Of a stretch of DNA of 64,000 nt, positions 1-64,000 are shown one piece after another. Source of the DNA: an uncultured Candidatus Rokubacteria bacterium (GTDB lineage: Bacteria > Methylomirabilota > Methylomirabilia > Rokubacteriales > DASRDR01); assembly GCA_963826115.1 (NCBI GenBank), contig CAWGVS010000012.1:48202-112201 (forward strand). The letters are read 5' to 3'. The notes under the pieces are model-generated. The model made no database searches. It was not told where the DNA came from and saw nothing but the letters and a program-made list of their open reading frames with translations. A program made the translations under genes and the position numbers. Positions within the stretch are counted from its first letter, which is position 1. Each line of letters opens with the position of its first letter.

Positions 1-701
1 CCTCCGCGTCGCTCTTCGGCCCCCGGCTGGTCGCGCTCCTGCGCGCCCGGGTGCCGGCGCTGAACGTGGTGATCAAGCCCCATCCCGTGATCGGCGACTG
101 GCGGCCCGGCTGGATGACCTGGTGGCGTGAGCTGGCCCGGCGCGAGCCCGGCGTGCACCTCGTCGAGGACACCCACGCCGACGTGACGCCGTACATGCTG
201 GCGGCCGACGCCCTGGTCTCGGACGCCTCGAGCGTGGTGTTCGAGTTCCTGGCGCTGGATCGCCCGATCGTGCTGGTGACGAACCCGCGCCACCGGGCCG
301 ATCCCGCGTACGACCCCGAGAGCATCATCTGGCGCTGGCGGGACGTCGGCGAGGAGATCCACGACGTCGCGGAGGTCGGGCCGGCGGTGGAGCGCGCCCT
401 TCGCGAGCCCGGCCGGCACGCCGAGCGCCGGACCCACTACGCGCGGCAGCTGTTCGGGCCACGCGCGGACGGCAAGAGCCACGAGCGCATCGCGGAGCGC
501 GTGGCCGAGGTCGCGCAGCAGGTGGCCGGCGGGACGGGACCCGCCGATCCGGCGCCCGTCAGCTCACCGGGCCGCGTCGCCTGGCGGTGGAAGGACCTCC
601 GGTACCTCGTCGCGAGCCAGCCGTGGTTCGGGGCGATCCTGCGGCACCGGGAGGCGGCCCGGTTCCGCCGCCGCGCGTGGGCCCTCCGCCGGCCCGACTG
701 A
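1..701 (+). CDS. CDP-glycerol glycerophosphotransferase (TagB/TagF)-like protein, C-terminal part; the 5' end lies outside the window
   Basis: The frame is open from the window edge (ORF track 51..701). VVIKPHP ... ADALVSDASSVVFEFLALDRPIVL matches the TagF-family catalytic-domain pattern. Confidence 0.6.
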   Translation, partial: SASLFGPRLVALLRARVPALNVVIKPHPVIGDWRPGWMTWWRELARREPGVHLVEDTHADVTPYMLAADALVSDASSVVFEFLALDRPIVLVTNPRHRADPAYDPESIIWRWRDVGEEIHDVAEVGPAVERALREPGRHAERRTHYARQLFGPRADGKSHERIAERVAEVAQQVAGGTGPADPAPVSSPGRVAWRWKDLRYLVASQPWFGAILRHREAARFRRRAWALRRPD

Positions 702-717
702 CCCGAACCCACGCGCG

Positions 718-2103
718 CTAGCCGCGGGCGGGAGTCGGGCCGGGGTCAGCTCCCCGCGCGGCGCGCACGTACTGCTGGATCTGCGTGTAGTAGTGCTCGG
801 GGACGTCGAAGGGCGGGCGGCCGCCGTACACCAGCATCTCGATGACCCGGTCGATCTCAGCCTGCGGCACCGGACTGGGCTCGCCGCGCGCCAAGCCGTC
901 CAGGAACCGATGAATGTCTGTCGGATCCGCGGCCCGGAGGCACCCTCCCTCGTCGTCGAAGATCAGCCGGTTCGTGTGGAGGTACACGGGGTAGATCAGC
1001 GGCTTCCGTTTGATCAGGAGCTCCAGCGATACTCCCGATCCAAGGAGCAGAGCGGCGTCCGTCCCATCGATCAAGGCTGGCGTGTGGGCATCGGTCCCGA
1101 GCCAGACGTCCGGACGTCCGAGCAGTCGCCGCATCTCCTCGCCGCCAGCTTCGGATTCCACGCGGGGATGGGGCTTCAGGACCACGTCCACGTCTCCCCG
1201 GTCGAGGATGCTGCGCACGAGCGAGGCGAAGCCCGGCCCGTCGACGAACGGGCTCGCCTTGGGCACCAGCACGAGGAGGCGGACGCGACCCGTCGTCCCA
1301 GACGGGCCCTGCCATGGCGGGCAGATCTCCTGGACGATCCGCATCCAGGGCGCGGAATAGCGCAGACTGCCCCAGGTTCTCGTCATTGCCGGGCGGATCA
1401 TGCCGCGGTGGATGTCCAGCAGACGCTGCGACTCGGACGGATACACGTACGCGGAGAACGCGTTGCGCCCATAGAGATCGGCCGGTGACAAGCCGGCCTG
1501 AGCCCGCCGCAGGCGCGCCGCCGACCGCGCGCTGTCGTCGGGCTTCATGATGGTCAGGACCCCGTGAGGCAGACACAGGGTCGGGAGTCCCAGGGCGCGC
1601 GCCGCCTCGAGCACGGACGTCCGGAGGGGCGCCGGACCGAGGAGTCGAAGCGCTAGGCCGACGCACTCGCACAAGGATTCGCCGCTCGCCGCCGCGCGCG
1701 CCGCCTTGCGAAGGCGATCCCATCCCCGCCCGGGCAGGATGCTCCGGCCCCAGTCCGTGCAACACGCGGCAACCTGATGCCGCCGGAGCAGCGCGACCCA
1801 GCGGCGGCGGGTCCACAGGAACCGCGCGGCCAAGCGAACGAGGCGCCAGCGGGATGTCGCCCCCAGGGGGGCGAAGACGTCGAAGCCCGGGTATCGCGTC
1901 AGGAACTCGATCCGATAGTCGGTCTCGTACGGGAAAGGCCGCCAGAAGACGGCGAGCACCCGGTGCCCCTTCTCGAGGCACTTCCACATGAGCGGCGCCA
2001 GATGGTCGACGTCGGGATAGGCCCGCAGGAGGAACAGGATCGTCGAGGCGCCGGGGGCCGGCGACACGGGCGCCGGCGCGCCTTCGGAGGCTCCGGCGGT
2101 CAT
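718..2103 (-). CDS. Hypothetical protein, distantly TagF-like (putative polyol-phosphate or capsule transferase)
   Basis: ORF 718..2157. The preferred start is ATG 2103 (MTAGASEG), which forms an ATGA overlap with the upstream stop. VVLKPHP ... TDAALLLGSGVSLELLIKRKPLI resembles the neighbouring TagF-like gene. Confidence 0.5.
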   Translation of the reverse strand: MTAGASEGAPAPVSPAPGASTILFLLRAYPDVDHLAPLMWKCLEKGHRVLAVFWRPFPYETDYRIEFLTRYPGFDVFAPLGATSRWRLVRLAARFLWTRRRWVALLRRHQVAACCTDWGRSILPGRGWDRLRKAARAAASGESLCECVGLALRLLGPAPLRTSVLEAARALGLPTLCLPHGVLTIMKPDDSARSAARLRRAQAGLSPADLYGRNAFSAYVYPSESQRLLDIHRGMIRPAMTRTWGSLRYSAPWMRIVQEICPPWQGPSGTTGRVRLLVLVPKASPFVDGPGFASLVRSILDRGDVDVVLKPHPRVESEAGGEEMRRLLGRPDVWLGTDAHTPALIDGTDAALLLGSGVSLELLIKRKPLIYPVYLHTNRLIFDDEGGCLRAADPTDIHRFLDGLARGEPSPVPQAEIDRVIEMLVYGGRPPFDVPEHYYTQIQQYVRAARGADPGPTPARG

Positions 2104-2372
2104 CCTCCCGCTCCGTTCGCGAGATGCGACCGGACCGCGCGCTGCCACTCGAGACACTCCGGGCCCAGGGGATCGCGAAGCCGCGGGAGCGGGATCGCGA
2201 GCTCGGCCATCACCCGCCCCGGCGAGGCCGACAGGACGACGACGCGATCCGCGAGGTAGACCGCCTCCGCCACGTCGTGCGTCACGTACACCACGGTCTT
2301 CCGCGTCGCCTGCCAGACCTCGACCAGGAGACGCTGCATCTCCGCCCGGGTGACGGCGGCGAGCGCCACGAG
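2100..2372 (-). pseudogene. 5'-truncated remnant of a NitT/TauT-family ABC transporter ATP-binding gene (about the last 90 codons only)
   Basis: The tail of ORF 2100..2912 reads LVALAAVTRAEMQRLLVEVWQATRKTVVYVTHDVAEAVYLADRVVVLSASPGRV. It aligns by eye with the intact ATPase at 8840..9616 (KLVLREEILRVW..LLVYVTHDIDEAVLMGDRVLVMTGPPGRI). There is no room for Walker A/B upstream, because 2450..3214 is occupied by another gene in a different frame. Confidence 0.6.
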
Positions 2373-2449
2373 CCGGCGGTCGGAGGCTCGGCGATCCGTT
2401 GCCAGGACGAGTGGCCCCCCGTCACGGGACCGGCGGCCCCGAGGTGAGG

Positions 2450-3214
2450 CTAGCGGACGGCGCGCTTCGCGGCAGCGGCGACGAAGCGCTCGAAGAGCCG
2501 GCGGGACGGCGCGTGGCCGCCGCGCGCGAGCTCTTCCGGGTGCCACTGGACGCCGACCAGAAAGCTCCACCGCGCGGCGTCGACCGCCTCGACGCCTTCC
2601 ACGAGGCCGTCGGGCGCGTGGGCGACCGCCGTGAGCGGCGGCGCCAGGGCCTTGATCCCCTGGTGGTGCATGCTGTTCACGTCCACCGTCTCCAGACCCA
2701 GGACGTCGGCGAGGCAGCTGCCGGCGTGGACGGTCACCGGATGATGCGGCTCGTGGCGCGGGCGGGGTGAGTCCCCCTGGGCCTGGTCGTGGACCACCTC
2801 CGCGGGGCGGTCGCTGGGCAGATCCTGGTAGAGCGTGCCGCCGAGGCCGACGTTCAGCACCTGGACGCCGCGGCAGATCGCCAGCACGGGCAGGTCGTCC
2901 GCCAGCGCCCACTCGAGGAGCTGGAACTCGAGGGCGTCCCGCTCGGGGACACTCTCGACGCTCGGGTGCTGGACCTCCTCGCCGTAGCGCTCGGGCGCCA
3001 CGTCCTCCCCGCCGGTCAGGACGAGCCCGTCGAGGAGGTCGTAGAGCGCGCGGAGCGCGGGGCCGCCGTGCGCCGGCGTCAGGACGAGCGGGATCCCGCC
3101 CGCTTCCTGGATGGCCACGATGTAGGGCTCGTTGAGGAAGGTCCGCCGGGTGCCGAGCTTCGTCGGCACGACCGACGCCGTCAGGCCGATGCGGGGCAGT
3201 CGCACGAGCGCCAC
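2450..3214 (-). CDS. Gamma-glutamyl-gamma-aminobutyrate hydrolase family protein (class I glutamine amidotransferase, peptidase C26, PuuD-like)
   Basis: LTGGEDV, LAICRGVQVLNVGLGGTLYQDL, NSMHHQ and VQWHPE motifs. The true start may be GTG 3205 (see the promoter at 3213..3242). Confidence 0.85.
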   Translation of the reverse strand: MALVRLPRIGLTASVVPTKLGTRRTFLNEPYIVAIQEAGGIPLVLTPAHGGPALRALYDLLDGLVLTGGEDVAPERYGEEVQHPSVESVPERDALEFQLLEWALADDLPVLAICRGVQVLNVGLGGTLYQDLPSDRPAEVVHDQAQGDSPRPRHEPHHPVTVHAGSCLADVLGLETVDVNSMHHQGIKALAPPLTAVAHAPDGLVEGVEAVDAARWSFLVGVQWHPEELARGGHAPSRRLFERFVAAAAKRAVR

Positions 3215-3242
3215 GCTAGCACCGCCTCACCTCACCTGTCAA
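3213..3242 (-). promoter_or_regulatory. Sigma-70-type promoter candidate TTGACA-N18-TAGCGT for the PuuD-like gene
   Basis: The minus strand reads TTGACA(3242-3237)-18 nt-TAGCGT(3218-3213). A GTG at 3205 lies 7 nt downstream of the -10 box, which is leaderless geometry. Confidence 0.4.
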
Positions 3243-3330
3243 AACACCGATTTGGGATTGACCCCGGGTCCCGTCTGTGGTGGCATGGCGACGTGTCCGA
3301 CGTCGGGGCCTGGTGAGTGATGACCACACG

Positions 3331-5142
3331 ATGACCGTCGACTCGTACCGACCTCCGAGCGAGCGCAGCGCGTCTCACCCCGGCGCGGCCCCGGCGCCGC
3401 CGGAGACGCTCACCGGACCGGCCGCCGCCACCCACGCGCACCGCCCCGACGCTCTCGGGACGCGGCACGCCGTCGCCGCGGGTCACCCGCTGGCGGCGCT
3501 CGCCGCCCATCGCATCCTCGAGGCAGGCGGGAACGCCGTCGACGCGGGCGTGGCGGCCGGGATCTGCCTCGGGGTGGTTCACTCCGACATCGTGAACTTT
3601 GCCGGGGTGGCGCCCCTCATGGTGTACGACGCCGCCCGGCGCGAGGTGCACACCATCTCGGGCCTCGGCGTCTGGCCCAGGGCCGCGACGATCGAGTACT
3701 TCCGGGACCGCTGCGGCGGGGACATGCCCGACGGCCTTCTCCGGACCGTCGTGCCGGCGGCTCCCGACGCCTGGATCACGGCCCTCGAGCGGTTCGGGAC
3801 GCTCGGCTTCGCGGAGGTCGCCCAGCCCGCCATCGAGCTCGCCCGCGACGGGTTCCCGCTTGGCCGGTTCGTCGCCGGGATCATCCAGGCCAACGAGAGC
3901 GCGTACCGACGGTGGCCCACCTCGGCGCCGATCTACCTGCCGGAGGGCCGCGTGCCCCGGGCCGGCGAGCGCTTCGTGCAAACCGACCTCGCGCGGACCC
4001 TCACCTACCTCGCGGACGAGGACCGGGCCGCCCGGCCGAGCGGCCGGGTTGCCGGGCTCGCGGCGGCGCGCGACGCCTTCTATCGGGGCGACGTCGCAAC
4101 GGCGATCGTGCGCTACCACGAGACCGAGGGCGGGCTCCTCACGCGCGAGGACATGGCCGGCTTCCGGGTCGGCGTGGAGCCGGCGGAGCGTGCCCGGTTC
4201 GGATCCCGCGAGGTGCTGACCTGCGGCTTCTGGTGCCAGGGGCCGGCCTTCCTCCAGATGCTCCAGATCCTCGACGGGATCGGCCTCGCGGGGCTGGGCC
4301 ACAACACCCCGGACTACGTCCATACGGTCACCGAGGCGATGAAGCTCGCCTTCGCCGACCGGGAGGCCTACTACGGGGACCCGCGGCACGTCCGCGTCCC
4401 CGGACCCGGGCTCCTCGACCCGGCCTATGCCGAGGGTCGCCGCGGGCTCATCGATCCCGCCCGCGCCTTCCGCGCGCTGCCGCCTCCCGGGGTGCCCGCC
4501 GGCGCGCCAGGCCATCCAGCGGGCCGGGCGCCCGCGGCCACGTCAGGCGCTCCGAGCACGCTCGGGACCTCGTACGCCGCGGTCGTCGACAGGCACGGCA
4601 ACGCCTTCTCGGCGACGCCGAGCGACGTCTCGACCGACACCCCGGTCATTCCCGGCACGGGCCTCGCGGTCTCCTCGCGCGGGAGCCAGGGCTGGCTCGA
4701 TCCCGGCCACGCGAGCGCGGTCGCGCCCGGCAAGCGCCCGCGGCTCACGCCCAGTCCCGCCCTCATGTTCGGACCCGGCGGCGAGGTGGCGGCCTTCGGG
4801 ACGCCGGGCGGTGACGTCCAGCTCCAGGCGATGCTCCAGTTCCTGCTGAACATGACCGTGTTCGGCATGAGTCCCCAGCGGGCGATCGAGGCGCCGCGCT
4901 TCGCGACCCAGTCCTTCCCCGACTCGTTCTGGCCGCACCGCTACTTCCCGGGACGCGTCACGCTGGAGGGCCGCTTCCCCGAGTCGACCCTCGAGGCGCT
5001 CCGCGCCCGCGGTCACGAGGTCGAGCGCTGGACGGCGTGGGAGTGGCGCGCGGGCGGCGTGTGCCTCGCGCGCATCGACGGGGCCGGGATCCGCTGGGGC
5101 GCCGCGGACCCGCGCCGCGACTCCTACGCGGTGGCCTGGTGA
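3331..5142 (+). CDS. ggt: Gamma-glutamyltransferase family protein
   Basis: ORF 3277..5142 with ATG at 3331 (MTVDSY). HPLAALAAHRILEAGGNAVDAGVAA at the N-terminus, and a TSY..VVDRHGNAFSATPS nucleophile region typical of the Ntn-hydrolase GGT family. No obvious signal peptide. Confidence 0.9.
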   Translation: MTVDSYRPPSERSASHPGAAPAPPETLTGPAAATHAHRPDALGTRHAVAAGHPLAALAAHRILEAGGNAVDAGVAAGICLGVVHSDIVNFAGVAPLMVYDAARREVHTISGLGVWPRAATIEYFRDRCGGDMPDGLLRTVVPAAPDAWITALERFGTLGFAEVAQPAIELARDGFPLGRFVAGIIQANESAYRRWPTSAPIYLPEGRVPRAGERFVQTDLARTLTYLADEDRAARPSGRVAGLAAARDAFYRGDVATAIVRYHETEGGLLTREDMAGFRVGVEPAERARFGSREVLTCGFWCQGPAFLQMLQILDGIGLAGLGHNTPDYVHTVTEAMKLAFADREAYYGDPRHVRVPGPGLLDPAYAEGRRGLIDPARAFRALPPPGVPAGAPGHPAGRAPAATSGAPSTLGTSYAAVVDRHGNAFSATPSDVSTDTPVIPGTGLAVSSRGSQGWLDPGHASAVAPGKRPRLTPSPALMFGPGGEVAAFGTPGGDVQLQAMLQFLLNMTVFGMSPQRAIEAPRFATQSFPDSFWPHRYFPGRVTLEGRFPESTLEALRARGHEVERWTAWEWRAGGVCLARIDGAGIRWGAADPRRDSYAVAW

Positions 5143-5885
5143 GGCGAAGGACGGCGACCGACTGGCGCCGGCGGACCCTGCGGGCCACCGCGCCCCGGCC
5201 CGGGCGACGCCTGGCGCGCGGCGGCCGGATCCTCCTGCTACTCCTGTCGGTAACCGGCTGCGCGATCGAGCCGGCCCGGCCGGCCCTCGTGCCGCCGGCG
5301 GCCGAGCCGCCCGGCGCCGTCGCGCTGATCCCGCCGCCGATCATCTCACGGTTCGGCGAGTGGCGCGGCGAGGGCGGGGCGGCCACGCCGACGCGCCACG
5401 CGGGCATCGACATCCGGGCGACGACCGGGACGCCGGTCCTGGCGGCCGCCGACGGCGTCGTCCTGCGCACGGGCACCCAGGCCTTCGCCGGGCGGCTCAT
5501 CGTGATCGAGCACGACGTCGATCTCACGACCGCCTACTACCACCTCTCGGCGATCGACGTCCTGGGGGGACAGGTGGTCCGACGAGGCGAGCCCATCGGG
5601 CGGGTGGGCAGCACCGGGAACGCGACGGCGCCGCACCTCCACTTCGGCGTGTGCCGGCGCGAGAACGGCGCCTGCGGCGAGCGGATCGACGGCGGCTGGG
5701 AAGACCCGACGCGGCACTGGATCGCCGCGAACCCGTGCTTCGTGGCGGGCCAGGGCTACGCGCCGCAAGGTCGCCGGCTCACCTACCCGGTGCCGTGCGC
5801 GCCGGCGCCCGCCGCGAACGCCCCGGTCGAGGAGCGGGCGCCCGGCGCCCCGCTCGCCAGCCGGCCGTCGGCCCGGCCCGCCTAG
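5139..5885 (+). CDS. M23 family metallopeptidase, probable lipoprotein
   Basis: GTG 5139 overlaps the ggt stop (GTGA). Lipobox-like LLLLLSVTGC. HAGIDI ... GSTGNATAPHLHF are the M23 (LytM) zinc motifs. Confidence 0.85.
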   Translation: MRRRTATDWRRRTLRATAPRPGRRLARGGRILLLLLSVTGCAIEPARPALVPPAAEPPGAVALIPPPIISRFGEWRGEGGAATPTRHAGIDIRATTGTPVLAAADGVVLRTGTQAFAGRLIVIEHDVDLTTAYYHLSAIDVLGGQVVRRGEPIGRVGSTGNATAPHLHFGVCRRENGACGERIDGGWEDPTRHWIAANPCFVAGQGYAPQGRRLTYPVPCAPAPAANAPVEERAPGAPLASRPSARPA

Positions 5886-6135
5886 CGCCGCGCCTCGCCG
5901 CGCGCCACCGTCGGATCCGGCGGCGCTGGCACAAGAAGTCCGCCCTCCCGTCACGCGCGTATCCGCGCGGCCCGCGCGCGACATGTTGCGCATCACCCCG
6001 CAACCCGTGGCGCCCCACAGCCGATTAAGGTATGGTGCCCGCTGGCAAGGACGGACCGTGGCCCGCACGTCGCCACGCGCCACCGTCATCGGGACTGTTG
6101 TCACCCTGGGTCGGGGTCGAGAGGCTGACGGGATC

Positions 6136-7749
6136 GTGCTGCGGCAGCTCGGCGATCTGCGGATGTATGGGCGATTCGCGTGGGGATTGCGGGCCTTTCT
6201 CCGCCAGCCCTTGAGCCTTCCGCAGGCGCAGGCCTCCATCCGGACGCGCGTCGCCGAGCGCGAGGCCAACTTCCTGCGTCTGATGGAGCGCGGGGTGTTC
6301 GGCCACCCGCGGAGCCCCTATCGCGCCCTGCTCGGACTGGCGCGCTGCGAGCTCGGGGACCTTCGACAGATGGTCGGATCCCGCGGCCTCGAGAGCACGC
6401 TCCGGGCCCTGCGGGATGCCGGCGTCTACGTGACGTTCGAGGAATTCAAGGGGCGAACCCCCATCGTTCGGGGCGGGCACGTCCTCGACGTCCGCGCCGA
6501 GGACTTCGACAACCCGCATCTCAGCCGCTATTACCAGGCGGAGAGCGGAGGCTCCACCGGCGCGGGCACGCGGGTCATGACCGACCTCGATCACCTCGCG
6601 GTGAAGGCTTCCCAGCTGATGGTGACCGACGAGGCCCACGGTCTCTTGACCGCCCCAACGGCGATCTGGTTCGGCGTCCTTCCGGACGTGGGTCTGAACA
6701 TCGTGCTGACCCGCGCCCGATACGGCCGGGTGCCCGAGAAGTGGTTCGTGCACGTCACGCCCTCGGAGCTCCGCCCCTCCCTGGTCTACCGGGTGGCCAC
6801 CAACGCGCTCGTCGCCGCCGGACGGCTCTACGGCGTGCAGATCCCGCGGCCGGAGCCGGTCCCGCTGGAAGACGCGGGCGTCGTGGCCCGCTGGGCCGCC
6901 CAGGCAGTCAGGGACCATGGCGTGTGCATGGTACGGACCCAGGTAAGCCGAGCCCTGCGAGTGTGCCTGGCGGCGCGTGAGGAGGGCCTGGATCTCTCCG
7001 GGGTGGCCATCACGGGGGGCGGTGAGCCCCCGACGCCCGGGAAGGTGCGCGAGATCACTCGCGCCGGCGCCCGGTGGATACCCGGCTACTACACCATGGA
7101 AGCGGACGCCGTCGGCATGGGCTGCGGTCACCCGCTGGATGGGAACGACCTCCACCTGCTGAAGGACCACCTGGCGCTCATTCAGTGGCCACGGTCGGTC
7201 CCCGGGTGGGACGTCGAGGTCGACGCGTTCAACTTCACGACCCTCCTGCCCACCGCGCCCAAGATCATGCTGAACGCCGAGAGCGACGACTACGGGGTGG
7301 TCGAGAGCCGCTCATGCGGCTGTCCGCTGGAGGGCTACGGGTTCACCGACCACATCCGTCACGTCCACAGCTTCCGCAAGCTGACCGGTGAGGGTGTCAC
7401 GCTCGTGGGCACGGACATGCTCCGCATCTTGGACGAGGTCCTACCGGCCCGCTTCGGGGGCACGCCGCTCGACTACCAGGTCCTGGAGGAAGAGGATTCC
7501 GACGGGTTCACGCGCCTGAGTCTCGTCGTCAGCCCGCACATCGCGCTTCCCGATGACCGGAGCGTAGTCGAGACCGTCCTGGAGAGCCTCCGGCAGCGCG
7601 GGGACGCGGCCGACCTGGCCCGGGCGACCTGGCGTCAAGCCGGCACCTGGCGCGTCAAGCGCATGGAGCCGATCTGGACCGCGCGCGGGAAGCTGATGCC
7701 CCTCCATCTGGCCGAGCGCGCCCGGCCTGCGGTCAGCGCCGAACGATGA
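6136..7749 (+). CDS. Divergent PaaK/F390-synthetase-like adenylate-forming enzyme (ANL superfamily); start uncertain (5983, 6136 or 6163)
   Basis: ORF 5983..7749. The ESGGSTGAGTRV P-loop-like segment and the C-terminal SCGCPLEGYGF..HSFRKLTGEGVTLVGTDM region parallel CPCGRALPLMRLIEGRTDSFITLPSG of the PaaK-like gene at 10392. GC3 is lower before about 6136. Confidence 0.55.
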   Translation: MLRQLGDLRMYGRFAWGLRAFLRQPLSLPQAQASIRTRVAEREANFLRLMERGVFGHPRSPYRALLGLARCELGDLRQMVGSRGLESTLRALRDAGVYVTFEEFKGRTPIVRGGHVLDVRAEDFDNPHLSRYYQAESGGSTGAGTRVMTDLDHLAVKASQLMVTDEAHGLLTAPTAIWFGVLPDVGLNIVLTRARYGRVPEKWFVHVTPSELRPSLVYRVATNALVAAGRLYGVQIPRPEPVPLEDAGVVARWAAQAVRDHGVCMVRTQVSRALRVCLAAREEGLDLSGVAITGGGEPPTPGKVREITRAGARWIPGYYTMEADAVGMGCGHPLDGNDLHLLKDHLALIQWPRSVPGWDVEVDAFNFTTLLPTAPKIMLNAESDDYGVVESRSCGCPLEGYGFTDHIRHVHSFRKLTGEGVTLVGTDMLRILDEVLPARFGGTPLDYQVLEEEDSDGFTRLSLVVSPHIALPDDRSVVETVLESLRQRGDAADLARATWRQAGTWRVKRMEPIWTARGKLMPLHLAERARPAVSAER

Positions 7750-8786
7750 GCGCGTCACCTCGGGAGCCGTGGAGCGGACCTGGGCGCCGCTTGGCCCGCG
7801 CGCTCGTCCTGGTGGCCGTCGTGGCGGGCTGGGTCGGCCAGGCCGCGTCGGCCGCGACGACGGTGCGCGTCGTGGTCGCCCCGTACCTGTCGAACGCCCC
7901 CCTGTTCATCGCCGAAGAGGAGGGCTACTTCGCCGCCGAGGGCCTCCGGCTCGAACTGGTCTCCATGGCGCGCGGGGCCGCTGCCGTCCCGGCGCTGATC
8001 ACCGGCGACCTCGACGTGCTGGCCGGCGTGATCAACGCAGGCGTCCTGAACGCCGTGGCGCGAGGCGGTACCCTGCGGCTGGTCGCCAACAAGGGTTATG
8101 TTGCGGCCGATGGGTGCGCGTCCACGGCCCTCCTGGCCCGGCGCGGGCTGCTCGACCCCCCGGGCGACCACCCGCCGATCGCTCTCAAGGGCCGGCGGCT
8201 GGTCATGCCCAATCGCGCCTCCTTCGAGGGCTACGTCGCCGAGCGGTTCCTGAGCGGGGGGGGCCTCACCATCGATGCCGTCGAGCGGGTGGACATTCCC
8301 GGCCCGGCCGAGCTCGACGCCTTCAGGACCGGCGCCATCGACGCCACGGTCTCCGGGGAGCCCTGGCTGACGCGCATCCTGATGAGCGGACATGCCACCG
8401 TGTGGAAGCGCGCCCAGGAGCTGATCCCCGACTTCGACTACGCGTTCGTCTTCTACGGCGCCTCCCTGCTCAAGCAGCATCCTGACGTGGGTCGACGGTT
8501 CGCGACCGCCTACCTCAGGGGCGTCCGCCAGTATGGCCAGGGGAAGACGGAGCGGAACCTGGACATTCTCGCCAAGCACACCGGGTTGGATCGAGAACTC
8601 CTCAGGCAGGTCTGCTGGCCGGCGGTTCGTCGCGACGGTCGAGTGGACGTCAAGAGCGTGCTCGAATTCCAGGCCTGGGCCGCCGAGCGGAAGTTCGTGG
8701 ACCGGAGCCTCGCGTCGAGCCAGCTCGTGGACGCGAGCTTCATCGAGCACGCCACCCGAGTGCTGAGCGCTCGGGGTGTCCCGTGA
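7746..8786 (+). CDS. ABC transporter substrate-binding protein, NMT1/THI5-like (NitT/TauT family)
   Basis: ATGA overlap with the upstream gene. Signal-like LVLVAVVAGWVGQAASA. APYLSNAPLFIAEEEGYF matches the SsuA/TauA-like pattern. Confidence 0.8.
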   Translation: MSASPREPWSGPGRRLARALVLVAVVAGWVGQAASAATTVRVVVAPYLSNAPLFIAEEEGYFAAEGLRLELVSMARGAAAVPALITGDLDVLAGVINAGVLNAVARGGTLRLVANKGYVAADGCASTALLARRGLLDPPGDHPPIALKGRRLVMPNRASFEGYVAERFLSGGGLTIDAVERVDIPGPAELDAFRTGAIDATVSGEPWLTRILMSGHATVWKRAQELIPDFDYAFVFYGASLLKQHPDVGRRFATAYLRGVRQYGQGKTERNLDILAKHTGLDRELLRQVCWPAVRRDGRVDVKSVLEFQAWAAERKFVDRSLASSQLVDASFIEHATRVLSARGVP

Positions 8787-8839
8787 GGGGCCCGAGGAGG
8801 CGTCGCACGCGCTCGCGGCCCGCCTGAGCGGCGCCCACC

Positions 8840-9616
8840 ATGCGCCTCACGTGCCGGGCGGTCGGCAAGGTGTACGAGACTCCCGCGGGGCGCGTGGACG
8901 CGCTGGAGGACGTCTCCTTCACTGCGCGGGAGCGTGAGCTCGTCTGTGTGGTCGGTCCCAGCGGCTGCGGCAAGACCACGCTCCTCAAGCTCATCACGGG
9001 ACTCCTGTCACCGACCTCGGGCGAGATCAGCTTCGACACGCCTTCGGATAACGGGCGCCTCCGCAGCGCCCTCGTGTTCCAGGGCGACGGGCTGTTCCCA
9101 TGGATGTCGGTGCTGGACAATGTGGCCTTCGGCCTGGAGGCGCGCGGCGTCCCCAAGGAGCCGCGGCGCGGGCGCGCCCGCTCGGTGCTCGATAGCATCG
9201 GGCTGGGAGCGTGCGCCGACTACTATCCCCACCAGCTGTCGGCGGGAATGCGCCAGCGCGCCGGTCTCGCCCGGGCCCTCTTGATCGATCCCCACGTGCT
9301 GCTGATGGACGAGCCGCTCGGCTCTCTGGATGCGCAGACGAAGCTCGTGCTGCGAGAGGAGATCCTCAGAGTCTGGGGGAGTCGACCCACGCTCCTCGTC
9401 TACGTCACGCACGACATCGACGAGGCGGTGCTCATGGGGGACCGGGTGCTGGTGATGACCGGACCGCCCGGCCGCATCCGCGAGGAGATCCACATCCCCG
9501 GGCCGCGCCCGCCGGAGGGGTCGGTGGCCGCGCGCCCTGATCTCGCCGCCATCCGGGAGCACATCTGGGAGATGCTGCGGGACGGCGTGCGGAAGCACCT
9601 GGGCTTCCCCGCATGA
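8840..9616 (+). CDS. ABC transporter ATP-binding protein (NitT/TauT family)
   Basis: Walker A GPSGCGKTT, signature LSAGMRQR, Walker B LLMDEP. Confidence 0.9.
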   Translation: MRLTCRAVGKVYETPAGRVDALEDVSFTARERELVCVVGPSGCGKTTLLKLITGLLSPTSGEISFDTPSDNGRLRSALVFQGDGLFPWMSVLDNVAFGLEARGVPKEPRRGRARSVLDSIGLGACADYYPHQLSAGMRQRAGLARALLIDPHVLLMDEPLGSLDAQTKLVLREEILRVWGSRPTLLVYVTHDIDEAVLMGDRVLVMTGPPGRIREEIHIPGPRPPEGSVAARPDLAAIREHIWEMLRDGVRKHLGFPA

Positions 9617-10395
9617 GATCCGGGCGCGGGGGGTCGGCGGCGGCGGATCGGTGGCTGATGCTGGGACTCGGCGCGCTGGTGCTGGTCGGCTGGGAAGGGC
9701 TGTCCCGCCACGGCCAGGCGGCCGTCTTCTTCCCGCCACCGTCGGCGATCGCGTGGACCCTCGTGCGCCTGGGGAGCGACGGCTCGCTGGGGGCCCATGT
9801 GGGGGCGACCCTCTTCCGCCTCACTCTCGGTCTCGCCCTCGGCGGCACAGCGGGGCTCGGACTCGGCCTGGTCATGGGGTGGTCCCGCCGGGCGCGGGCC
9901 CTGTTGGACCCGCTGGTCGCCGCTGGTCACCCGGTGCCTAAGATCGCCCTGCTGCCGATCGTGATGATCCTCTTCGGCATCGGGGAGGCGTCCAAGGTGG
10001 TCGTCGTCGCGGTATCCGCCTTCTTCCCGATGGTCATCAACGCGATGGCCGGGGTGCAGAAGATCGACCCGATCCGATTCGATGTCGCCGAGAACTACGG
10101 GGCGCGCTGGAGCACGGTGCTCCGGCGGGTCGTGATCCCCGGCAGCCTCCCCCTGATCATGGCCGGTGCCCGGCAAGCGCTCAACACTGCGCTGCTGGTG
10201 AGCGTCGCCATCGAGACCGTCGCCGCGCAATGGGGGATCGGCGCCATGATCTGGTTCGCCTGGCAGACCCTCCGCGTCGAGGAGCTCTACGCCTGCGTCC
10301 TGGTGACGGCCGTGCTGGGGGTGGCCGCGAACCTCCTTCTCCAGCGCACGACGGCGCGCTTGACGCCCTGGCAGGCGGACGACGACGGGCGATGA
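9613..10395 (+). CDS. ABC transporter permease (NitT/TauT family)
   Basis: ATGA overlap with the ATPase gene. Multi-TM sequence with an EAA-like region (ENYGARWSTVLRRVVIPGSLP). Confidence 0.9.
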   Translation: MRSGRGGSAAADRWLMLGLGALVLVGWEGLSRHGQAAVFFPPPSAIAWTLVRLGSDGSLGAHVGATLFRLTLGLALGGTAGLGLGLVMGWSRRARALLDPLVAAGHPVPKIALLPIVMILFGIGEASKVVVVAVSAFFPMVINAMAGVQKIDPIRFDVAENYGARWSTVLRRVVIPGSLPLIMAGARQALNTALLVSVAIETVAAQWGIGAMIWFAWQTLRVEELYACVLVTAVLGVAANLLLQRTTARLTPWQADDDGR

Positions 10396-11753
10396 GTCTT
10401 GCCGGGCGACCAGTCGAGGCCGGTCGCCCGGCAAGCCGGGCCCAGCCGCCTCTCGCCTGGGACGAGCTCTGGTTCGGCAGCGTCATCCGGCCGCTCTGGG
10501 AGCTCAGCCGACATCAATGGTGGCCGAGCGATCGGCTGCGCGAGCTCCAAGACCGGCGACTCCAGGCTCTGATCCGCCACGCCTGCGCCCGAGTGCCCTA
10601 TTACCGGCAGCTGTTCGCGGCGCAGGGGCTATCGCCAGGCGACATCACGTCGGTCGACGATCTGGCCCGGGTGCCCGTCCTGACCCGGCAGACGGTTCTC
10701 GAGCGTCGAGCGGAGCTCCTGGCGGAGGGAGTCCAGACGGAGCGCTGCCGCCTGACACAGACCAACGGGACGGGCGGACAACGGCTGGTGATGTACCGCA
10801 CGCCGGCCGAAGTGACGCACGGTACCCTGACGTACCTCCGAGTGCTCCTGGCCAACGGGTTTCGTTTTTGGGACAAGCAGCTGTTCATCACGGGCGCGGC
10901 CAGTGACGTGCTGCCGGAGGCTCGACACTGGCTCGATCGGCTGCGACGCCTCCGGAAGCGCCACATCCACACGGCCGTGGAGGTCGAGGAGCAGATCCGC
11001 CTCCTGCGGGCCTTCCGCCCCGACGTGGTCACGGGCTTCAACCAGGCGCTCCGCACCCTCGCCCGGGGGCTCATCAAGGCCGACGCTGGAGGGGTCGCAC
11101 CCCGTCTCGTGTTCGGGGGCGGCGACCAGGCCGACGGTCCGACTCGCGCCGACATCAAGGCGGCCTTCGGAGTGGAGCTCATCGACAAGTACGGGACGTC
11201 GGAGGCCGACTGCCTCGGCTGGGAGTGCCCGGCGCACGCCGGGTACCACCTGAGCGCGGACTGCGTCGTCGTCGAGTTCCTCCACGACGGACGACCGGCG
11301 CGACCGGGCGAGCCAGGTCACGTGGTCGTGACCCCCCTCCACCTGCGGGCGATGCCTCTCATTCGCTACGACCTCGGCGACATCGCCACGCCCATGGCGG
11401 GGGCATGCCCCTGTGGGCGGGCGCTGCCCCTGATGCGGCTGATCGAGGGTCGAACGGACAGCTTCATCACGCTCCCGAGCGGCGCGGTCCTTCCCGGGAC
11501 CGGCACGTTCTCGCGGGCGCTCAACATCGAGGCGGTCCTGGACTGGCAGGTGGTGCAGGAGGACTACGACCGCATCGAGGTGCGAATGATGGTCCAGGGC
11601 GACGTGCCGGACACGGTGGCGCGCGTACGGCGAAGCCTCGAGGAGCTGCTGCGGCACGAGGCGACCGTGCGGATCGAGGTCGTCGATCGCCTCCGCGAGA
11701 GCCCCGGCGCCAAGATGCGGCGGGTGATCTCCCGGGTGCCCGTGAACTTCTGA
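10392..11753 (+). CDS. Phenylacetate-CoA ligase (PaaK) family adenylate-forming enzyme
   Basis: ATG 10392 overlaps the permease stop (ATGA). RLQALIRHACARVPYYRQLF..DITSVDDLARVPVLTRQ, TNGTGG, and CPCGR...IEGRTDSFI. Confidence 0.8.
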   Translation: MSLAGRPVEAGRPASRAQPPLAWDELWFGSVIRPLWELSRHQWWPSDRLRELQDRRLQALIRHACARVPYYRQLFAAQGLSPGDITSVDDLARVPVLTRQTVLERRAELLAEGVQTERCRLTQTNGTGGQRLVMYRTPAEVTHGTLTYLRVLLANGFRFWDKQLFITGAASDVLPEARHWLDRLRRLRKRHIHTAVEVEEQIRLLRAFRPDVVTGFNQALRTLARGLIKADAGGVAPRLVFGGGDQADGPTRADIKAAFGVELIDKYGTSEADCLGWECPAHAGYHLSADCVVVEFLHDGRPARPGEPGHVVVTPLHLRAMPLIRYDLGDIATPMAGACPCGRALPLMRLIEGRTDSFITLPSGAVLPGTGTFSRALNIEAVLDWQVVQEDYDRIEVRMMVQGDVPDTVARVRRSLEELLRHEATVRIEVVDRLRESPGAKMRRVISRVPVNF

Positions 11754-11821
11754 TCGCGCGCCGGGACCTCCTCGCGGGCCGGGTCCCCGGTGCCGTCGGA
11801 GGTCGCGGGCGCCCCGCTCGC

Positions 11822-11842
11822 GGCCCGGGTGTCACCCGGGCC
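11822..11842. terminator. GC-rich hairpin between convergent genes (PaaK-like gene and clpB), a possible bidirectional terminator
   Basis: GGCCCGGGTG-T-CACCCGGGCC inverted repeat in the 105-nt convergent gap. There is no clear U-tract. Confidence 0.35.
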
Positions 11843-11858
11843 GCGTCGCGCACCCCCG

Positions 11859-14462
11859 TCAGACCGCGGCGGTCTCGACGACCCGCGTGAAGCTGAGCTC
11901 GTCCCCGCGCGCGTCGACCCGCACTGTGTCACCCGGCTGGATCTCGCCCTCCAGGAGCTTGAGCGCGAGCGGGTCCTGCACCCGCCGCTGAAGTGTGCGC
12001 TTGAGCGGACGCGCCCCGAAGACCGGGTCGAAGCCTTCCTTCGCGAGGAGCGCCTTCGCGCCGTCCGTCAGCTCGAGGCCGATCCGCTTGTCCGCGAGCC
12101 GCTTCCGGAGGTGCGCCGACTGGATGTCCACGACCCGCTTGATCTCGTCGAGCCCGAGCGCGTGGAAGACGATCACCTCGTCGATGCGGTTCAGGAACTC
12201 CGGCCGGAGATGCTGGCGGAGCTCCTCCAGCACGAGGGCGCGCACCTTGTCCGGGTCGGCGACCTCCCGGAAGTGGTGGCTGCCGAGGTTCGAGGTCATG
12301 ATCACGACCGTGTTGCGGAAGTCCACCGTGCGGCCGTGGCCGTCGGTCAGCCGGCCGTCGTCGAGGAGCTGGAGGAGCGCGTTCCAGACGTCGGGATGCG
12401 CCTTCTCGACCTCGTCGAAGAGCACCACGGAGTAGGGGCGCCGGCGCACCGCCTCGGTCAGCTGCCCGCCCTCCTCGAAGCCGACGTAGCCGGGCGGGGC
12501 GCCGAGAAGCCGCGCCACCGTGTGCTTCTCCATGTACTCGGACATGTCGATCCGCACCATCGCGCGCTCGTCGTCGAACAGGAACTCCGCCAGCGCCCGG
12601 GCGAGCTCGGTCTTGCCGACCCCCGTCGGGCCCAGGAAGAGGAACGAGCCGATGGGGCGGTTGGGGTCGGAGAGCCCCGAGCGCGCCCGCCGGACGGCGT
12701 TCGAGACCGCGCGGATCGCCTCGGGCTGGCCGACCACCCGCTGGCCGAGGCGCTCCTCCATCTGGACGAGCTTCTGGACCTCGCCCTCGAGGAGCCGCGT
12801 CACCGGGATGCCGGTCCACTTGCCCACGACCTCGGCGACGTCCTCCTCGTCGACCTCCTCCTTGAGGAGGCGGCTCTGCCCCTGCTGCGCGGCGAGGCGC
12901 GCGTTCTCGGCCTCGAGCCGCTGCTGGAGCTGGTGGAGGGTCCCGAAGCGGAGCTCGGCCGCCCGCGCGAGGTCGCCGCGTCGCTCGGCGTCGGCCATGG
13001 CCGTCCGCGCGGCGTCGATCTCCTCCGTGATCTTGCTGAGGCGCCCGATGGCCTCCTTCTCGCCCTGCCAGCGGGCCTTGAACGCCGCGGCGCGCTCCTT
13101 CAGGTCCGCGAGCTCGCGGTCCAGGCGCTCGAGGCGCTCCTTCGACGGCTCGTCGGTCTCCTTGGCCAGCGACACCCGCTCGATCTCGAGCTGCATGATG
13201 CGGCGCTGGATCTCGTCGAGCTCGGCCGGCACGGAGTCGATCTCGATGCGGAGCCGCGACGCGGCCTCGTCCACGAGGTCGATGGCCTTGTCGGGCAGGA
13301 ACCGGTCGGCGATGTACCGGTGGGAGAGGACCGCCGCCGCCACCAGCGCCGAGTCCTTGATCCGGACCTTGTGGTGGACCTCGTACTTGTCCTTGAGGCC
13401 GCGGAGGATCGCGATGGTGTCCTCGACGGAGGGCTCCTTCACGAAGATCGGCTGGAAACGCCGCTCGAGGGCCGCGTCCTTCTCGATGTGCTTCCGGTAC
13501 TCGTCGAGCGTCGTCGCGCCGACGCAGCGGAGCTCGCCGCGCGCGAGCGCCGGCTTCAGCATGTTCGAGGCGTCCATCGCGCCCTCGGCGCCGCCGGCGC
13601 CGACCAGCGTGTGGAGCTCGTCGATGAAGCAGACGACCTCGCCGCCCGCCTCGGTGATCTCGCGCAGCACGGCCTTCAGACGATCCTCGAACTCGCCGCG
13701 GTACTTGGTCCCGGCGATGAGGGCGCCGAGGTCGAGGGCGACCAGGCGCTTGCCCTTGAGCCCCTCAGGCACGTCCCCCGCGATGATGCGCTGGGCCAGG
13801 CCCTCGACGATCGCGGTCTTGCCGACGCCCGGCTCGCCGATGAGCACGGGGTTGTTCTTCGTCCGGCGCGAGAGCACCTGGACGACCCGGCGGATCTCGT
13901 CGTCGCGGCCGATGACGGGGTCGAGCTTGCCCTTCCGCGCCAGCTCCGTCAGGTCCCGGCTGTAGCGCTCGAGGGCCTGGTACTTCGCTTCGGGGTTCTG
14001 GTCGGTCACGCGCTGGGAGCCACGGACATCCACCAGCGCCCGGTAGAGGGCGTCCTTGGTCACGCCAGCCTGTCGGAGGATGCGGCCTGCTGCGCCGTCG
14101 GCCTCCTGGGCGATCGCGACGAGGAGGTGCTCCGCCGAGCAGTAGTCGTCCTTGAGCCGCTCCATCTCGGCCCAGGCGGCGTCGAAGACGGCCTTGAGCC
14201 GCGGGCCCATGTACTGGCCGCTCGCGCCGCTGACCTTGGGAAGCCGGCGGATCTCCGCCTGGATCTCCCGGCGGATCGCCTCCGGCCGGGCGCCGAGCTT
14301 GGAGAGGAGCGCGCCGACGACGCCCTCCTCCTGCTCGACCAGGGCGAGCAAGAGATGCTCGGGCTCGATCTGCTGGTGGCCCTCGCGATCCGCGAGACCC
14401 TGAGCGGACTGGACCGCCTCCTGGGCCTTCACGGTGAGCTTGTCGAACCGGAACGGCGCCAT
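11859..14462 (-). CDS. clpB: ATP-dependent chaperone ClpB
   Basis: ORF 11859..14873 with start at [10 protein letters not shown] (14462). Two AAA+ modules ([15 protein letters not shown] and [15 protein letters not shown]) and a coiled-coil middle domain. Confidence 0.95.
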
Positions 14463-14529
14463 GCGCTCGTGACCCTCCTTGGTCCTTCGTAGACGACCCC
14501 GCGCCACTCGTCGCGCGGGATCACTGAGG

Positions 14530-14557
14530 AGTCTAGCAGCCGGTCGGACGGTGTCAA
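14530..14557 (-). promoter_or_regulatory. Sigma-70-type promoter candidate TTGACA-N16-TAGACT upstream of clpB
   Basis: The minus strand reads TTGACA(14557-14552)-16 nt-TAGACT(14535-14530), followed by a leader of about 60 nt ending in AAGGAGGG before ATG 14462. Confidence 0.45.
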
Positions 14558-14617
14558 AAGACGCCGTCCGTCGGCGGACGGTCTCGCGCCGGCTCGCGGC
14601 GCGCGGGGCGGGCGGAG

Positions 14618-15670
14618 CTAGGCCGGGTCGCGGGGCAGCGCGGGACGGAGGCCGCGGAGCTCCTCGAAGAGCTCTCGCTCCCGCGCCGAGAGGCCGGTGG
14701 GCATCACGATTCGGACCCGCACCAGCTGATCCCCCTTCCCGCCCTTGAGGTGCGGGACCCCGTAGCCGGGCAGGCGGAACGTGCGCCCGCTGCTGGTCTC
14801 GGGCGGGATCTTCATCGAAACCTTGCCGCGGAGCGTGGGCACCTCCACCTCGGCGCCGAGGGCCGCTTCCCACGGGGCGATCGGGAGCTCCAGGTGGACG
14901 TCGTCCTCGCGACGCTCGAACAGCGGGTGCGACTGGATGTGGACCCGGAGGTAGAGATCACCGCGACCCCCGCCGGCGGTGCCGGAGCCGCCCTCACCGG
15001 CCGCGCGAACGCGGGAACCGTCCCGGACGCCGGCAGGGATGCTCACCTCCACGCGGTTCGTCCGGGGAACGCGGCCAGAGCCGCCGCACGTGGGACACGG
15101 TGACTTGCCCTGCCGCCCCGAGCCCCCGCAGGTCCCGCACGGCGCGAGCTCCTGGAACTCGACGGCCCGGCGGGTCCCGGCAAACGCCTCCTCCAGCGAG
15201 ATCTCGACCTCGGTCTCGAGGTCGCCGCCCCGGCGCGCCCGCGCCCCGGCCCGGAACCGGCCCTGATCCTCGAACTCGACGCCCTGGAACGGGCCCTGGC
15301 GCGCGCCGAGGTCGCCGAAGATGGTGCGGAAGAACTCGGAGAAGTCCCCGAGGTTGCCCGACGGGTCCACGTGGACGCGGTAGCCGCCCGGCCCCGGGCC
15401 CCCCGCCTGCCCCCCGTGTCCGGCGCCGGCGTCCGCGTAGCGCGCCCAGTCCGGCCCGAGGGTGTCGTAGCGCTGGCGCTTCTCGGGGTCGGACAGGACC
15501 TCGTTCGCCTCGTTGATCTCCTTGAAGCGCTCGGCGGCGGCCTTGTTGTCCGGGTTCTGGTCGGGGTGGTACTTGCGGGCGAGCTTCCGGTAGGCGGACT
15601 TGATCGCCTTCGCGTCCGCGGACTTCGGGACGCCGAGGATCTGGTAGTAGTCCTTGTAGGTGACCGCCAC
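14618..15670 (-). CDS. dnaJ: DnaJ-family co-chaperone (J domain, G/F-rich region, one CxxCxGxG pair, C-terminal substrate-binding domain)
   Basis: YYQILGV...HPD J domain, CGTCGGSG and CPTCGGSG motifs, and a GTG start at 15670. Confidence 0.85.
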
Positions 15671-15702
15671 GCAGGAATTCTAGCAGGTGGGGCGGCGCCC
15701 GC

Positions 15703-17607
<1,905 letters not shown>

Positions 17608-17627
17608 CGGGAAATTACCGCAGAAAA

Positions 17628-17656
17628 ATGCTAGCGGAGGGGGGCACCCCTGTCAA
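17628..17656 (-). promoter_or_regulatory. Sigma-70-type promoter candidate TTGACA-N17-TAGCAT upstream of ftsH
   Basis: The minus strand reads TTGACA(17656-17651)-17 nt-TAGCAT(17633-17628), 20 nt upstream of ATG 17607. Confidence 0.5.
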
Positions 17657-17700
17657 ACCGGCAAGGCCGCTGGCCGAGGGGCCCCATCGCGGATCGACCG

Positions 17701-19290
17701 CTAGCGTCCCACGAGGTCCTGGAGGGCCTCGCGGTGCGACGCCGAGCGCAGCTTGTCGAGTGCGCGCGCCTGGATCTGCCGGATGCGCTCCCGGGTCACG
17801 CCGAAGCGCCGGCCCACCTCCTCGAGCGTGTGCTCGGCCTCCTCGCCGACCCCGAACCGGAGGCGCAGGATCTGGGCCTCCTTCTCCGACAGGGTGTGCA
17901 GCACCCGCTCGACCCGCGCCGAGACGTCGCCGGCCAGCACGCTGTCGAGCGGCGCCGGACTCCAGTCGTCCTGCAGGAACTCGCCCAGGACCGAATCCTC
18001 GCCGACCGGCGTCTCGAGCGACAGGGGCTTGCTGTTCGCCTGGAGGATCATCGACACCTTGGGCGCCGGCACCCGGCTCCGCTGCGCGAGCTCCTCGATC
18101 GACGGCTCGCGGCCGAGCTCCTGCACGAGACGGCGGCTGGCCCGGGTCAGCTCGGTGAGCGTCGTCGTGACGTGGACCGGGATGCGGATGGTCCGGGACT
18201 GGTCGGAGATCGCCCGCGTGATCGCCTGGCGAATCCACCAGGTCGCGTACGTCGAGAACCGGAAGCCCCGTCGGTATTTGAAGCGGTCCACCGCCCGCAT
18301 CAGCCCGAGGTTCCCCTCCTGGATCATGTCGAGCAGTTCCATGCCGCTGCCGACGTAGTACCGGGCGATGGCCACCACCAGCCGGAGGTTCGCCTCGACG
18401 AGCGCCCGCTTGGCGAGGCGCACCTGGAGATCGGCCACGTCGAGCGTGCGGACCGCCCCGATCGCGCGGCGGTGGGGCAGCCCCAGCTCGCGCTCGATCG
18501 CCCGGCGACGCCGGCGGCCCTCGCCGCTCTGGCCGCGTCCCGCGCGCGGCCTGTGCTGCCGGACGAGCGCGTCCAGCTCGACGAAGAGGCCACGGACCCG
18601 CGTCGCCCACCCGTCGACCACGACGGGCCGGAGGGGCAATTCTCCGAGGAGGTCGGCGCGCTCGCGATGATTCTGCGCGATCCACCGCTGGAGATCCCGC
18701 CGCGGCCGCGCGCTCCGGGCCCGATCGCACGCGGCCTCCAGTCTCTCGAGCTCGCGATCCAGGCCCCGGATCCGCGCGAACAGCCGCAGCACCCGCCGGA
18801 GCGCCGACCCCGAGAGCGGGATGCCATCCGGCGCCTCCAGGACGCGGCTTGCGTCCAGCTCGCCTCGGCGGAGGTCGGCCCCCAGTTCCACCAGCGCGTT
18901 ACGTACCATCGGCACCGCGAGGATGGCCCGGCGCATCCGCTCCTGGCCCCGCTCGATGCGCTGCCCCAGCTGAACCTCCTGCTCGGCCTTCAGCAGGGAC
19001 ACCCGTCCGATCTCGCGGAGGTACCGGCGAAACAGGTCTTCCGGGCTCGGGCCGTCCTCGCGGGGCTCGGGTCGCGGGTCGGCGACGATCTCGTCGGGCG
19101 CCTCGTCCGGCAGGCGCCGCTCGACATCGGACGCGGGCTCGTCGTATCCGCGGAGCGGCCGGCCGGACCACGGCGATGTCGTCCCGTTGCGTCCGTCGCG
19201 TCCACTGGTCGCCGGCCGGGGCAGCGACGACCAGCCCCCGGCGGAGTGGCGATTCGGAACCGGAGCCGGCGGGGATGCTCGCGTGCTCAC
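17701..19290 (-). CDS. rpoD: RNA polymerase sigma-70 family factor, RpoD-like (primary-type)
   Basis: Region 1.2 [11 protein letters not shown], region 2 [16 protein letters not shown]...[17 protein letters not shown], and regions 3 and 4 present. GTG 19290 follows AGGAGG-N9. Confidence 0.9.
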
Positions 19291-19326
19291 GGAAGTCGGC
19301 CTCCTGGGCGCTGGTCAGCCCGTCGT

Positions 19327-19581
19327 CTACGCGGCGTCGTCGCCGTACGTCGAGCGGGCGCGGGCGTTCGCGGCCTCACGCGCGCGGATGGCGCGGCGGT
19401 CCGCGGGAGAGGAGAACATGCGCGGCACGGCCGCCAGGAAGCCTTCGAGTCCACCTCGATGGGCGGTCGGCTCGCGCCGCTCGGGTGTCCGATCGGCCAA
19501 CTGCCGGACGTTGTCGTCCATCCGCTCGGGTGGACGCTCCGCGGTCAGGGCGTCTCGGGATCGGGTGCGCTCACGCTTCAT
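19327..19581 (-). CDS. Small basic hypothetical protein (84 aa)
   Basis: ATG 19581 follows AGGAGGG-N7. GC3 is high across the frame (inner part of ORF 19327..19617). I recognise no family. Confidence 0.45.
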   Translation of the reverse strand: MKRERTRSRDALTAERPPERMDDNVRQLADRTPERREPTAHRGGLEGFLAAVPRMFSSPADRRAIRAREAANARARSTYGDDAA

Positions 19582-19708
19582 CGATCGTCCCTCCTGGATC
19601 GTGAGGACCGGACGCACGACCGACCCGATCGGGTCGGTTCGATGGCAGAGCGTATCGATCGGAGATGAGAGGAGCGTGAAAGCGGGATGAGAAACTTCTC
19701 AGGAACGA

Positions 19709-19729
19709 GGCCGGCGAGGCGCGCCGGCC
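19709..19729 (-). terminator. Hairpin downstream of the LemA gene (candidate terminator)
   Basis: GGCCGGCG-AGGCG-CGCCGGCC lies about 30 nt past the LemA stop. On the transcribed strand it is followed by a moderately T-rich stretch (tcgttcctgagaagtttctc). Confidence 0.3.
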
Positions 19730-19756
19730 CGGGGCGGGCGAACGCCGCCTAGCCGG

Positions 19757-20350
19757 TCAGAACTTGATCGCCGGCGGGGCCTCGCTACCGGGCGTCGCCT
19801 CGAAGTACGGCCGCTCGCGGAAGCCGCGGAGCGAGGCCACCACGCTCCCCGGGAAGCGGCGGACGACGGTGTTGTAGTCGCGGACCGCCTCGTTGAAGCG
19901 GCGGCGCTCCACGGCGATACGGTTCTCCGTGCCCTCGAGCTGGTTCTGGAGCGCCAGGAAGTTCTGGTTCGACTTGAGGTCGGGATAGCGCTCGACCACG
20001 GCCAGCAGCCGGCCGAGCGCGCCGCCCAGCTGGGCCTGGGCCTCCTGGAACTTCCGGAGCGCCTCGGGGTCGCGGATGAGCTCGGGCGTGACCTGCATCC
20101 CCGCCACGCTCGCGCGGGCCCGGGTGACCTCCTCCAGGACGGCGCGCTCCTGGGCCGCGAAACCCTTGACGGTCTCCACCAGGTTCGGGACCAGGTCGGC
20201 GCGGCGCTGGTAGACGTTCTCCACCTGCGCCCAGGCCCCGCGCATCGCCTGCTCGCGCGCGACGAGGTCGTTGCCGATCGATACGAACGCACCGAGGGCG
20301 ACGATGATCAGGATCGCGACGACGCCGAGCAGGACGAGGCCGGATTTCAC
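19757..20350 (-). CDS. LemA family protein
   Basis: N-terminal TM segment, then the LemA signatures AWAQVENVYQRRADLVPNLV...ERYPDLKSNQNF. GTG 20350 avoids overlap with the MFS gene. Confidence 0.9.
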   Translation of the reverse strand: MKSGLVLLGVVAILIIVALGAFVSIGNDLVAREQAMRGAWAQVENVYQRRADLVPNLVETVKGFAAQERAVLEEVTRARASVAGMQVTPELIRDPEALRKFQEAQAQLGGALGRLLAVVERYPDLKSNQNFLALQNQLEGTENRIAVERRRFNEAVRDYNTVVRRFPGSVVASLRGFRERPYFEATPGSEAPPAIKF

Positions 20351-20372
20351 GCGCGGGAGTATAGCACCGGGC

Positions 20373-21551
20373 CTAGCGGCGGCCCGCGCCGAGCAGCACG
20401 GCACCCGCGACGAGCGCGAAGCCGGCGCTACCCACGGCGACGCGGTCCCCGGCGATGCCGGCCACCGCGCCGAGCGCGAGCGGGCCGATGATCATGCCCG
20501 TGTCCATGGCGATCCGGTACACGGCGAAGTAGCCCGGCGGCATCGGGGTGCCGACACGGTCGGCCAGCACGATCGCCGGCACCATCCACACCGCGAACCC
20601 GCCACCCACCAGGACGAGTCCCAGGACGAAGACGGCGGGATGTGAGCCCACCGCGAGGACCAGCCCGCCCGCCGCCACCGCGCCGGCACCGAGGAAGAAG
20701 ACGGGCTCGCGGCGGATGCGGTCGATGACGAGCCCGACCCCGAGGAGCCCGGCGAGCTCCGCGGCGTACCCGGCGCTCAGCGCGAGGCCGATCGGACCCG
20801 CGGCGAGCCCGTACTGCGCGTGGCCGAGGAGGGGCGCCATGGTCGCGAAGAGTCCCGACCAGGTGAGCGAGAGGCTCAGGCTCGCGACGTACACGGGGAG
20901 AAGCCGCCCGTGCGCGAGCCGGTCGCGCGCCCGACCCGGCGTCGCGGCGTCCGCCGCGCGCCGGCCCGCCTCGGGGCCGAGGGCGCGGCCGGCGAACACG
21001 CAGAGCAGGAGCACCGGCCCCGCGCCCACGAACACGACGCGCCAGCCCAGGTGGCCCGCGACCCAGGCGCCGAGCGTGCTGCCGATCGCGAGACTCAGGA
21101 TCGCCATGCCCTCGAAGAGATTCGTGAGGCGGCCGCGCCAGGCCGGGGGCGCGGCCTCCAGCAGCTCGGCGAAGATCGCGAGGAACGCGGCCGACGCGCC
21201 GATCCCCATGACGAGCCGGGCCGCCAGGAACGCCGGGAAGCCCGGGGCGACCCCGCAGGCCACGACACCCACGACCAGGAGCGCGAGCCCGAGGAGGACG
21301 ACGGTGCGCGTGCCGCGGCGGGCGCGCAGCGCGCTCGCCGGGTAGCTCGCCCCGAGCCGGCCGAGCGCGTAGAGCGTGTTGACGAGGCCGGCCTGGATCG
21401 GCGACAGCCGCCACTCGTCGGCCATGAGCGGCAGGAGCGGCGGCACCATCCCGACGGTGAACGCGGTCAGGATGTCGACCGCGAACAGCGGCAGGAGCGG
21501 CCGCAGGAGGGAGCGGAAGGGCGCGGCGGCCGCGCCGAGCGGCGCTGCCAT
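20373..21551 (-). CDS. MFS transporter
   Basis: About 12 predicted TM segments and a GRLGASYP...RRGTR loop 2-3 motif. Confidence 0.85.
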   Translation of the reverse strand: MAAPLGAAAAPFRSLLRPLLPLFAVDILTAFTVGMVPPLLPLMADEWRLSPIQAGLVNTLYALGRLGASYPASALRARRGTRTVVLLGLALLVVGVVACGVAPGFPAFLAARLVMGIGASAAFLAIFAELLEAAPPAWRGRLTNLFEGMAILSLAIGSTLGAWVAGHLGWRVVFVGAGPVLLLCVFAGRALGPEAGRRAADAATPGRARDRLAHGRLLPVYVASLSLSLTWSGLFATMAPLLGHAQYGLAAGPIGLALSAGYAAELAGLLGVGLVIDRIRREPVFFLGAGAVAAGGLVLAVGSHPAVFVLGLVLVGGGFAVWMVPAIVLADRVGTPMPPGYFAVYRIAMDTGMIIGPLALGAVAGIAGDRVAVGSAGFALVAGAVLLGAGRR

Positions 21552-21647
21552 CAGGCCCGGGCGTCCAGGATCGGGATGCCGCGGCTCAGGACGGCCGGGC
21601 GCCCGGCATCGCCCGCCCGCCGGGCTCGGGGGCGACCGGGACGCGGC

Positions 21648-22151
21648 TCAGCGCCGCCGCCCGCCGGCGCGCCGGGCCTTGCCCTTCGCGGCGCCTCGGC
21701 GTCCCGACGTCCGGGCCGCGCGCCGTGAGGGCGCCGCCGACCTGCCCGGTCGCACCGCGATCGCTTCCACCTCGAGCAGCAGCTCCGGGCGCGCCAGCTC
21801 GACGACGACCATGCCGGTGTTCGCCGGATACACGCCGTCGGGGAAGAGCTGCGGGTACTCCGCCCGGCGCCATTCGGCGAACGGCGCCCAGTCCTGGCTC
21901 CGCACCAGGAACGTCGTGAACTTGACGACGTCGCGGAGACTGCAGCCCGCCTCGGCCAGGACCGCGGCGAGGTTCCGGTACACCTGGGTCGCCTGCACCT
22001 TGACGTCGCCCGCCCCGACCACGCGGCCCTCGGCGTCCATCGCCACCTGCCCGGCGACGAACACGAGGCGCGCCGGGTCCACCACGAACCCGGCCGAGTA
22101 CATGCCGATGGGCTTGCCGTCCGCCGTCGGCGCCAGCACCGTGCGTCCCAT
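21648..22151 (-). CDS. RidA (YjgF/YER057c/UK114) family protein with an Arg-rich C-terminal tail
   Basis: VFVAGQVAMD...QATQVYRNLAAVLAEAG..DVVKFTTFL...LLEVEAIAV. Confidence 0.85.
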   Translation of the reverse strand: MGRTVLAPTADGKPIGMYSAGFVVDPARLVFVAGQVAMDAEGRVVGAGDVKVQATQVYRNLAAVLAEAGCSLRDVVKFTTFLVRSQDWAPFAEWRRAEYPQLFPDGVYPANTGMVVVELARPELLLEVEAIAVRPGRSAAPSRRAARTSGRRGAAKGKARRAGGRRR

Positions 22152-22173
22152 GGATCCCTCCTCGACCCCGCGC

Positions 22174-22638
22174 TCAGCCCCGCCGGCGCCGCGGACGCCG
22201 GGGCGCCGGGCGTGCGCCTCCCCGCCGGCGGGCCACCGCCGCAGGGATGGCCGCGATCGCCCGGATCTCCACCATGAGCTCCGGGCGCGCGAGGGCCTTC
22301 ACCACGATGAACGATTGGGCCGGCAGCGGGTCGCCGAAGTACTCCTGCGCCACACGGCCGGCCGGCTCCATCAGCTCCGCGCTCGTCGCGTACACGGTCA
22401 TCTCCACCACGTCCCGGAGGTCGCCGCCCGCCTGGCGGAGGAGCGTCCGCACGTTCTCGATCGCCTGGCGGGTCTGGGCCGCGGGATCCCCGGCGCCGAC
22501 GAGCCGGCGGTCGGGCCCGTGGCGGTCGAACGCGACCTGGCCGGCCAGGAAGACGAGCCGCGCGCGCCCCTCGACCACGACGCCGTGGGAGAAGGGCCAG
22601 GGATGCGGCGCCTGCTTCGTGAGCACCGTGCGCTTCAT
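22174..22638 (-). CDS. RidA family protein (second tandem copy) with an Arg-rich C-terminal tail
   Basis: VFLAGQVAFD...QTRQAIENVRTLLRQAG..DVVEMTVY...MVEIRAIA. Confidence 0.85.
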   Translation of the reverse strand: MKRTVLTKQAPHPWPFSHGVVVEGRARLVFLAGQVAFDRHGPDRRLVGAGDPAAQTRQAIENVRTLLRQAGGDLRDVVEMTVYATSAELMEPAGRVAQEYFGDPLPAQSFIVVKALARPELMVEIRAIAAIPAAVARRRGGARPAPRRPRRRRG

Positions 22639-22648
22639 CGACCGTTCG

Positions 22649-23428
22649 CTACACGTCCCAGCCGCCGTCGACCGTGAGGCACTGCCCGGTCATGTTACGC
22701 GACTCGTCGGTGGAGAGGAACAACACCGCGTTCGCGACGTCCTCGGCCGTCGTGACGCGGCGCAGCGCCATCTCCTGCACGTACTCCTCGTAGACCTGCT
22801 CCGGCGTCCACCCGCGCTTCCGCGCCTTCTCGCGGCAGAGCCGGTCCATGCGCTCGCCCCCCACGATCCCCGGCGCGACGCAGTTGACGTTGATGCCGTG
22901 GGGCCCGACCTCGAGCGCGACGGTCCGCGTGAACCCGCGCACCGCCCACTTCGACGACGAGTAGGCCGCGCGGAGCTTGTAACCGCGAAGGCCGGACGTC
23001 CCCGCGATGTTGACGATCTTCCCCCGCCGCTGGCGCAGCATCACCGGCACGACGTGCTTGGTCGGGAGGAAGGTGCCGCGGAGGTTGATCGCGAGAAGGT
23101 CGTCCCAGTCCTCGACCCGGAGCTCCTGCACCGGCGTCTCGATGGGGCCCGTCCCCCCTGCGCAGTTCACCAGGACGTCGATGCGGGCGAAGGTCTTGAC
23201 GGCGCTCTCGACCATCGCCCGGACCTGCTCCTCGTCGCGGACGTCGGCGCGGACGACGAGGGTCCGCCGGCCGAGGGCCCGGGCCTCGGCGGCCACCGCC
23301 TCGAGCGGCGGCTCCTCGCGGGCGGCGAGGACGAGGTCCGCCCCCTCGCCCGCGAGGCGGAGCGAGATCGCCCGGCCCATGCCCTTCGCCGCGCCCGTCA
23401 CGAGCGCCGTCTGCCCGGCCATTCTCAT
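22649..23428 (-). CDS. SDR family oxidoreductase
   Basis: ATG 23428 forms an ATGA overlap with the hyuB stop. TGAAKGMG Rossmann motif and the YSSSK catalytic motif. Confidence 0.9.
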   Translation of the reverse strand: MRMAGQTALVTGAAKGMGRAISLRLAGEGADLVLAAREEPPLEAVAAEARALGRRTLVVRADVRDEEQVRAMVESAVKTFARIDVLVNCAGGTGPIETPVQELRVEDWDDLLAINLRGTFLPTKHVVPVMLRQRRGKIVNIAGTSGLRGYKLRAAYSSSKWAVRGFTRTVALEVGPHGINVNCVAPGIVGGERMDRLCREKARKRGWTPEQVYEEYVQEMALRRVTTAEDVANAVLFLSTDESRNMTGQCLTVDGGWDV

Positions 23429-25098
23429 CCCGGTCTCCCCTCGGACGGGGCCCCGTTGCCGGCGCGCCCGGGCGCGGCGACCACGATCCCCTCCAGCCGG
23501 TCGGCGGCCTCGCACTCCGCGGCGCGGGCGGCGGGGTCGCCGTAGCCGCCGCCCCCGCAGGTGTCGATCACCACGACGTCGCCCGCCCGGAGACGCACGG
23601 TCTCCTTCCCCTTGATGTCCTTTGCGGTCCCGTCGCGCTCGAGCGTGATGCGGTAGGGGGCGCCGGGCGCGCCGCCGAACGCGCCCCACGGCGGGATGAC
23701 CCGCCGCTCGAGCATCGTCGTGAGCGTCGCGTCGGTGAGCACCCGGTAGGCGCGCGTGAAGCCGCAGCCGCCGCGGTGGGCGCCGGCGCCCCCGCTCCCG
23801 GGGCGGAGCGCCTGGCGCAGGATCTCGATCGGGTACTCGGTCTCGATCACCTCGATCGGCGTGTTCATGACGTTGGACATGTGGACGCGCATCGCGTGGC
23901 CGCCGTCCCGCCGGGCCCCCGCGCCCTCCCCGCCCCCGTGCACCTCGTAGAGGATGCGCCACCGCCCGCCCTGGCGGGCGCCGAAGAGGAGCAACCCCGA
24001 CGTGGTCGGGCCGCCGGCGGTGATGCGCTCGGGGATCGCCGACGCCAGCGCCTTGAAGCACGCGTCCACCGCGCGCTGCGACGTCTCGTGGTTGCCGCCG
24101 ACGACGGGCGCGTCGAGCGGCGGGTTGAGGATCGTGCCCTCGGGCACGTGCACGGTGATCGGCCCGTAGCAGCCGTCGTTCGCCGGCACGTCGGGGGCGA
24201 CCAGCGCCTTCAGGCTGTAGTAGACCGCCGAGGCGGCGATGAACCGGGTCGCGTTGATGGGGCCGGCCACCGCCGCGCCGGTCCCCGCGAAGTCGAACCC
24301 CGCGCGCTCGCCCCGCACCGTGACGGTCACCCGAACCGGCACCGGGCGGTCCTCGTGGCCGTCGTCGTCGACCCAGTCCTCGCCGTGGTAGACGCCGTCG
24401 GGGATGGCGCGGATCGCGCGCCGCATGGCGGCATCCGACTCCGCACGGAAGCGGTCGAAGCAGCCGAGGGCCGTCGGGGCGCCGTAGCGGTCGAAGAGCT
24501 CGCCGAGGCGGCGGGCCCCGACCTCGACCGCGGAGTACATGGCGCGGCAGTCGCCCTCGCGCTCCTCGCGGCCGCGGAGGTTCGACATGATGAGGTCGAA
24601 GGCGCGCGTGGGCCCCTTCCGGTCGAACACCTTGATCGGCGCGATCCGGAGCCCCTCCTGGACGGCCTCGTCGGCCCACGGCACGTACGAGCCCGGGACG
24701 GCGCCGCCGATGTCCGCCCAGTGCGCGAGGTTGATGGCGAACGCCGCGAGCCGCCCGCCGGCGAACACCGGCCGGATCGCCTTCACGTCGGGCAGGTGGT
24801 TGCCGCCGACCTCCGGGAGGTTCAGGTACCACACGTCCCCGTCGCGGAGCTCGCGGCGCGGCACGCGCCGGAGGAACTCCTTCACGGTGAACGCCATCAC
24901 GCCCAGGTGGATCGGGATGTCCCGCCCCTGCGCGATGAGCCGCCCGCGGGCGTCGGTGAGCGCGCTCGAGAGATCGCCCGCCTCCTTGAGCAGCGGCGAG
25001 CGCGCCGAGCGCATGATGATGAGGCTCATCTCCTCCGCGATCGCGTAGATCGCGTGGCGGACGACCTCGAGCGTCACCGGACTGAGCGGCGGGCTCAC
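23425..25098 (-). CDS. hyuB: Hydantoinase B / oxoprolinase family protein
   Basis: GTG 25098 forms a GTGA overlap with the hyuA stop. The N-terminus PVTLEVVRHAIYAIAEEM and the length (557 aa) are typical of HyuB. Confidence 0.9.
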   Translation of the reverse strand: MSPPLSPVTLEVVRHAIYAIAEEMSLIIMRSARSPLLKEAGDLSSALTDARGRLIAQGRDIPIHLGVMAFTVKEFLRRVPRRELRDGDVWYLNLPEVGGNHLPDVKAIRPVFAGGRLAAFAINLAHWADIGGAVPGSYVPWADEAVQEGLRIAPIKVFDRKGPTRAFDLIMSNLRGREEREGDCRAMYSAVEVGARRLGELFDRYGAPTALGCFDRFRAESDAAMRRAIRAIPDGVYHGEDWVDDDGHEDRPVPVRVTVTVRGERAGFDFAGTGAAVAGPINATRFIAASAVYYSLKALVAPDVPANDGCYGPITVHVPEGTILNPPLDAPVVGGNHETSQRAVDACFKALASAIPERITAGGPTTSGLLLFGARQGGRWRILYEVHGGGEGAGARRDGGHAMRVHMSNVMNTPIEVIETEYPIEILRQALRPGSGGAGAHRGGCGFTRAYRVLTDATLTTMLERRVIPPWGAFGGAPGAPYRITLERDGTAKDIKGKETVRLRAGDVVVIDTCGGGGYGDPAARAAECEAADRLEGIVVAAPGRAGNGAPSEGRPG

Positions 25099-27116
25099 AG
25101 CCGCACCCCCATCGACCGGAGGTCGGGCACCGCGCCCATCCACAGGTTCCCGGCCCGGTCGAGGACGCTGGTGTGCCCCGGGTACACGAGGGTCGTGGCC
25201 CAGGGATCCTCGATGAGCGCGGGACCCTTGAGCGGGTGCTCGGGCGGGACGTCCTCCCGCCGGTACACGGGGAGCGCGGTGCGCCCGGTCTCCGGGAGGT
25301 ACGCCTCGTGCTCCGAGAACGGCTGGGCGCGCCCGGTGGTCGGCCACTCCGGGAGGCGCGCGCCCGCCGCCTCGACGGCCGCGCGCACGCGCAGGTTCAC
25401 GCACTCCACGGCGTCGTCGGTCGCGTACGCGTAGAGCCGCCGGTGGAGCGCGTGGAAGCCCGCGCGGAGCGCGTCGAGGTCGCCGGCCCACGTGACCTCG
25501 AGCTCGTAGTTCTGCCCCACGTAGCGGACGTCGACGCTCCGCCGCACCTCGACGGTCTCCAGGGGATGGCCCTCGGCGAGGAGCGGCCCGCGGACCGCGT
25601 CCACGAGGAGCGCGAAGCGAGTGTCGAGCTCGGTCGCCTCGAGCCCCGCGAGCGGCCGGCGGAAGGTCTGCACGTGGTCGTATGCGACCTCGGCGACGAC
25701 GCAGCCCAGCGCCGAGAACACGCCGGCGTGCGCGGGGACGACGACGCCGGGCATGCCGAGCTCCTGCGCAAGCCGCCCCGCGTGGAGCGGGCCCGCGCCG
25801 CCGTACGCGATCAGCGCGAAAGTCCGGAGGTCGTGGCCCCGCTGCACGGAGATCAGGCGGATCGCGCGGCGCATCGCGGCGTTGGCGACCTCGAGGACGC
25901 CGGCGGCCGCCTCGGCGAGACCGAGGCCGAGGGCGCGCGCGACCGGCTCGATCGCTGCCCGGGCCCGCCCCGCGTCCACGCGGATCGTCTCGCCCAGGAC
26001 CGCATCGCCCCGGAGGGTACCGGCCGCCGCGTGGGCGTCGGTGACGGTGGGCGCCGTCCCGCCCTGCCCGTAGCAGGCCGGCCCCGGGCGCGCGCCCGCG
26101 CTCTCCGGCCCCACCCGGAGCCCCGCGCCGTCGGCCCGGGCCAGCGAGCCGCCGCCGGCGCCGATCGACTCGACGCCGACGGAGGGCAGCCGCACGGGGT
26201 GGCCGCCCAGCCGTCGCTGCGGCAGGGACTCGGCCCGCCCGTCGGCGATCAGGCACACGTCCGTGGTCGTGCCGCCCATATCGAAGGCGATGGCGTTGCG
26301 GAGCCCGACCGCGCGCGCGAGGAAGCGCGACGCCGCCACGCCGCCCGCGGGGCCCGACACGGCCATGGCGAGCGGCCGGCGCCGGGCGACCGCCGCCGAC
26401 ATCATGCCGCCGTTCGACTGGAGGAGGTGGAGCGTCGCGCCGATGCCCGCCCGCGCGAGCGACGCCTCCAGGTCGGCGAGGTAGCGGTCGGCGACCGGCA
26501 TGACCGCGGCGTTCAGCGCCGTCGTCGACGTGCGCTCGTACTCCCGGAACTCCGCGTTGATCTCGTGGGACACCGACACGAACGGCACGTGCCCCTCGAG
26601 CGCGGCGCGGAGGCGCGCCTCGTGGGCCGGATGCGCGTAGGCGTGGAGGAGACAGACGGCCACGGCCTCTACGCCGCTGGCGCGGAGCGCCGCCGCCAGG
26701 GCCGGCAGCTCGTCCTCGGCCAGGGGGACGGCGATGCGGCCGTCGCCCAGGACGCGCTCGGTCACCTCGAGGCGAAGATGGCGGGGCACGAGCGGCGCGG
26801 GGCGGGGCGGGACGTCCAGGCGGTAGAGCTCCTGGCGACTCTGCCGCGCGATCTCCAGCACGTCCCGGAAGCCGCGCGTCGTGACGAGCGCGGTGCGCGC
26901 GTGCCGCCCCTCGACGATGGCGTTGGTCACGATCGTCGTGCCGTGGGCGATGGAGCCGGCACCCGGCGCCAGCGCCCCGAGCCCGGCCAGGACGCCGCGC
27001 GCCGGGGCCTCGGGGGTCGTGAGCACCTTGAGCGAGCGAACGGCGCCGGATGCGGTGTCGACGGCGACGAGGTCGGTGAACGTGCCGCCGACGTCGATCC
27101 CGACGCGGACGCTCAC
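25095..27116 (-). CDS. hyuA: Hydantoinase A / oxoprolinase family protein
   Basis: GTG 27116 gives VSVRVGIDVGGTFTDLV, the canonical HyuA N-terminus. Length is 673 aa. Confidence 0.9.
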   Translation of the reverse strand: MSVRVGIDVGGTFTDLVAVDTASGAVRSLKVLTTPEAPARGVLAGLGALAPGAGSIAHGTTIVTNAIVEGRHARTALVTTRGFRDVLEIARQSRQELYRLDVPPRPAPLVPRHLRLEVTERVLGDGRIAVPLAEDELPALAAALRASGVEAVAVCLLHAYAHPAHEARLRAALEGHVPFVSVSHEINAEFREYERTSTTALNAAVMPVADRYLADLEASLARAGIGATLHLLQSNGGMMSAAVARRRPLAMAVSGPAGGVAASRFLARAVGLRNAIAFDMGGTTTDVCLIADGRAESLPQRRLGGHPVRLPSVGVESIGAGGGSLARADGAGLRVGPESAGARPGPACYGQGGTAPTVTDAHAAAGTLRGDAVLGETIRVDAGRARAAIEPVARALGLGLAEAAAGVLEVANAAMRRAIRLISVQRGHDLRTFALIAYGGAGPLHAGRLAQELGMPGVVVPAHAGVFSALGCVVAEVAYDHVQTFRRPLAGLEATELDTRFALLVDAVRGPLLAEGHPLETVEVRRSVDVRYVGQNYELEVTWAGDLDALRAGFHALHRRLYAYATDDAVECVNLRVRAAVEAAGARLPEWPTTGRAQPFSEHEAYLPETGRTALPVYRREDVPPEHPLKGPALIEDPWATTLVYPGHTSVLDRAGNLWMGAVPDLRSMGVRL

Positions 27117-27283
27117 CGCATCACTCGCGCGCGGTCGGCAGGGAACGGAGCACGGGGCGGGTCCGCATCGCGCCTCCTCGGACGCGCTCGCGGCACGCGC
27201 GGAGCGACGACCGAATTCGTGCGAATCATAGGAGGGCGCCTGGGACGTGTCAACGGCCACGGCCTCGAGAGCGGAGGACTCCG

Positions 27284-27604
27284 ATGCCCGAGTTCATCTA
27301 CCGGATCCAGCCGACGCGTCTCGCGATGCTGATGGGCGCGCCCACCCCGGAGGAACAGGCCGTCGTCGCCGCGCACCGCGCCTACCTCGACCGGCAGGCG
27401 GCGGCGGGCGTCGTCCTCCTCTTCGGGCGCACCGCGACCGCGGACGCCGCCACGTTCGGGATCGTGATCCTGCGCGCGGACTCCGCGGACGCGGCGCGCC
27501 AGGTCATGGCCGACGACCCGGCGGTGCGGGACGGCGTCATGCGCGGCGAGCTGTTCCCGTTCCGCCTGATCGGCGTCGGGCCCGGGCTCGCCGCGGGCCC
27601 GTGA
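27284..27604 (+). CDS. YciI family protein
   Basis: 106 aa. The pattern AHRAYL...GVVLLFGRT...ADDPAV..GV...ELFPF fits YciI. GGAGGA SD upstream. Confidence 0.8.
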   Translation: MPEFIYRIQPTRLAMLMGAPTPEEQAVVAAHRAYLDRQAAAGVVLLFGRTATADAATFGIVILRADSADAARQVMADDPAVRDGVMRGELFPFRLIGVGPGLAAGP

Positions 27605-28508
27605 CCCGCGGCCGACGGCCGCCGGGTCGGCGACGCGCCGCGCGGGGCTCCGTCCCGTCGAGGGCGTCGCCGCCGACCTCCATCGACAACCCCTCGGTGC
27701 CGGCCACGATCTCGAACGGGAACGCGGCGCCCGCGCGGGCCTCCTCGAGGAGGCGGGTCAGCGTGGCGTCGTCGTGCTCGGGGTCGTGGTGGAAGGTGAC
27801 CAGGCATCGCACGCCCGCGGCGGTGGCGAGCGCCAGCATGTGCGTCAGCGCGCTGTGCCCCCACCCGATGTGCTCGGCGTACTCCGCCGCGCTGTACTGG
27901 GCGTCGTGGACCAGCACGTCGACGCCCGCGGCCAGCGCGAACCCCGAGATCCAGTCGGGGGCGGCCGGCAGCCGCCCGAGCCCGAGCGCCGGCTCGTGGT
28001 CGGGGACGTACGCGAGCGTGGCGCCGTCGGCGGTGATCCGGTACCCGACCGTGGGGCCGGGGTGACAGACGAGCGCGGCACTGACCTGGAACGGGCCGAT
28101 CTCGAACGCCTCGAGAGGCACGTCGTGCAGGGTGAGGCGGCACGGGAGCTCGCGGAGGCGCAACGGGAACAGGGGCGGCGACAGGTAGCGCGTGAGCCGC
28201 TCCCGGAGGGCCTGCGTGGTCGACGGCGGGCCCCAGAGGTGGACCTCGCGGTCCGGCTCGAAGAAGGGGGCGAAGAACCCGAGCCCCTGAATGTGGTCCA
28301 TGTGGAGGTGGGTCAGGAGGACGTCCACGCGGCGCGTCTCGGCGCGGAGCGCCACGCCCAGGCGCCGCGCGCCCGTCCCCGCGTCGAGGACGAGCACGCT
28401 GCCGTCGGCGGCCCGCACCTCGGCGCAGGATGTGTTGCCGCCGTACTGGACCGTCTCGGGCCCGGCCGCCGCGACGGACCCGCGCGTGCCCCAGAGGGTG
28501 AGCCTCAC
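27537..28508 (-). CDS. MBL-fold metallo-hydrolase
   Basis: GTG 28508 forms a GTGA overlap with the PAS gene stop. THLHMDHIQG (HxHxDH) plus downstream His/Asp ligands. The 3' tail overlaps the convergent YciI gene. Confidence 0.85.
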   Translation of the reverse strand: MRLTLWGTRGSVAAAGPETVQYGGNTSCAEVRAADGSVLVLDAGTGARRLGVALRAETRRVDVLLTHLHMDHIQGLGFFAPFFEPDREVHLWGPPSTTQALRERLTRYLSPPLFPLRLRELPCRLTLHDVPLEAFEIGPFQVSAALVCHPGPTVGYRITADGATLAYVPDHEPALGLGRLPAAPDWISGFALAAGVDVLVHDAQYSAAEYAEHIGWGHSALTHMLALATAAGVRCLVTFHHDPEHDDATLTRLLEEARAGAAFPFEIVAGTEGLSMEVGGDALDGTEPRAARRRPGGRRPRVTGPRRARARRRSGGTGTARRA

Positions 28509-28900
28509 GTCGGCCGCTCCTCCCAGAAGATGGCCACGGCGCCCAGGCGGCGGCCCCCCTGCCCTTCGAGCGGGAGCGCGGTGACGGCGATGCGCCGCGC
28601 CACGCCGTCGAGGCCCCGGATGACGAGGGTCCGGTGGGCCGGGTGCCACTTGAGGAGCGCGGCGGCGAGCGGGACTTCCTCCGCTCGCACCGGGCTCCCG
28701 TCGGGCGTCGTCGGCGTGAAGACCGTCGACCACTCGGCGACCGGCATCTCCCCGGTCTCGTCGTACCGTCGCCCGAGGAGGCGCTCCGCCGGCTCGTTGT
28801 AGTAGAGGAGGTTCCCCTCCGGGTCGACGAGGAAGATCGGCACCGCGAGGTAGCTCGCAAGCTGCCGCATGAGGATGAGCTCGACGGCCTTCTGTGCCAT
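28505..28900 (-). CDS. PAS domain-containing protein (single domain, 131 aa)
   Basis: PIFLVDPEGNLLYYNEPAERLLG...RRIAVTALPL is PAS-fold-like. The gene is translationally coupled to the MBL hydrolase. Confidence 0.7.
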   Translation of the reverse strand: MAQKAVELILMRQLASYLAVPIFLVDPEGNLLYYNEPAERLLGRRYDETGEMPVAEWSTVFTPTTPDGSPVRAEEVPLAAALLKWHPAHRTLVIRGLDGVARRIAVTALPLEGQGGRRLGAVAIFWEERPT

Positions 28901-29057
28901 CGCTCGACTCCTCCCGCCCGACGCGCCTCGGGGCCGCGCCGGGGCATCCGCTCAGTCGAGACCGGGCAGCCGGTCGAAGATGGACGGCGACGAGCGCGTG
29001 TGGAGGTCGATCGCCCCGCGGAAGAGCTCGTGACAGCGGGCCATCACGCCTGGCCCC

Positions 29058-29738
29058 TCACCGCGCGGGAGCGAGCCAGTCGGCCAGCTCGCGGAGCGTC
29101 GGGAACTCCCGGTCCACGCGGGCGCCGTCGTCCGGGGTGTCCCCGTTGCGGTTGATCCACGCCTGCGGGATGCCCTGGGCGCGAGCCGGCACCATGTCGT
29201 GGAAGTAACCCTGGCCCACGTGGAGCCAGCGCCGCGCGCCGATGGCCCGGCGCGCGGCTTCGAAGTGCGGGCGCGCGGGCTTGTACGCGCGCACCTGCTG
29301 CGCGGTGACGAGGAGCTCGAAGGCCACGGTGAGATGCCGCCGGGTCCCGGCCAGGAGGTCATCGTCGACGTTCGACAGGATGCCGAGGGCGTAGCCCGCG
29401 CCGTGGAGGCGCTCGAGCGCCGCGTTGGTGTCGGCGAACGGCACCCAGTCCGGGAGGCTCTCCGCCAGGAACGACGCGCGCGCGGGATCGAGGCGCCAGC
29501 CGAGGCGCGCCGCGACGCCCTGCGCGGACTCCGCCAGCACCTCCCGATACGGCCGGTACCCGCCGGCCTCGACTTCCCGCTCCGCGGCCATGTACGCGCG
29601 GATGATCGCCGCCCGCTCGAGGCGGAGGCCGTCGGCCCACGCCGCCCGCATGATCGCGGTGGCGAGCCCGCCCTCCCAGTCGACGAGGGTGCCGTAGCAG
29701 TCGAACGTCAGGACGTCGTACGGCCGGGCGGTCGTCAT
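29058..29738 (-). CDS. HAD family hydrolase, haloacid dehalogenase type II-like
   Basis: DVLTFDCYGTLVDWE (DxYGT motif I), SNVDD, and KP..PHF. Confidence 0.85.
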   Translation of the reverse strand: MTTARPYDVLTFDCYGTLVDWEGGLATAIMRAAWADGLRLERAAIIRAYMAAEREVEAGGYRPYREVLAESAQGVAARLGWRLDPARASFLAESLPDWVPFADTNAALERLHGAGYALGILSNVDDDLLAGTRRHLTVAFELLVTAQQVRAYKPARPHFEAARRAIGARRWLHVGQGYFHDMVPARAQGIPQAWINRNGDTPDDGARVDREFPTLRELADWLAPAR

Positions 29739-29739
29739 G

Positions 29740-30513
29740 CTACGGGAGCCAGTCGCGGAGCGGCCGGACGCGGATGCCCGCCTTGTCGAGGGCCGCGCGG
29801 ACCGCGCGGACGATGCGCTCGGCGCCCGGCGTGTCGCCGTGGCAGCAGATCGTCTGCACGGAGAGGTCGATATCGACGCCGTCGATCGTCCGCACCTTGC
29901 CCTCGGCCGCCATCCGGACGGCCTGCGCGGCAGCCTTCTCGGGGTCGGTGATGAGCGCGCCCGCCTTCCGCCGCGAGACCAGCGTCCCGTCCACCTCGTA
30001 GGCGCGGTCGGCGAATCCCTCGGAGGCGACCCGGATGCCCATCTTCCGGCAGTGCGCGTCGTACTTGCCCGAGGCGAGCGTCATGAGGATGAGGCCGCCG
30101 CCGGAGTCCCGGGCGGCCTGCCCGATCGCCTCGGCGATCCCTTCCTGCTGCTCGGCCATCGTGTAGAGGATGCCGTGGGGCTTCACGTGCTGGAGGTCGG
30201 TCCCCGCGGCCCGCGCGAACTCGCGGACGGCACCCGTCTGGTAGCAGACGTAGTCGCGCAGCTCCGCGGGGGTCACGTCCATGACCCGGCGCCCGAAGCC
30301 CATCAGGTCCGGCAGCGACGGGTGCGCCCCGAGCGCGACGCCGTGCTGGAGCGCGAGCGCCACGGTCTTCCGGATGACGTGCGGGTCCCCGCCGTGGAAG
30401 CCGCACGCGATGTTGGCCGACGTGATGTGCGGCATGATGGCCTCGTCGGCCCCGAGGGTCCAGCGCCCGTACGACTCGCCCATGTCGCAGTTGAGGTCGA
30501 TCGTGTGAGCCAT
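29740..30513 (-). CDS. pxpA: 5-oxoprolinase subunit A (LamB/YcsF family)
   Basis: IDLNCDMGESYG, ANIACGFHGGDP, and KPHG.LY. Confidence 0.9.
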   Translation of the reverse strand: MAHTIDLNCDMGESYGRWTLGADEAIMPHITSANIACGFHGGDPHVIRKTVALALQHGVALGAHPSLPDLMGFGRRVMDVTPAELRDYVCYQTGAVREFARAAGTDLQHVKPHGILYTMAEQQEGIAEAIGQAARDSGGGLILMTLASGKYDAHCRKMGIRVASEGFADRAYEVDGTLVSRRKAGALITDPEKAAAQAVRMAAEGKVRTIDGVDIDLSVQTICCHGDTPGAERIVRAVRAALDKAGIRVRPLRDWLP

Positions 30514-30567
30514 CGCTCCACTCCTTTCGGCGCCGCGGATCGGCGCCGCGCCGCCGCCGTCAGTCCC

Positions 30568-31506
30568 TCATCCCTCGATCGCGCGCGCGAGCCAGGCTGC
30601 CTCCGCCGCCCGCGCGGCGTGGGCCTCGGCGAGAGCCACCCGCCGGAACCGGATCCGGTGGCCCGGCCGGGTCTGGCCGATCGCCCCGATGTCCACGCCG
30701 ATGACGGTGGCGATCTTGGTGTAGCCGCCGGTCGTCTGGCGGTCGACGAGGAGCACGATCGGCTGCCGCTCGCCGGGCACCTGGATCCCGCCGAGCGGGA
30801 TGCCGTCCGAGACGATGTCGTGGCCGCGCACGTGCGGAATCTCCGGTCCACTCAGACGATACCCCATCCGGTCCGCCTGGGGCGTGACGTCGTAGAGCCC
30901 CTCGAGGAAGGCACGGATGCCCTCGGCCGTGAAGCGGTCGTCCTGCGGACCGAGGATGACGCGGCACTCTCGCTCGGCGGGGTACGGCGGGCGGCGGGTC
31001 TCCGGAACCGTCCGGCCCTCACGCACCGCGCCGGCCGCCGCGCCGACGGGCAGCGCGTCCCCCTTCTGGAGCGCGCGGCCGCCGATCCCGCCGAGACGGC
31101 CGCGGAGATACGTCGCGCGAGACCCAAGCGCCGGCGGGACGTCGATGCCGCCGGCGACGGCCAGGTAGGCGCGGCATCCCGCGCTCGCCATCTGGAAGCC
31201 GCAGACGTCGCCGGGACGGACCGGCACCGCGGTCCAGGGCGGCGCCGCCTGGCCGTTCACGGTGAAGCCCATCGGCGCGCCGGTCACCGCGACCGTGGCC
31301 GCCTGTCGCACCTCGAGCCGGGGACCCTTGATGGTGCACTCGAGCGCCGCGGCGCCGTCCGGGTTGCCCACGAGGCGGTTTGCGACCAAGAACGCGACCC
31401 GATCCATCGGCCCCGACGGCGGCACGCCGACGCGCTGGTGGCCAAAGCGTCCGAGGTCCTGCACCGTCGTGAGGAGCCCGGGGTCGGCGACGAACAGCGC
31501 GCTCAC
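30568..31506 (-). CDS. pxpC: 5-oxoprolinase subunit C (KipA / allophanate hydrolase subunit 2 family)
   Basis: GTG 31506 gives VSALFVADPGLLTTVQDLGRFGHQRVGVPPSGPMD, the typical KipA N-terminus. Length is 312 aa. Confidence 0.85.
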   Translation of the reverse strand: MSALFVADPGLLTTVQDLGRFGHQRVGVPPSGPMDRVAFLVANRLVGNPDGAAALECTIKGPRLEVRQAATVAVTGAPMGFTVNGQAAPPWTAVPVRPGDVCGFQMASAGCRAYLAVAGGIDVPPALGSRATYLRGRLGGIGGRALQKGDALPVGAAAGAVREGRTVPETRRPPYPAERECRVILGPQDDRFTAEGIRAFLEGLYDVTPQADRMGYRLSGPEIPHVRGHDIVSDGIPLGGIQVPGERQPIVLLVDRQTTGGYTKIATVIGVDIGAIGQTRPGHRIRFRRVALAEAHAARAAEAAWLARAIEG

Positions 31507-31513
31507 CGGCGCC

Positions 31514-32248
31514 TCACGCCTCCGCCTCGATGCGCGGGCGGTAGGTCCCGGCCGCCACCTCGGCGGCGATCCGGTCGAACTCGGCGCCATCGATGGGGCG
31601 GAAGCGGACGTGGTCCCCCGCGCGGAGGAGGATCGGCTCGGTCGCGGCCGGATCGTAGAGGCGGAGCGGCGTCCGCCCGAGAAGCCAGAAGCCGCCCGGG
31701 CTCTCGACGGAATAGATGGAGGTCTGCGTTCCGCCGATGGCGACGCTCCCGGCGGGCGTCTTCGTGCGGGGCCGGTCGAGCCGCGGGATCGTCAGCCGCG
31801 CCGGCTGCCCCGCCATGTACGGCAGGCCCGGGGTGAAGCCGACGAAGTAGACGTAGTGCTCCGCGCCCGCGTGGAGGCGCACGACCTCCTCCGGAGTGAG
31901 CTCGAGGCGCCGCGCGACCTCCTCGAGGTCGGGACCGTGGGCGCCCCCGTACGCGCACGGGAGCTCGACCCGACGGCCCGGCGGGGGCGTCGCGTTCGCG
32001 AGGCGCGCCGACAGGTCGAGGAGCGAGGCCTCGAGCGTCGCCCACGGCAAGACCAGCGGGTCGTAGTAGACGAGCAGCGACCGGAACGTCGGCACCGTGT
32101 CGACCAGGCCAGGCAGCCGGGCGTCAAGGAGGAGCCGCTCGAGCGTCAGCGCACGCGCGTTGGCCTCCCGCGAGATGTCGTCGGCGAGCTCCACCGACAC
32201 GGCCGCGTCCCCGGCGGACAGCAGACGCGGCGCGGCGTAGAGACCCAT
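31514..32248 (-). CDS. pxpB: 5-oxoprolinase subunit B (KipI / allophanate hydrolase subunit 1 family)
   Basis: ATG 32248 (MGLYAAPRLLSAGD). VELPCAYGG..GPDLEEVA and FVGFTPGLPYM. Length is 244 aa. Confidence 0.85.
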   Translation of the reverse strand: MGLYAAPRLLSAGDAAVSVELADDISREANARALTLERLLLDARLPGLVDTVPTFRSLLVYYDPLVLPWATLEASLLDLSARLANATPPPGRRVELPCAYGGAHGPDLEEVARRLELTPEEVVRLHAGAEHYVYFVGFTPGLPYMAGQPARLTIPRLDRPRTKTPAGSVAIGGTQTSIYSVESPGGFWLLGRTPLRLYDPAATEPILLRAGDHVRFRPIDGAEFDRIAAEVAAGTYRPRIEAEA

Positions 32249-32274
32249 CGGCCGAGGGGGCGGCGGGGTGGCGG

Positions 32275-33060
32275 CTAGAGCGCCGCGAGCGCGTGGTCGG
32301 GGAGATCCGAGATGAACATGTGCCCCGGCGCGTGCGTGATGACGAGGGGCGGCTTGGCCTCGAGCGCCACCGCCTGGGGGGTCACACCGCAGGCCCAGAA
32401 CACCGGCTCCTCGCCGGCCAGGAGCGTGGGCGGCTCGCCCCAGTCGGGCTTCATGACGTCGGCGATCCCGATGCGTGCCGGATCGCCCACGTGGACCGGC
32501 GCGCCGTGCGCCATCGGATACCGCGCCGTGACCGTGACCGCGCGCGGCACGAGGGGCGACGGGATCGGGCGCATCGAGACCACCATCGGTCCCCGGAAGA
32601 TCCCGGCCGGCCGGCAGGCAAGGCTCGTCCGGAACATGGGCACGATCCGGTGCTCCTCGATGTGCCGCACCGGCACGCCGGACTGGAGGAGGGCCGACTC
32701 GAACGTGAAGGAGCAGCCGAGGAGGAAGGCGACGAAGTCGTCGCGCCACTCGCTCGTGATGTCGGTCACCTCGGCGGCGAGGCGCCCGTCACGGTAGATC
32801 CGGTACTTCGGGATGTCGGTCCGGAGGTCCGCACCGGCCGCGACACCCGCCGGCTCCGGATTCCCGGGGTCCGTCACCTCGATGAGGGGACACGGCCGGG
32901 GATTCCGCTGGCAGAAGACGAGGAAGTCGTAGGCCTGCGCCCGGGGCAGGATCACGAGGTTCGCCTGGACGTAGCCGGGCGCGAGTCCGGCGGTGCCGCC
33001 CGTGTAGCGTCCCTGACGGATGGCCTGCCGAATCTCCTTCGGAGTCTTCCCGAGCTCCAT
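32275..33060 (-). CDS. DUF1445 putative hydro-lyase (YcsI / D-glutamate cyclase-like)
   Basis: ATG 33060 (MELGKTPKEIRQAIRQGRYTGGTAGLAPGYVQANLVILP). Sits next to pxpABC, the same neighbourhood as Bacillus ycsI. Confidence 0.85.
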   Translation of the reverse strand: MELGKTPKEIRQAIRQGRYTGGTAGLAPGYVQANLVILPRAQAYDFLVFCQRNPRPCPLIEVTDPGNPEPAGVAAGADLRTDIPKYRIYRDGRLAAEVTDITSEWRDDFVAFLLGCSFTFESALLQSGVPVRHIEEHRIVPMFRTSLACRPAGIFRGPMVVSMRPIPSPLVPRAVTVTARYPMAHGAPVHVGDPARIGIADVMKPDWGEPPTLLAGEEPVFWACGVTPQAVALEAKPPLVITHAPGHMFISDLPDHALAAL

Positions 33061-33197
33061 CGCGTGGCCTCCTCCGCGCCCTGCGGCGGTCGATGTGCCG
33101 GCCATTATGGCGCACCCCTCCCGGGCCGGCAACGGCGCCCGGGAACGCCGACGGCACGCGGCGTTGGCGAACGCGACACTCCAGAATGCCGGTCTCC

Positions 33198-33227
33198 TTG
33201 ACAGGCCCCGCGGACGGGGGGTACGGT
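33198..33227 (+). promoter_or_regulatory. Sigma-70-type promoter candidate TTGACA-N18-TACGGT, leaderless geometry
   Basis: TTGACA 33198-33203 and TACGGT 33222-33227. ATG 33234 lies 6 nt after the -10 box, with no SD. Confidence 0.4.
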
Positions 33228-33233
33228 CAAGAC

Positions 33234-33590
33234 ATGCGAGGGCTGTGGCTCGCGGTGGCCGTGGTGGTGACCACCCTGGGGGTGGCCGGGTCCCTGTACG
33301 CGGGGAGCGATCCCACGACGACCCAGGGGACCCTGCCCGCGCCGGCGACGGGCACCCAGCCCGAAGCGCCGCTGGTCCTCTCGATCCGCGCGCTGTCGGT
33401 GGGCAAGCCGACCTTCACCGACACCGGTGATCTCGAGCGCGTCCGCGCCTCGACCGGCGCCGGGACGAGCACGTGGCCGCCCGCCTCGACCCAGGTCGGC
33501 CGCGGGGTCTACATCAGCGTGATGCCAGGCTGCATTCCGGGAGTGGACGAGCCCTACCTGCCCGGGCGGGGCACGGGCCGTCGCCGCTAG
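33234..33590 (+). CDS. Hypothetical signal-anchored or secreted protein (118 aa)
   Basis: Inner part of ORF 33093..33590. N-terminal hydrophobic LWLAVAVVVTTLGVAG. GC3 is very high throughout the frame. I recognise no family. Confidence 0.6.
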   Translation: MRGLWLAVAVVVTTLGVAGSLYAGSDPTTTQGTLPAPATGTQPEAPLVLSIRALSVGKPTFTDTGDLERVRASTGAGTSTWPPASTQVGRGVYISVMPGCIPGVDEPYLPGRGTGRRR

Positions 33591-33630
33591 CGCCCCGGGC
33601 GCCCCGTACCGTCCTCCCTCCGCTCGCCCC

Positions 33631-34149
33631 GTGTCCTCCCCGTCGCTTCACCTTCGCATCGCGACGCCGCGCGACGCCGCGGCGATCTGCGGCATCTACA
33701 ACCAGGGAATCCAGGACCGCGTGGCCACGCTCGAGACTGAGGAGCGGACGCCCGAGGAGCGCGCCCAGTGGCTCGAGGCGCACGGTCCCCGCCATCCCGT
33801 GCTCGTCGCCGAGAGCGACGGGCACGTCGTCGGCTGGGCGAGCCTCAACGTCTTCAACGCGCGCCGCGCATACGACCACGTGGCGGATCTCTCGCTCTAC
33901 GTCGATCGGGACTGGCGCGGGCACGGCGTGGGGCGCCAACTCCTCGAGGCGCTGGTGGCCCGGGCCCGGGAGCTCGGGTATCACAAGCTCGTCCTCGCGG
34001 CCTTCCCGTGGAACGCGGCGGGCATGCGCGCGTACGGTCGCGCGGGATTCCGCGAGGTCGGGACCTACCGCGAGCAGGGACGCCTGGACGGGCGCTGGGT
34101 CGACACGATCGTCATGGAGAAGATTCTCGAGGGGCCGAACGCGCACTGA
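33631..34149 (+). CDS. GNAT N-acetyltransferase, phosphinothricin / methionine-sulfoximine acetyltransferase (PAT)-like
   Basis: IRIATPRDAAAICGIYNQGI..RVATLETE..., the RGHGVGRQLL acetyl-CoA site, and FREVGTYREQGRLDGRWVDTIVME. Confidence 0.85.
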   Translation: MSSPSLHLRIATPRDAAAICGIYNQGIQDRVATLETEERTPEERAQWLEAHGPRHPVLVAESDGHVVGWASLNVFNARRAYDHVADLSLYVDRDWRGHGVGRQLLEALVARARELGYHKLVLAAFPWNAAGMRAYGRAGFREVGTYREQGRLDGRWVDTIVMEKILEGPNAH

Positions 34150-34157
34150 CGCGACGC

Positions 34158-34184
34158 GGCCCGGCGGCGGAAGGCCGCCGGGCC
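34158..34184. terminator. Strong hairpin between convergent genes (11-bp stem), candidate bidirectional terminator
   Basis: GGCCCGGCGGC-GGAAG-GCCGCCGGGCC in the 54-nt gap between the GNAT stop and the LarA-like gene stop. Confidence 0.5.
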
Positions 34185-34203
34185 CTCGAGCCCCGCGCGC
34201 GGA

Positions 34204-35475
34204 TCAGAACGCGGAGAGGTAGCCGGTCGCGTCGAACGTGAGCGCCGCCGGGTCGCCGACCTGCGTCAGGTCGTCCCGCTTCGCAACCTCCGCGAGCAGG
34301 TTCTCCGAGACGTCCACCTCGGTGATCTGGAGCGTGTTCTTGATCCGGACGACCCGCGCGTCCTCCACGCGATCGAGCCCGAGGCACGAGAGCGCGACCG
34401 CGATCGCCTCCCGGGCCGAGTCGAGCGTCGCGGGCATCTTGCAGCCCGCGGGCGAGCACGCGGTGAGCCCGTTCACGTACGTCGCCTCCCAGTCGATCTT
34501 GTCGGCCAGGCGGCGGGTGATGAAGTCGGCGCTCCCGAGCCCGATGGCGTTGCCGTAGGTGTTGGCCGTGAGGTCCGAGACCACGATGAACGTCACCTTC
34601 GGGCTCGTGTACGGCGGCTCGAAGAAGGTGCCGTGGCGCCCGATGATGTTCGAGTCCATCCCCGACCCCGAGATGTTCTTGCCCATCTCGTCGACGATCA
34701 GGAGATCGATCTGCTCGAAGGGCAGCCGCGCCATCCAGCTCTTGGCCCGGCGCAGGAGCTCGCGCTCGCCCGCCTCCACGTCCGGCGGCAGGAAGGCCTG
34801 GACCACCGCGGTCTCGTCGTAGCCGTTCTCGACGACGCCGAGCCCGAACGCGATCCGGGCCTTCCGGAGCACCTCGCGCCCGAACGCCACCACCATCGGC
34901 TCGTAGCGGTGACGGACGGCGGCCCGGTGCGCCTGGACGGCGCCCCGGTGCTTCCCGACGCCGATCGTCATCATCTTGAAGAGGCCGGACTCGATCTCGC
35001 CGACGAAGTCGGTGTGCGGCTTCACGCGGTTGATGATGCCGATCCAGTCGGCCTCCGACGCGTACCGGTCGAGCCACACCGGCAGGCCGAGCGCCTCGCC
35101 CAGCTGGACCACGTCCATCGTGGCCCGCACCGGGCACCCCATCGTGGCCTCGGTGATGCCGTAATGCTCGAGCACCGAGCGCTGCCCCTCGGCGGTGCCG
35201 CCGCCGTGGCTGCCCATCGCGGGGAAGATGAACGGCTTCGCGCCGAGGGCCTTCACGTGCTCCACGGCCGCCTTCGCGATCACGTCGATGTTGACGATGC
35301 CGCGGCTGCCGACGGCCAAGGCCACGCTCTGCCCGGGTCTGATCGGCAGCGCGAGGCGTCCGAGCGTCTGGCGGACCGCGGCCGGGATGTCCTGGAGCAT
35401 GGGCCCAGCGAACTGCTGCTTGACCCGGGCCAAGTGGGGGAACGTGGACGCCCGCGGGATGCCGGTCAACTTCAT
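34204..35475 (-). CDS. Lactate racemase N-terminal domain (DUF2088)-containing protein, LarA-like
   Basis: 423 aa. The FPAMGSHGGGTAEGQ and KPHTDF..EIESGL segments recall DUF2088 proteins, but the assignment is from memory only. AGGAGG SD upstream. Confidence 0.55.
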   Translation of the reverse strand: MKLTGIPRASTFPHLARVKQQFAGPMLQDIPAAVRQTLGRLALPIRPGQSVALAVGSRGIVNIDVIAKAAVEHVKALGAKPFIFPAMGSHGGGTAEGQRSVLEHYGITEATMGCPVRATMDVVQLGEALGLPVWLDRYASEADWIGIINRVKPHTDFVGEIESGLFKMMTIGVGKHRGAVQAHRAAVRHRYEPMVVAFGREVLRKARIAFGLGVVENGYDETAVVQAFLPPDVEAGERELLRRAKSWMARLPFEQIDLLIVDEMGKNISGSGMDSNIIGRHGTFFEPPYTSPKVTFIVVSDLTANTYGNAIGLGSADFITRRLADKIDWEATYVNGLTACSPAGCKMPATLDSAREAIAVALSCLGLDRVEDARVVRIKNTLQITEVDVSENLLAEVAKRDDLTQVGDPAALTFDATGYLSAF

Positions 35476-35506
35476 CGTGGTCCTCCTGGGACGAGGGGCT
35501 TCTTCA

Positions 35507-35717
35507 CTAGGATTTCCCGAGCTCGTGGGTGACGATCGTGTCCCCGACCTTGGTCTTGCCCTGCCACTGCCAGATCCACTCGGTGGCCGACTCCCGGAAG
35601 ATCATCCTGCCCTCCGACGTCGGGGTCTCGTCGAGGGCCTCCCGTCGACGATCTTGATCGGTCCGATCTGCGGGACCCCGGACATGCCGGGGGCGGCGAT
35701 GGGCGTCCGTCGCGTCA
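35507..35717 (-). other. Two overlapping mini-ORFs (38 aa and 32 aa, sharing ATGA), or one roughly 70-aa gene interrupted by a -1 frameshift
   Basis: MTRRTPIAAPGMSGVPQIGPIKIVDGRPSTRPRRRRAG* (35717..35601) and MIFRESATEWIWQWQGKTKVGDTIVTHELGKS* (35605..35507). The second has almost 100% GC3. Confidence 0.3.
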
Positions 35718-35937
35718 TCCCGACCGTCCTCTGGCCGCCCCCCGGCCCACCATCGCTCGGCCTCCGGCGGGCTCGCCCCGGCGCGCGCCGGCCGAGCCTG
35801 CCTCCCGATCCGCCCGAACGTCACGGCCGATCAGGGCCCGGGATTGCACGCCCGGGAACGCCTCCGGCCACCGTCCTCCGCCGATATACCCTACCCGCCG
35901 AACCCTCGCAAGGCCCGCAAATGCGGGAGCTTGGGCC

Positions 35938-35967
35938 TTGACTTGATCCAACGAGGGCCCCTAGGAT
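35938..35967 (+). promoter_or_regulatory. Sigma-70-type promoter candidate TTGACT-N18-TAGGAT upstream of bamD
   Basis: TTGACT 35938-35943 and TAGGAT 35962-35967, then a GGGAGG SD before GTG 35993. Confidence 0.4.
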
Positions 35968-35992
35968 AGCGTACTCACCGCACGGGAGGCGC

Positions 35993-36784
35993 GTGCTCAT
36001 CCCCAGGCGATCGAACGATTCGAGGCGGCGGCCGCTCCGGCGAGGACCACTGGTCCTCGGGAGCGCCGTGCTTTTGCTCTCGAGCTGTAGCTTCCTCGGT
36101 GGCCGGCCGAACACGGTCGCGCCCGCCGCCAAGCTCTACGAGGACGGCGAGCGCCTTCTCTATCAGGAGAAGTACCCGGCTTCCCGGGAGCAGTTCTCCT
36201 GGCTGGTCGAGCGGCATCCCGAGTCGGATCTCGCGCCCGTGGCGCGCTTCCTCATCGGCGAGACCTACTTCCGGAGCAAGGACTACGAGAAGGCGGCGCC
36301 GGAGTTCGAGGCGTTCGTCACGCTCTACCCGAGCAACCAGATCGCGGACCTCGGCCAGTACCGGCTCGCGCGCTCCTACTTCGACCAGATGCCGACGGTC
36401 GAGCGGGACCAGAAACTCACCGCGCAAGCGCTCACCGAGTTCCAGAAACTGATCCGGCTCTACCCTGAGAGCCGCTACGCCCCCGACGCGATCGTCAAGA
36501 TCGAGGCCTGCCGGCTCCGGCTGGCCCAGAAGGAGCTCTGGATCGCGTCGTTCTACATGCGCCAGGGAAAGTATGAGTCGGCGCTGCCGCGGTTCGACGC
36601 GGTGCTCAAGGACTACGGCCGCACGCAGGCGGCGCCCGAGGCCCTGTACCAGAAGGCGGACGCCCTGACCCGTCTCGGCCGCAACGACGAGGCCGCGACC
36701 GCGCTGAAGCGCCTGGTGGACGAGTTCCCCGCGAGCGAGTGGTCGCGGCGGGTGCGCGAGCGGCAAGCCGCCCGCGGCGCCTAG
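35993..36784 (+). CDS. bamD: Outer membrane protein assembly factor BamD (YfiO-type TPR lipoprotein)
   Basis: Lipobox LLLSSC, then AKLYEDGERLLYQEKY, FLIGETYFRSKDY and QYRLARSYF. The TPR pattern and length are typical of BamD. Confidence 0.85.
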   Translation: MLIPRRSNDSRRRPLRRGPLVLGSAVLLLSSCSFLGGRPNTVAPAAKLYEDGERLLYQEKYPASREQFSWLVERHPESDLAPVARFLIGETYFRSKDYEKAAPEFEAFVTLYPSNQIADLGQYRLARSYFDQMPTVERDQKLTAQALTEFQKLIRLYPESRYAPDAIVKIEACRLRLAQKELWIASFYMRQGKYESALPRFDAVLKDYGRTQAAPEALYQKADALTRLGRNDEAATALKRLVDEFPASEWSRRVRERQAARGA

Positions 36785-36845
36785 GCCGCGCGTGCGCGAC
36801 GCCCCGACCCGACACGTCACGGCAGGCTGCTGACAAGGAGCTCTC

Positions 36846-37820
36846 ATGGCCGAGCGGTTGCTCGAGATCAAGGGCCTGAAGACGCACTTCTTCACCGAAG
36901 AGGGCGTCGTCCGCGCGGTGGACGGGATCGACCTGCACATCGACAAGGGCGAGACGCTCGGCATCGTGGGCGAGTCCGGCTGCGGGAAGACGGTCACCGC
37001 CCTGTCGGTGATGAAGCTCATCGCCATGCCACCCGGGAAGATCGTCGAGGGCCAGATGCTCTACGGTGGCCGCGACCTGGTCACGCTGCCCCCGGCCCAG
37101 ATGCGAAAGGTCCGCGGCAAAGAGATCTCGATGGTGTTCCAGGAGCCGATGACCTCGTTGAACCCCGTGTTCACGATCGGCGAGCAGATCGCCGAGGCGG
37201 TCCGGCTCCACGAGGGGCTGGGGCGGCGCGCGGCCATGGACAAGACCGTCGACATGCTCAGGCTCGTGCACATCCCGAACCCCGAGCGGCGGATCAAGGA
37301 GTATCCGCACCAGCTGTCGGGCGGCATGCGCCAGCGCGTCATGATCGCGATGGCGCTCTCGTGCAACCCGAAGCTCCTGATCGCCGACGAGCCGACCACG
37401 GCCCTCGACGTCACCATCCAGGCCCAGATCCTCGAGCTCCTCAACGAGCTCAAGGCCAAGCTCGGCATGGCCGTCATGCTGATCACCCACGACATGGGCG
37501 TGATCGCGGAAACGGCCCAGCGGGTGATGGTCATGTACGCCGGGAAGGTGGTGGAGGAGGCGGCGGTCAAGGACCTCTTCAAGGAGCCGCTCCATCCGTA
37601 CACCCAGGGGCTGCTCCGATCGATCCCGCGCATCGACACCGCCGCGATCCAGAAGAAGCGGCTGGAGGCGATTCCCGGGGTCGTCCCGAGCCTCCTCCAT
37701 CTCCCGCCGGGGTGCCGGTTCGCTCCGCGGTGCCAGTTCGTGAAGCCGATGTACACGGAGAAGGAGCCCGTGCTCAAGGAAGTCAAACCGGGCCACAAGG
37801 TGGCGTGCTGGCTGTACTAG
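36846..37820 (+). CDS. Oligopeptide/dipeptide ABC transporter ATP-binding protein (DppD/OppD-like)
   Basis: [27 protein letters not shown], and the C-terminal oligo_HPY region (HPYTQGLL). Confidence 0.9.
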
Positions 37821-37835
37821 CGGGGGAGACGACGA

Positions 37836-38813
37836 ATGGCCGAGCCGCTGCTCAGCGTCCGGAACCTGGTCAAGTACTTCCCGATCAAGGGCGGCCTCTT
37901 CTCGCGGGAGGTCGCGCGCGTCCACGCGGTCGACGGGGTCTCGTTCGACATCAACGCCGGCGAGACTCTCGGGCTGGTGGGTGAGTCCGGCTGCGGGAAG
38001 TCGACCACCGGCCGGTGCATCCTCCGTCTGATCGAGCCGACCTCGGGCGAGGTCTGGTTCGAGGGGAAGAACGTCACCACGATGGACAAGCGGTCGCTCC
38101 GGGCGCTCCGGCGCGACCTCCAGATCATCTTCCAGGACCCCTACGCGTCGCTGAACCCCCGGATGACCGTCGGGTCCATCGTGGGCGAGGCGCTCATCAT
38201 CCACAAGCTCGCCAAGACGCGGCGGGAGCGCGAGGAGAAGGTCGCGCACCTCCTGGAGACGGTCGGGCTCCACGCCGACCACATGCGCCGGTATCCCCAC
38301 GAGTTCTCGGGCGGCCAGCGGCAGCGGATCGGGATCGCCCGGGCGCTCGCGGTCAGCCCGAAGCTCATCGTCTGCGACGAGCCGGTCTCGGCGCTGGACG
38401 TCTCGATCCAGGCGCAGGTCATCAACCTCCTCGAGGATCTTCAGAAGCAGTTCAACCTGACGTATCTCTTCATCGCCCACGACCTCTCCGTGGTGGAGCA
38501 CATCAGCACCCGGGTCGCGGTGATGTACCTCGGGAAGATCGTCGAGGTCGCGTCGGCGAAGGACCTCTACTCGAACCCGCGCCACCCGTACACGGAGGCG
38601 CTGCTCTCGGCCGTGCCGATCCCCGACCCCGAGGTCAAGCGCCAGCGGATCCTGCTCGAGGGTGACGTCCCGAGCCCGATCCGGCCGCCGGCCGGCTGTC
38701 ACTTCCACACGCGCTGCCGGATCCGCCAGGTGCCGGGCCTCTGTCAGGACCAGGAGCCTCGGCTCAAGCAGGGCGCTTCGGGTCACCAGGTGTCCTGCCA
38801 CTTCCGGGACTAG
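37836..38813 (+). CDS. Oligopeptide/dipeptide ABC transporter ATP-binding protein (DppF/OppF-like)
   Basis: [28 protein letters not shown], and HPYTEALL. Confidence 0.9.
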
Positions 38814-39532
38814 CCCCGGCCCCCTCCGCCCGGCGCCGCGTCCCGGCCGAGGGCCGGCGCCGCGGTTTCCGGCCCGCCACGACGCCGGACGCGGGGCACG
38901 AGCGCCCCGGTCCGCGCAACGTAGTCCGCGTAGCCTGACAGCCCCGTCAGGAGCACCCGCTCTTCCTGGACGATCCGCCGCCGGTACGCGAGGCCAAGGA
39001 CCAGCGTCCCGAGGGCGGCGGCGACCCAGGCGCGCAGGAGGAGCGCGCTCCCCGCGAAAGCGAGGAGCGCGCCGACGTAGCTCGGGTGGCGGATCACGCG
39101 ATACGGCCCCTCCTCGACCACGCGCTGCGCGGGCGCGACGCCGACCTCGAGCGTGAACCAGCGGCCGAGCGTGACGATGGCCCAGGTGCGAAGCGCGAGG
39201 CCGGCGACCATGGCCAGGAGCCCCGTCGCCCCGACCGCGTCGAGGGGGAGCGCCGCGGGCCGGCGCAGGACGAGCTCGACCAGGGCCGCGGCCTGGGTCG
39301 CGTAGACGGCGAGCAGGATGGGAAGGAACGTCCCGCCGTCCACGGACGCCCGCGCGGTGGCGTGGAGCCGGTAGGACGGCTGGAGCACGTTCGCCAGGAC
39401 GCCGAAGGCGACGACGGCCCAGAGCGCGGGCCGCCCGAGCGCCTCCGGCCACCACCACAGGATGGGACCCCCGACGGCGCCCCACAAGAGGAAGGCCTGT
39501 CCGACCCGCCACGCGATCGCCTTCGCCGTCAT
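38810..39532 (-). CDS. Isoprenylcysteine carboxyl methyltransferase (ICMT/PEMT) family membrane methyltransferase
   Basis: ATG 39532 forms an ATGA overlap with the GH3 stop. Multi-TM, with [16 protein letters not shown] (the RHPxY motif). Confidence 0.8.
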
Positions 39533-41223
39533 TCCGTCTTCTCCTTCCAGGTCCGGAGCACCTCGCGGCGGCTCGCCTCGTCCCACTCGGGCGCGAGCGC
39601 CCGCCACTTGTGCTGCCCCTCGCGCCGACCGCGCGCGAACTCGGCCCGGCACTGCCGCTCGGCCCAGCCCTCGCGCATCACGGAGAGGCGGAGCGCGCCC
39701 AGCCGGCGGGACCGCCGCTTCGCCGCGTACTCGACGTTGACGTGGCCCAGCGCCTCGTCGACCGCTCGCGCGAACGCCTCCACGCCGATGTCGTCGAGTC
39801 CGGCCCCGCGCGGCTCGACGAGGAGGTCGTAGCGGCACGCGTCGACGTCGGGAATCATCCGGAGCTGCCAGAGCTCGACGCCGGTCGCGGCCTCGGCCGC
39901 CCGGACCGCCGTCTGCACGTGATTCAGATGGAGCTTCTCGCCGGTGAGGCTCGTCATGTCGCGGCCCTTCCGGACGAAGGCCAGGAGGGGCGTCCGGCGG
40001 TGGAAGCCCCGGACCTCGACGACGTCGTTCAGGTCATAGCGATAGAGCCCGCCGTCCGTGGTGAGCATCACACCGTAGCGGCGGCCCAACTCCAGCTCGT
40101 GCGCGAGGACGATCGGCGGATCGGCCCGGTCCATCGCCTCCTCCGGGACGAACTCGTAGAAGGCCGACTCGACGGCCAGGACGCCGGCCGCCGTGCCGTC
40201 GGCGAGCGGCACGGTCACGCGCCCCTCGCTCGCGACCAGCCCGAGGTCGCGCCGCGGCGCGGGGCCGTAGTCGGCGTCGAGCCGCTCCGCGTGGCGCCCC
40301 GCGTGTCCCCCGAGCCAGCAGCCGACGAGGGCGAGGTCGGGCCAGGCGTCCCCGAGATGGAGCGCTCCGCGCGCGCGGGCCGCCGCGGTCAGGGCGCGCG
40401 CCCGGACGGGATCGGCGCGCAACGCGGCGCCGAGCGCCCGGCGGACAGCCCGGGTGTCCCACCCCGGCTCCGCGTGGACGGTGGGCCACGGGATCCCGAG
40501 CGTGCCGTCGTGGATCGCGCGGAGGAGCGTGTCGGTCTGCTCCCGCGCGAGCGCCGCGAGCCGGAGGAGCGTCGTCGGGTTCGGCGTCCCGATCGTGGAG
40601 ACGGATCGCGCGAGAGCCAGGCGCAGGAGGACGAAGGCGCGCGCGTCATGGTCGACGATCAGGTGCGCGGCGTAGGGCGCGGCCTGACCTCGCCGGGCCA
40701 GGAACGGCAACCGCCGCTGGAGCAGACCGGACATCGCGCCGAACGGCACTCCCCCGGGTGTCGCCCCCTCGACCGCTGGGCTCACGACCGTCAGGAGCGC
40801 GCCGTCGAGCAACGCCGGGTGGTCCCGGGCCGCCCAGGCCAGCCAGAGGCGGACGAGGGCCGCCATGCGGGCGAGCCCGGAGGCGGTCACCGGCACCAGC
40901 TTGGGCTCGGCCGTGGTCCCGCTGGTCGTCGCGAAGGCGACCACCGGCTCGGCGGTGAGCACCGCCGGCTCGCCGGCCACGATGCGGCCGACGTACGGTC
41001 GGACACCCTCGTAGTCCCGCACCGGGACGGCGTGGCGGTAGGCGGCCGCGTCCGGAATCGCGGCGAAGCCGTGCTCCCGCCCGAAGGCGGTGCCCGCGTT
41101 CCGCGCGAGGAGCGCCCGCAGCACCTTCGCCTGGGCCTCCGCCGGCCGCGCGGTCGCCCGCTCGAAGTGGGTGGCGTGCGGCCAGGTCGCCGCGCGGAGC
41201 CCGGCCGCCAGGAGCGCGCCCAT
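39529..41223 (-). CDS. GH3 family protein (acyl-acid amido synthetase-like adenylating enzyme)
   Basis: ATG 41223 (MGALLAAGL) shares one base with the upstream stop (TGATG). FATTSGTTAEPKLVPVT and the overall GH3 layout. Length is 564 aa. Confidence 0.85.
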   Translation of the reverse strand: MGALLAAGLRAATWPHATHFERATARPAEAQAKVLRALLARNAGTAFGREHGFAAIPDAAAYRHAVPVRDYEGVRPYVGRIVAGEPAVLTAEPVVAFATTSGTTAEPKLVPVTASGLARMAALVRLWLAWAARDHPALLDGALLTVVSPAVEGATPGGVPFGAMSGLLQRRLPFLARRGQAAPYAAHLIVDHDARAFVLLRLALARSVSTIGTPNPTTLLRLAALAREQTDTLLRAIHDGTLGIPWPTVHAEPGWDTRAVRRALGAALRADPVRARALTAAARARGALHLGDAWPDLALVGCWLGGHAGRHAERLDADYGPAPRRDLGLVASEGRVTVPLADGTAAGVLAVESAFYEFVPEEAMDRADPPIVLAHELELGRRYGVMLTTDGGLYRYDLNDVVEVRGFHRRTPLLAFVRKGRDMTSLTGEKLHLNHVQTAVRAAEAATGVELWQLRMIPDVDACRYDLLVEPRGAGLDDIGVEAFARAVDEALGHVNVEYAAKRRSRRLGALRLSVMREGWAERQCRAEFARGRREGQHKWRALAPEWDEASRREVLRTWKEKTE

Positions 41224-42365
41224 CAGGCCGCCAGCTCGACCACGGCCCGGGCGTGGCGCCGCAGCCGATCGACGCGCACCCTGACGCCCCAGCCCGGCCC
41301 CGAGAGGAGCGGGGCCTCGCCCCCATGTCCGAACCGGAGCCCGTCGTCCGTCACGTCCTCGACGAGCAAGAGCGTGCCGTACGACCCTTCCACGAAGACA
41401 ACGCGCTCGAGTCCGGCCGCCAGGTGCCGGCCGGCGGCCGCGAGGATCGCGGTCTCGCCGACGTGGCTGCCGACCTGGACCTCGAGCCCGGCCGCCGCGG
41501 CGCGCCGCGCGATCGCCACCGAGCGCGCGAAGCCGCCGCACTTCGAGACGCGCACGTTGATCGCGTCGACGGCGCCGGTCGCGATGAGAGCGTCCACGTC
41601 GGCCAGCGTCACCGCGGATTCGTCCGCCACCAGCGGCAGCGGGCTGTCCACGCGCACGCGCGCCATGGTCTCCGGGCAGCCGGGGGCGATCGGCTGCTCG
41701 ACGCTCGCCACGCCGCACCGGGCCAGCGCGTCGAGCGCCGGACGCGCCTCGGCCGGGCTCCAGGCGCCGTTGGCGTCCACCCGGATCGTCGCGTCGGGTC
41801 CCAGGGCCGCGCGGACCGCGCGGACCCGGGCCACATCGTCGCCGATCCCGACCTTGACCTTCACCTGTCGGAGTCCCGCCAGCCGGGCCCAGCGAGCCTG
41901 GCGCGCCGCCTCGGCGGGCGTCCCGGCGCTGATCGCGCCGCCGTAGACGACGGCGCGCCGGCGAGGCGGCAGGAGGACGCTCGCGGAGCGACGACGGCGC
42001 CGAAGGGCCCAGTCGACGATGGCCAGCTCGAGCGCGGCGCGCGCCGCGTGGTGACGACCCGCGGCCGGCGCGCTGTCGGGCACGAGGCCCGGGACGACCT
42101 CGAGGGCCTCGGGGCTCTCGAGGTCGGGCGCCGCGAGCCCGGCGACCGCGGGCCAGAGGACCCGGGCGAGGTGCGCCACGACGTCCTCGGGCGTCTCCCC
42201 CGTCACGTACGGCCGCGGCGCCGCCTCGCCGAAGCCCTCGACCCCGTCCGCGTCCTGGACGCGGACGACGACCGAGTCGCTCCAGGCCCGCCCGGCGAGA
42301 CTGTGGCGGACCGTCGTGAGAAACGGGATGCGGAGCCGGTACACCGTGGCGCTCACGAGCCGCAT
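41223..42365 (-). CDS. Enolase superfamily enzyme (MR/MLE type: dipeptide epimerase, N-acyl amino acid racemase or OSBS-like)
   Basis: KVKVG..., IRVDANGAW, VEQP and LVADES metal-ligand pattern. The start is ATG 42365, or GTG 42356 (GTGA overlap). Confidence 0.85.
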   Translation of the reverse strand: MRLVSATVYRLRIPFLTTVRHSLAGRAWSDSVVVRVQDADGVEGFGEAAPRPYVTGETPEDVVAHLARVLWPAVAGLAAPDLESPEALEVVPGLVPDSAPAAGRHHAARAALELAIVDWALRRRRRSASVLLPPRRRAVVYGGAISAGTPAEAARQARWARLAGLRQVKVKVGIGDDVARVRAVRAALGPDATIRVDANGAWSPAEARPALDALARCGVASVEQPIAPGCPETMARVRVDSPLPLVADESAVTLADVDALIATGAVDAINVRVSKCGGFARSVAIARRAAAAGLEVQVGSHVGETAILAAAGRHLAAGLERVVFVEGSYGTLLLVEDVTDDGLRFGHGGEAPLLSGPGWGVRVRVDRLRRHARAVVELAA

Positions 42366-43048
42366 GGCGCGCCCTCCCCTTCCGTCAGCGCGAGCGTCTC
42401 CTCCCGGAAGTACCGCCGGAGGAACACGTTCTCGCGGAGCGTCATCTCGACGATCGCGAGCCCGTCCTCGTCGGCGAGCCCGTAGTAGCGGGCATAGGTC
42501 TCGAGGTCCTCGAGACCCTCGGCGGCGTGCTGGACGTCGACGTCGGCGTGCTCGGTCCACCAGCGGAGCGTCGTCGGGCCGAGCCCGCGGTGGGCCGCCA
42601 GGAAGGCGGCGACAGGGCCGGCCAGCCGCGCCAGCATGTACTCGAACGCCACCACCTCGCAGAAGGCCGCGAGCCCGACCTCGCCCAGGGTCCGGTAGAG
42701 CACGGGCTCGACGACGACGCGGCGGATGTCGTCGGCGGCCTGCGCCTCCAGCTCGGGGAGTCGCGGGCCCAGCCCCGCCCCGACGGCGAGCTGCCGGAGG
42801 AGTCCCGGGTGATGGAGCTCCTCCAGGAGGTTGCGGAGCCGGCTCTCGCTGGATGCCGGCGCCGCCACCGCGCAGAGGAAGGCCACATACTCGGTCGCCT
42901 TGAGGTGCGTCCGCACGACGTCGGCGACGAACCGGTCGTAGTAGCGGGGCGCCGCGGCGCCCGTCTCGAGCGCGCGGAACGGGCGCGACGCGGCCAGCTC
43001 CGCCACCTGAGTCTCCAGAATCGCCTCGATGCGGTCACGCAGGCTCAT
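42353..43048 (-). CDS. Iron-containing redox enzyme family protein (heme-oxygenase-like di-iron fold, PqqC/TenA-like)
   Basis: All-helical 231 aa with EELH (ExxH), FEYM and TEHADVDVQH (DxxH) ligand-like motifs. The family call is by pattern only. Confidence 0.55.
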   Translation of the reverse strand: MSLRDRIEAILETQVAELAASRPFRALETGAAAPRYYDRFVADVVRTHLKATEYVAFLCAVAAPASSESRLRNLLEELHHPGLLRQLAVGAGLGPRLPELEAQAADDIRRVVVEPVLYRTLGEVGLAAFCEVVAFEYMLARLAGPVAAFLAAHRGLGPTTLRWWTEHADVDVQHAAEGLEDLETYARYYGLADEDGLAIVEMTLRENVFLRRYFREETLALTEGEGAPCGS

Positions 43049-43060
43049 GCCGGTCCCTCC

Positions 43061-43648
43061 TCACGCGATGGCGAAGATGCGGTACGCGAGCCAGCCGAGC
43101 GCCGCGCCCGCCGGCAGGTCGACGATGTAGTGCTGCTTGGTGAAGAGGCACGAGAGCGCGATCAGCGCGGGGAACGCGAAGGCCCACGCGCCGAGGTGGG
43201 GCTGGAGGTAGAGCGCGGTCAAGGTCGCGACCGAGGTGTGCATGCTCGGGAAGCTGTTGGAGCGGGCGTCGATCCGCTGGACGAAGGCCAGGAACCGCTC
43301 CGACCACGTCCGGCCGCCGTTGAGCGTCCGCCACGCCTCGGGGGTCGCGACGGGGAACACGATGAAGCACGCCATCTGCATGGCCAGAAGCCCGAGAAAG
43401 CTGAGCGCGAGGTACACGAAGTCGCGGGACGACTCGAGCACCCAGTTCGTGTACAGGACGCCCGGCCAGTAGAAGAAGCCGTAGATCCAGGCCCACGCCG
43501 GCCAGAAGGGGATGCGGTCGTCGAGCGGAAGCCGGAGCTCCCGCACGGGCCGCAGCGGGTTCCGCTGGCACCAGAAGTAGAACTGGTACCCGCCGACGAT
43601 CAGGATCGTCCCCAGGAGGAGGTGCACGGCGAAGTCCGTCATGGTCAT
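43061..43648 (-). CDS. PAP2 superfamily membrane protein (AUR1/sphingomyelin-synthase-like PAP2_C type)
   Basis: Multi-TM, with SFPSMHTS and KQHYIVD (HxxxD) motifs. GGGAGGA SD in the 12-nt gap upstream. Confidence 0.75.
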   Translation of the reverse strand: MTMTDFAVHLLLGTILIVGGYQFYFWCQRNPLRPVRELRLPLDDRIPFWPAWAWIYGFFYWPGVLYTNWVLESSRDFVYLALSFLGLLAMQMACFIVFPVATPEAWRTLNGGRTWSERFLAFVQRIDARSNSFPSMHTSVATLTALYLQPHLGAWAFAFPALIALSCLFTKQHYIVDLPAGAALGWLAYRIFAIA

Positions 43649-43660
43649 CTCGGTCCTCCC

Positions 43661-44812
43661 TCACTGCGATCGGCGCGGCTCGGGGTGACGGTGCGCGAGG
43701 CCCGACGCGTCCTGGGCAAGGGCCCGGCCCAGGAGCAGGAACCCCGCGAAGGCGGTCAGATAGGTCGTCGAGAAGCGCCAGAGCAGGTTGTAGTAGGGCG
43801 CGATCGTGGCGGGCACGATGTCGGCCATGATCGAGAGCGAGGCGCTCTCGGCGATGCCGGCGCCCCCGGGCGTCGGCGCGAAGAAGACCAGGAAGATGAG
43901 CGCCATCTGGGCCTCGACGATCTGCCGCACGGTCCCGCCCTCGACCCCGAGGAAGCGGGCGCAGAGGTACGGCGTCAGCGCCCGAGCGAGAAGGAAGACC
44001 ACGCTGAGGAGGCAAACCGCCACGAGGGAGGCCCGGCCATGCCGGAGGAACCGCCGGACGTCGTCGCGGTAGGCGTAGAGGAGGTCCACCAGGCGCGCCG
44101 TCCGCGCGTCCATCCGGTCGACCGCCGGCGAGAGCGCGGGCGCGCCGGGCGGGCGCCAGTCGCGGAGGGCCGCGGGCCGCCCCACGAGCCGCCAGACCGC
44201 GCGCGACAGCGCGGCCAGCACGCGGCGGCAGAGATCCGGCCACGTCGCCCCGACGAGGAGCATCGCGGCGATGGCGGTGAGCGCCCAGACCGGCGCGAGG
44301 AAGAGGAGGCCGCTCGCGGCGATCCCGGAGATGAGGAGCGAGTAGAGCCCCAGCAGGAGGAGCCCGATCAGCGTGCCCATGAAGGACAGGAGCGTCGCCG
44401 TGAGGCCGGTCCCGACGGGGACGCCCCCGCCCCGCTTCAGCATGTAGATCTGCCCGGGGCCGCCCCCGGACTGCGACGGCGTCAGGAGGGCGACGGCGAC
44501 GTTCGCGAACTCGGACTGGAGGCACACCCAGAACGACACGCCGGGATGGAGGACGCGGCAGATGAGCCAGACGCGCGCAGCCGACGCGAGGCTCTCGATC
44601 GGCAGGACGAGGAGCAGCGGGAGGAAGTAGCGCCAGTGGAGGTCGGCGAGCCGCGGCGCGGGGACGCCCGACGCGCGTCCGAACAGCCAGCCGAACACTC
44701 CCACGGTCAGGCCCAGGAAGGCGAGCCCGCCCAGGAGGAGCCGGCCTCGCGACATCGCCGGCATGGTCGACATCTCTCGCTGGTCCATGACCGCCACCCC
44801 AGTCGTGCTCAT
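43661..44812 (-). CDS. UPF0104 / lysylphosphatidylglycerol-synthase-TM-region family, flippase-like membrane protein
   Basis: 383 aa, about 8 TM segments, TPSQSGGGPGQIYML and FAPTPGGAGIAE motifs. AAGGGAGGGG SD before ATG 44812. Confidence 0.8.
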   Translation of the reverse strand: MSTTGVAVMDQREMSTMPAMSRGRLLLGGLAFLGLTVGVFGWLFGRASGVPAPRLADLHWRYFLPLLLVLPIESLASAARVWLICRVLHPGVSFWVCLQSEFANVAVALLTPSQSGGGPGQIYMLKRGGGVPVGTGLTATLLSFMGTLIGLLLLGLYSLLISGIAASGLLFLAPVWALTAIAAMLLVGATWPDLCRRVLAALSRAVWRLVGRPAALRDWRPPGAPALSPAVDRMDARTARLVDLLYAYRDDVRRFLRHGRASLVAVCLLSVVFLLARALTPYLCARFLGVEGGTVRQIVEAQMALIFLVFFAPTPGGAGIAESASLSIMADIVPATIAPYYNLLWRFSTTYLTAFAGFLLLGRALAQDASGLAHRHPEPRRSQ

Positions 44813-44860
44813 CGCCCCTCCCTTGCGCCGGCTGTGCCGTCACGCATGCACCCAGGTGGG

Positions 44861-44875
44861 GCAATCGGGGTGCCA
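44861..44875 (-). promoter_or_regulatory. Sigma-54 (-24/-12) promoter TGGCAC-CCCGA-TTGC for the six-gene operon 44812..38810
   Basis: The reverse complement of 44861-44875 is TGGCACCCCGATTGC (GG-N10-GC, full consensus hexamer and TTGC). It lies about 50 nt upstream of ATG 44812. An AT-rich patch sits immediately upstream, and a divergent EBP-type gene lies 125 nt away. Confidence 0.75.
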
Positions 44876-45000
44876 TGACAAAAGTGTCAACTATAACAAG
44901 GCGTTACGGTCGTGGTCCACGATCACCCACTGACTCCACCGGGTGTGGCGGCGGCAATGGTGGGTGAAACTTCGCCACCCCCGGAGTAGGATGGGCCCCC

Positions 45001-48000
45001 ATGGCCACCCCGCGCCTGGCCGAGCTACTCGGGGACAGCCCGGGGATGCGCGCCCTCCGGGAGACGGCGACGCGACTGCTACAGCGGCAGTCAGAGCGCG
45101 ACCGGTCGCCGTCGGGCGGCGGGCCGCCGCCGGCGGGCCGCCTGCCACCGGTGCTGATCCAGGGCGAGACGGGGGTCGGCAAGGGGCTACTCGCGCGAGC
45201 CCTCCACCGCGCGGGGCCGCGGGCGGCCGGGCCCTTCGTCGACGTGAACTGCGCGGCGATTCCCGAGACCCTGCTCGAGGCCGAGCTCTTCGGCTACGAG
45301 CGCGGCGCGTTCACGGACGCGCGACATCCGAAGGCCGGTCTCTTCCAGACCGCGAACCACGGCACGATCTTCCTCGACGAGGTGGGCCTCCTCCCGGAGG
45401 CGCTCCAGGCCAAGCTCCTGAAGGCGCTCGAGGACCGCGCCGTGCGTCGGCTCGGGAGCACCCGGACCGAGCCGATCGACGTCTGGATCCTCACGGCCAG
45501 CAACGAAGACCTGGCGGCGGCCATGCGCGCCCGGCGGTTCCGCGAGGACCTCTATCACCGGCTCGCGGTGATGGTGCTCGGCATCCCGCCGCTGCGGGAG
45601 CGAGGCGAGGACATCGTTCGCCTCGCGACCCACTTCCTCGGCCGCGCGTGTGCGGAGTACCGCCTGCCCTCGCGCACCCTCACGCCCGAGGCACGGGCGG
45701 CCCTCCTCGCCTACCCGTGGCCCGGGAACGTGCGCGAGGTGGCGAACGTGATGGAGCGGGTTGCGCTCCTGTCCGATGCGCCGGTGGTGACCGCGGAGCT
45801 CCTCGGATTGCCGGGGGCTCCCTCGCCGCCGGGCGCGGCCGTTCCGGGGGAAGCGCCGGACGCCGGGGACGCGGGATCGGCGGCGCTCGCCGACGCGCTC
45901 GGGAGCGTGGAGCGGGTGCATCTGATGGAGGCGCTTCGCCAGACGGGGGACAACGTCACGCGGGCCGCCGCGCGTCTCGGAATCTCGCGGGACACGCTCC
46001 GATATCGCATGGCCAAGCACGGCATGAGTCGTGAGGCTCCCGCGCGCCCGGCGGCGGCGCGGAGCCGGTCCGCCCGCGTCGAGCCGCCGGCCGCGGCCGG
46101 CGGGCGGGCCGTGCCCGCGGGCGCGGCCGCCAGGGATACCGGGGCGGGGCCCACCACCGAGGGAGGCGGGCCACTGGCCGTGCGGTGGGAAGGCCGGCGC
46201 CTCGCGTTCCTCCGGAGCGCGCTCGTTCTGCCGGTCGACGCCGATCCCGGATGGAGCCCGAGCCGCGGGCTCGAGACGCTGGTCGAGAAGATCCAGACCT
46301 TCGGCGGCGCGATCGAGGAGATGAGCCCGACGGGCATCGTCGCGACCTTCGGGCTCGAGCCGATCGAAGACGCCCCGCAGCGCGCCGCCCTCGCCGCGAC
46401 GGCGGTGCACAAGGCCGCGGAGCGGGCGGGAGGCGGCGATGGCGCGGCGGTCGGCGTGCGCTCGGGGATCGCCTTCCGGCGCGTCCTCGTCGGGACCTCG
46501 CGCAGCGGGATCCAGATCGATCTGGACGGCAAGCGCGAGGCCTGGGCGGTGCTCGACGCACTCCTCGGCGCCGCCGAGCCCGGCGCCATCCTCGTCGAGG
46601 AGGCCGCGGCAACCCTCCTCTCCCGCCACTTCGACCTCGTGCCGGTCGGCAGCGCCCGCGCGGGCGGCCCGGTCCACCGCCTGGCCACCGAGCGGCGGGG
46701 CCCGAGCGCCGGACGGCGGCCTCCGACGTTCGTGGGGCGCGGACGCGAGCTCGGGCTCCTCTGGAGCCGGCTCGAGGACGCGCTCCGGGGCCACGGACAG
46801 GTGGTCGGGCTGGTGGGCGAGGCCGGCATCGGGAAGTCGCGCCTGCTGCACGAGTTCCGCGAGCGCGTCCTCGCCGAGCCGGAGCGCCGAGTCACCTACC
46901 TCGAGGGACGGTGCCACTCGTACGCCCGCGCCGTTCCCTACGTGCCGGTCATGGACGTCCTCCGCGCCAACTTTCGCGTCGCCGAGAGCGACAACCCGGA
47001 GACCACCGCCGAGAAGATCCGCGCGGGGCTGGGCGAGGTGGGCATCGAGACCGCCGCGGCCGTCCCCTACCTCTTCCGCCTCTTCGGGCTCCCGGAAGGC
47101 GCCGACGCGCCCGCCGAGCTCCCCTCGGCCGTCAAGGCCCGCACCTTCGAGGTGCTGCGTCAGCTCATCCTCCTCGGCGCCCGCCGGCGGCCGATCCTCT
47201 TCGTCGTCGAGGACCTCCACTGGATCGACTCCACCTCCGAGGAGTGCTTCACCGCGCTCATGGACAGCGCCGCCAAGGCGTCAGCCATGTGCATCGTGAC
47301 CTACCGGCCGGGCTACCGCGCGCCGTGGATGGACCGCTCGTACGTCACCCAGGTCGCCCTGCCCCCGCTCTCGCGCGAGGAGAGCCTGAGCGTGGTCCGC
47401 TCGATCCGGCGGGCCGACGCCGTGCCCGACCGGATGGCCGAGGTGATCCTGGAGAAGGCGGAAGGCAACCCCTTCTTCCTGGAAGAGCTGTCGCGTGCGG
47501 TCGAGGGCGCGATCGATCTCCCGGCGGGCCCCGCCGTGCCCGACACCATCCAGGAGGTGCTCCTCGCCCGGATCGACCGGCTGGCCGACGAGCCCCGGCG
47601 ACTCCTGCAAACGGCCGCCGTCGTCGGGCCGGAGGTGCCGCTCCCGTTGCTCCGCGCCGTGTGGGAGGGGGAGCTCGACGTGCATCTCCGCGAGCTCATG
47701 CGCCTCGAGTTCCTCTACGCGAAGACCGGCGGCAGCGACCCCCTCTGCGCCTTCACCCACAGCCTCACCCGCGACGTGGCCTACGAGAGCCTGCCGCGCG
47801 GACGTCGCCGGGCCCTCCACGGCACGATCGCGCGGGCGCTCGAGGCAATGCACGCCGACCGGCTCGCGGACGTGTACGACCGGCTGGCCCACCACTACGG
47901 GCGGACGGACGAGGCGGCCCGGGCGGTCCACTATCTGACGCTGCTCGCCGACAAGGCGGTCGCGGCGAACGCCCACACGGAGGCGGTCCGGATCCTCGAG

Positions 48001-49176
48001 GAGGCGCGGGCCCACGTGGACCGCCTGCCCGCTGGCGAGCAGGACCGGCGGCGACTCGAGCTCGCGCTCCGCCAGGCCTACTCCCTGATCCCGCTCGGCC
48101 TCTTCCAGGACGTCGTGGATCTCCTCCTCCGTCACCAGGTGGCGCTGGAGAACCTCGACGACCCTCGGCTCGCCGGGTCCTATCACTTCCTGCTCGGGCG
48201 GAGCTACCTGTTCCTCGGCGACCAGCGACAGGCCTCGGACCACCTCGAGCTCGGGCTCGGGGAAGCGATGCGCGGCGACGACGAGACGACACGGGGACGG
48301 ATCCACTACGTGCTCGCCCAGCACGCCGCGATGGCCGGCCATCCGCGCGACGGTCTCGGGCATGCGCGCCAGGCCATCCAGTTCCTCGAGCGGACCGTCG
48401 AGCCGTGGTGGATCGGCCCCGCCCACTGGGCGCTCGGGCTGAACCACACGGTTCTCGGGGAATTCGACGCCGCCCTCGCGGCCCAGGCGCGGGCGACGGC
48501 CCACGGCCACGCCGTGGGCGATCCGCAGATCATCGCCTCCGCGCACTGGGCGAGTGGGCTCGTCCACGTGTGCCGGGGCGACTGGGAGACGGCGATCCGG
48601 AGCTGCGAGGAGGCGCTCGCGCTCTCGCCCGACCCCTTGAACACGGCGATGGCCCTCGGGTGGCTCGGCGTGGCGTGGCTCGAGCGGGGGGAGCTCGGCC
48701 AGGCCGTCCCGCGGCTCGAGGAGGCCCTCCGTCTCCACGAGCAGTTCGGGTTCCGGCAAGCGCAAGCCTGGTTCTCGACGTTTCTCGCCGAGGCGCACCA
48801 GCGCGCGCAGCGGCTCGAGACCGCCCTCGAGCTCGCGAGCCAGGGACTCGACCTCGCCAGGGCCACCCGGATGCCGCAGGGCACCGGCTGGGCCGAGCGC
48901 ACGCTCGGCCACATCGCTCAGGCCCGGGGGGCCCTCGGAGACGCGGAGGACCATCTCCGCGAGGCGCTCCGCGTCTTCGAGCTCGTGGAGGCGCGCTTCG
49001 AGATCGCCCGCACCCGCCTCGACCTCGCCGCGCTCGCGCGCGCGCGTGGCCAGTCGGTCGCGTGCGCGGAACACCTGGCCGAGGCGCACCGGGAGTTCCG
49101 GGCCCTCGCCGTCCCGCGATGGGTCGAGCGGGCGGAAGCATGCGCGCGCGACTGGGGCCTCGCCCTCTCGCGGTAG
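45001..49176 (+). CDS. Giant multidomain regulator: sigma-54 activator AAA+ core, Fis-type HTH, degenerate class III cyclase-homology domain, STAND/AAA_16 NTPase, TPR array
   Basis: GETGVGKG Walker A, GAFTDA loop, IFLDEVG Walker B, NVTRAAARLGISRDTLRYRMAKHG HTH, FGGAIEEMSPTGIVATFGLEPIEDAPQRA (cyclase-like, metal Asp residues lost), and LVGEAGIGKSRLLHEF, followed by about 600 aa of TPR-like repeats. Confidence 0.9.
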   Translation: MATPRLAELLGDSPGMRALRETATRLLQRQSERDRSPSGGGPPPAGRLPPVLIQGETGVGKGLLARALHRAGPRAAGPFVDVNCAAIPETLLEAELFGYERGAFTDARHPKAGLFQTANHGTIFLDEVGLLPEALQAKLLKALEDRAVRRLGSTRTEPIDVWILTASNEDLAAAMRARRFREDLYHRLAVMVLGIPPLRERGEDIVRLATHFLGRACAEYRLPSRTLTPEARAALLAYPWPGNVREVANVMERVALLSDAPVVTAELLGLPGAPSPPGAAVPGEAPDAGDAGSAALADALGSVERVHLMEALRQTGDNVTRAAARLGISRDTLRYRMAKHGMSREAPARPAAARSRSARVEPPAAAGGRAVPAGAAARDTGAGPTTEGGGPLAVRWEGRRLAFLRSALVLPVDADPGWSPSRGLETLVEKIQTFGGAIEEMSPTGIVATFGLEPIEDAPQRAALAATAVHKAAERAGGGDGAAVGVRSGIAFRRVLVGTSRSGIQIDLDGKREAWAVLDALLGAAEPGAILVEEAAATLLSRHFDLVPVGSARAGGPVHRLATERRGPSAGRRPPTFVGRGRELGLLWSRLEDALRGHGQVVGLVGEAGIGKSRLLHEFRERVLAEPERRVTYLEGRCHSYARAVPYVPVMDVLRANFRVAESDNPETTAEKIRAGLGEVGIETAAAVPYLFRLFGLPEGADAPAELPSAVKARTFEVLRQLILLGARRRPILFVVEDLHWIDSTSEECFTALMDSAAKASAMCIVTYRPGYRAPWMDRSYVTQVALPPLSREESLSVVRSIRRADAVPDRMAEVILEKAEGNPFFLEELSRAVEGAIDLPAGPAVPDTIQEVLLARIDRLADEPRRLLQTAAVVGPEVPLPLLRAVWEGELDVHLRELMRLEFLYAKTGGSDPLCAFTHSLTRDVAYESLPRGRRRALHGTIARALEAMHADRLADVYDRLAHHYGRTDEAARAVHYLTLLADKAVAANAHTEAVRILEEARAHVDRLPAGEQDRRRLELALRQAYSLIPLGLFQDVVDLLLRHQVALENLDDPRLAGSYHFLLGRSYLFLGDQRQASDHLELGLGEAMRGDDETTRGRIHYVLAQHAAMAGHPRDGLGHARQAIQFLERTVEPWWIGPAHWALGLNHTVLGEFDAALAAQARATAHGHAVGDPQIIASAHWASGLVHVCRGDWETAIRSCEEALALSPDPLNTAMALGWLGVAWLERGELGQAVPRLEEALRLHEQFGFRQAQAWFSTFLAEAHQRAQRLETALELASQGLDLARATRMPQGTGWAERTLGHIAQARGALGDAEDHLREALRVFELVEARFEIARTRLDLAALARARGQSVACAEHLAEAHREFRALAVPRWVERAEACARDWGLALSR

Positions 49177-49186
49177 ACTGGCGGGC

Positions 49187-49720
49187 GTGTCGCTCGACAT
49201 CGAGCCCCTGACCCCGGCGGGCGTGCAGGCCCACCGCCACGTTCTGGCCGCCCTCCTCCGCGACGCGGTGGACAGCGGCGCGTCCGTCGGTTTCCTCCCG
49301 CCGCTCTCCGACGCCGAGGCGGTCGCGTACTGGGACACCGTCGCGGCCGCCGTCGACGAGGGCTCGCGGCTGGCCCTGGTCGCCCACGATCAGGCCCTGG
49401 GGCTCGTGGGCTCCGCCCAGCTCGACCTCGCGATGCGCGCGAACGCCCGGCATCGGGCCGAGGTGTCGAAGGTGATGGTCCACCAGCGGGCCCGCCGCCG
49501 CGGGGTCGGCCGCGCCCTCATGCTCGCGCTCGAGGATCACGCCCGCCGGCTCGGGCGCACGACGCTCATCCTCGACACGCGCCAGGGGGATCCGTCGGAG
49601 ACGCTGTACCGGTCGCTCGGCTGGACGTTCGCCGGCGCGATCCCCGCGTACGCCCGCAGCGCCTCCGGCGCCCTCGACGCGACGGCCTACTACTACAAGC
49701 TCCTCGACCGGGCCCCCTGA
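49187..49720 (+). CDS. GNAT family N-acetyltransferase
   Basis: GTG 49187, 10 nt after the regulator stop. RRRGVGRALM acetyl-CoA motif. 177 aa. Confidence 0.85.
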   Translation: MSLDIEPLTPAGVQAHRHVLAALLRDAVDSGASVGFLPPLSDAEAVAYWDTVAAAVDEGSRLALVAHDQALGLVGSAQLDLAMRANARHRAEVSKVMVHQRARRRGVGRALMLALEDHARRLGRTTLILDTRQGDPSETLYRSLGWTFAGAIPAYARSASGALDATAYYYKLLDRAP

Positions 49721-49736
49721 CCGGGCCCGCCGGCCC

Positions 49737-51116
49737 TCAGGCCAGAGGCTCGCTGGCTGGCTCGACGGAGCCCGGCGTCTCCGCGCCCCGCCCGAGGGCG
49801 GCGTAGGCGGCGAGGCGCGCGTCCCGCCGCTGCGCGACGAAGCGCAGGAGGCGCGCCTCCGTCTCGCGCCGCGTGTACGTCCGCTCGAACAGCCAGCGGA
49901 GCCCCGCCTCGAGCTCCTCGACCGTCATGCGCTTCGGGCGGTAGGTCACGTCGAAGAGCGTGCACCGGTCCCAGTACCGCTCCTGGAGGAGGCGGCCCTC
50001 GCGGCGGAGCCGCGCGTGGAGCGGCGTGCCCGGGAACGGCGTCAGGACCGTGTACTGCACCTCCGCCAGCCCGGAGCTCCGGACGAACTCCAGCACGTCG
50101 CCGAAGACGTCGGGCGTGTGGGCGTCGAGGCCCAGGATGAAGCAGCCGTTGACGCTCACCCCGCGCGACTGGAGCGTGTCGATGGCCCGCCGGAGGCGCG
50201 GCGCCTGGCGCCGCTTCCACTCGGCGGGGTCCAGGCCCGTCAGGTCGTCGGCCCGCGGGCTCTCGAAGCCGATGAGGAGCTGGCGACAACCGGAGGCGGC
50301 GAGCCGGGCGCAGAGCCGGGGGTCGTCGGCCACGGAAACATCGGTCTCCGTGAAGTAGCGGATCCCCTCCGGCGTCACCGCGCGAAGGAACTCGTCGGTC
50401 CAGCGCCGGTCGAGGAAGCTGTTGTCGTCCGCCAGCTCGAAGAACGGCTCCGCGACGTGGGGACGCGCCGCCCGGATCTCGGCGATCACGCGGTCCACCG
50501 GCTTCTGGTTGAAGCGCGACGTGATCCGGAGGCTCGCCGCGCAGAACTCGCAGGCGCGCGGGCAGCCCCGTGAGGTCTGGACCGTGACCCGGTTGTACGG
50601 GCGCCCCGCGAGGAGGTCGAAGCGGGGCGCGGCGTAGAGGTCGGGCTCGAAGACCCGCTCGCGCGCCCCCTGGTAGACGCGCGCGAGCCGGCCCTGCTCG
50701 GCGTCCGCCACGAGCCGCGGCCACGCGCCCTCGGCGCCGCCCACCACCACGGCGTCGGCGTGCTGGAGCGCCTCGTCGGGCAGGAGTGACACGTGAAGGC
50801 CCCCCAGCACGACGGGGGTGCCGCGCGCCCGGAAGCGGCCCGCCAGCTCGTACGCCGCGTCGATCCGGGCTGTGAAGCTCGAGATCCCGACGAGGTCGAA
50901 CTCCGGCACGGGCTCGATGCTCCGGAGGTCGTCCACCTCGAGGTAGTGGACGTCATGCCCCGGGGGCGTGAGCCCGGCCACGGTGAGGAGCCCGAGGCTC
51001 GGCAGCTGCGCGATGACGCGACCCCGCCGGACGAAGCCCGGCAGCGTGACCCCGAGCGCCGCAAGCTCGGCCGTGCGGACGCGGACGCCGCTCATCGCGA
51101 TCAGCCCGATCCTCAC
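49737..51116 (-). CDS. B12-binding domain-containing radical SAM enzyme
   Basis: GTG 51116 forms a GTGA overlap with the upstream stop. N-terminal B12-binding fold (DLVGISSFTARIDAAYELA...GTPVVLGG) and TSRGCPRACEFCA (CxxxCxxC). Confidence 0.9.
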   Translation of the reverse strand: MRIGLIAMSGVRVRTAELAALGVTLPGFVRRGRVIAQLPSLGLLTVAGLTPPGHDVHYLEVDDLRSIEPVPEFDLVGISSFTARIDAAYELAGRFRARGTPVVLGGLHVSLLPDEALQHADAVVVGGAEGAWPRLVADAEQGRLARVYQGARERVFEPDLYAAPRFDLLAGRPYNRVTVQTSRGCPRACEFCAASLRITSRFNQKPVDRVIAEIRAARPHVAEPFFELADDNSFLDRRWTDEFLRAVTPEGIRYFTETDVSVADDPRLCARLAASGCRQLLIGFESPRADDLTGLDPAEWKRRQAPRLRRAIDTLQSRGVSVNGCFILGLDAHTPDVFGDVLEFVRSSGLAEVQYTVLTPFPGTPLHARLRREGRLLQERYWDRCTLFDVTYRPKRMTVEELEAGLRWLFERTYTRRETEARLLRFVAQRRDARLAAYAALGRGAETPGSVEPASEPLA

Positions 51117-51592
51117 GGGACGGCTCCGTCGCTCGCGCCCAGGGCGCGTCCGGGCAGCCCGGCCGCCAGGAGGCCGACCGCGCCGATCAGCGCCAGCACG
51201 GGAGCCGGCAGGAGATAGCATCCGGGTCCCCAGAACGCCCCCAGGACGAGGACGCACGGGAGCGCCACCGTGCCGAAGAGGAGGCAGCGACACCCCGCGC
51301 GCCGCGTGGCGCGGCTCCATCGCGTCCTCGCCATCCACGGGATGTAGAGGAGGTTCAGCACCGGCAGCGCGATCGCGGCGATGTGCCCGAGCCGCACGAG
51401 CCGCCGCGGGAGGTCGTCGAACGCGCGGAACCCCGGCGGCGGGGCCACGGGCCCGCCGAAGGACCAGAGCCCGAGCACGGCGCCGCCAGCCATGCTGATC
51501 CCGATCATCCACCACGCGACCCGGACGTTGACGTGCCCCGGGGGCCGCCCCGTCCGATTCGCGCCGCTCACCAGCCCAGCCTCTCTGTCCAT
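51113..51592 (-). CDS. Hypothetical integral membrane protein (159 aa, about 4 TM segments)
   Basis: Hydrophobic segments WWMIGISMAGGAVLGLW, IAAIALPVLNLLYI, CLLFGTVALPCVLVLGAF and PVLALIGAVGLLAAG. Translationally coupled to the radical SAM gene. Confidence 0.6.
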   Translation of the reverse strand: MDREAGLVSGANRTGRPPGHVNVRVAWWMIGISMAGGAVLGLWSFGGPVAPPPGFRAFDDLPRRLVRLGHIAAIALPVLNLLYIPWMARTRWSRATRRAGCRCLLFGTVALPCVLVLGAFWGPGCYLLPAPVLALIGAVGLLAAGLPGRALGASDGAVP

Positions 51593-51619
51593 GGTGTCCT
51601 GCTTGCACTCTCAGGGAGG

Positions 51620-51634
51620 GCAATGGGGATGCCA
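51620..51634 (-). promoter_or_regulatory. Sigma-54 (-24/-12) promoter TGGCAT-CCCCA-TTGC for the membrane-protein/radical-SAM operon
   Basis: The reverse complement of 51620-51634 is TGGCATCCCCATTGC (GG-N10-GC), about 28 nt upstream of ATG 51592. With one flanking base it matches the promoter at 44861 in 14 of 16 positions. A divergent EBP paralog lies adjacent. Confidence 0.7.
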
Positions 51635-51668
51635 CCAGGCGCAATCAACGAAAAAACAGGAGGTTGCG

Positions 51669-54600
51669 ATGGCCATCGGGCTACCGATCCAGGCCGGTGT
51701 GGTGGGGGAACCCCCAATCTGGGTGGGGGAGCGGCGCATGGGAACGGGTCACTCCAGCCGCCCCAACGGGCGTAAGATACCGCCACCCATGGGCCCGCTC
51801 GCCGCGCTCCTCGGCGACTCGCCCGCCATCAAGGCGCTTCGGGAGAAGGTCGCCCGGCTCCTTCAGCACCCGTCCGACCGCGGGCGACTGCCGCCGGTCC
51901 TCATACAGGGCGAGACCGGCACCGGCAAGGGTCTGCTCGCCGACGTCCTCCATCGCGAGGGGCCTCGGGCGGACCAGCCATTCGTCCCCGTCAACTGCGC
52001 CGCCATCCCCTTGAACCTGCTCGAGGCGGAGCTGTTCGGCTTCGAGCGAGGCGCGTTCACGGACGCGCGACAGCCGAAGCCCGGGCTGTTCCAGGCGGCC
52101 AACCGGGGCACGCTCTTCCTCGACGAGATCGGAGAGCTGCCGCTCGAGCTCCAGGCGAAGCTCCTCAAGGTCCTGGAGGACCGCACCGTGCGCCGGCTGG
52201 GCGCCACGCGCTCGGAGCCGGTCGACGTCTGGATCGTCACGGCGAGCAACGAGGACCTGGAGGCCGCGGTGCGCGAGCGCAAGTTCCGCGAGGACCTCTA
52301 CCACCGCCTCGCCGTCTTTCCCCTGCGCATGCCGCCGCTCCGCGAGCGCGGCCACGACGTCATCCTCCTCGGCGAGCACTTCCTCCGGCAGGCCTGCGCC
52401 GAGTACGCGCTGCCGGTGAAGTCGCTCGCGCCCGACGCGCGCGCCGCGCTCCTCGCGCATCCGTGGAAGGGCAACGTCCGCGAGTTGACGAACACGATGG
52501 AGCGCGTCGCGGTCCTGGTCGACGCCCCGGTCGTGACGGCGGTCATGCTGGACCTGTCGGTTCCGCCGGACCGCGTCGAGGCCTCGGGCAAGGCGCCGTC
52601 GGACTCCGCCCCCTCGAGCCGGGCGCTCGGCGAAACGCTGGACGCCGTCGAGCGGCACCGGCTCCTCGAAGCGCTCGACGAGACCTTCTGGAACGTGACG
52701 CGCGCCGCCCGCCGGCTCGGGATCTCGCGCGATACCCTGCGCTACCGGATCGAGAAGCACGGGCTCCGGTCGGGCGGGCGGCGGTCCGCAGCCGAACCGC
52801 CGCCCACCGCCGAGCTGACACCGGCGCCGCCGCCTCGCCCGCCGGTCACCCCGGAGGCGCCGGCCGCCGCGATCCGCTGGGAGCAGCGGCGCGTGACGCT
52901 CCTCCGGGCCGTGATCGATGGCCCACCGCTCGCGGACGACCGGCTGTATCCGACCCGGCTGATCGAAGCGCTCCAGGAGAAGGCGCTGACCTTCGGGGGC
53001 CGCGTGGAGGACCTCGGTCCCACCGGGATCGTGGCCAGCTTCGGGCTCGAGCCCGTCGAGGACGCGACCCGCCGGGCCGCGCACGCGGCGGTGGCGATCC
53101 GCAAGGCCGTCGAGCGCGAGAGGCGCGCCGAACCCCCGATCACGGTGCGCATGGGCATCCACGTGACCCAGCTCCTCGTCGGGCACGCCGGGCGCGACAT
53201 TCGGCTCGAGCTGGACGGCAAGCGTCGGGCCTGGGACGCGCTCGAGCGGCTCGTCCTGCGGGCCGATCCGGACCGGACGGTCGTGTCCGAGGCCGCGGGC
53301 CCGTTCCTGGACCGGCGGTTCGCGCTCGTGCTCCTCCCGGCGCCCGGGCCCGGCGACACCCCGGTCTATCGTCTCGACGGCGTCGAGCGGGGCGGCCTCG
53401 GGTCGGGCCGGCGGCTCACGGTCCTGGCGGGGCGCGGCCGCGAGCTGGAGTTCCTGCGGGACCGGCTCGCCTCCGCGGCCGAGGGGCGCGGCCAGGTGGT
53501 GGGCATCGTGGGCGAGGCCGGCATCGGCAAGTCGCGCCTCCTGCACGAGCTCCGGAAGAGCCTCCGGGGCGAGCGCGTCGCCTGGTTCGAGGGCCACTGC
53601 CCCTCGTACGGGAGCGCCGTGCCCTACCTGCCCGTCATCGCGATCCTCCGGCGGAGCTTCCACATCGCCGAGAGCGACAGCCCGGCCTCGACGGCGCGCA
53701 AGGTCCGGTCGAGGCTCGAGGAGCTCGGCATGGACCCGGAGGAGTACGCCGTCTACCTCCACCATCTCCTCGGCGTGAAGCACGAGACGGAGCGCCTCAG
53801 CATGCTCACGCCCGAGGCCATCCGGGCCCGGACCGTCGACGCCCTTCGCCAGATGGGCCTCCGCGGCAGCCGACAGCGGCCGACCGTGTACGTCTGCGAA
53901 GACCTCCAGTGGATCGACCGCACGTCCGAGGAGTGCCTGCACGCCCTCCTCGAGACCACCACGGGCGCCTCCGTCCTGTCGCTCTTCACGTACCGCCCCG
54001 GCTACCACCCGCCCTGGATGAACAAGTCCTACGCGACCCAGCTCGCGCTTCAGCCGCTCTCGCGGGGCGACAGCGAGCAGATCGTCGAGTCCCTGCTGCT
54101 GGCCCGCGGCGGCCACGACGCCCTCGCGCCCGCGATCCTCAGCAAGGCCGAGGGCAACCCGTTCTTCCTCGAGGAGCTCTGCCGGACCGTGGCCGAGCAG
54201 CCCGACGCGGCCGGCGGGCTCGCGGTGCCGGACACGGTCCAGGAGGCGTTGCGGGCGCGGATCGACCGCCTGCCGGAGGACGTGAAGGACGCCCTCCGCC
54301 TGGCCTCGGTCATCGGTCGCGAGGTCCCGTTGCGGCTCCTCCAGGCCGTGTGGCGGGGCCCGGGCGACATCGAGCGGCACCTCCGCGAGCTGACGCGGCT
54401 CGAGTTCCTGTTCGAGCAGACCCGGTTCGGCGAGTCCGTCTACGTCTTCAAGCACGCGCTCACGCAGGAGGTCGTGTACGACAGCCTGCCGGTCACGCAC
54501 CGGCATGCCCTCCACGCGGCGGCGGCGCGCGCCCTCGAGCGGCTCTACGAGGGCCGCCTCGAGGAGGCGGACGACCGGCTCGCGTATCACTACGCCCGCA

Positions 54601-55862
54601 CCGACCAGTCGGACCGCGCCGTGGAATGCCTCTCGCGCGTCGCGCAGAAGGCGGCCCGCGGCCACGCGCACGCCGAGGCGCTCGCGGCGCTCGACGAGGC
54701 GCTCGCGCACGTGGAGCGCCTCCCCGCGGAGGCGCGCGATCACCGGCGCCTCCGGCTGGTCCTCCGCAAGGCATCCTCGCTGATCCACCTCGGCCGGTTC
54801 CGGGAGGTCCTGGGCGTCCTGCTCCACTGGAAGGCGAGTCTCGACCGGGTGGACGACGCCTCGCTCTCCGCGTACTACCACTTCCTCCTCGCGCGCACCC
54901 ACCTGTTCGTCGGCGACCAGGAGCGCGCCATCCAGAGCGCCGAGCGCGCGATCGCCGACGCCACGCGGTGCGGGGACACGGCGACGCTCGGGAAGGCGCA
55001 CTACGTGCTCGCGCAGGAGGCGCCGCTCTCCGGGCGCGCCGCCGCGGGCATCCGCCACGCGCAGGAGGCGCTGGCGTGCCTCGAGCGGGTGGGACGCGCC
55101 TGGTGGGTCGGTCAGGCCCACTGGATCGTCGGCCTGAACCACGCGCTCCTCGGCGAGCTCGACGCGGCGCTCGAGTCCGAGACGCGGGCGCGGCTGATCG
55201 GGGAGACGGTCGGCTACCGTCAGCTCCAGGCCTCCGCCCTGATGGCGACGGGCATCGTCCAGGCGGTCCTCGGCGACACCACGGCCGGTATCGAGGCGTG
55301 CGAGCGCGGGGTCTCGCTCGCCCCTGACCCCTTGACCAGCGCGGTCGCCCTGGGCTGGCTCGGCTTCGCCTTCATGGAGCACGGCGACGCCAAGCGGGCC
55401 ATCCCGGTCCTCGAGCGCTCGGCCGAGCAGCATCGCGTGTTCCGCTTCCCGCAGTTCCAGAGCTGGTTCACCGCCTTCCTGGCGGAGGCGTACCGGCTCG
55501 ACGGCCAGCTCGACCGCGCCCACACCGCGGCGCGGGAGGCGCTCGAGATCGCCCGGACGTCCGGCTCTCGGTACGGGGTCGGGCAGGCCCTCCGCGCCCT
55601 CGGGCGTATCCAGGTGGCGGCCGGCGCGCCGGCCGACGCCATGGCCACGCTCCAGGACGCGGTGACGACCTTCGAGGAGATCCGGGCGCGCTACGACACG
55701 GCGCGCGGCTGGCTCGACCTCGGCGCGGCCGCCGTCGCGGCCGGCGACCGGGCCGCGGCGGCCGAGCACTGGGAGCGCGCGCGCCGCCGCCTCGTCGAGC
55801 TCCACGTCCCTCGCTGGGTGGAGCGCGCGGAGACCCTCGTCCGGAGTCTCGGGGGCGCCTGA
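51669..55862 (+). CDS. Giant multidomain regulator, paralog of 45001..49176 (sigma-54 AAA+ core, Fis HTH, degenerate cyclase-like domain, STAND NTPase, TPR)
   Basis: GETGTGKG, GAFTDA, LFLDEIG, NVTRAARRLGISRDTLRYRIEKHG, FGGRVEDLGPTGIVASFGLEPVEDATRRA and IVGEAGIGKSRLLHEL. ATG 51669 follows AGGAGG-N5. Alignment to the paralog instead favours ATG 51789 (MGPLAALLGDSP). Confidence 0.9.
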   Translation: MAIGLPIQAGVVGEPPIWVGERRMGTGHSSRPNGRKIPPPMGPLAALLGDSPAIKALREKVARLLQHPSDRGRLPPVLIQGETGTGKGLLADVLHREGPRADQPFVPVNCAAIPLNLLEAELFGFERGAFTDARQPKPGLFQAANRGTLFLDEIGELPLELQAKLLKVLEDRTVRRLGATRSEPVDVWIVTASNEDLEAAVRERKFREDLYHRLAVFPLRMPPLRERGHDVILLGEHFLRQACAEYALPVKSLAPDARAALLAHPWKGNVRELTNTMERVAVLVDAPVVTAVMLDLSVPPDRVEASGKAPSDSAPSSRALGETLDAVERHRLLEALDETFWNVTRAARRLGISRDTLRYRIEKHGLRSGGRRSAAEPPPTAELTPAPPPRPPVTPEAPAAAIRWEQRRVTLLRAVIDGPPLADDRLYPTRLIEALQEKALTFGGRVEDLGPTGIVASFGLEPVEDATRRAAHAAVAIRKAVERERRAEPPITVRMGIHVTQLLVGHAGRDIRLELDGKRRAWDALERLVLRADPDRTVVSEAAGPFLDRRFALVLLPAPGPGDTPVYRLDGVERGGLGSGRRLTVLAGRGRELEFLRDRLASAAEGRGQVVGIVGEAGIGKSRLLHELRKSLRGERVAWFEGHCPSYGSAVPYLPVIAILRRSFHIAESDSPASTARKVRSRLEELGMDPEEYAVYLHHLLGVKHETERLSMLTPEAIRARTVDALRQMGLRGSRQRPTVYVCEDLQWIDRTSEECLHALLETTTGASVLSLFTYRPGYHPPWMNKSYATQLALQPLSRGDSEQIVESLLLARGGHDALAPAILSKAEGNPFFLEELCRTVAEQPDAAGGLAVPDTVQEALRARIDRLPEDVKDALRLASVIGREVPLRLLQAVWRGPGDIERHLRELTRLEFLFEQTRFGESVYVFKHALTQEVVYDSLPVTHRHALHAAAARALERLYEGRLEEADDRLAYHYARTDQSDRAVECLSRVAQKAARGHAHAEALAALDEALAHVERLPAEARDHRRLRLVLRKASSLIHLGRFREVLGVLLHWKASLDRVDDASLSAYYHFLLARTHLFVGDQERAIQSAERAIADATRCGDTATLGKAHYVLAQEAPLSGRAAAGIRHAQEALACLERVGRAWWVGQAHWIVGLNHALLGELDAALESETRARLIGETVGYRQLQASALMATGIVQAVLGDTTAGIEACERGVSLAPDPLTSAVALGWLGFAFMEHGDAKRAIPVLERSAEQHRVFRFPQFQSWFTAFLAEAYRLDGQLDRAHTAAREALEIARTSGSRYGVGQALRALGRIQVAAGAPADAMATLQDAVTTFEEIRARYDTARGWLDLGAAAVAAGDRAAAAEHWERARRRLVELHVPRWVERAETLVRSLGGA

Positions 55863-55906
55863 CCGCGCGCCGTTCCGCCGGCGCCGCTTCCTCCCCCGCG
55901 TAGAAT

Positions 55907-57841
55907 GTGGGGGTGATTCAGCTCGAGGGCGTCTCCAAGGCCTACGGCGACCGCGTGCTCTTCCGCGGGGTCACGTGGCAGCTCGCCGGCCGCGAGCGCA
56001 TCGGGCTCGTCGGGCCGAACGGCATCGGCAAGACGACGCTCTGCCGGATCCTGGCGGGACTCGACTCACCGGACACCGGGCGCGTGAGCCGGGCCCGCGA
56101 GGCGACGGTCGGCTACCTCCCGCAGGAGGCCGCCGGCGAGGCCCGCGGCTCCGTCCTCGGCGAGGTCCTCTCGGGGTTCCCGGAAGTCTGGGAGCTCGAG
56201 CGACAGATGGAGGCACTCGCCGCGCAGCTCCACGAGGCCTCCGACGAGGCGCTGACCGCGCGGTACGGGGACCTCCAGCACCGGTTCGAGGCGCTCGGCG
56301 GGTACCGGCTCGAGACGGAGGCCCGCGTCGTCCTGAGCGGGCTCGGCTTCCGGGAGGCGGAGCTCGCGCGGCCTCTCCAGGAGTTCTCGGGCGGCTGGCG
56401 GATGCGCGCGGCGCTCGCGCGGCTCCTCCTGCAGCACCCGACGCTCCTCCTCCTCGACGAGCCGACGAACCACCTCGACCTCGAGTCGCTCGGGTGGCTC
56501 GAGAGCTACCTCGACGCCTACGACGGCTCCGTCGCCGTCGTCTCCCACGACCGGTATTTCCTGAACCGCATGGTGACGACGATCGCCGACCTGTCGCCGG
56601 CCGGGCTCGAGCTCTATCCCGGTGACTACGACGACTACCTCGCGCAGCGCGAGGCCCGGCAGGCCCTGCTCGAGGCGCGGGCGCGCAACCAGGCCAAGCG
56701 CGTGGCGGAGATCGAGCGCTTCATCGAGCGCTTCCGCTACAAGGCGACGAAGGCGCGCCAGGTCCAGAGCCGGATCAAGATGCTGGGGCGCATCGACCGG
56801 ATCGAGGTCGACGGGGCCGCCCGCCAGATCCGCTTCCGGTTCCCGGCGCCGCCGCGGACGGGCCGGCACGTCGTCCAGCTCCGGCGCGTCGCCAAGGCCT
56901 ACGGCCCCAAGGTCGTCTACGCCGGGATCGACCTGGATCTCGAGCGCGGCGATCGCGTCGCCCTCGTCGGGCCGAACGGCGCCGGGAAGTCGACGCTCCT
57001 CCGCATCCTCGCGGGCGCGCTCGCGCCCGACGGCGGGGAGCGGGTCCTGGGCGCCCACGTCGCCGCGCAGTACTACGCCCAGCACCAGCTCGACGCTCTC
57101 GATCCCGCGCGCACCGTGCTCGAGGAGATGGAGGCGGCCGCGCCGGACACCGACCGCACGCGGCTTCGCACGCTGCTCGGCGCCTTCCTCTTCTCGGGCG
57201 ACGCCGTGGACAAGCGCGTCCGGGTGCTCTCCGGGGGGGAGAAGGCGCGGCTCGCCCTCGCGCGGATGCTCGCGCGGCCCGCGCCCCTCCTCTGCCTGGA
57301 CGAGCCCACGAACCACCTGGACCTCGCGTCCCGCGCCGTCCTCGAGGATGCCCTCGCCGACTTCGCGGGGACGATGGTGTTCATCTCGCACGATCGCTAC
57401 TTCATCAACCGTCTGGCCACCAAGGTCATCGAGGTCCGGGACGGCCGCCTCGTGACCCATCTCGGCGGCTACGACGACTACCAGGCCGCGCTCACCCGCC
57501 CCGCCGCGGCGCCGGCCACGCCCGTCGCGCCGCCGCCCGCGCGGGAGCCGGCCACGGCGACGGCCAGCCCGCCGGCGCCACCCGGGCGCGCGCGGCGCCG
57601 GCCACGCGTCGACCCGGTCGTGCGCGAGCTCCGGCACCGCCTCGACGGCCTCGAGACCCAGATCCACGCGCTCGAGGCGCGGCTCGAGGACCTCGGCCGC
57701 ACCCTCGCCGACCCCGCCCTCTACGCCGACGGCGAGCGGGCACGCGCGGTGACGCTCGAGCGCCAGCAGGCCGAGGAGCAGGTCGCCTGGCTGCTCCACC
57801 AGTGGGAGACGCTGTCGGAATCCCTGACCGCCCATGAGTGA
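55907..57841 (+). CDS. ABC-F family ATPase (Uup/YheS/EttA-like, two ABC domains, C-terminal coiled coil)
   Basis: GPNGIGKTT and GPNGAGKST Walker A motifs, LSGGWRMR and LSGGEKAR signatures, no TM domain. The start may be GTG 55913 (VIQLEGV). Confidence 0.9.
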   Translation: MGVIQLEGVSKAYGDRVLFRGVTWQLAGRERIGLVGPNGIGKTTLCRILAGLDSPDTGRVSRAREATVGYLPQEAAGEARGSVLGEVLSGFPEVWELERQMEALAAQLHEASDEALTARYGDLQHRFEALGGYRLETEARVVLSGLGFREAELARPLQEFSGGWRMRAALARLLLQHPTLLLLDEPTNHLDLESLGWLESYLDAYDGSVAVVSHDRYFLNRMVTTIADLSPAGLELYPGDYDDYLAQREARQALLEARARNQAKRVAEIERFIERFRYKATKARQVQSRIKMLGRIDRIEVDGAARQIRFRFPAPPRTGRHVVQLRRVAKAYGPKVVYAGIDLDLERGDRVALVGPNGAGKSTLLRILAGALAPDGGERVLGAHVAAQYYAQHQLDALDPARTVLEEMEAAAPDTDRTRLRTLLGAFLFSGDAVDKRVRVLSGGEKARLALARMLARPAPLLCLDEPTNHLDLASRAVLEDALADFAGTMVFISHDRYFINRLATKVIEVRDGRLVTHLGGYDDYQAALTRPAAAPATPVAPPPAREPATATASPPAPPGRARRRPRVDPVVRELRHRLDGLETQIHALEARLEDLGRTLADPALYADGERARAVTLERQQAEEQVAWLLHQWETLSESLTAHE

Positions 57842-57877
57842 GGGCGGGCCGGATCCCCGGCGCTAACCCACGCGCCG

Positions 57878-58684
57878 ATGCCGTTCGCGACGGTCGACGG
57901 GCTCCGCCTCTACTACGAGTGGCACGGTCCCGAGACCGCGCCGCCCGTCGTCCTGGTGATGGGGCTCGGCGGTGACAGCACCGCCTGGCCGTTCCAGCTC
58001 GCGGCGCTCGCGCCCCGCTATCGGGTGCTGGTCTTCGACAACCGCGGCGCCGGCCGGAGCGACGCGCCCGACATCCCGTACACGACCCGTGGGATGGCCG
58101 GCGATCTCCTGGGCCTCCTCGACGCGCTCGGCGTCGAGCGGGCGCACCTCGTCGGGCTCTCGCTCGGCGGCACCATCGCCCAGGAGGCGACGCTCGCCGC
58201 GCCGGCGCGCGTCCTGAGTCTCCAGCTCCACGCGACATGGGCGGGACCGCACCCCTACTTCCAGGCGCTGGTCGGCGCGGTCCGCGCGGCCCGGCAGGGC
58301 TTCGAGCGCGAGGCCTTCTACCGGGCGCTCAGCGTGTGGCTCTTCACCCCGGCGTGCTTCGCGCGCCAGCCCGAGCTGGTGGAGATGCTGGTGCAGCGGG
58401 CGACCCACCATCCCTACCCGGTCCCGCTCCACGCCTACCTCCGCCAGAGCGACGCCGCGCTCGGACACGACGCGCGGGACCGCCTCCACCTGATCCGGTG
58501 CCCGACGCTGGTCGCCGTCGGCGGCCAGGACCTGATCACGCCGCCGCTCCTGGCCGAGGAGCTCGCGAGCCGGATCCCCGGCGCCGAGCTCCGCCTCCTG
58601 CCGGACGCCGGCCACGGGGCGATCTGGGAAGCGCCCGAGACATTCAACCGCGTGTGCCTCGGCTTCCTCGACGGGCTCGCCTGA
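57878..58684 (+). CDS. Alpha/beta hydrolase fold protein (3-oxoadipate enol-lactonase-like)
   Basis: VVLVMGLGGD, the GLSLGG nucleophile elbow, and C-terminal DAGHG. Confidence 0.85.
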   Translation: MPFATVDGLRLYYEWHGPETAPPVVLVMGLGGDSTAWPFQLAALAPRYRVLVFDNRGAGRSDAPDIPYTTRGMAGDLLGLLDALGVERAHLVGLSLGGTIAQEATLAAPARVLSLQLHATWAGPHPYFQALVGAVRAARQGFEREAFYRALSVWLFTPACFARQPELVEMLVQRATHHPYPVPLHAYLRQSDAALGHDARDRLHLIRCPTLVAVGGQDLITPPLLAEELASRIPGAELRLLPDAGHGAIWEAPETFNRVCLGFLDGLA

Positions 58685-58722
58685 GCCTCGCGCGAGGGAT
58701 CGGGCCGGAACCCCGCGGAAAA

Positions 58723-58751
58723 TTGACAGCCCCGGATCGCGGGGCTATCAT
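58723..58751 (+). promoter_or_regulatory. Sigma-70-type promoter candidate TTGACA-N17-TATCAT upstream of hom
   Basis: TTGACA 58723-58728 and TATCAT 58746-58751. The spacer contains the inverted repeat GCCCCG-GATCG-CGGGGC. A leader of about 58 nt ends in AAGGGGG before GTG 58816. Confidence 0.5.
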
Positions 58752-58815
58752 CCAGGCTCGTTCCCGCCCGGTGGATTCAGCGGTTCGTCGGTCATCCTCA
58801 CGAAGGGGGTCAGGC

Positions 58816-60108
58816 GTGCGCGAGATCGGGATCGGCGTCCTCGGCGCCGGCACCGTCGGCGGCGGGGTGCTCAAGATCTACCGCCAGCACCGCGCCGATC
58901 TCGAGGCGCGCGCGGGCTGCCGCCTCCGCATCGTGGCCGTCGTGGCCCGCGACGTCGCCGCGCCGCGCGAGGGGCTCGAGCTGGCCGACTGGCCACTCAG
59001 CGCCGACCCCGAGCGTGTCCTCGCCGACCCGGCCGTCTCCCTCGTCGTCGAGGTGATCGGGGGGCTCGAGCCCGCGCGCACGTACGTCCTCCGCGCGCTG
59101 GAGGCCGGCAAGCACGTCGTGACGGCGAACAAGGCGCTCCTCGCGACCCACGGGACGGAGCTCTTCGCGGCGGCGCGGCGGCGCGGCGTGCTGCTCGCGT
59201 TCGAGGCGGCGGTCGCGGGGGGCGTGCCGATCATCGGCGCCCTGCGGGACGGCCTGGCCGCGAACCGGATCCTCGGGCTCCAGGGCATCGTGAACGGCAC
59301 CTCGAACTTCATCCTGACGAAGATGACGGACGAGGGGCGCGACTTCGCCGAGGCGCTCCGGGAGGCGCAGGCCGCGGGCTACGCGGAGGCCGATCCCACC
59401 CTGGACGTCGAGGGGATCGATTCCGCGCACAAGTTGCAGATCCTCGCGTCCCTGGCCTTCCGGACTCAGGTGGACCTCAAGGACATCTACACGGCGGGGA
59501 TCGCCCGGCTGGAGGCGATCGAGATCGCCTACGCGCGGGAGCTCGGGTACCGGGTCAAGCTCCTCGCGATCGCGAAGGCCTCCGACGGCGCCCTCGAGGC
59601 CCGCGTGCACCCGACCCTCATCCCCGCCTCGTCGCCCCTCGCCGCCGTCTCCGGCGCCTTCAACGCGATCCTGGTGATCGGAGACGCCGCCGGCGACCAG
59701 ATGTTCTACGGCCGGGGGGCGGGCCAGATGCCGACGGCGTCGGCGGTCTGGTCGGACGCCATCGACCTCGCGCGGCGCATCGCGCACCAGCACGTGGTCC
59801 TGGCCGAGGACTTCCCGCTGGGCGGCGAGCGCCGCCTCCGGATGCGCCCCATGAGCGAGGTCCGCTCGGCCTACTACCTCCGCGCGATGGTCCAGGACCG
59901 CCCGGGCGTGCTCTCGCAAGTGGCCGGGATCCTCGGGCGCCACGACATCTCGATCGCCTCGGTCATCCAGAAGGGGCGGGCCGGCGCGGTGCCCATCGTC
60001 ATGATGACGCACGAGGCGCTCGAGCGAAACATGACGGCCGCGCTCACGGAGATCGACCGCCTCGGCGTCGTGGCCCTCCCGACCGTGCTCCTCCGCGTCG
60101 AGGCCTAG
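58816..60108 (+). CDS. hom: Homoserine dehydrogenase
   Basis: GTG 58816 (VREIGIGVLGAGTVGGGV). NGTSNFILT and the C-terminal ACT domain. 430 aa. Confidence 0.9.
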   Translation: MREIGIGVLGAGTVGGGVLKIYRQHRADLEARAGCRLRIVAVVARDVAAPREGLELADWPLSADPERVLADPAVSLVVEVIGGLEPARTYVLRALEAGKHVVTANKALLATHGTELFAAARRRGVLLAFEAAVAGGVPIIGALRDGLAANRILGLQGIVNGTSNFILTKMTDEGRDFAEALREAQAAGYAEADPTLDVEGIDSAHKLQILASLAFRTQVDLKDIYTAGIARLEAIEIAYARELGYRVKLLAIAKASDGALEARVHPTLIPASSPLAAVSGAFNAILVIGDAAGDQMFYGRGAGQMPTASAVWSDAIDLARRIAHQHVVLAEDFPLGGERRLRMRPMSEVRSAYYLRAMVQDRPGVLSQVAGILGRHDISIASVIQKGRAGAVPIVMMTHEALERNMTAALTEIDRLGVVALPTVLLRVEA

Positions 60109-60133
60109 CCGGGCGCGCCCGGCCTCCGCGCGC

Positions 60134-60163
60134 TTGAACGCGCGCGGGCCCCTGGGGTAGCAT
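60134..60163 (+). promoter_or_regulatory. Sigma-70-type promoter candidate TTGAAC-N18-TAGCAT upstream of lysC
   Basis: TTGAAC 60134-60139 sits in the loop of the CCGCGCGC/GCGCGCGG hairpin. TAGCAT 60158-60163. An ATG at 60171 lies 7 nt downstream. Confidence 0.4.
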
Positions 60164-60181
60164 CCCCGCGATGAGCCGCTC

Positions 60182-61396
60182 ATGGGCCTGATCGTCCAGA
60201 AGTACGGCGGATCCTCGGTCGCCGACGCCCAGAAGATCCGCGGCGTCGCCCGCCGCGTCATCGAGACGGCCAAGGCCGGCCACGGCGTCGTCGTCGTCGT
60301 TTCGGCCATGGGCAAGACGACCGACGGGTTGATCCGCCTGGCCCACGAGGTCACGCCCACCCCGCCCGAGCGCGAGCTCGACATGCTGCTCGCCACCGGC
60401 GAGCAGGTCTCCATCGCGCTCCTGGCCATGGCGATCGACACCGGCGGCCACAAGGCGCGCTCGTTCACGGGCGAGCAGGCGGGGATCCGGACCGACGCCG
60501 CACACACGCGGGCGCGCATCGTCGGCATCGACGGCGACAAGGTCCGCCGCGCGCTCGACGACGGCTTCGTGGCCATCGTGGCGGGGTTCCAGGGCGTGAC
60601 CGAGGAGGACGACATCACGACGCTGGGGCGCGGCGGGTCCGATCTCACGGCGGTCGCCCTCGCCGCGGCGCTCGGCGCGGACGTCTGCGAGATCTACACC
60701 GACGTGGACGGCGTCTTCACCGCAGATCCCAACATCGTGCCCGAGGCCAAGAAGCTCGACCGGATCTCGTACGACGAGATGCTCGAGATGGCGAGCCTGG
60801 GCGCCAAGGTGCTGCAATCCCGGTCGGTCGAGTTTGCGAAGAAGTACGGGGTGCCAGTGCACGTCCGCTCCACGTTCAAGACGGACCCCGGCACGCTCGT
60901 GACGAGAGAGGATCCGAACATGGAAGCCGTCGTCGTGACCGGCATCGCCCATGCCCGCGACCAGGCCAAGGTCACGATCCGGGGGGTCCCGGATCGGCCG
61001 GGGATCGCCGCCCAGGTCTTCGGGACCGTGGGGGACCACGGCGTCGTCGTGGACATGATCGTCCAGAACGTGAGTCGCGACGGACTGACCGACATCTCCT
61101 TCACGGTGCCCCGTGGCGATCGACCGACCGTGGTCGCCACCCTGGAGGCCATCGCCCGGAAGATCGGGGCCGAGAGCGTGACCCACGACGACCGCGTCGC
61201 CAAGGTGTCGATCATCGGCGTCGGCATGCGCAGTCACTCGGGGGTCGCCGCGCGGATGTTCCGGGCGCTCTCGCGGGAGAACGTCAACATCCACATGATC
61301 TCGACCTCGGAGATCGCCGTCTCCTGCGTCATCGAGGACAAGTACACCGAGCTCGCCGTCCGCGCCCTCCACGACACGTTCGAGCTGGCGAGCTGA
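60182..61396 (+). CDS. lysC: Aspartate kinase (monofunctional, two C-terminal ACT domains)
   Basis: [30 protein letters not shown], and an internal [11 protein letters not shown] (possible beta-subunit start). Confidence 0.95.
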
Positions 61397-61408
61397 CGGC
61401 GAAGCCCG

Positions 61409-64000
61409 TCAGGGCTTCGGGGCGGGGGCCGCGCCGCCGCCCGGCGGCGCCGGCGTCGAAGTCGTCGCCGGCCCGAGGCGCGAGAGCGAGTCGCGCGCCC
61501 ACTGCGCGAGCGCCGGGTCGACGCCGGGCCGCGCGGCGAGCTTCCGGAGGACGATGGCGGCCTCGCGCGGCATCTGGCGGGCGACGTAGGTCTGCGCCGC
61601 CCCCTGGAGTCCCTGGGCCGCCCAGATCGGCTGGTCTCCGTACGCGTAGGTGGCGCTGAGGTAGGCGTTCAGCGCCGACTCGTAGTCGCCCCGCGTCCGG
61701 AAGAGCTCGCCGAGCCGGAACTCCGCCTCCGCCGCCACGGCCGGATCATCCGCCCGGCGCGCGACCTCGAAGGCCTGGCGCGCCTGGTCCCAGTGCTGCG
61801 CGCCCATCAGCAGTTGCCCGCGGCCCAGCTCGATCCCCGGCGTCGCCGTGTCCCCGGGGTACTGGCGGAGGAAGCCGTCCATCGCCGAGAGGGCCCGGTC
61901 CGGCTGGCCCTGCGCCTGGAAGGCGCGCACCAGGATGAGGTTCGCCCGAGCCGCGCGCGGATCGCCCGGGGGCGCGTCGCGGAGGAAGCCCTCCGCCGCC
62001 CGCTGGGCCTCGCCCGCGTCCCCCGCGGCGAGCGCGATCTCGGCGAGCCCGAACCACGCGTCGCCGCGAACGTCCGCCGACACGGGGCGGGTCAGGAGGT
62101 CCCGGTACGCCTGGCGGGCCACGTCGGGGCGCGACCCCGCGGCCGCCGTCAGGCGGAGGAGCGCATCGGTGCCCAGATCGTTCGTCGCGTGATCCCGCAG
62201 GAGCCGCTGGGTCCAGGCTTGCGCCTCGCTGAGGTCGCTCCGGTCGAGCGCGGCGACCATGAGCCCGTAGAGGACGGCGGGGGTGCCGGCATGCCGCGGG
62301 AAACGGTCGACGAAGCTCGTGCCGCGCTCGCGGAACGCGTCCCGGTCGCCCCGCTGCACGGCCACCAGCACGAGCCCGTACGTGGCCGACGTCGCGACGT
62401 CCACGGCGGCGAAGCGCGCGCGCCCGAGCGCGTCCTCCGCCTCCGCCAGGCGGTTCTGGGCGAGCGCCGCGAGCCCCGCGCCGAGCCAGCTCGAGGGCTC
62501 CTGTGGGGTCGCGCTCGCCGCGAGGCGGAACTGCCGCTCGGCCTGATCGTAGTGCCCGAGCTCGTAGTGGGCGATCCCGAGGGCGCGGCGCGCGATGGCC
62601 TGGGTGGGCAGGTCCGCGATCCGCGGCGCCAAGGGCTCGAGGGTCCGGACGGCGTCGGCGTGGGACCCCGTGCGCAAGGCGAGGATGCCGCGGTTCAGCG
62701 CGATGGCGTCGGCGTTGCGGAGTCCGGGCGGCGGCGTGGTGACGCCGCGGAGTGCCTCGAGCGCCTCCGGCTCGCGGCCCTGCCGGAGGGCGACGTCCGC
62801 GATGGCCAGCAGCGCCATGGCCCGCGTCTCGGTCTCCGGCATGCCCGCGACCTGGCGCCACTCGCGGAGCGCGCCCTCGGCGTCCCCGTCCCGGAGGAGC
62901 GCCCAGCCGAGGGCGAGGCGCGTCCGCGCCGCGAGCGGAGAATCCGGGAAGTCCCGCAGGGCGGTCCGCAGCACGGCGGCCGCGCGGTTCGGATCGTCGC
63001 CCCGCGCGGCGCTCTCCGCGACCAGGAGGAGCGCGCCCTCGCGCAGCTCGGGCAGGATTCCCACGCGGAGGAGCGCCTCGCCCTCGCGGCGCGCGCTCGC
63101 GGTGTCGTTCTCGCGCAGCGCGATCAACCCCAGCCGATAGCTCGCGCGCTGGGCCACCGCTTCCTCTTTGCCCTCGTCCCGGAGCTTTCGGAAGTGGTCC
63201 TTGGCCTCGAGGAGCCGCCCGTCCAGCTCGAGCTGCTCGCCGAGCCGGTAACGGACGTAGTCCTGCGTCGCGGGCGACAGCGGGAGGAGCAGGATCTCGC
63301 GGTAGATGTCGGTCGCTTCGCTCCCCGCGCCCCGGGCCCGCGCGGCGTCCGCGATGAGGAGGAGCGCCGCGGGCACCAGGGGATCGCGGGCCGACTCGGT
63401 CTTCAGCTGGCGCGCGGCGCTCGCCGCGCGCGCCGTGTCGCCCAGCGCCAGGTAGCCGCGGACCAGGCCGGCGCGGATCTGCGGCCGGAGCTCCGGCCGC
63501 GGGTTCGCGGCCTCGGCCTCGAGGAAGCGCTTCACCGCCTCGTCGGTGGCGTTCCGCTCGAGCGCGATCCAGCCGGCCTGCACGAGGGCGTCTCCCCGCA
63601 AGGGATGCGTCGGGGGCACGCCGGCGGCGAACCGGGTCAGGAGCTCGAGCCCGCCGTCGAGGTCGCCGAGGCGGCCCTGCGCCACCCCCCGCCAGAACGG
63701 CATCTCCGTGAGGATCGCTCCGGGGGCGCCGCTCTGGGTCACCTCGTCGAAGAGCGTGATCGCCTCGGCGGGCCGGTTCTGCAGGAGGCGCGCGATGCCC
63801 AGGAAGTAGCGCGTGACCAGCGCGAGCTGCTGGGGCGGCACCGCCTTCAGCGCGCGCTCGAGGGCCGCCTCCGCCTCGACGGGATCGCCCCGCCGGAGCG
63901 CGAGGAGCCCGAGGCCGACCTCGGCGTGCATCGCGAGAGGGGCCGGCGGCCCGAGCGACAGGCCCGCGCGATAGGCGCGCTCCGCGCGAGCCGCCGCGGG
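61409..64000 (-). CDS. Large TPR-repeat protein; the N-terminus lies outside the window
   Basis: ORF 61409..63931 stays open to the window edge. It consists of degenerate TPR-like repeats throughout, with a Pro/Ala-rich C-terminus. Confidence 0.8.
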   Translation of the reverse strand, partial: PAAARAERAYRAGLSLGPPAPLAMHAEVGLGLLALRRGDPVEAEAALERALKAVPPQQLALVTRYFLGIARLLQNRPAEAITLFDEVTQSGAPGAILTEMPFWRGVAQGRLGDLDGGLELLTRFAAGVPPTHPLRGDALVQAGWIALERNATDEAVKRFLEAEAANPRPELRPQIRAGLVRGYLALGDTARAASAARQLKTESARDPLVPAALLLIADAARARGAGSEATDIYREILLLPLSPATQDYVRYRLGEQLELDGRLLEAKDHFRKLRDEGKEEAVAQRASYRLGLIALRENDTASARREGEALLRVGILPELREGALLLVAESAARGDDPNRAAAVLRTALRDFPDSPLAARTRLALGWALLRDGDAEGALREWRQVAGMPETETRAMALLAIADVALRQGREPEALEALRGVTTPPPGLRNADAIALNRGILALRTGSHADAVRTLEPLAPRIADLPTQAIARRALGIAHYELGHYDQAERQFRLAASATPQEPSSWLGAGLAALAQNRLAEAEDALGRARFAAVDVATSATYGLVLVAVQRGDRDAFRERGTSFVDRFPRHAGTPAVLYGLMVAALDRSDLSEAQAWTQRLLRDHATNDLGTDALLRLTAAAGSRPDVARQAYRDLLTRPVSADVRGDAWFGLAEIALAAGDAGEAQRAAEGFLRDAPPGDPRAARANLILVRAFQAQGQPDRALSAMDGFLRQYPGDTATPGIELGRGQLLMGAQHWDQARQAFEVARRADDPAVAAEAEFRLGELFRTRGDYESALNAYLSATYAYGDQPIWAAQGLQGAAQTYVARQMPREAAIVLRKLAARPGVDPALAQWARDSLSRLGPATTSTPAPPGGGAAPAPKP

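Follow-up and report, generated by a model that had tools for sequence, protein, structure and literature searches.

Within the window, the 64,000-nt stretch of Candidatus Rokubacteria DNA that was analyzed, an operon of six genes (g1–g6) occupies positions 44812..38810 of the minus strand. Pfam and NCBIfam profile matches assigned the products, in gene order, to a flippase-like membrane protein, a PAP2 phosphotransferase, a heme-oxygenase (HO)-like di-metal oxidase (HDO), an enolase-superfamily enzyme, a GH3-type amido synthetase and an ICMT-type methyltransferase. These are the six minus-strand ORFs and families that an earlier note on this DNA had named, and its account of the five junctions was reproduced exactly from the sequence: g1 and g2 are separated by 12 nt with GGGAGG ahead of g2, and g2 and g3 by 12 nt with GGAGGG ahead of g3; g3 and g4 overlap by 13 nt (4 nt if g4 starts at GTG 42356), g4 and g5 by 1 nt (TGATG) and g5 and g6 by 4 nt (ATGA). 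All six were confirmed to be real genes. Given this spacing, and as no internal promoter or terminator signals above chance were found within g1–g6, the genes probably share one transcript from a sigma-54 promoter.

The candidate promoter is a sigma-54 type −24/−12 element, TGGCACcccgaTTGCc (44875..44860, minus strand), located 48 nt upstream of the g1 ATG. With one mismatch, this is the top-scoring sigma-54 pattern match in the window, although matches with two or fewer mismatches occur in the window at chance level (9 found versus 9.7 expected). The element is therefore credible because of its position and conservation and not because of the pattern count: the same element was found in eight related loci (L004, L005, L015, L016, L022, L049, L093 and L094), 55–121 nt ahead of the first gene orthologous to g1, compared to matches in 15 of 600 control windows, and it precedes the flippase-like gene with or without the g3–g6 cassette downstream. 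Encoded divergently is a 1391-aa regulator (45001..49176, plus strand; Pfam Sigma54_activat, 192 bits, and HTH_8), in which the sigma-54 AAA+ activator and HTH_8 are fused to a STAND-type AAA_16/MalT-TPR sensor part. In L004, L005, L015, L049 and L094 its ortholog likewise lies divergent to the flippase-like gene, and in L091 to the TAtT operon; L093 has it as fragmented gene calls only. With the conserved element upstream of g1 and an activator gene opposite, the sigma-54 control proposed earlier is upheld.

The first two genes encode membrane-lipid-type proteins. g1 (44812..43661, minus; 383 aa) matches PF03706 LPG_synthase_TM (101.9 bits) and TIGR00374 (73.4 bits) and is a free-standing MprF N-terminal-type domain; no synthase domain was present by Pfam and NCBIfam profiles, and a sequence search of the PDB returned no match. 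g2 (43648..43061, minus; 195 aa) is a small PAP2 phosphotransferase (PF14378 PAP2_3, 58 bits) in which the motifs P-S135-M-H137 and H173-Y-x-x-D177 are invariant. The AUR1/SMS-like character ascribed to it in the earlier note agrees with its family profile, which matches AUR1 in the PDB (E 3e-4), and with its AF2 model (pLDDT 85), for which the nearest fold is the IPC synthase AUR1 (TM 0.67), followed by SMSr.

The oxidase g3 (43048..42353, minus; 231 aa; PF14518 Haem_oxygenas_2) has six conserved metal-ligand candidates, E76/E77, H80, E136, H167, D171 and H174, and its AF2 model (pLDDT 90) is most similar to CADD, HrmI and UndA. Family identity to solved HDOs is 13–20%, and only 54 clusters (50% identity) were recovered at E ≤ 1e-30 among 1.84 billion representatives; judged from these sequence comparisons, g3 belongs to a separate, compact and uncharacterized HO-like family. 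g4 (42365..41223, minus; 380 aa) is a racemase/epimerase-like member of the muconate-lactonizing subgroup of the enolase superfamily (MR_MLE_N, and MR_MLE_C at 164 bits). Its conserved residues are K169-x-K171, D197, E223, D248 and K275; K-x-K, three metal ligands and a Lys on strand 6 make up the catalytic set. On strand 8, E326-G-S is invariant, in place of the D-x-D motif that holds the free dipeptide amine in dipeptide epimerases. The top PDB match of g4 is 2p88, the N-succinyl-Arg/Lys racemase, followed by dipeptide epimerases; all of these are distant matches, the best at E 3e-35 and 125 bits, and all NCBIfam equivalog scores are far under cut-off (for example, DgcA at 138 versus 400).

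g5 (41223..39529, minus; 564 aa) is a GH3-type ATP-dependent acyl-acid amido synthetase with N, M and C domains scoring 195, 74 and 46 bits, and its nucleotide motifs TSGTTxEPK, SEG and YRYD are invariant. Its only NCBIfam match is the OlsH model, which it hits at 91 bits where the cut-off is 620, and plant GH3 structures are matched at E 1e-33 or weaker. g6 (39532..38810, minus; 240 aa) is an ICMT-type integral-membrane O-methyltransferase (ICMT 70 bits, PEMT 50 bits); the NCBIfam models for isoprenylcysteine O-methyltransferase (64 bits) and LmtA (37 bits) both score under cut-off, and the top PDB match is Ma-ICMT 4a2n (E 5e-9).

The conservation of the neighborhood was assessed with the HO-like oxidase as seed, across 80 metagenomic loci. 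The enolase gene follows the oxidase gene in 52 of 55 loci and a GH3 gene joins the two in 32 of 34, always in the order HO-like, enolase, GH3. HO-like/enolase fusion proteins are found in other organisms (P0391 and P0393), and in L096 a GH3 gene follows the fusion. HO-like/enolase/GH3 is thus a widespread, uncharacterized three-enzyme cassette. Its surroundings are variable: ICMT, flippase-like and PAP2 genes are absent from most trio loci, with ICMT joining in only 3 of 27 and the flippase-like and PAP2 genes together in 7 of 34. Other partners include a 145-aa four-helix membrane protein (approximately 17 loci), a CAT-like acyltransferase (L080 and L081) and an SRPBCC protein (L009); ICMT stands beside the trio in the window, L023, L033 and L034. 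In L093, a collinear relative of the window, exactly g3–g6 are missing, which leaves a clean 4.2-kb gap. The operon is therefore made of two separable modules, A (g1–g2) and B (g3–g5, here with g6).

This division revises the view in the earlier note that the six genes form one unit and pathway: the tight junctions and likely co-transcription stand, but only HO-like/enolase/GH3 is conserved together. The co-occurrence in relatives on which that view had been staked holds in part: the six genes lie together in the close relatives L005, L094 and L015, and some of them do so in L023 and L049, yet they do not co-occur as a rule. Its remark that no characterized pathway of this composition was known to it agrees with the results here, as none of the six proteins reached the cut-off of a curated equivalog model and no paper on the gene combination turned up in literature searches.

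Taking the families together, module B most likely conjugates an amino acid through an amide bond and tailors the conjugate, which is probably an N-acyl amino acid (lipoamino acid). For the operon as a whole, an amino acid that is linked to lipid and modified is the most likely product. We tentatively propose that module B yields an oxidized, epimerized and O-methylated N-acyl amino acid, while module A performs lipid head-group transfer and flipping. In this scheme, g5 would adenylate a carboxylic acid and attach it to an amino acid at the amino group, g4 would invert the α-carbon of the N-substituted amino acid, g3 would carry out an O2-dependent tailoring of the same molecule and g6 would O-methylate the remaining acidic group within the membrane. 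The AUR1-like phospho-head-group transferase and the MprF-type flippase-like protein would alter a membrane lipid and move it across the membrane, and the module B product may serve as acceptor or partner lipid for module A in this lineage. Both modules would be turned on together by the divergent activator with its STAND-type sensor. What we infer here is which acyl and amino-acid substrates are used, in which order the steps run, which group is methylated and any hand-over of substrate between modules. Consistent with a lipid product, several trio partners (ICMT, the four-helix protein, the CAT-like and SRPBCC proteins) are membrane or hydrophobic proteins, and the catalytic motifs of g3, g4 and g5 are intact, in support of catalytic competence. 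The lipid reading has a concrete precedent, because the bacterial GH3 OlsH of Singulisphaera acidiphila makes a membrane-lipid precursor: this lyso-ornithine-lipid synthetase converts free fatty acid, ATP and ornithine to N-acyl-ornithine (PMC12493201). Since g5 is as distant from OlsH as from plant GH3s, a fatty-acid substrate for g5 is an analogy and not a finding.

Module B could instead be a minimal biosynthetic cluster whose natural product is small and soluble in water. This would be a modified pseudo-dipeptide or an acyl-d-amino acid and would act as an antimetabolite, a signal or a chelator, with the HDO tailoring an amino-acid side chain, GH3 ligating, the enolase-family enzyme epimerizing and the membrane proteins serving export, self-protection or unrelated envelope functions. 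We regard this reading as somewhat unlikely, yet a serious contender. Characterized HDOs act mostly on free amino acids, which fits this reading as well as the lipid one, and HDO-plus-ligase clusters build short peptides such as mangotoxin (PMC13185094). The structural relatives of g3 include the lysine N-oxygenase HrmI, and the many conserved arginines of its family would suit a carboxylate-rich polar substrate. Many trio loci, for example L001 and L007, have no membrane partner, and in L009 an asparagine-synthase-like amidotransferase takes the place of GH3. However, an integral membrane protein is encoded downstream of GH3 in approximately half of the loci with room there, the oxidase-seeded loci show no transporter gene conserved alongside the trio and ICMT-family enzymes are known for lipidated substrates. 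The one characterized bacterial GH3 uses fatty acids (PMC12493201), which also speaks for a lipid.

That the modules are biochemically independent, with A remodeling a common phospholipid and the four-gene cassette inserted downstream in an unrelated role, the two simply sharing a promoter in this lineage, appears unlikely, even though the 4.2-kb block is cleanly present or absent between collinear genomes, module B stands alone in most loci and the sigma-54 element precedes the flippase-like gene regardless of the cassette. Module A also occurs without module B (L091, L092, L093 and L095), so a shared substrate is not required; the PAP2 gene is paired with TRAP transporter genes in L091, L092 and L095, among which only L091 has the flippase-like gene. 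Against independence, the modules are also adjacent in the more distant L023 (in another gene order) and L049 (without ICMT), with HO-like identity of 56–61%, which suggests that the pairing was retained or is recurrent. The 12-nt PAP2/HO-like junction with its own ribosome-binding site indicates tight integration, and trio-only loci themselves often adjoin a sigma-54 activator (20 of 34). Quite improbable is a catabolic or salvage route, with sigma-54 control reflecting nitrogen or carbon scavenging, in which a d-/l-amino acid or acyl-amino-acid conjugate would be N-acylated, racemized and oxidatively degraded, by analogy to the d- to l-amino acid N-succinylation/racemization route around the Bacillus cereus 2p88 racemase: 2p88 is the nearest solved relative of g4, sigma-54 activators often govern catabolic operons and hydrolases lie near some trio loci, namely a penicillin amidase in L007 and α/β-hydrolases in both L001 and L008. 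In the oxidase-seeded loci, however, neither a deacylase nor an amidohydrolase is conserved alongside the trio, an ATP-consuming ligase and a methyltransferase are unusual in catabolism and the membrane partners are left unexplained.

Returning to the lipid-linked amino acid, its closest known counterpart is OlsH-OlsG-OlsI, in which a GH3-type ligase gene likewise lies beside a membrane-lipid methyltransferase gene in one operon (PMC12493201). The window operon differs in encoding an HO-like oxidase, an enolase-family enzyme, a PAP2 and a flippase-like protein, none of which is part of OlsHGI; conversely, the α/β-hydrolase O-acyltransferase OlsI has no equivalent in the window operon by Pfam. 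OlsG is an N-methyltransferase, whereas g6 is nearest to carboxyl or phosphate O-methyltransferases. Mangotoxin mboA–F resembles module B in co-encoding an HDO with ATP-dependent amide-forming ligases for a small amino-acid-derived product (PMC13185094). The ligases of mangotoxin-type clusters are, however, ATP-grasp and not GH3 enzymes, and such clusters have neither an enolase-family partner nor the HO-like/enolase fusion of the trio family. With the N-succinyl/N-acyl amino acid racemases and dipeptide epimerases 2p88, 1sja, 1tkk and 3jva, g4 has the subgroup fold in common, and like them it pairs K-x-K with a Lys as acid/base and has three Mg ligands; 2p88, like g4, is without the D-x-D ammonium-binding motif, and the EGS motif of g4 resembles it on strand 8. 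We know of no enolase-superfamily racemase/epimerase of these types fused to or paired with an HDO. In module A, g2 keeps the His-His-Asp catalytic motifs of AUR1 inositol-phosphorylceramide synthase and sphingomyelin synthase-type PAP2 enzymes, but has only 195 aa, approximately half as many as AUR1, with which it shares 23% identity, and no Kei1-like partner, ceramide synthesis genes or inositol genes were seen at the locus. With MprF, g1 shares the flippase domain (PF03706, TIGR00374) and the coupling of a flippase to a lipid head-group-modifying enzyme, which in MprF is the aminoacyl-PG synthase domain that g1 lacks and in the window is the separately encoded PAP2 transferase.

The six genes form a compact minus-strand run within DNA of ~73% G+C. 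They encode a 383-aa flippase-like protein (g1; LPG_synthase_TM, TIGR00374; 44812..43661), a 195-aa PAP2 protein (g2; PAP2_3; 43648..43061), a 231-aa heme-oxygenase-like (HO-like) di-metal oxidase (g3; Haem_oxygenas_2; 43048..42353), a 380-aa enolase-family enzyme (g4; MR_MLE_N, MR_MLE_C; 42365..41223), a 564-aa GH3 protein with N, M and C domains (g5; 41223..39529) and a 240-aa methyltransferase (g6; ICMT, PEMT; 39532..38810). These Pfam/NCBIfam assignments agree with the families named in the earlier note, and the tight junctions described there were confirmed as 12-nt gaps between g1 and g2 and between g2 and g3, followed by overlaps of 13, 1 and 4 nt. Purine-rich ribosome-binding sites precede g1–g4, and no promoter or terminator signal above chance was found within the operon. 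The stop codons of g6 and of a convergent oligopeptide-type ABC ATPase gene (37836-38813, plus) overlap at 38810-38813, leaving no space for a terminator between them. An Rfam search of the whole 64-kb window returned no RNA family. None of the six proteins reached a curated NCBIfam equivalog cut-off and no mention of the gene combination was found in the literature searched, in keeping with the earlier remark that no characterized pathway is known to have this composition.

A sigma-54-type element, TGGCACcccgaTTGCc (TGGCAC-N5-TTGC), lies upstream of g1 (44875..44860, minus). The nine sigma-54-like patterns found in the window, against 9.7 expected, are not significant by themselves. However, an element of the TGGCACcccgaTTGCc type was located 55-121 nt 5' of the orthologous first gene in eight related loci (L004, L005, L015, L016, L022, L049, L093 and L094), compared with 15 positives among 600 control windows. 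Divergent from g1 is a predicted activator (45001..49176, plus) in which Pfam identified Sigma54_activat and HTH_8 followed by AAA_16 and MalT-type TPR. It lacks a sensor domain at the N terminus, where the sigma-54 AAA+ module and HTH_8 lie instead, with the STAND-type AAA_16/MalT-TPR part behind them. A paralogous activator (51381-55862, plus; Sigma54_activat, HTH_8, AAA_16, then TPR) has the same unusual architecture, and in both the sigma-54 contact loop reads GAFTDA, the usual form being GAFTGA. The GG-N10-GC element together with the adjacent Sigma54_activat/HTH_8 protein predicts control by sigma-54 and an enhancer-binding protein; the sigma-54 operon proposed earlier is thus supported, at the level of sequence, by the element kept in eight related loci and the activator beside it. 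Among loci carrying only g3–g5 orthologues, an upstream element was found at the threshold used in just 10 of 71, even beside activator genes, so sigma-54 control of stand-alone cassettes is not established.

Immediately 5' of the element is an AT-rich patch (44880-44919, minus), unusual for a 73% G+C genome, with a sigma-70-like match (TGGACC, 18 nt, TATAGT); the patch may act as an additional promoter or be bound by a bending protein. A second sigma-54-like element, TGGCATCCCCATTGCC (51619-51634, minus), faces the second activator. Downstream of it are genes for a 159-aa membrane protein without a Pfam match (51113-51592, minus) and a B12-binding radical SAM enzyme (49737-51017, minus). The identical 16-mer occurs 122 nt 5' of the flippase-like gene in locus L091. 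A GNAT acetyltransferase ORF (49046-49720, plus; stop-to-stop from 49046) overlaps the end of the first activator at 49176, keeps this position in L004, L005, L093 and L094, and may be co-transcribed with the regulator.

The neighborhoods of homologous genes were then compared. Metagenomes hold many GH3 homologs of 55-88% identity; of these, the few with names belong to Methylomirabilota and Deltaproteobacteria MAGs, and a Thermoleophilia MAG supplied one HO-like homolog. In a GH3-alignment scan of reference-genome contigs, matches to the generic adenylation motif TSGTTxEPK drowned out the signal, and the single locus recovered (L006) is distant: a GH3 of a planctomycete, placed at the end of a contig and lacking useful neighbors. 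A metagenome scan seeded on g3 gave 80 loci, in which partners were counted only where enough sequence was available. An enolase-family gene follows the HO-like gene in 52 of 55 loci and GH3 follows in 32 of 34. A sigma-54 activator is upstream in 20/34, PAP2 plus flippase-like genes in 7/34, and ICMT is present in 3/27. The HO-like/enolase/GH3 trio recurs in soil and sediment metagenomes, and L001, L003, L007 and L008 carry, of the operon genes, only these three in this order.

All six genes, with flanks as in the window, are found in L005 and L094. In L049, collinear with the window by blastn, g1–g5 are present and g6 is absent. Among loci seeded on g2, L093 matches the window collinearly but, of the six genes, has just those for the flippase-like and PAP2 proteins: its blastn alignment spans 49738..43060 and resumes at 38849, so that exactly g3–g6 are missing. 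Other g2-seeded loci have TRAP transporter genes followed by PAP2 (L092, L095) or a large activator opposite a TAtT-DctP-DctQM-SRPBCC-flippase-like-PAP2 run (L091). The single six-gene pathway of the earlier note is therefore only partly supported: only the trio is generally linked, and the trio and the flippase-like/PAP2 pair are two separable modules. The check on neighborhood conservation that had been suggested likewise upheld the HO-like/enolase/GH3 linkage, but not that of ICMT or of the PAP2 and flippase-like pair.

Several variants were seen around these modules. In L009 (8001-12881) and L010, the HO-like and enolase genes are followed by one for an SRPBCC protein and, in place of GH3, one for an asparagine-synthase-like amidotransferase, next to polysaccharide genes (Wzy_C, GNVR). 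A GNAT-aminotransferase fusion 5' of the trio in L007 was considered as a clue to ceramide or N-acyl-amino-acid synthesis and dropped: the GNAT part matches FeeM and Acetyltransf_5 below both cut-offs, and the aminotransferase part seems to be of the histidinol-phosphate or CobD type, not the serine palmitoyltransferase type. Orthologs of g2 (65-69% identical) directly follow the TAtT-DctP-DctQM TRAP genes (L091 2107-8591; L092, L095 4112-8591), and in L092 and L095 their surroundings include an Aas-like acyl-ACP synthetase/acyltransferase and several small lipoproteins in a row. The unnamed ORFs beside the PAP2 gene in L023, L091 and L095 proved to be unrelated lipoproteins with no shared family.

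Within the trio, g5 scores 195, 74 and 46 bits for the GH3 N, M and C domains, and its three nucleotide-binding motifs (T100-S-G-T-T-x-E-P-K108, S332-E-G and R395-Y-D397) are invariant in 16 homologs, predicting a GH3 acyl acid amido synthetase. Plant GH3 structures match at E values of 1e-33 or weaker. The only curated NCBIfam match is OlsH (NF052613), at 91.1 bits over residues 22-223 only, against an equivalog cut-off of 620. OlsH is a bacterial GH3 that joins free fatty acids to ornithine, and its operon also holds a lipid methyltransferase (PMC12493201). An OlsHGI ornithine-lipid operon was rejected for this locus, as g5 falls under the OlsH cut-off and no alpha/beta-hydrolase domain of the OlsI O-acyltransferase type is present in the six proteins.

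The enolase-family protein g4 has the features of the muconate-lactonizing subgroup: 42 family members share K169-V-K171 on strand 2, K275 on strand 6 and the three metal-binding residues D197, E223 and D248. After strand 8, the g4 family has an invariant E326-G-S, where YkfB has D-F-D and 2p88, the closest solved relative of g4, has V-E-L. In dipeptide epimerases, the D-x-D after strand 8 binds the free N-terminal ammonium. A dipeptide (L-Ala-D/L-Glu type) epimerase was accordingly rejected; the replacement of D-x-D by E-G-S and the relatedness to 2p88 point to an N-substituted amino acid as the probable substrate, with a free dipeptide disfavored.

The AF2 model of g3 (pLDDT 90) has CADD, HrmI and UndA as top structural matches (TM up to 0.72) at 14-20% sequence identity. 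Six conserved positions are candidate metal ligands (E76/E77, H80, E136, H167, D171 and H174), of which E136, H167, D171 and H174 align to CADD E142, H174, D178 and H181. The helical HO-like fold and the His/carboxylate site place g3 among the HO-like di-metal oxidases (HDOs). A CADD-type self-sacrificing 4-aminobenzoate synthase was rejected because Phe and Arg replace the sacrificial Tyr and Lys. CADD Lys152 is opposite R145 inside the profile alignment, whereas F24 of the g3 family comes opposite Tyr27 only when the alignment, whose first CADD residue is 30, is extended by three residues toward the N terminus; given the low similarity, the predicted loss of both residues is held with moderate confidence. 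The g3 family is small and sharply bounded, with 54 clusters at E<=1e-30 among 1.84 billion representatives.

HO-like and enolase-family domains also occur as one polypeptide of 619-624 aa (P0391 and P0393; L096 590-2449). P0391 has an enolase part that shares 46% identity with g4 and keeps EGS, and GH3 follows it in L096. Such fusion is strong evidence that both domains act on the same metabolite. P0416 is a separate fusion, of an enoyl-CoA hydratase (crotonase) domain with an HO-like domain. L048 and L090 each have a second HO-like paralog with its own sigma-54-like element; L048 has one copy before and one after an enolase/GH3/small-membrane-protein run, and L090 shows the order enolase, GH3, small membrane protein, HO-like gene.

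The sixth protein, g6, scores 70.1 bits for Pfam ICMT (cut-off 24) and is matched by Ma-ICMT (4a2n) over residues 99-215 at E 5e-9; this score and the C-terminal cofactor-binding region predict an ICMT-type membrane methyltransferase. Its closest relatives are isoprenylcysteine carboxyl O-methyltransferases, and it reaches 64 of the 160 bits set for the isopcys_mtase equivalog. ICMT genes lie beside the trio at varied positions, between HO-like and enolase genes in L023 and after GH3 in L033 and L034, the latter two without flippase-like or PAP2 genes, and ICMT therefore belongs with the trio. About 17 trio loci have a gene for a ~145-aa predicted four-helix membrane protein of no Pfam family, usually after GH3 and sometimes before the HO-like gene (L003 11713-12150; also L008, L027, L044, L045, L048, L067, L074, L083, L089 and L090). 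It has a conserved motif, IPIVFHWVLA..L..GR, is absent from the window and is unrelated to ICMT (hhalign probability 0.16%), so that a cut-down ICMT was rejected.

In the other module, the motifs S135-M-H137 and H173-Y-x-x-D177 of g2 (C2/C3 motifs with a His-His-Asp triad) are invariant. Its profile matches AUR1, an IPC synthase that uses ceramide, at E 3e-4, and Foldseek on the g2 model ranked AUR1 first and second and SMSr third. Motifs and modeled fold thus predict a phosphotransferase role of the AUR1/SMS type, and the profile and structural rankings bear out the AUR1/SMS-like PAP2 assignment made earlier. The g1 protein is a stand-alone MprF-type flippase-like domain; PF03706 is the only part of MprF present. 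As none of the six proteins has an aminoacyl-PG synthase domain, an MprF locus was rejected.

It is thus established that a sigma-54-type operon joins a lipid head-group transferase/flippase-like pair to an oxidase/epimerase-like/amide-ligase cassette with an O-methyltransferase, and that linkage within the cassette is obligate. As to the product, we tentatively prefer a modified N-acyl amino acid, made by a lipoamino-acid mechanism. This reading draws on the OlsH precedent of a GH3 acting on fatty acids and ornithine (PMC12493201), the N-acyl-type signature of g4, the partners of the trio (ICMT, the 145-aa membrane protein, a CAT-like acyltransferase and an SRPBCC protein) and the adjoining AUR1-like transferase, from a group whose known members use an N-acylated amino alcohol as substrate. 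The ICMT-type g6 would methylate the free carboxylate of the lipidated amino acid, chemically parallel to the known ICMT reaction. The main rival is a small soluble amino-acid-derived product, such as other HDO-plus-ligase clusters make (PMC13185094), and many trio loci indeed lack a membrane partner. Thirdly, the two modules may merely share their regulation. The clean absence of g3–g6 from the otherwise collinear L093 favors this, whereas the recurrence of the pairing, in rearranged order, in more distant relatives (L023, L049) argues against it. A catabolic role is least likely, since no hydrolases are conserved with the trio and the pathway would spend ATP and a methyl donor.

Extending the N-acyl amino acid reading, we consider it possible, if improbable, that HO-like/enolase/GH3 plus ICMT are the missing genetic basis of one class of bacterial lipids or signals, namely N-acyl-D-amino acids tailored by oxidation and the corresponding methyl esters. 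Here, the AUR1-like transferase would take the product as a ceramide-like acceptor to give a new phospho-lipoamino acid, and a signal relayed by sigma-54 would prompt the flippase-like protein to carry this lipid to the outer leaflet.

HO-like oxidases are yielding unusual chemistry at a fast-growing rate, and here one is locked with a GH3 and an enolase-family enzyme in one compact, sometimes fused cassette. We know of no cultured or characterized representative of the lineages or loci bearing it. The tie of bacterial GH3 enzymes to membrane-lipid synthesis is itself recent (PMC12493201). The conserved cassette is a more interesting object than the six-gene unit. Solving it would reveal what an entire orphan HDO family does and add a second chemical role to the one known for bacterial GH3 ligases. 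Were the lipid reading true, the locus would add a regulated modification of envelope lipids in a phylum of which little is known; were the small-molecule reading true, three genes would suffice as a route to a metabolite containing a D-amino acid. Among known systems, the closest functional analogy for the locus is a lipoamino-acid pathway that depends on GH3, extended by further tailoring.
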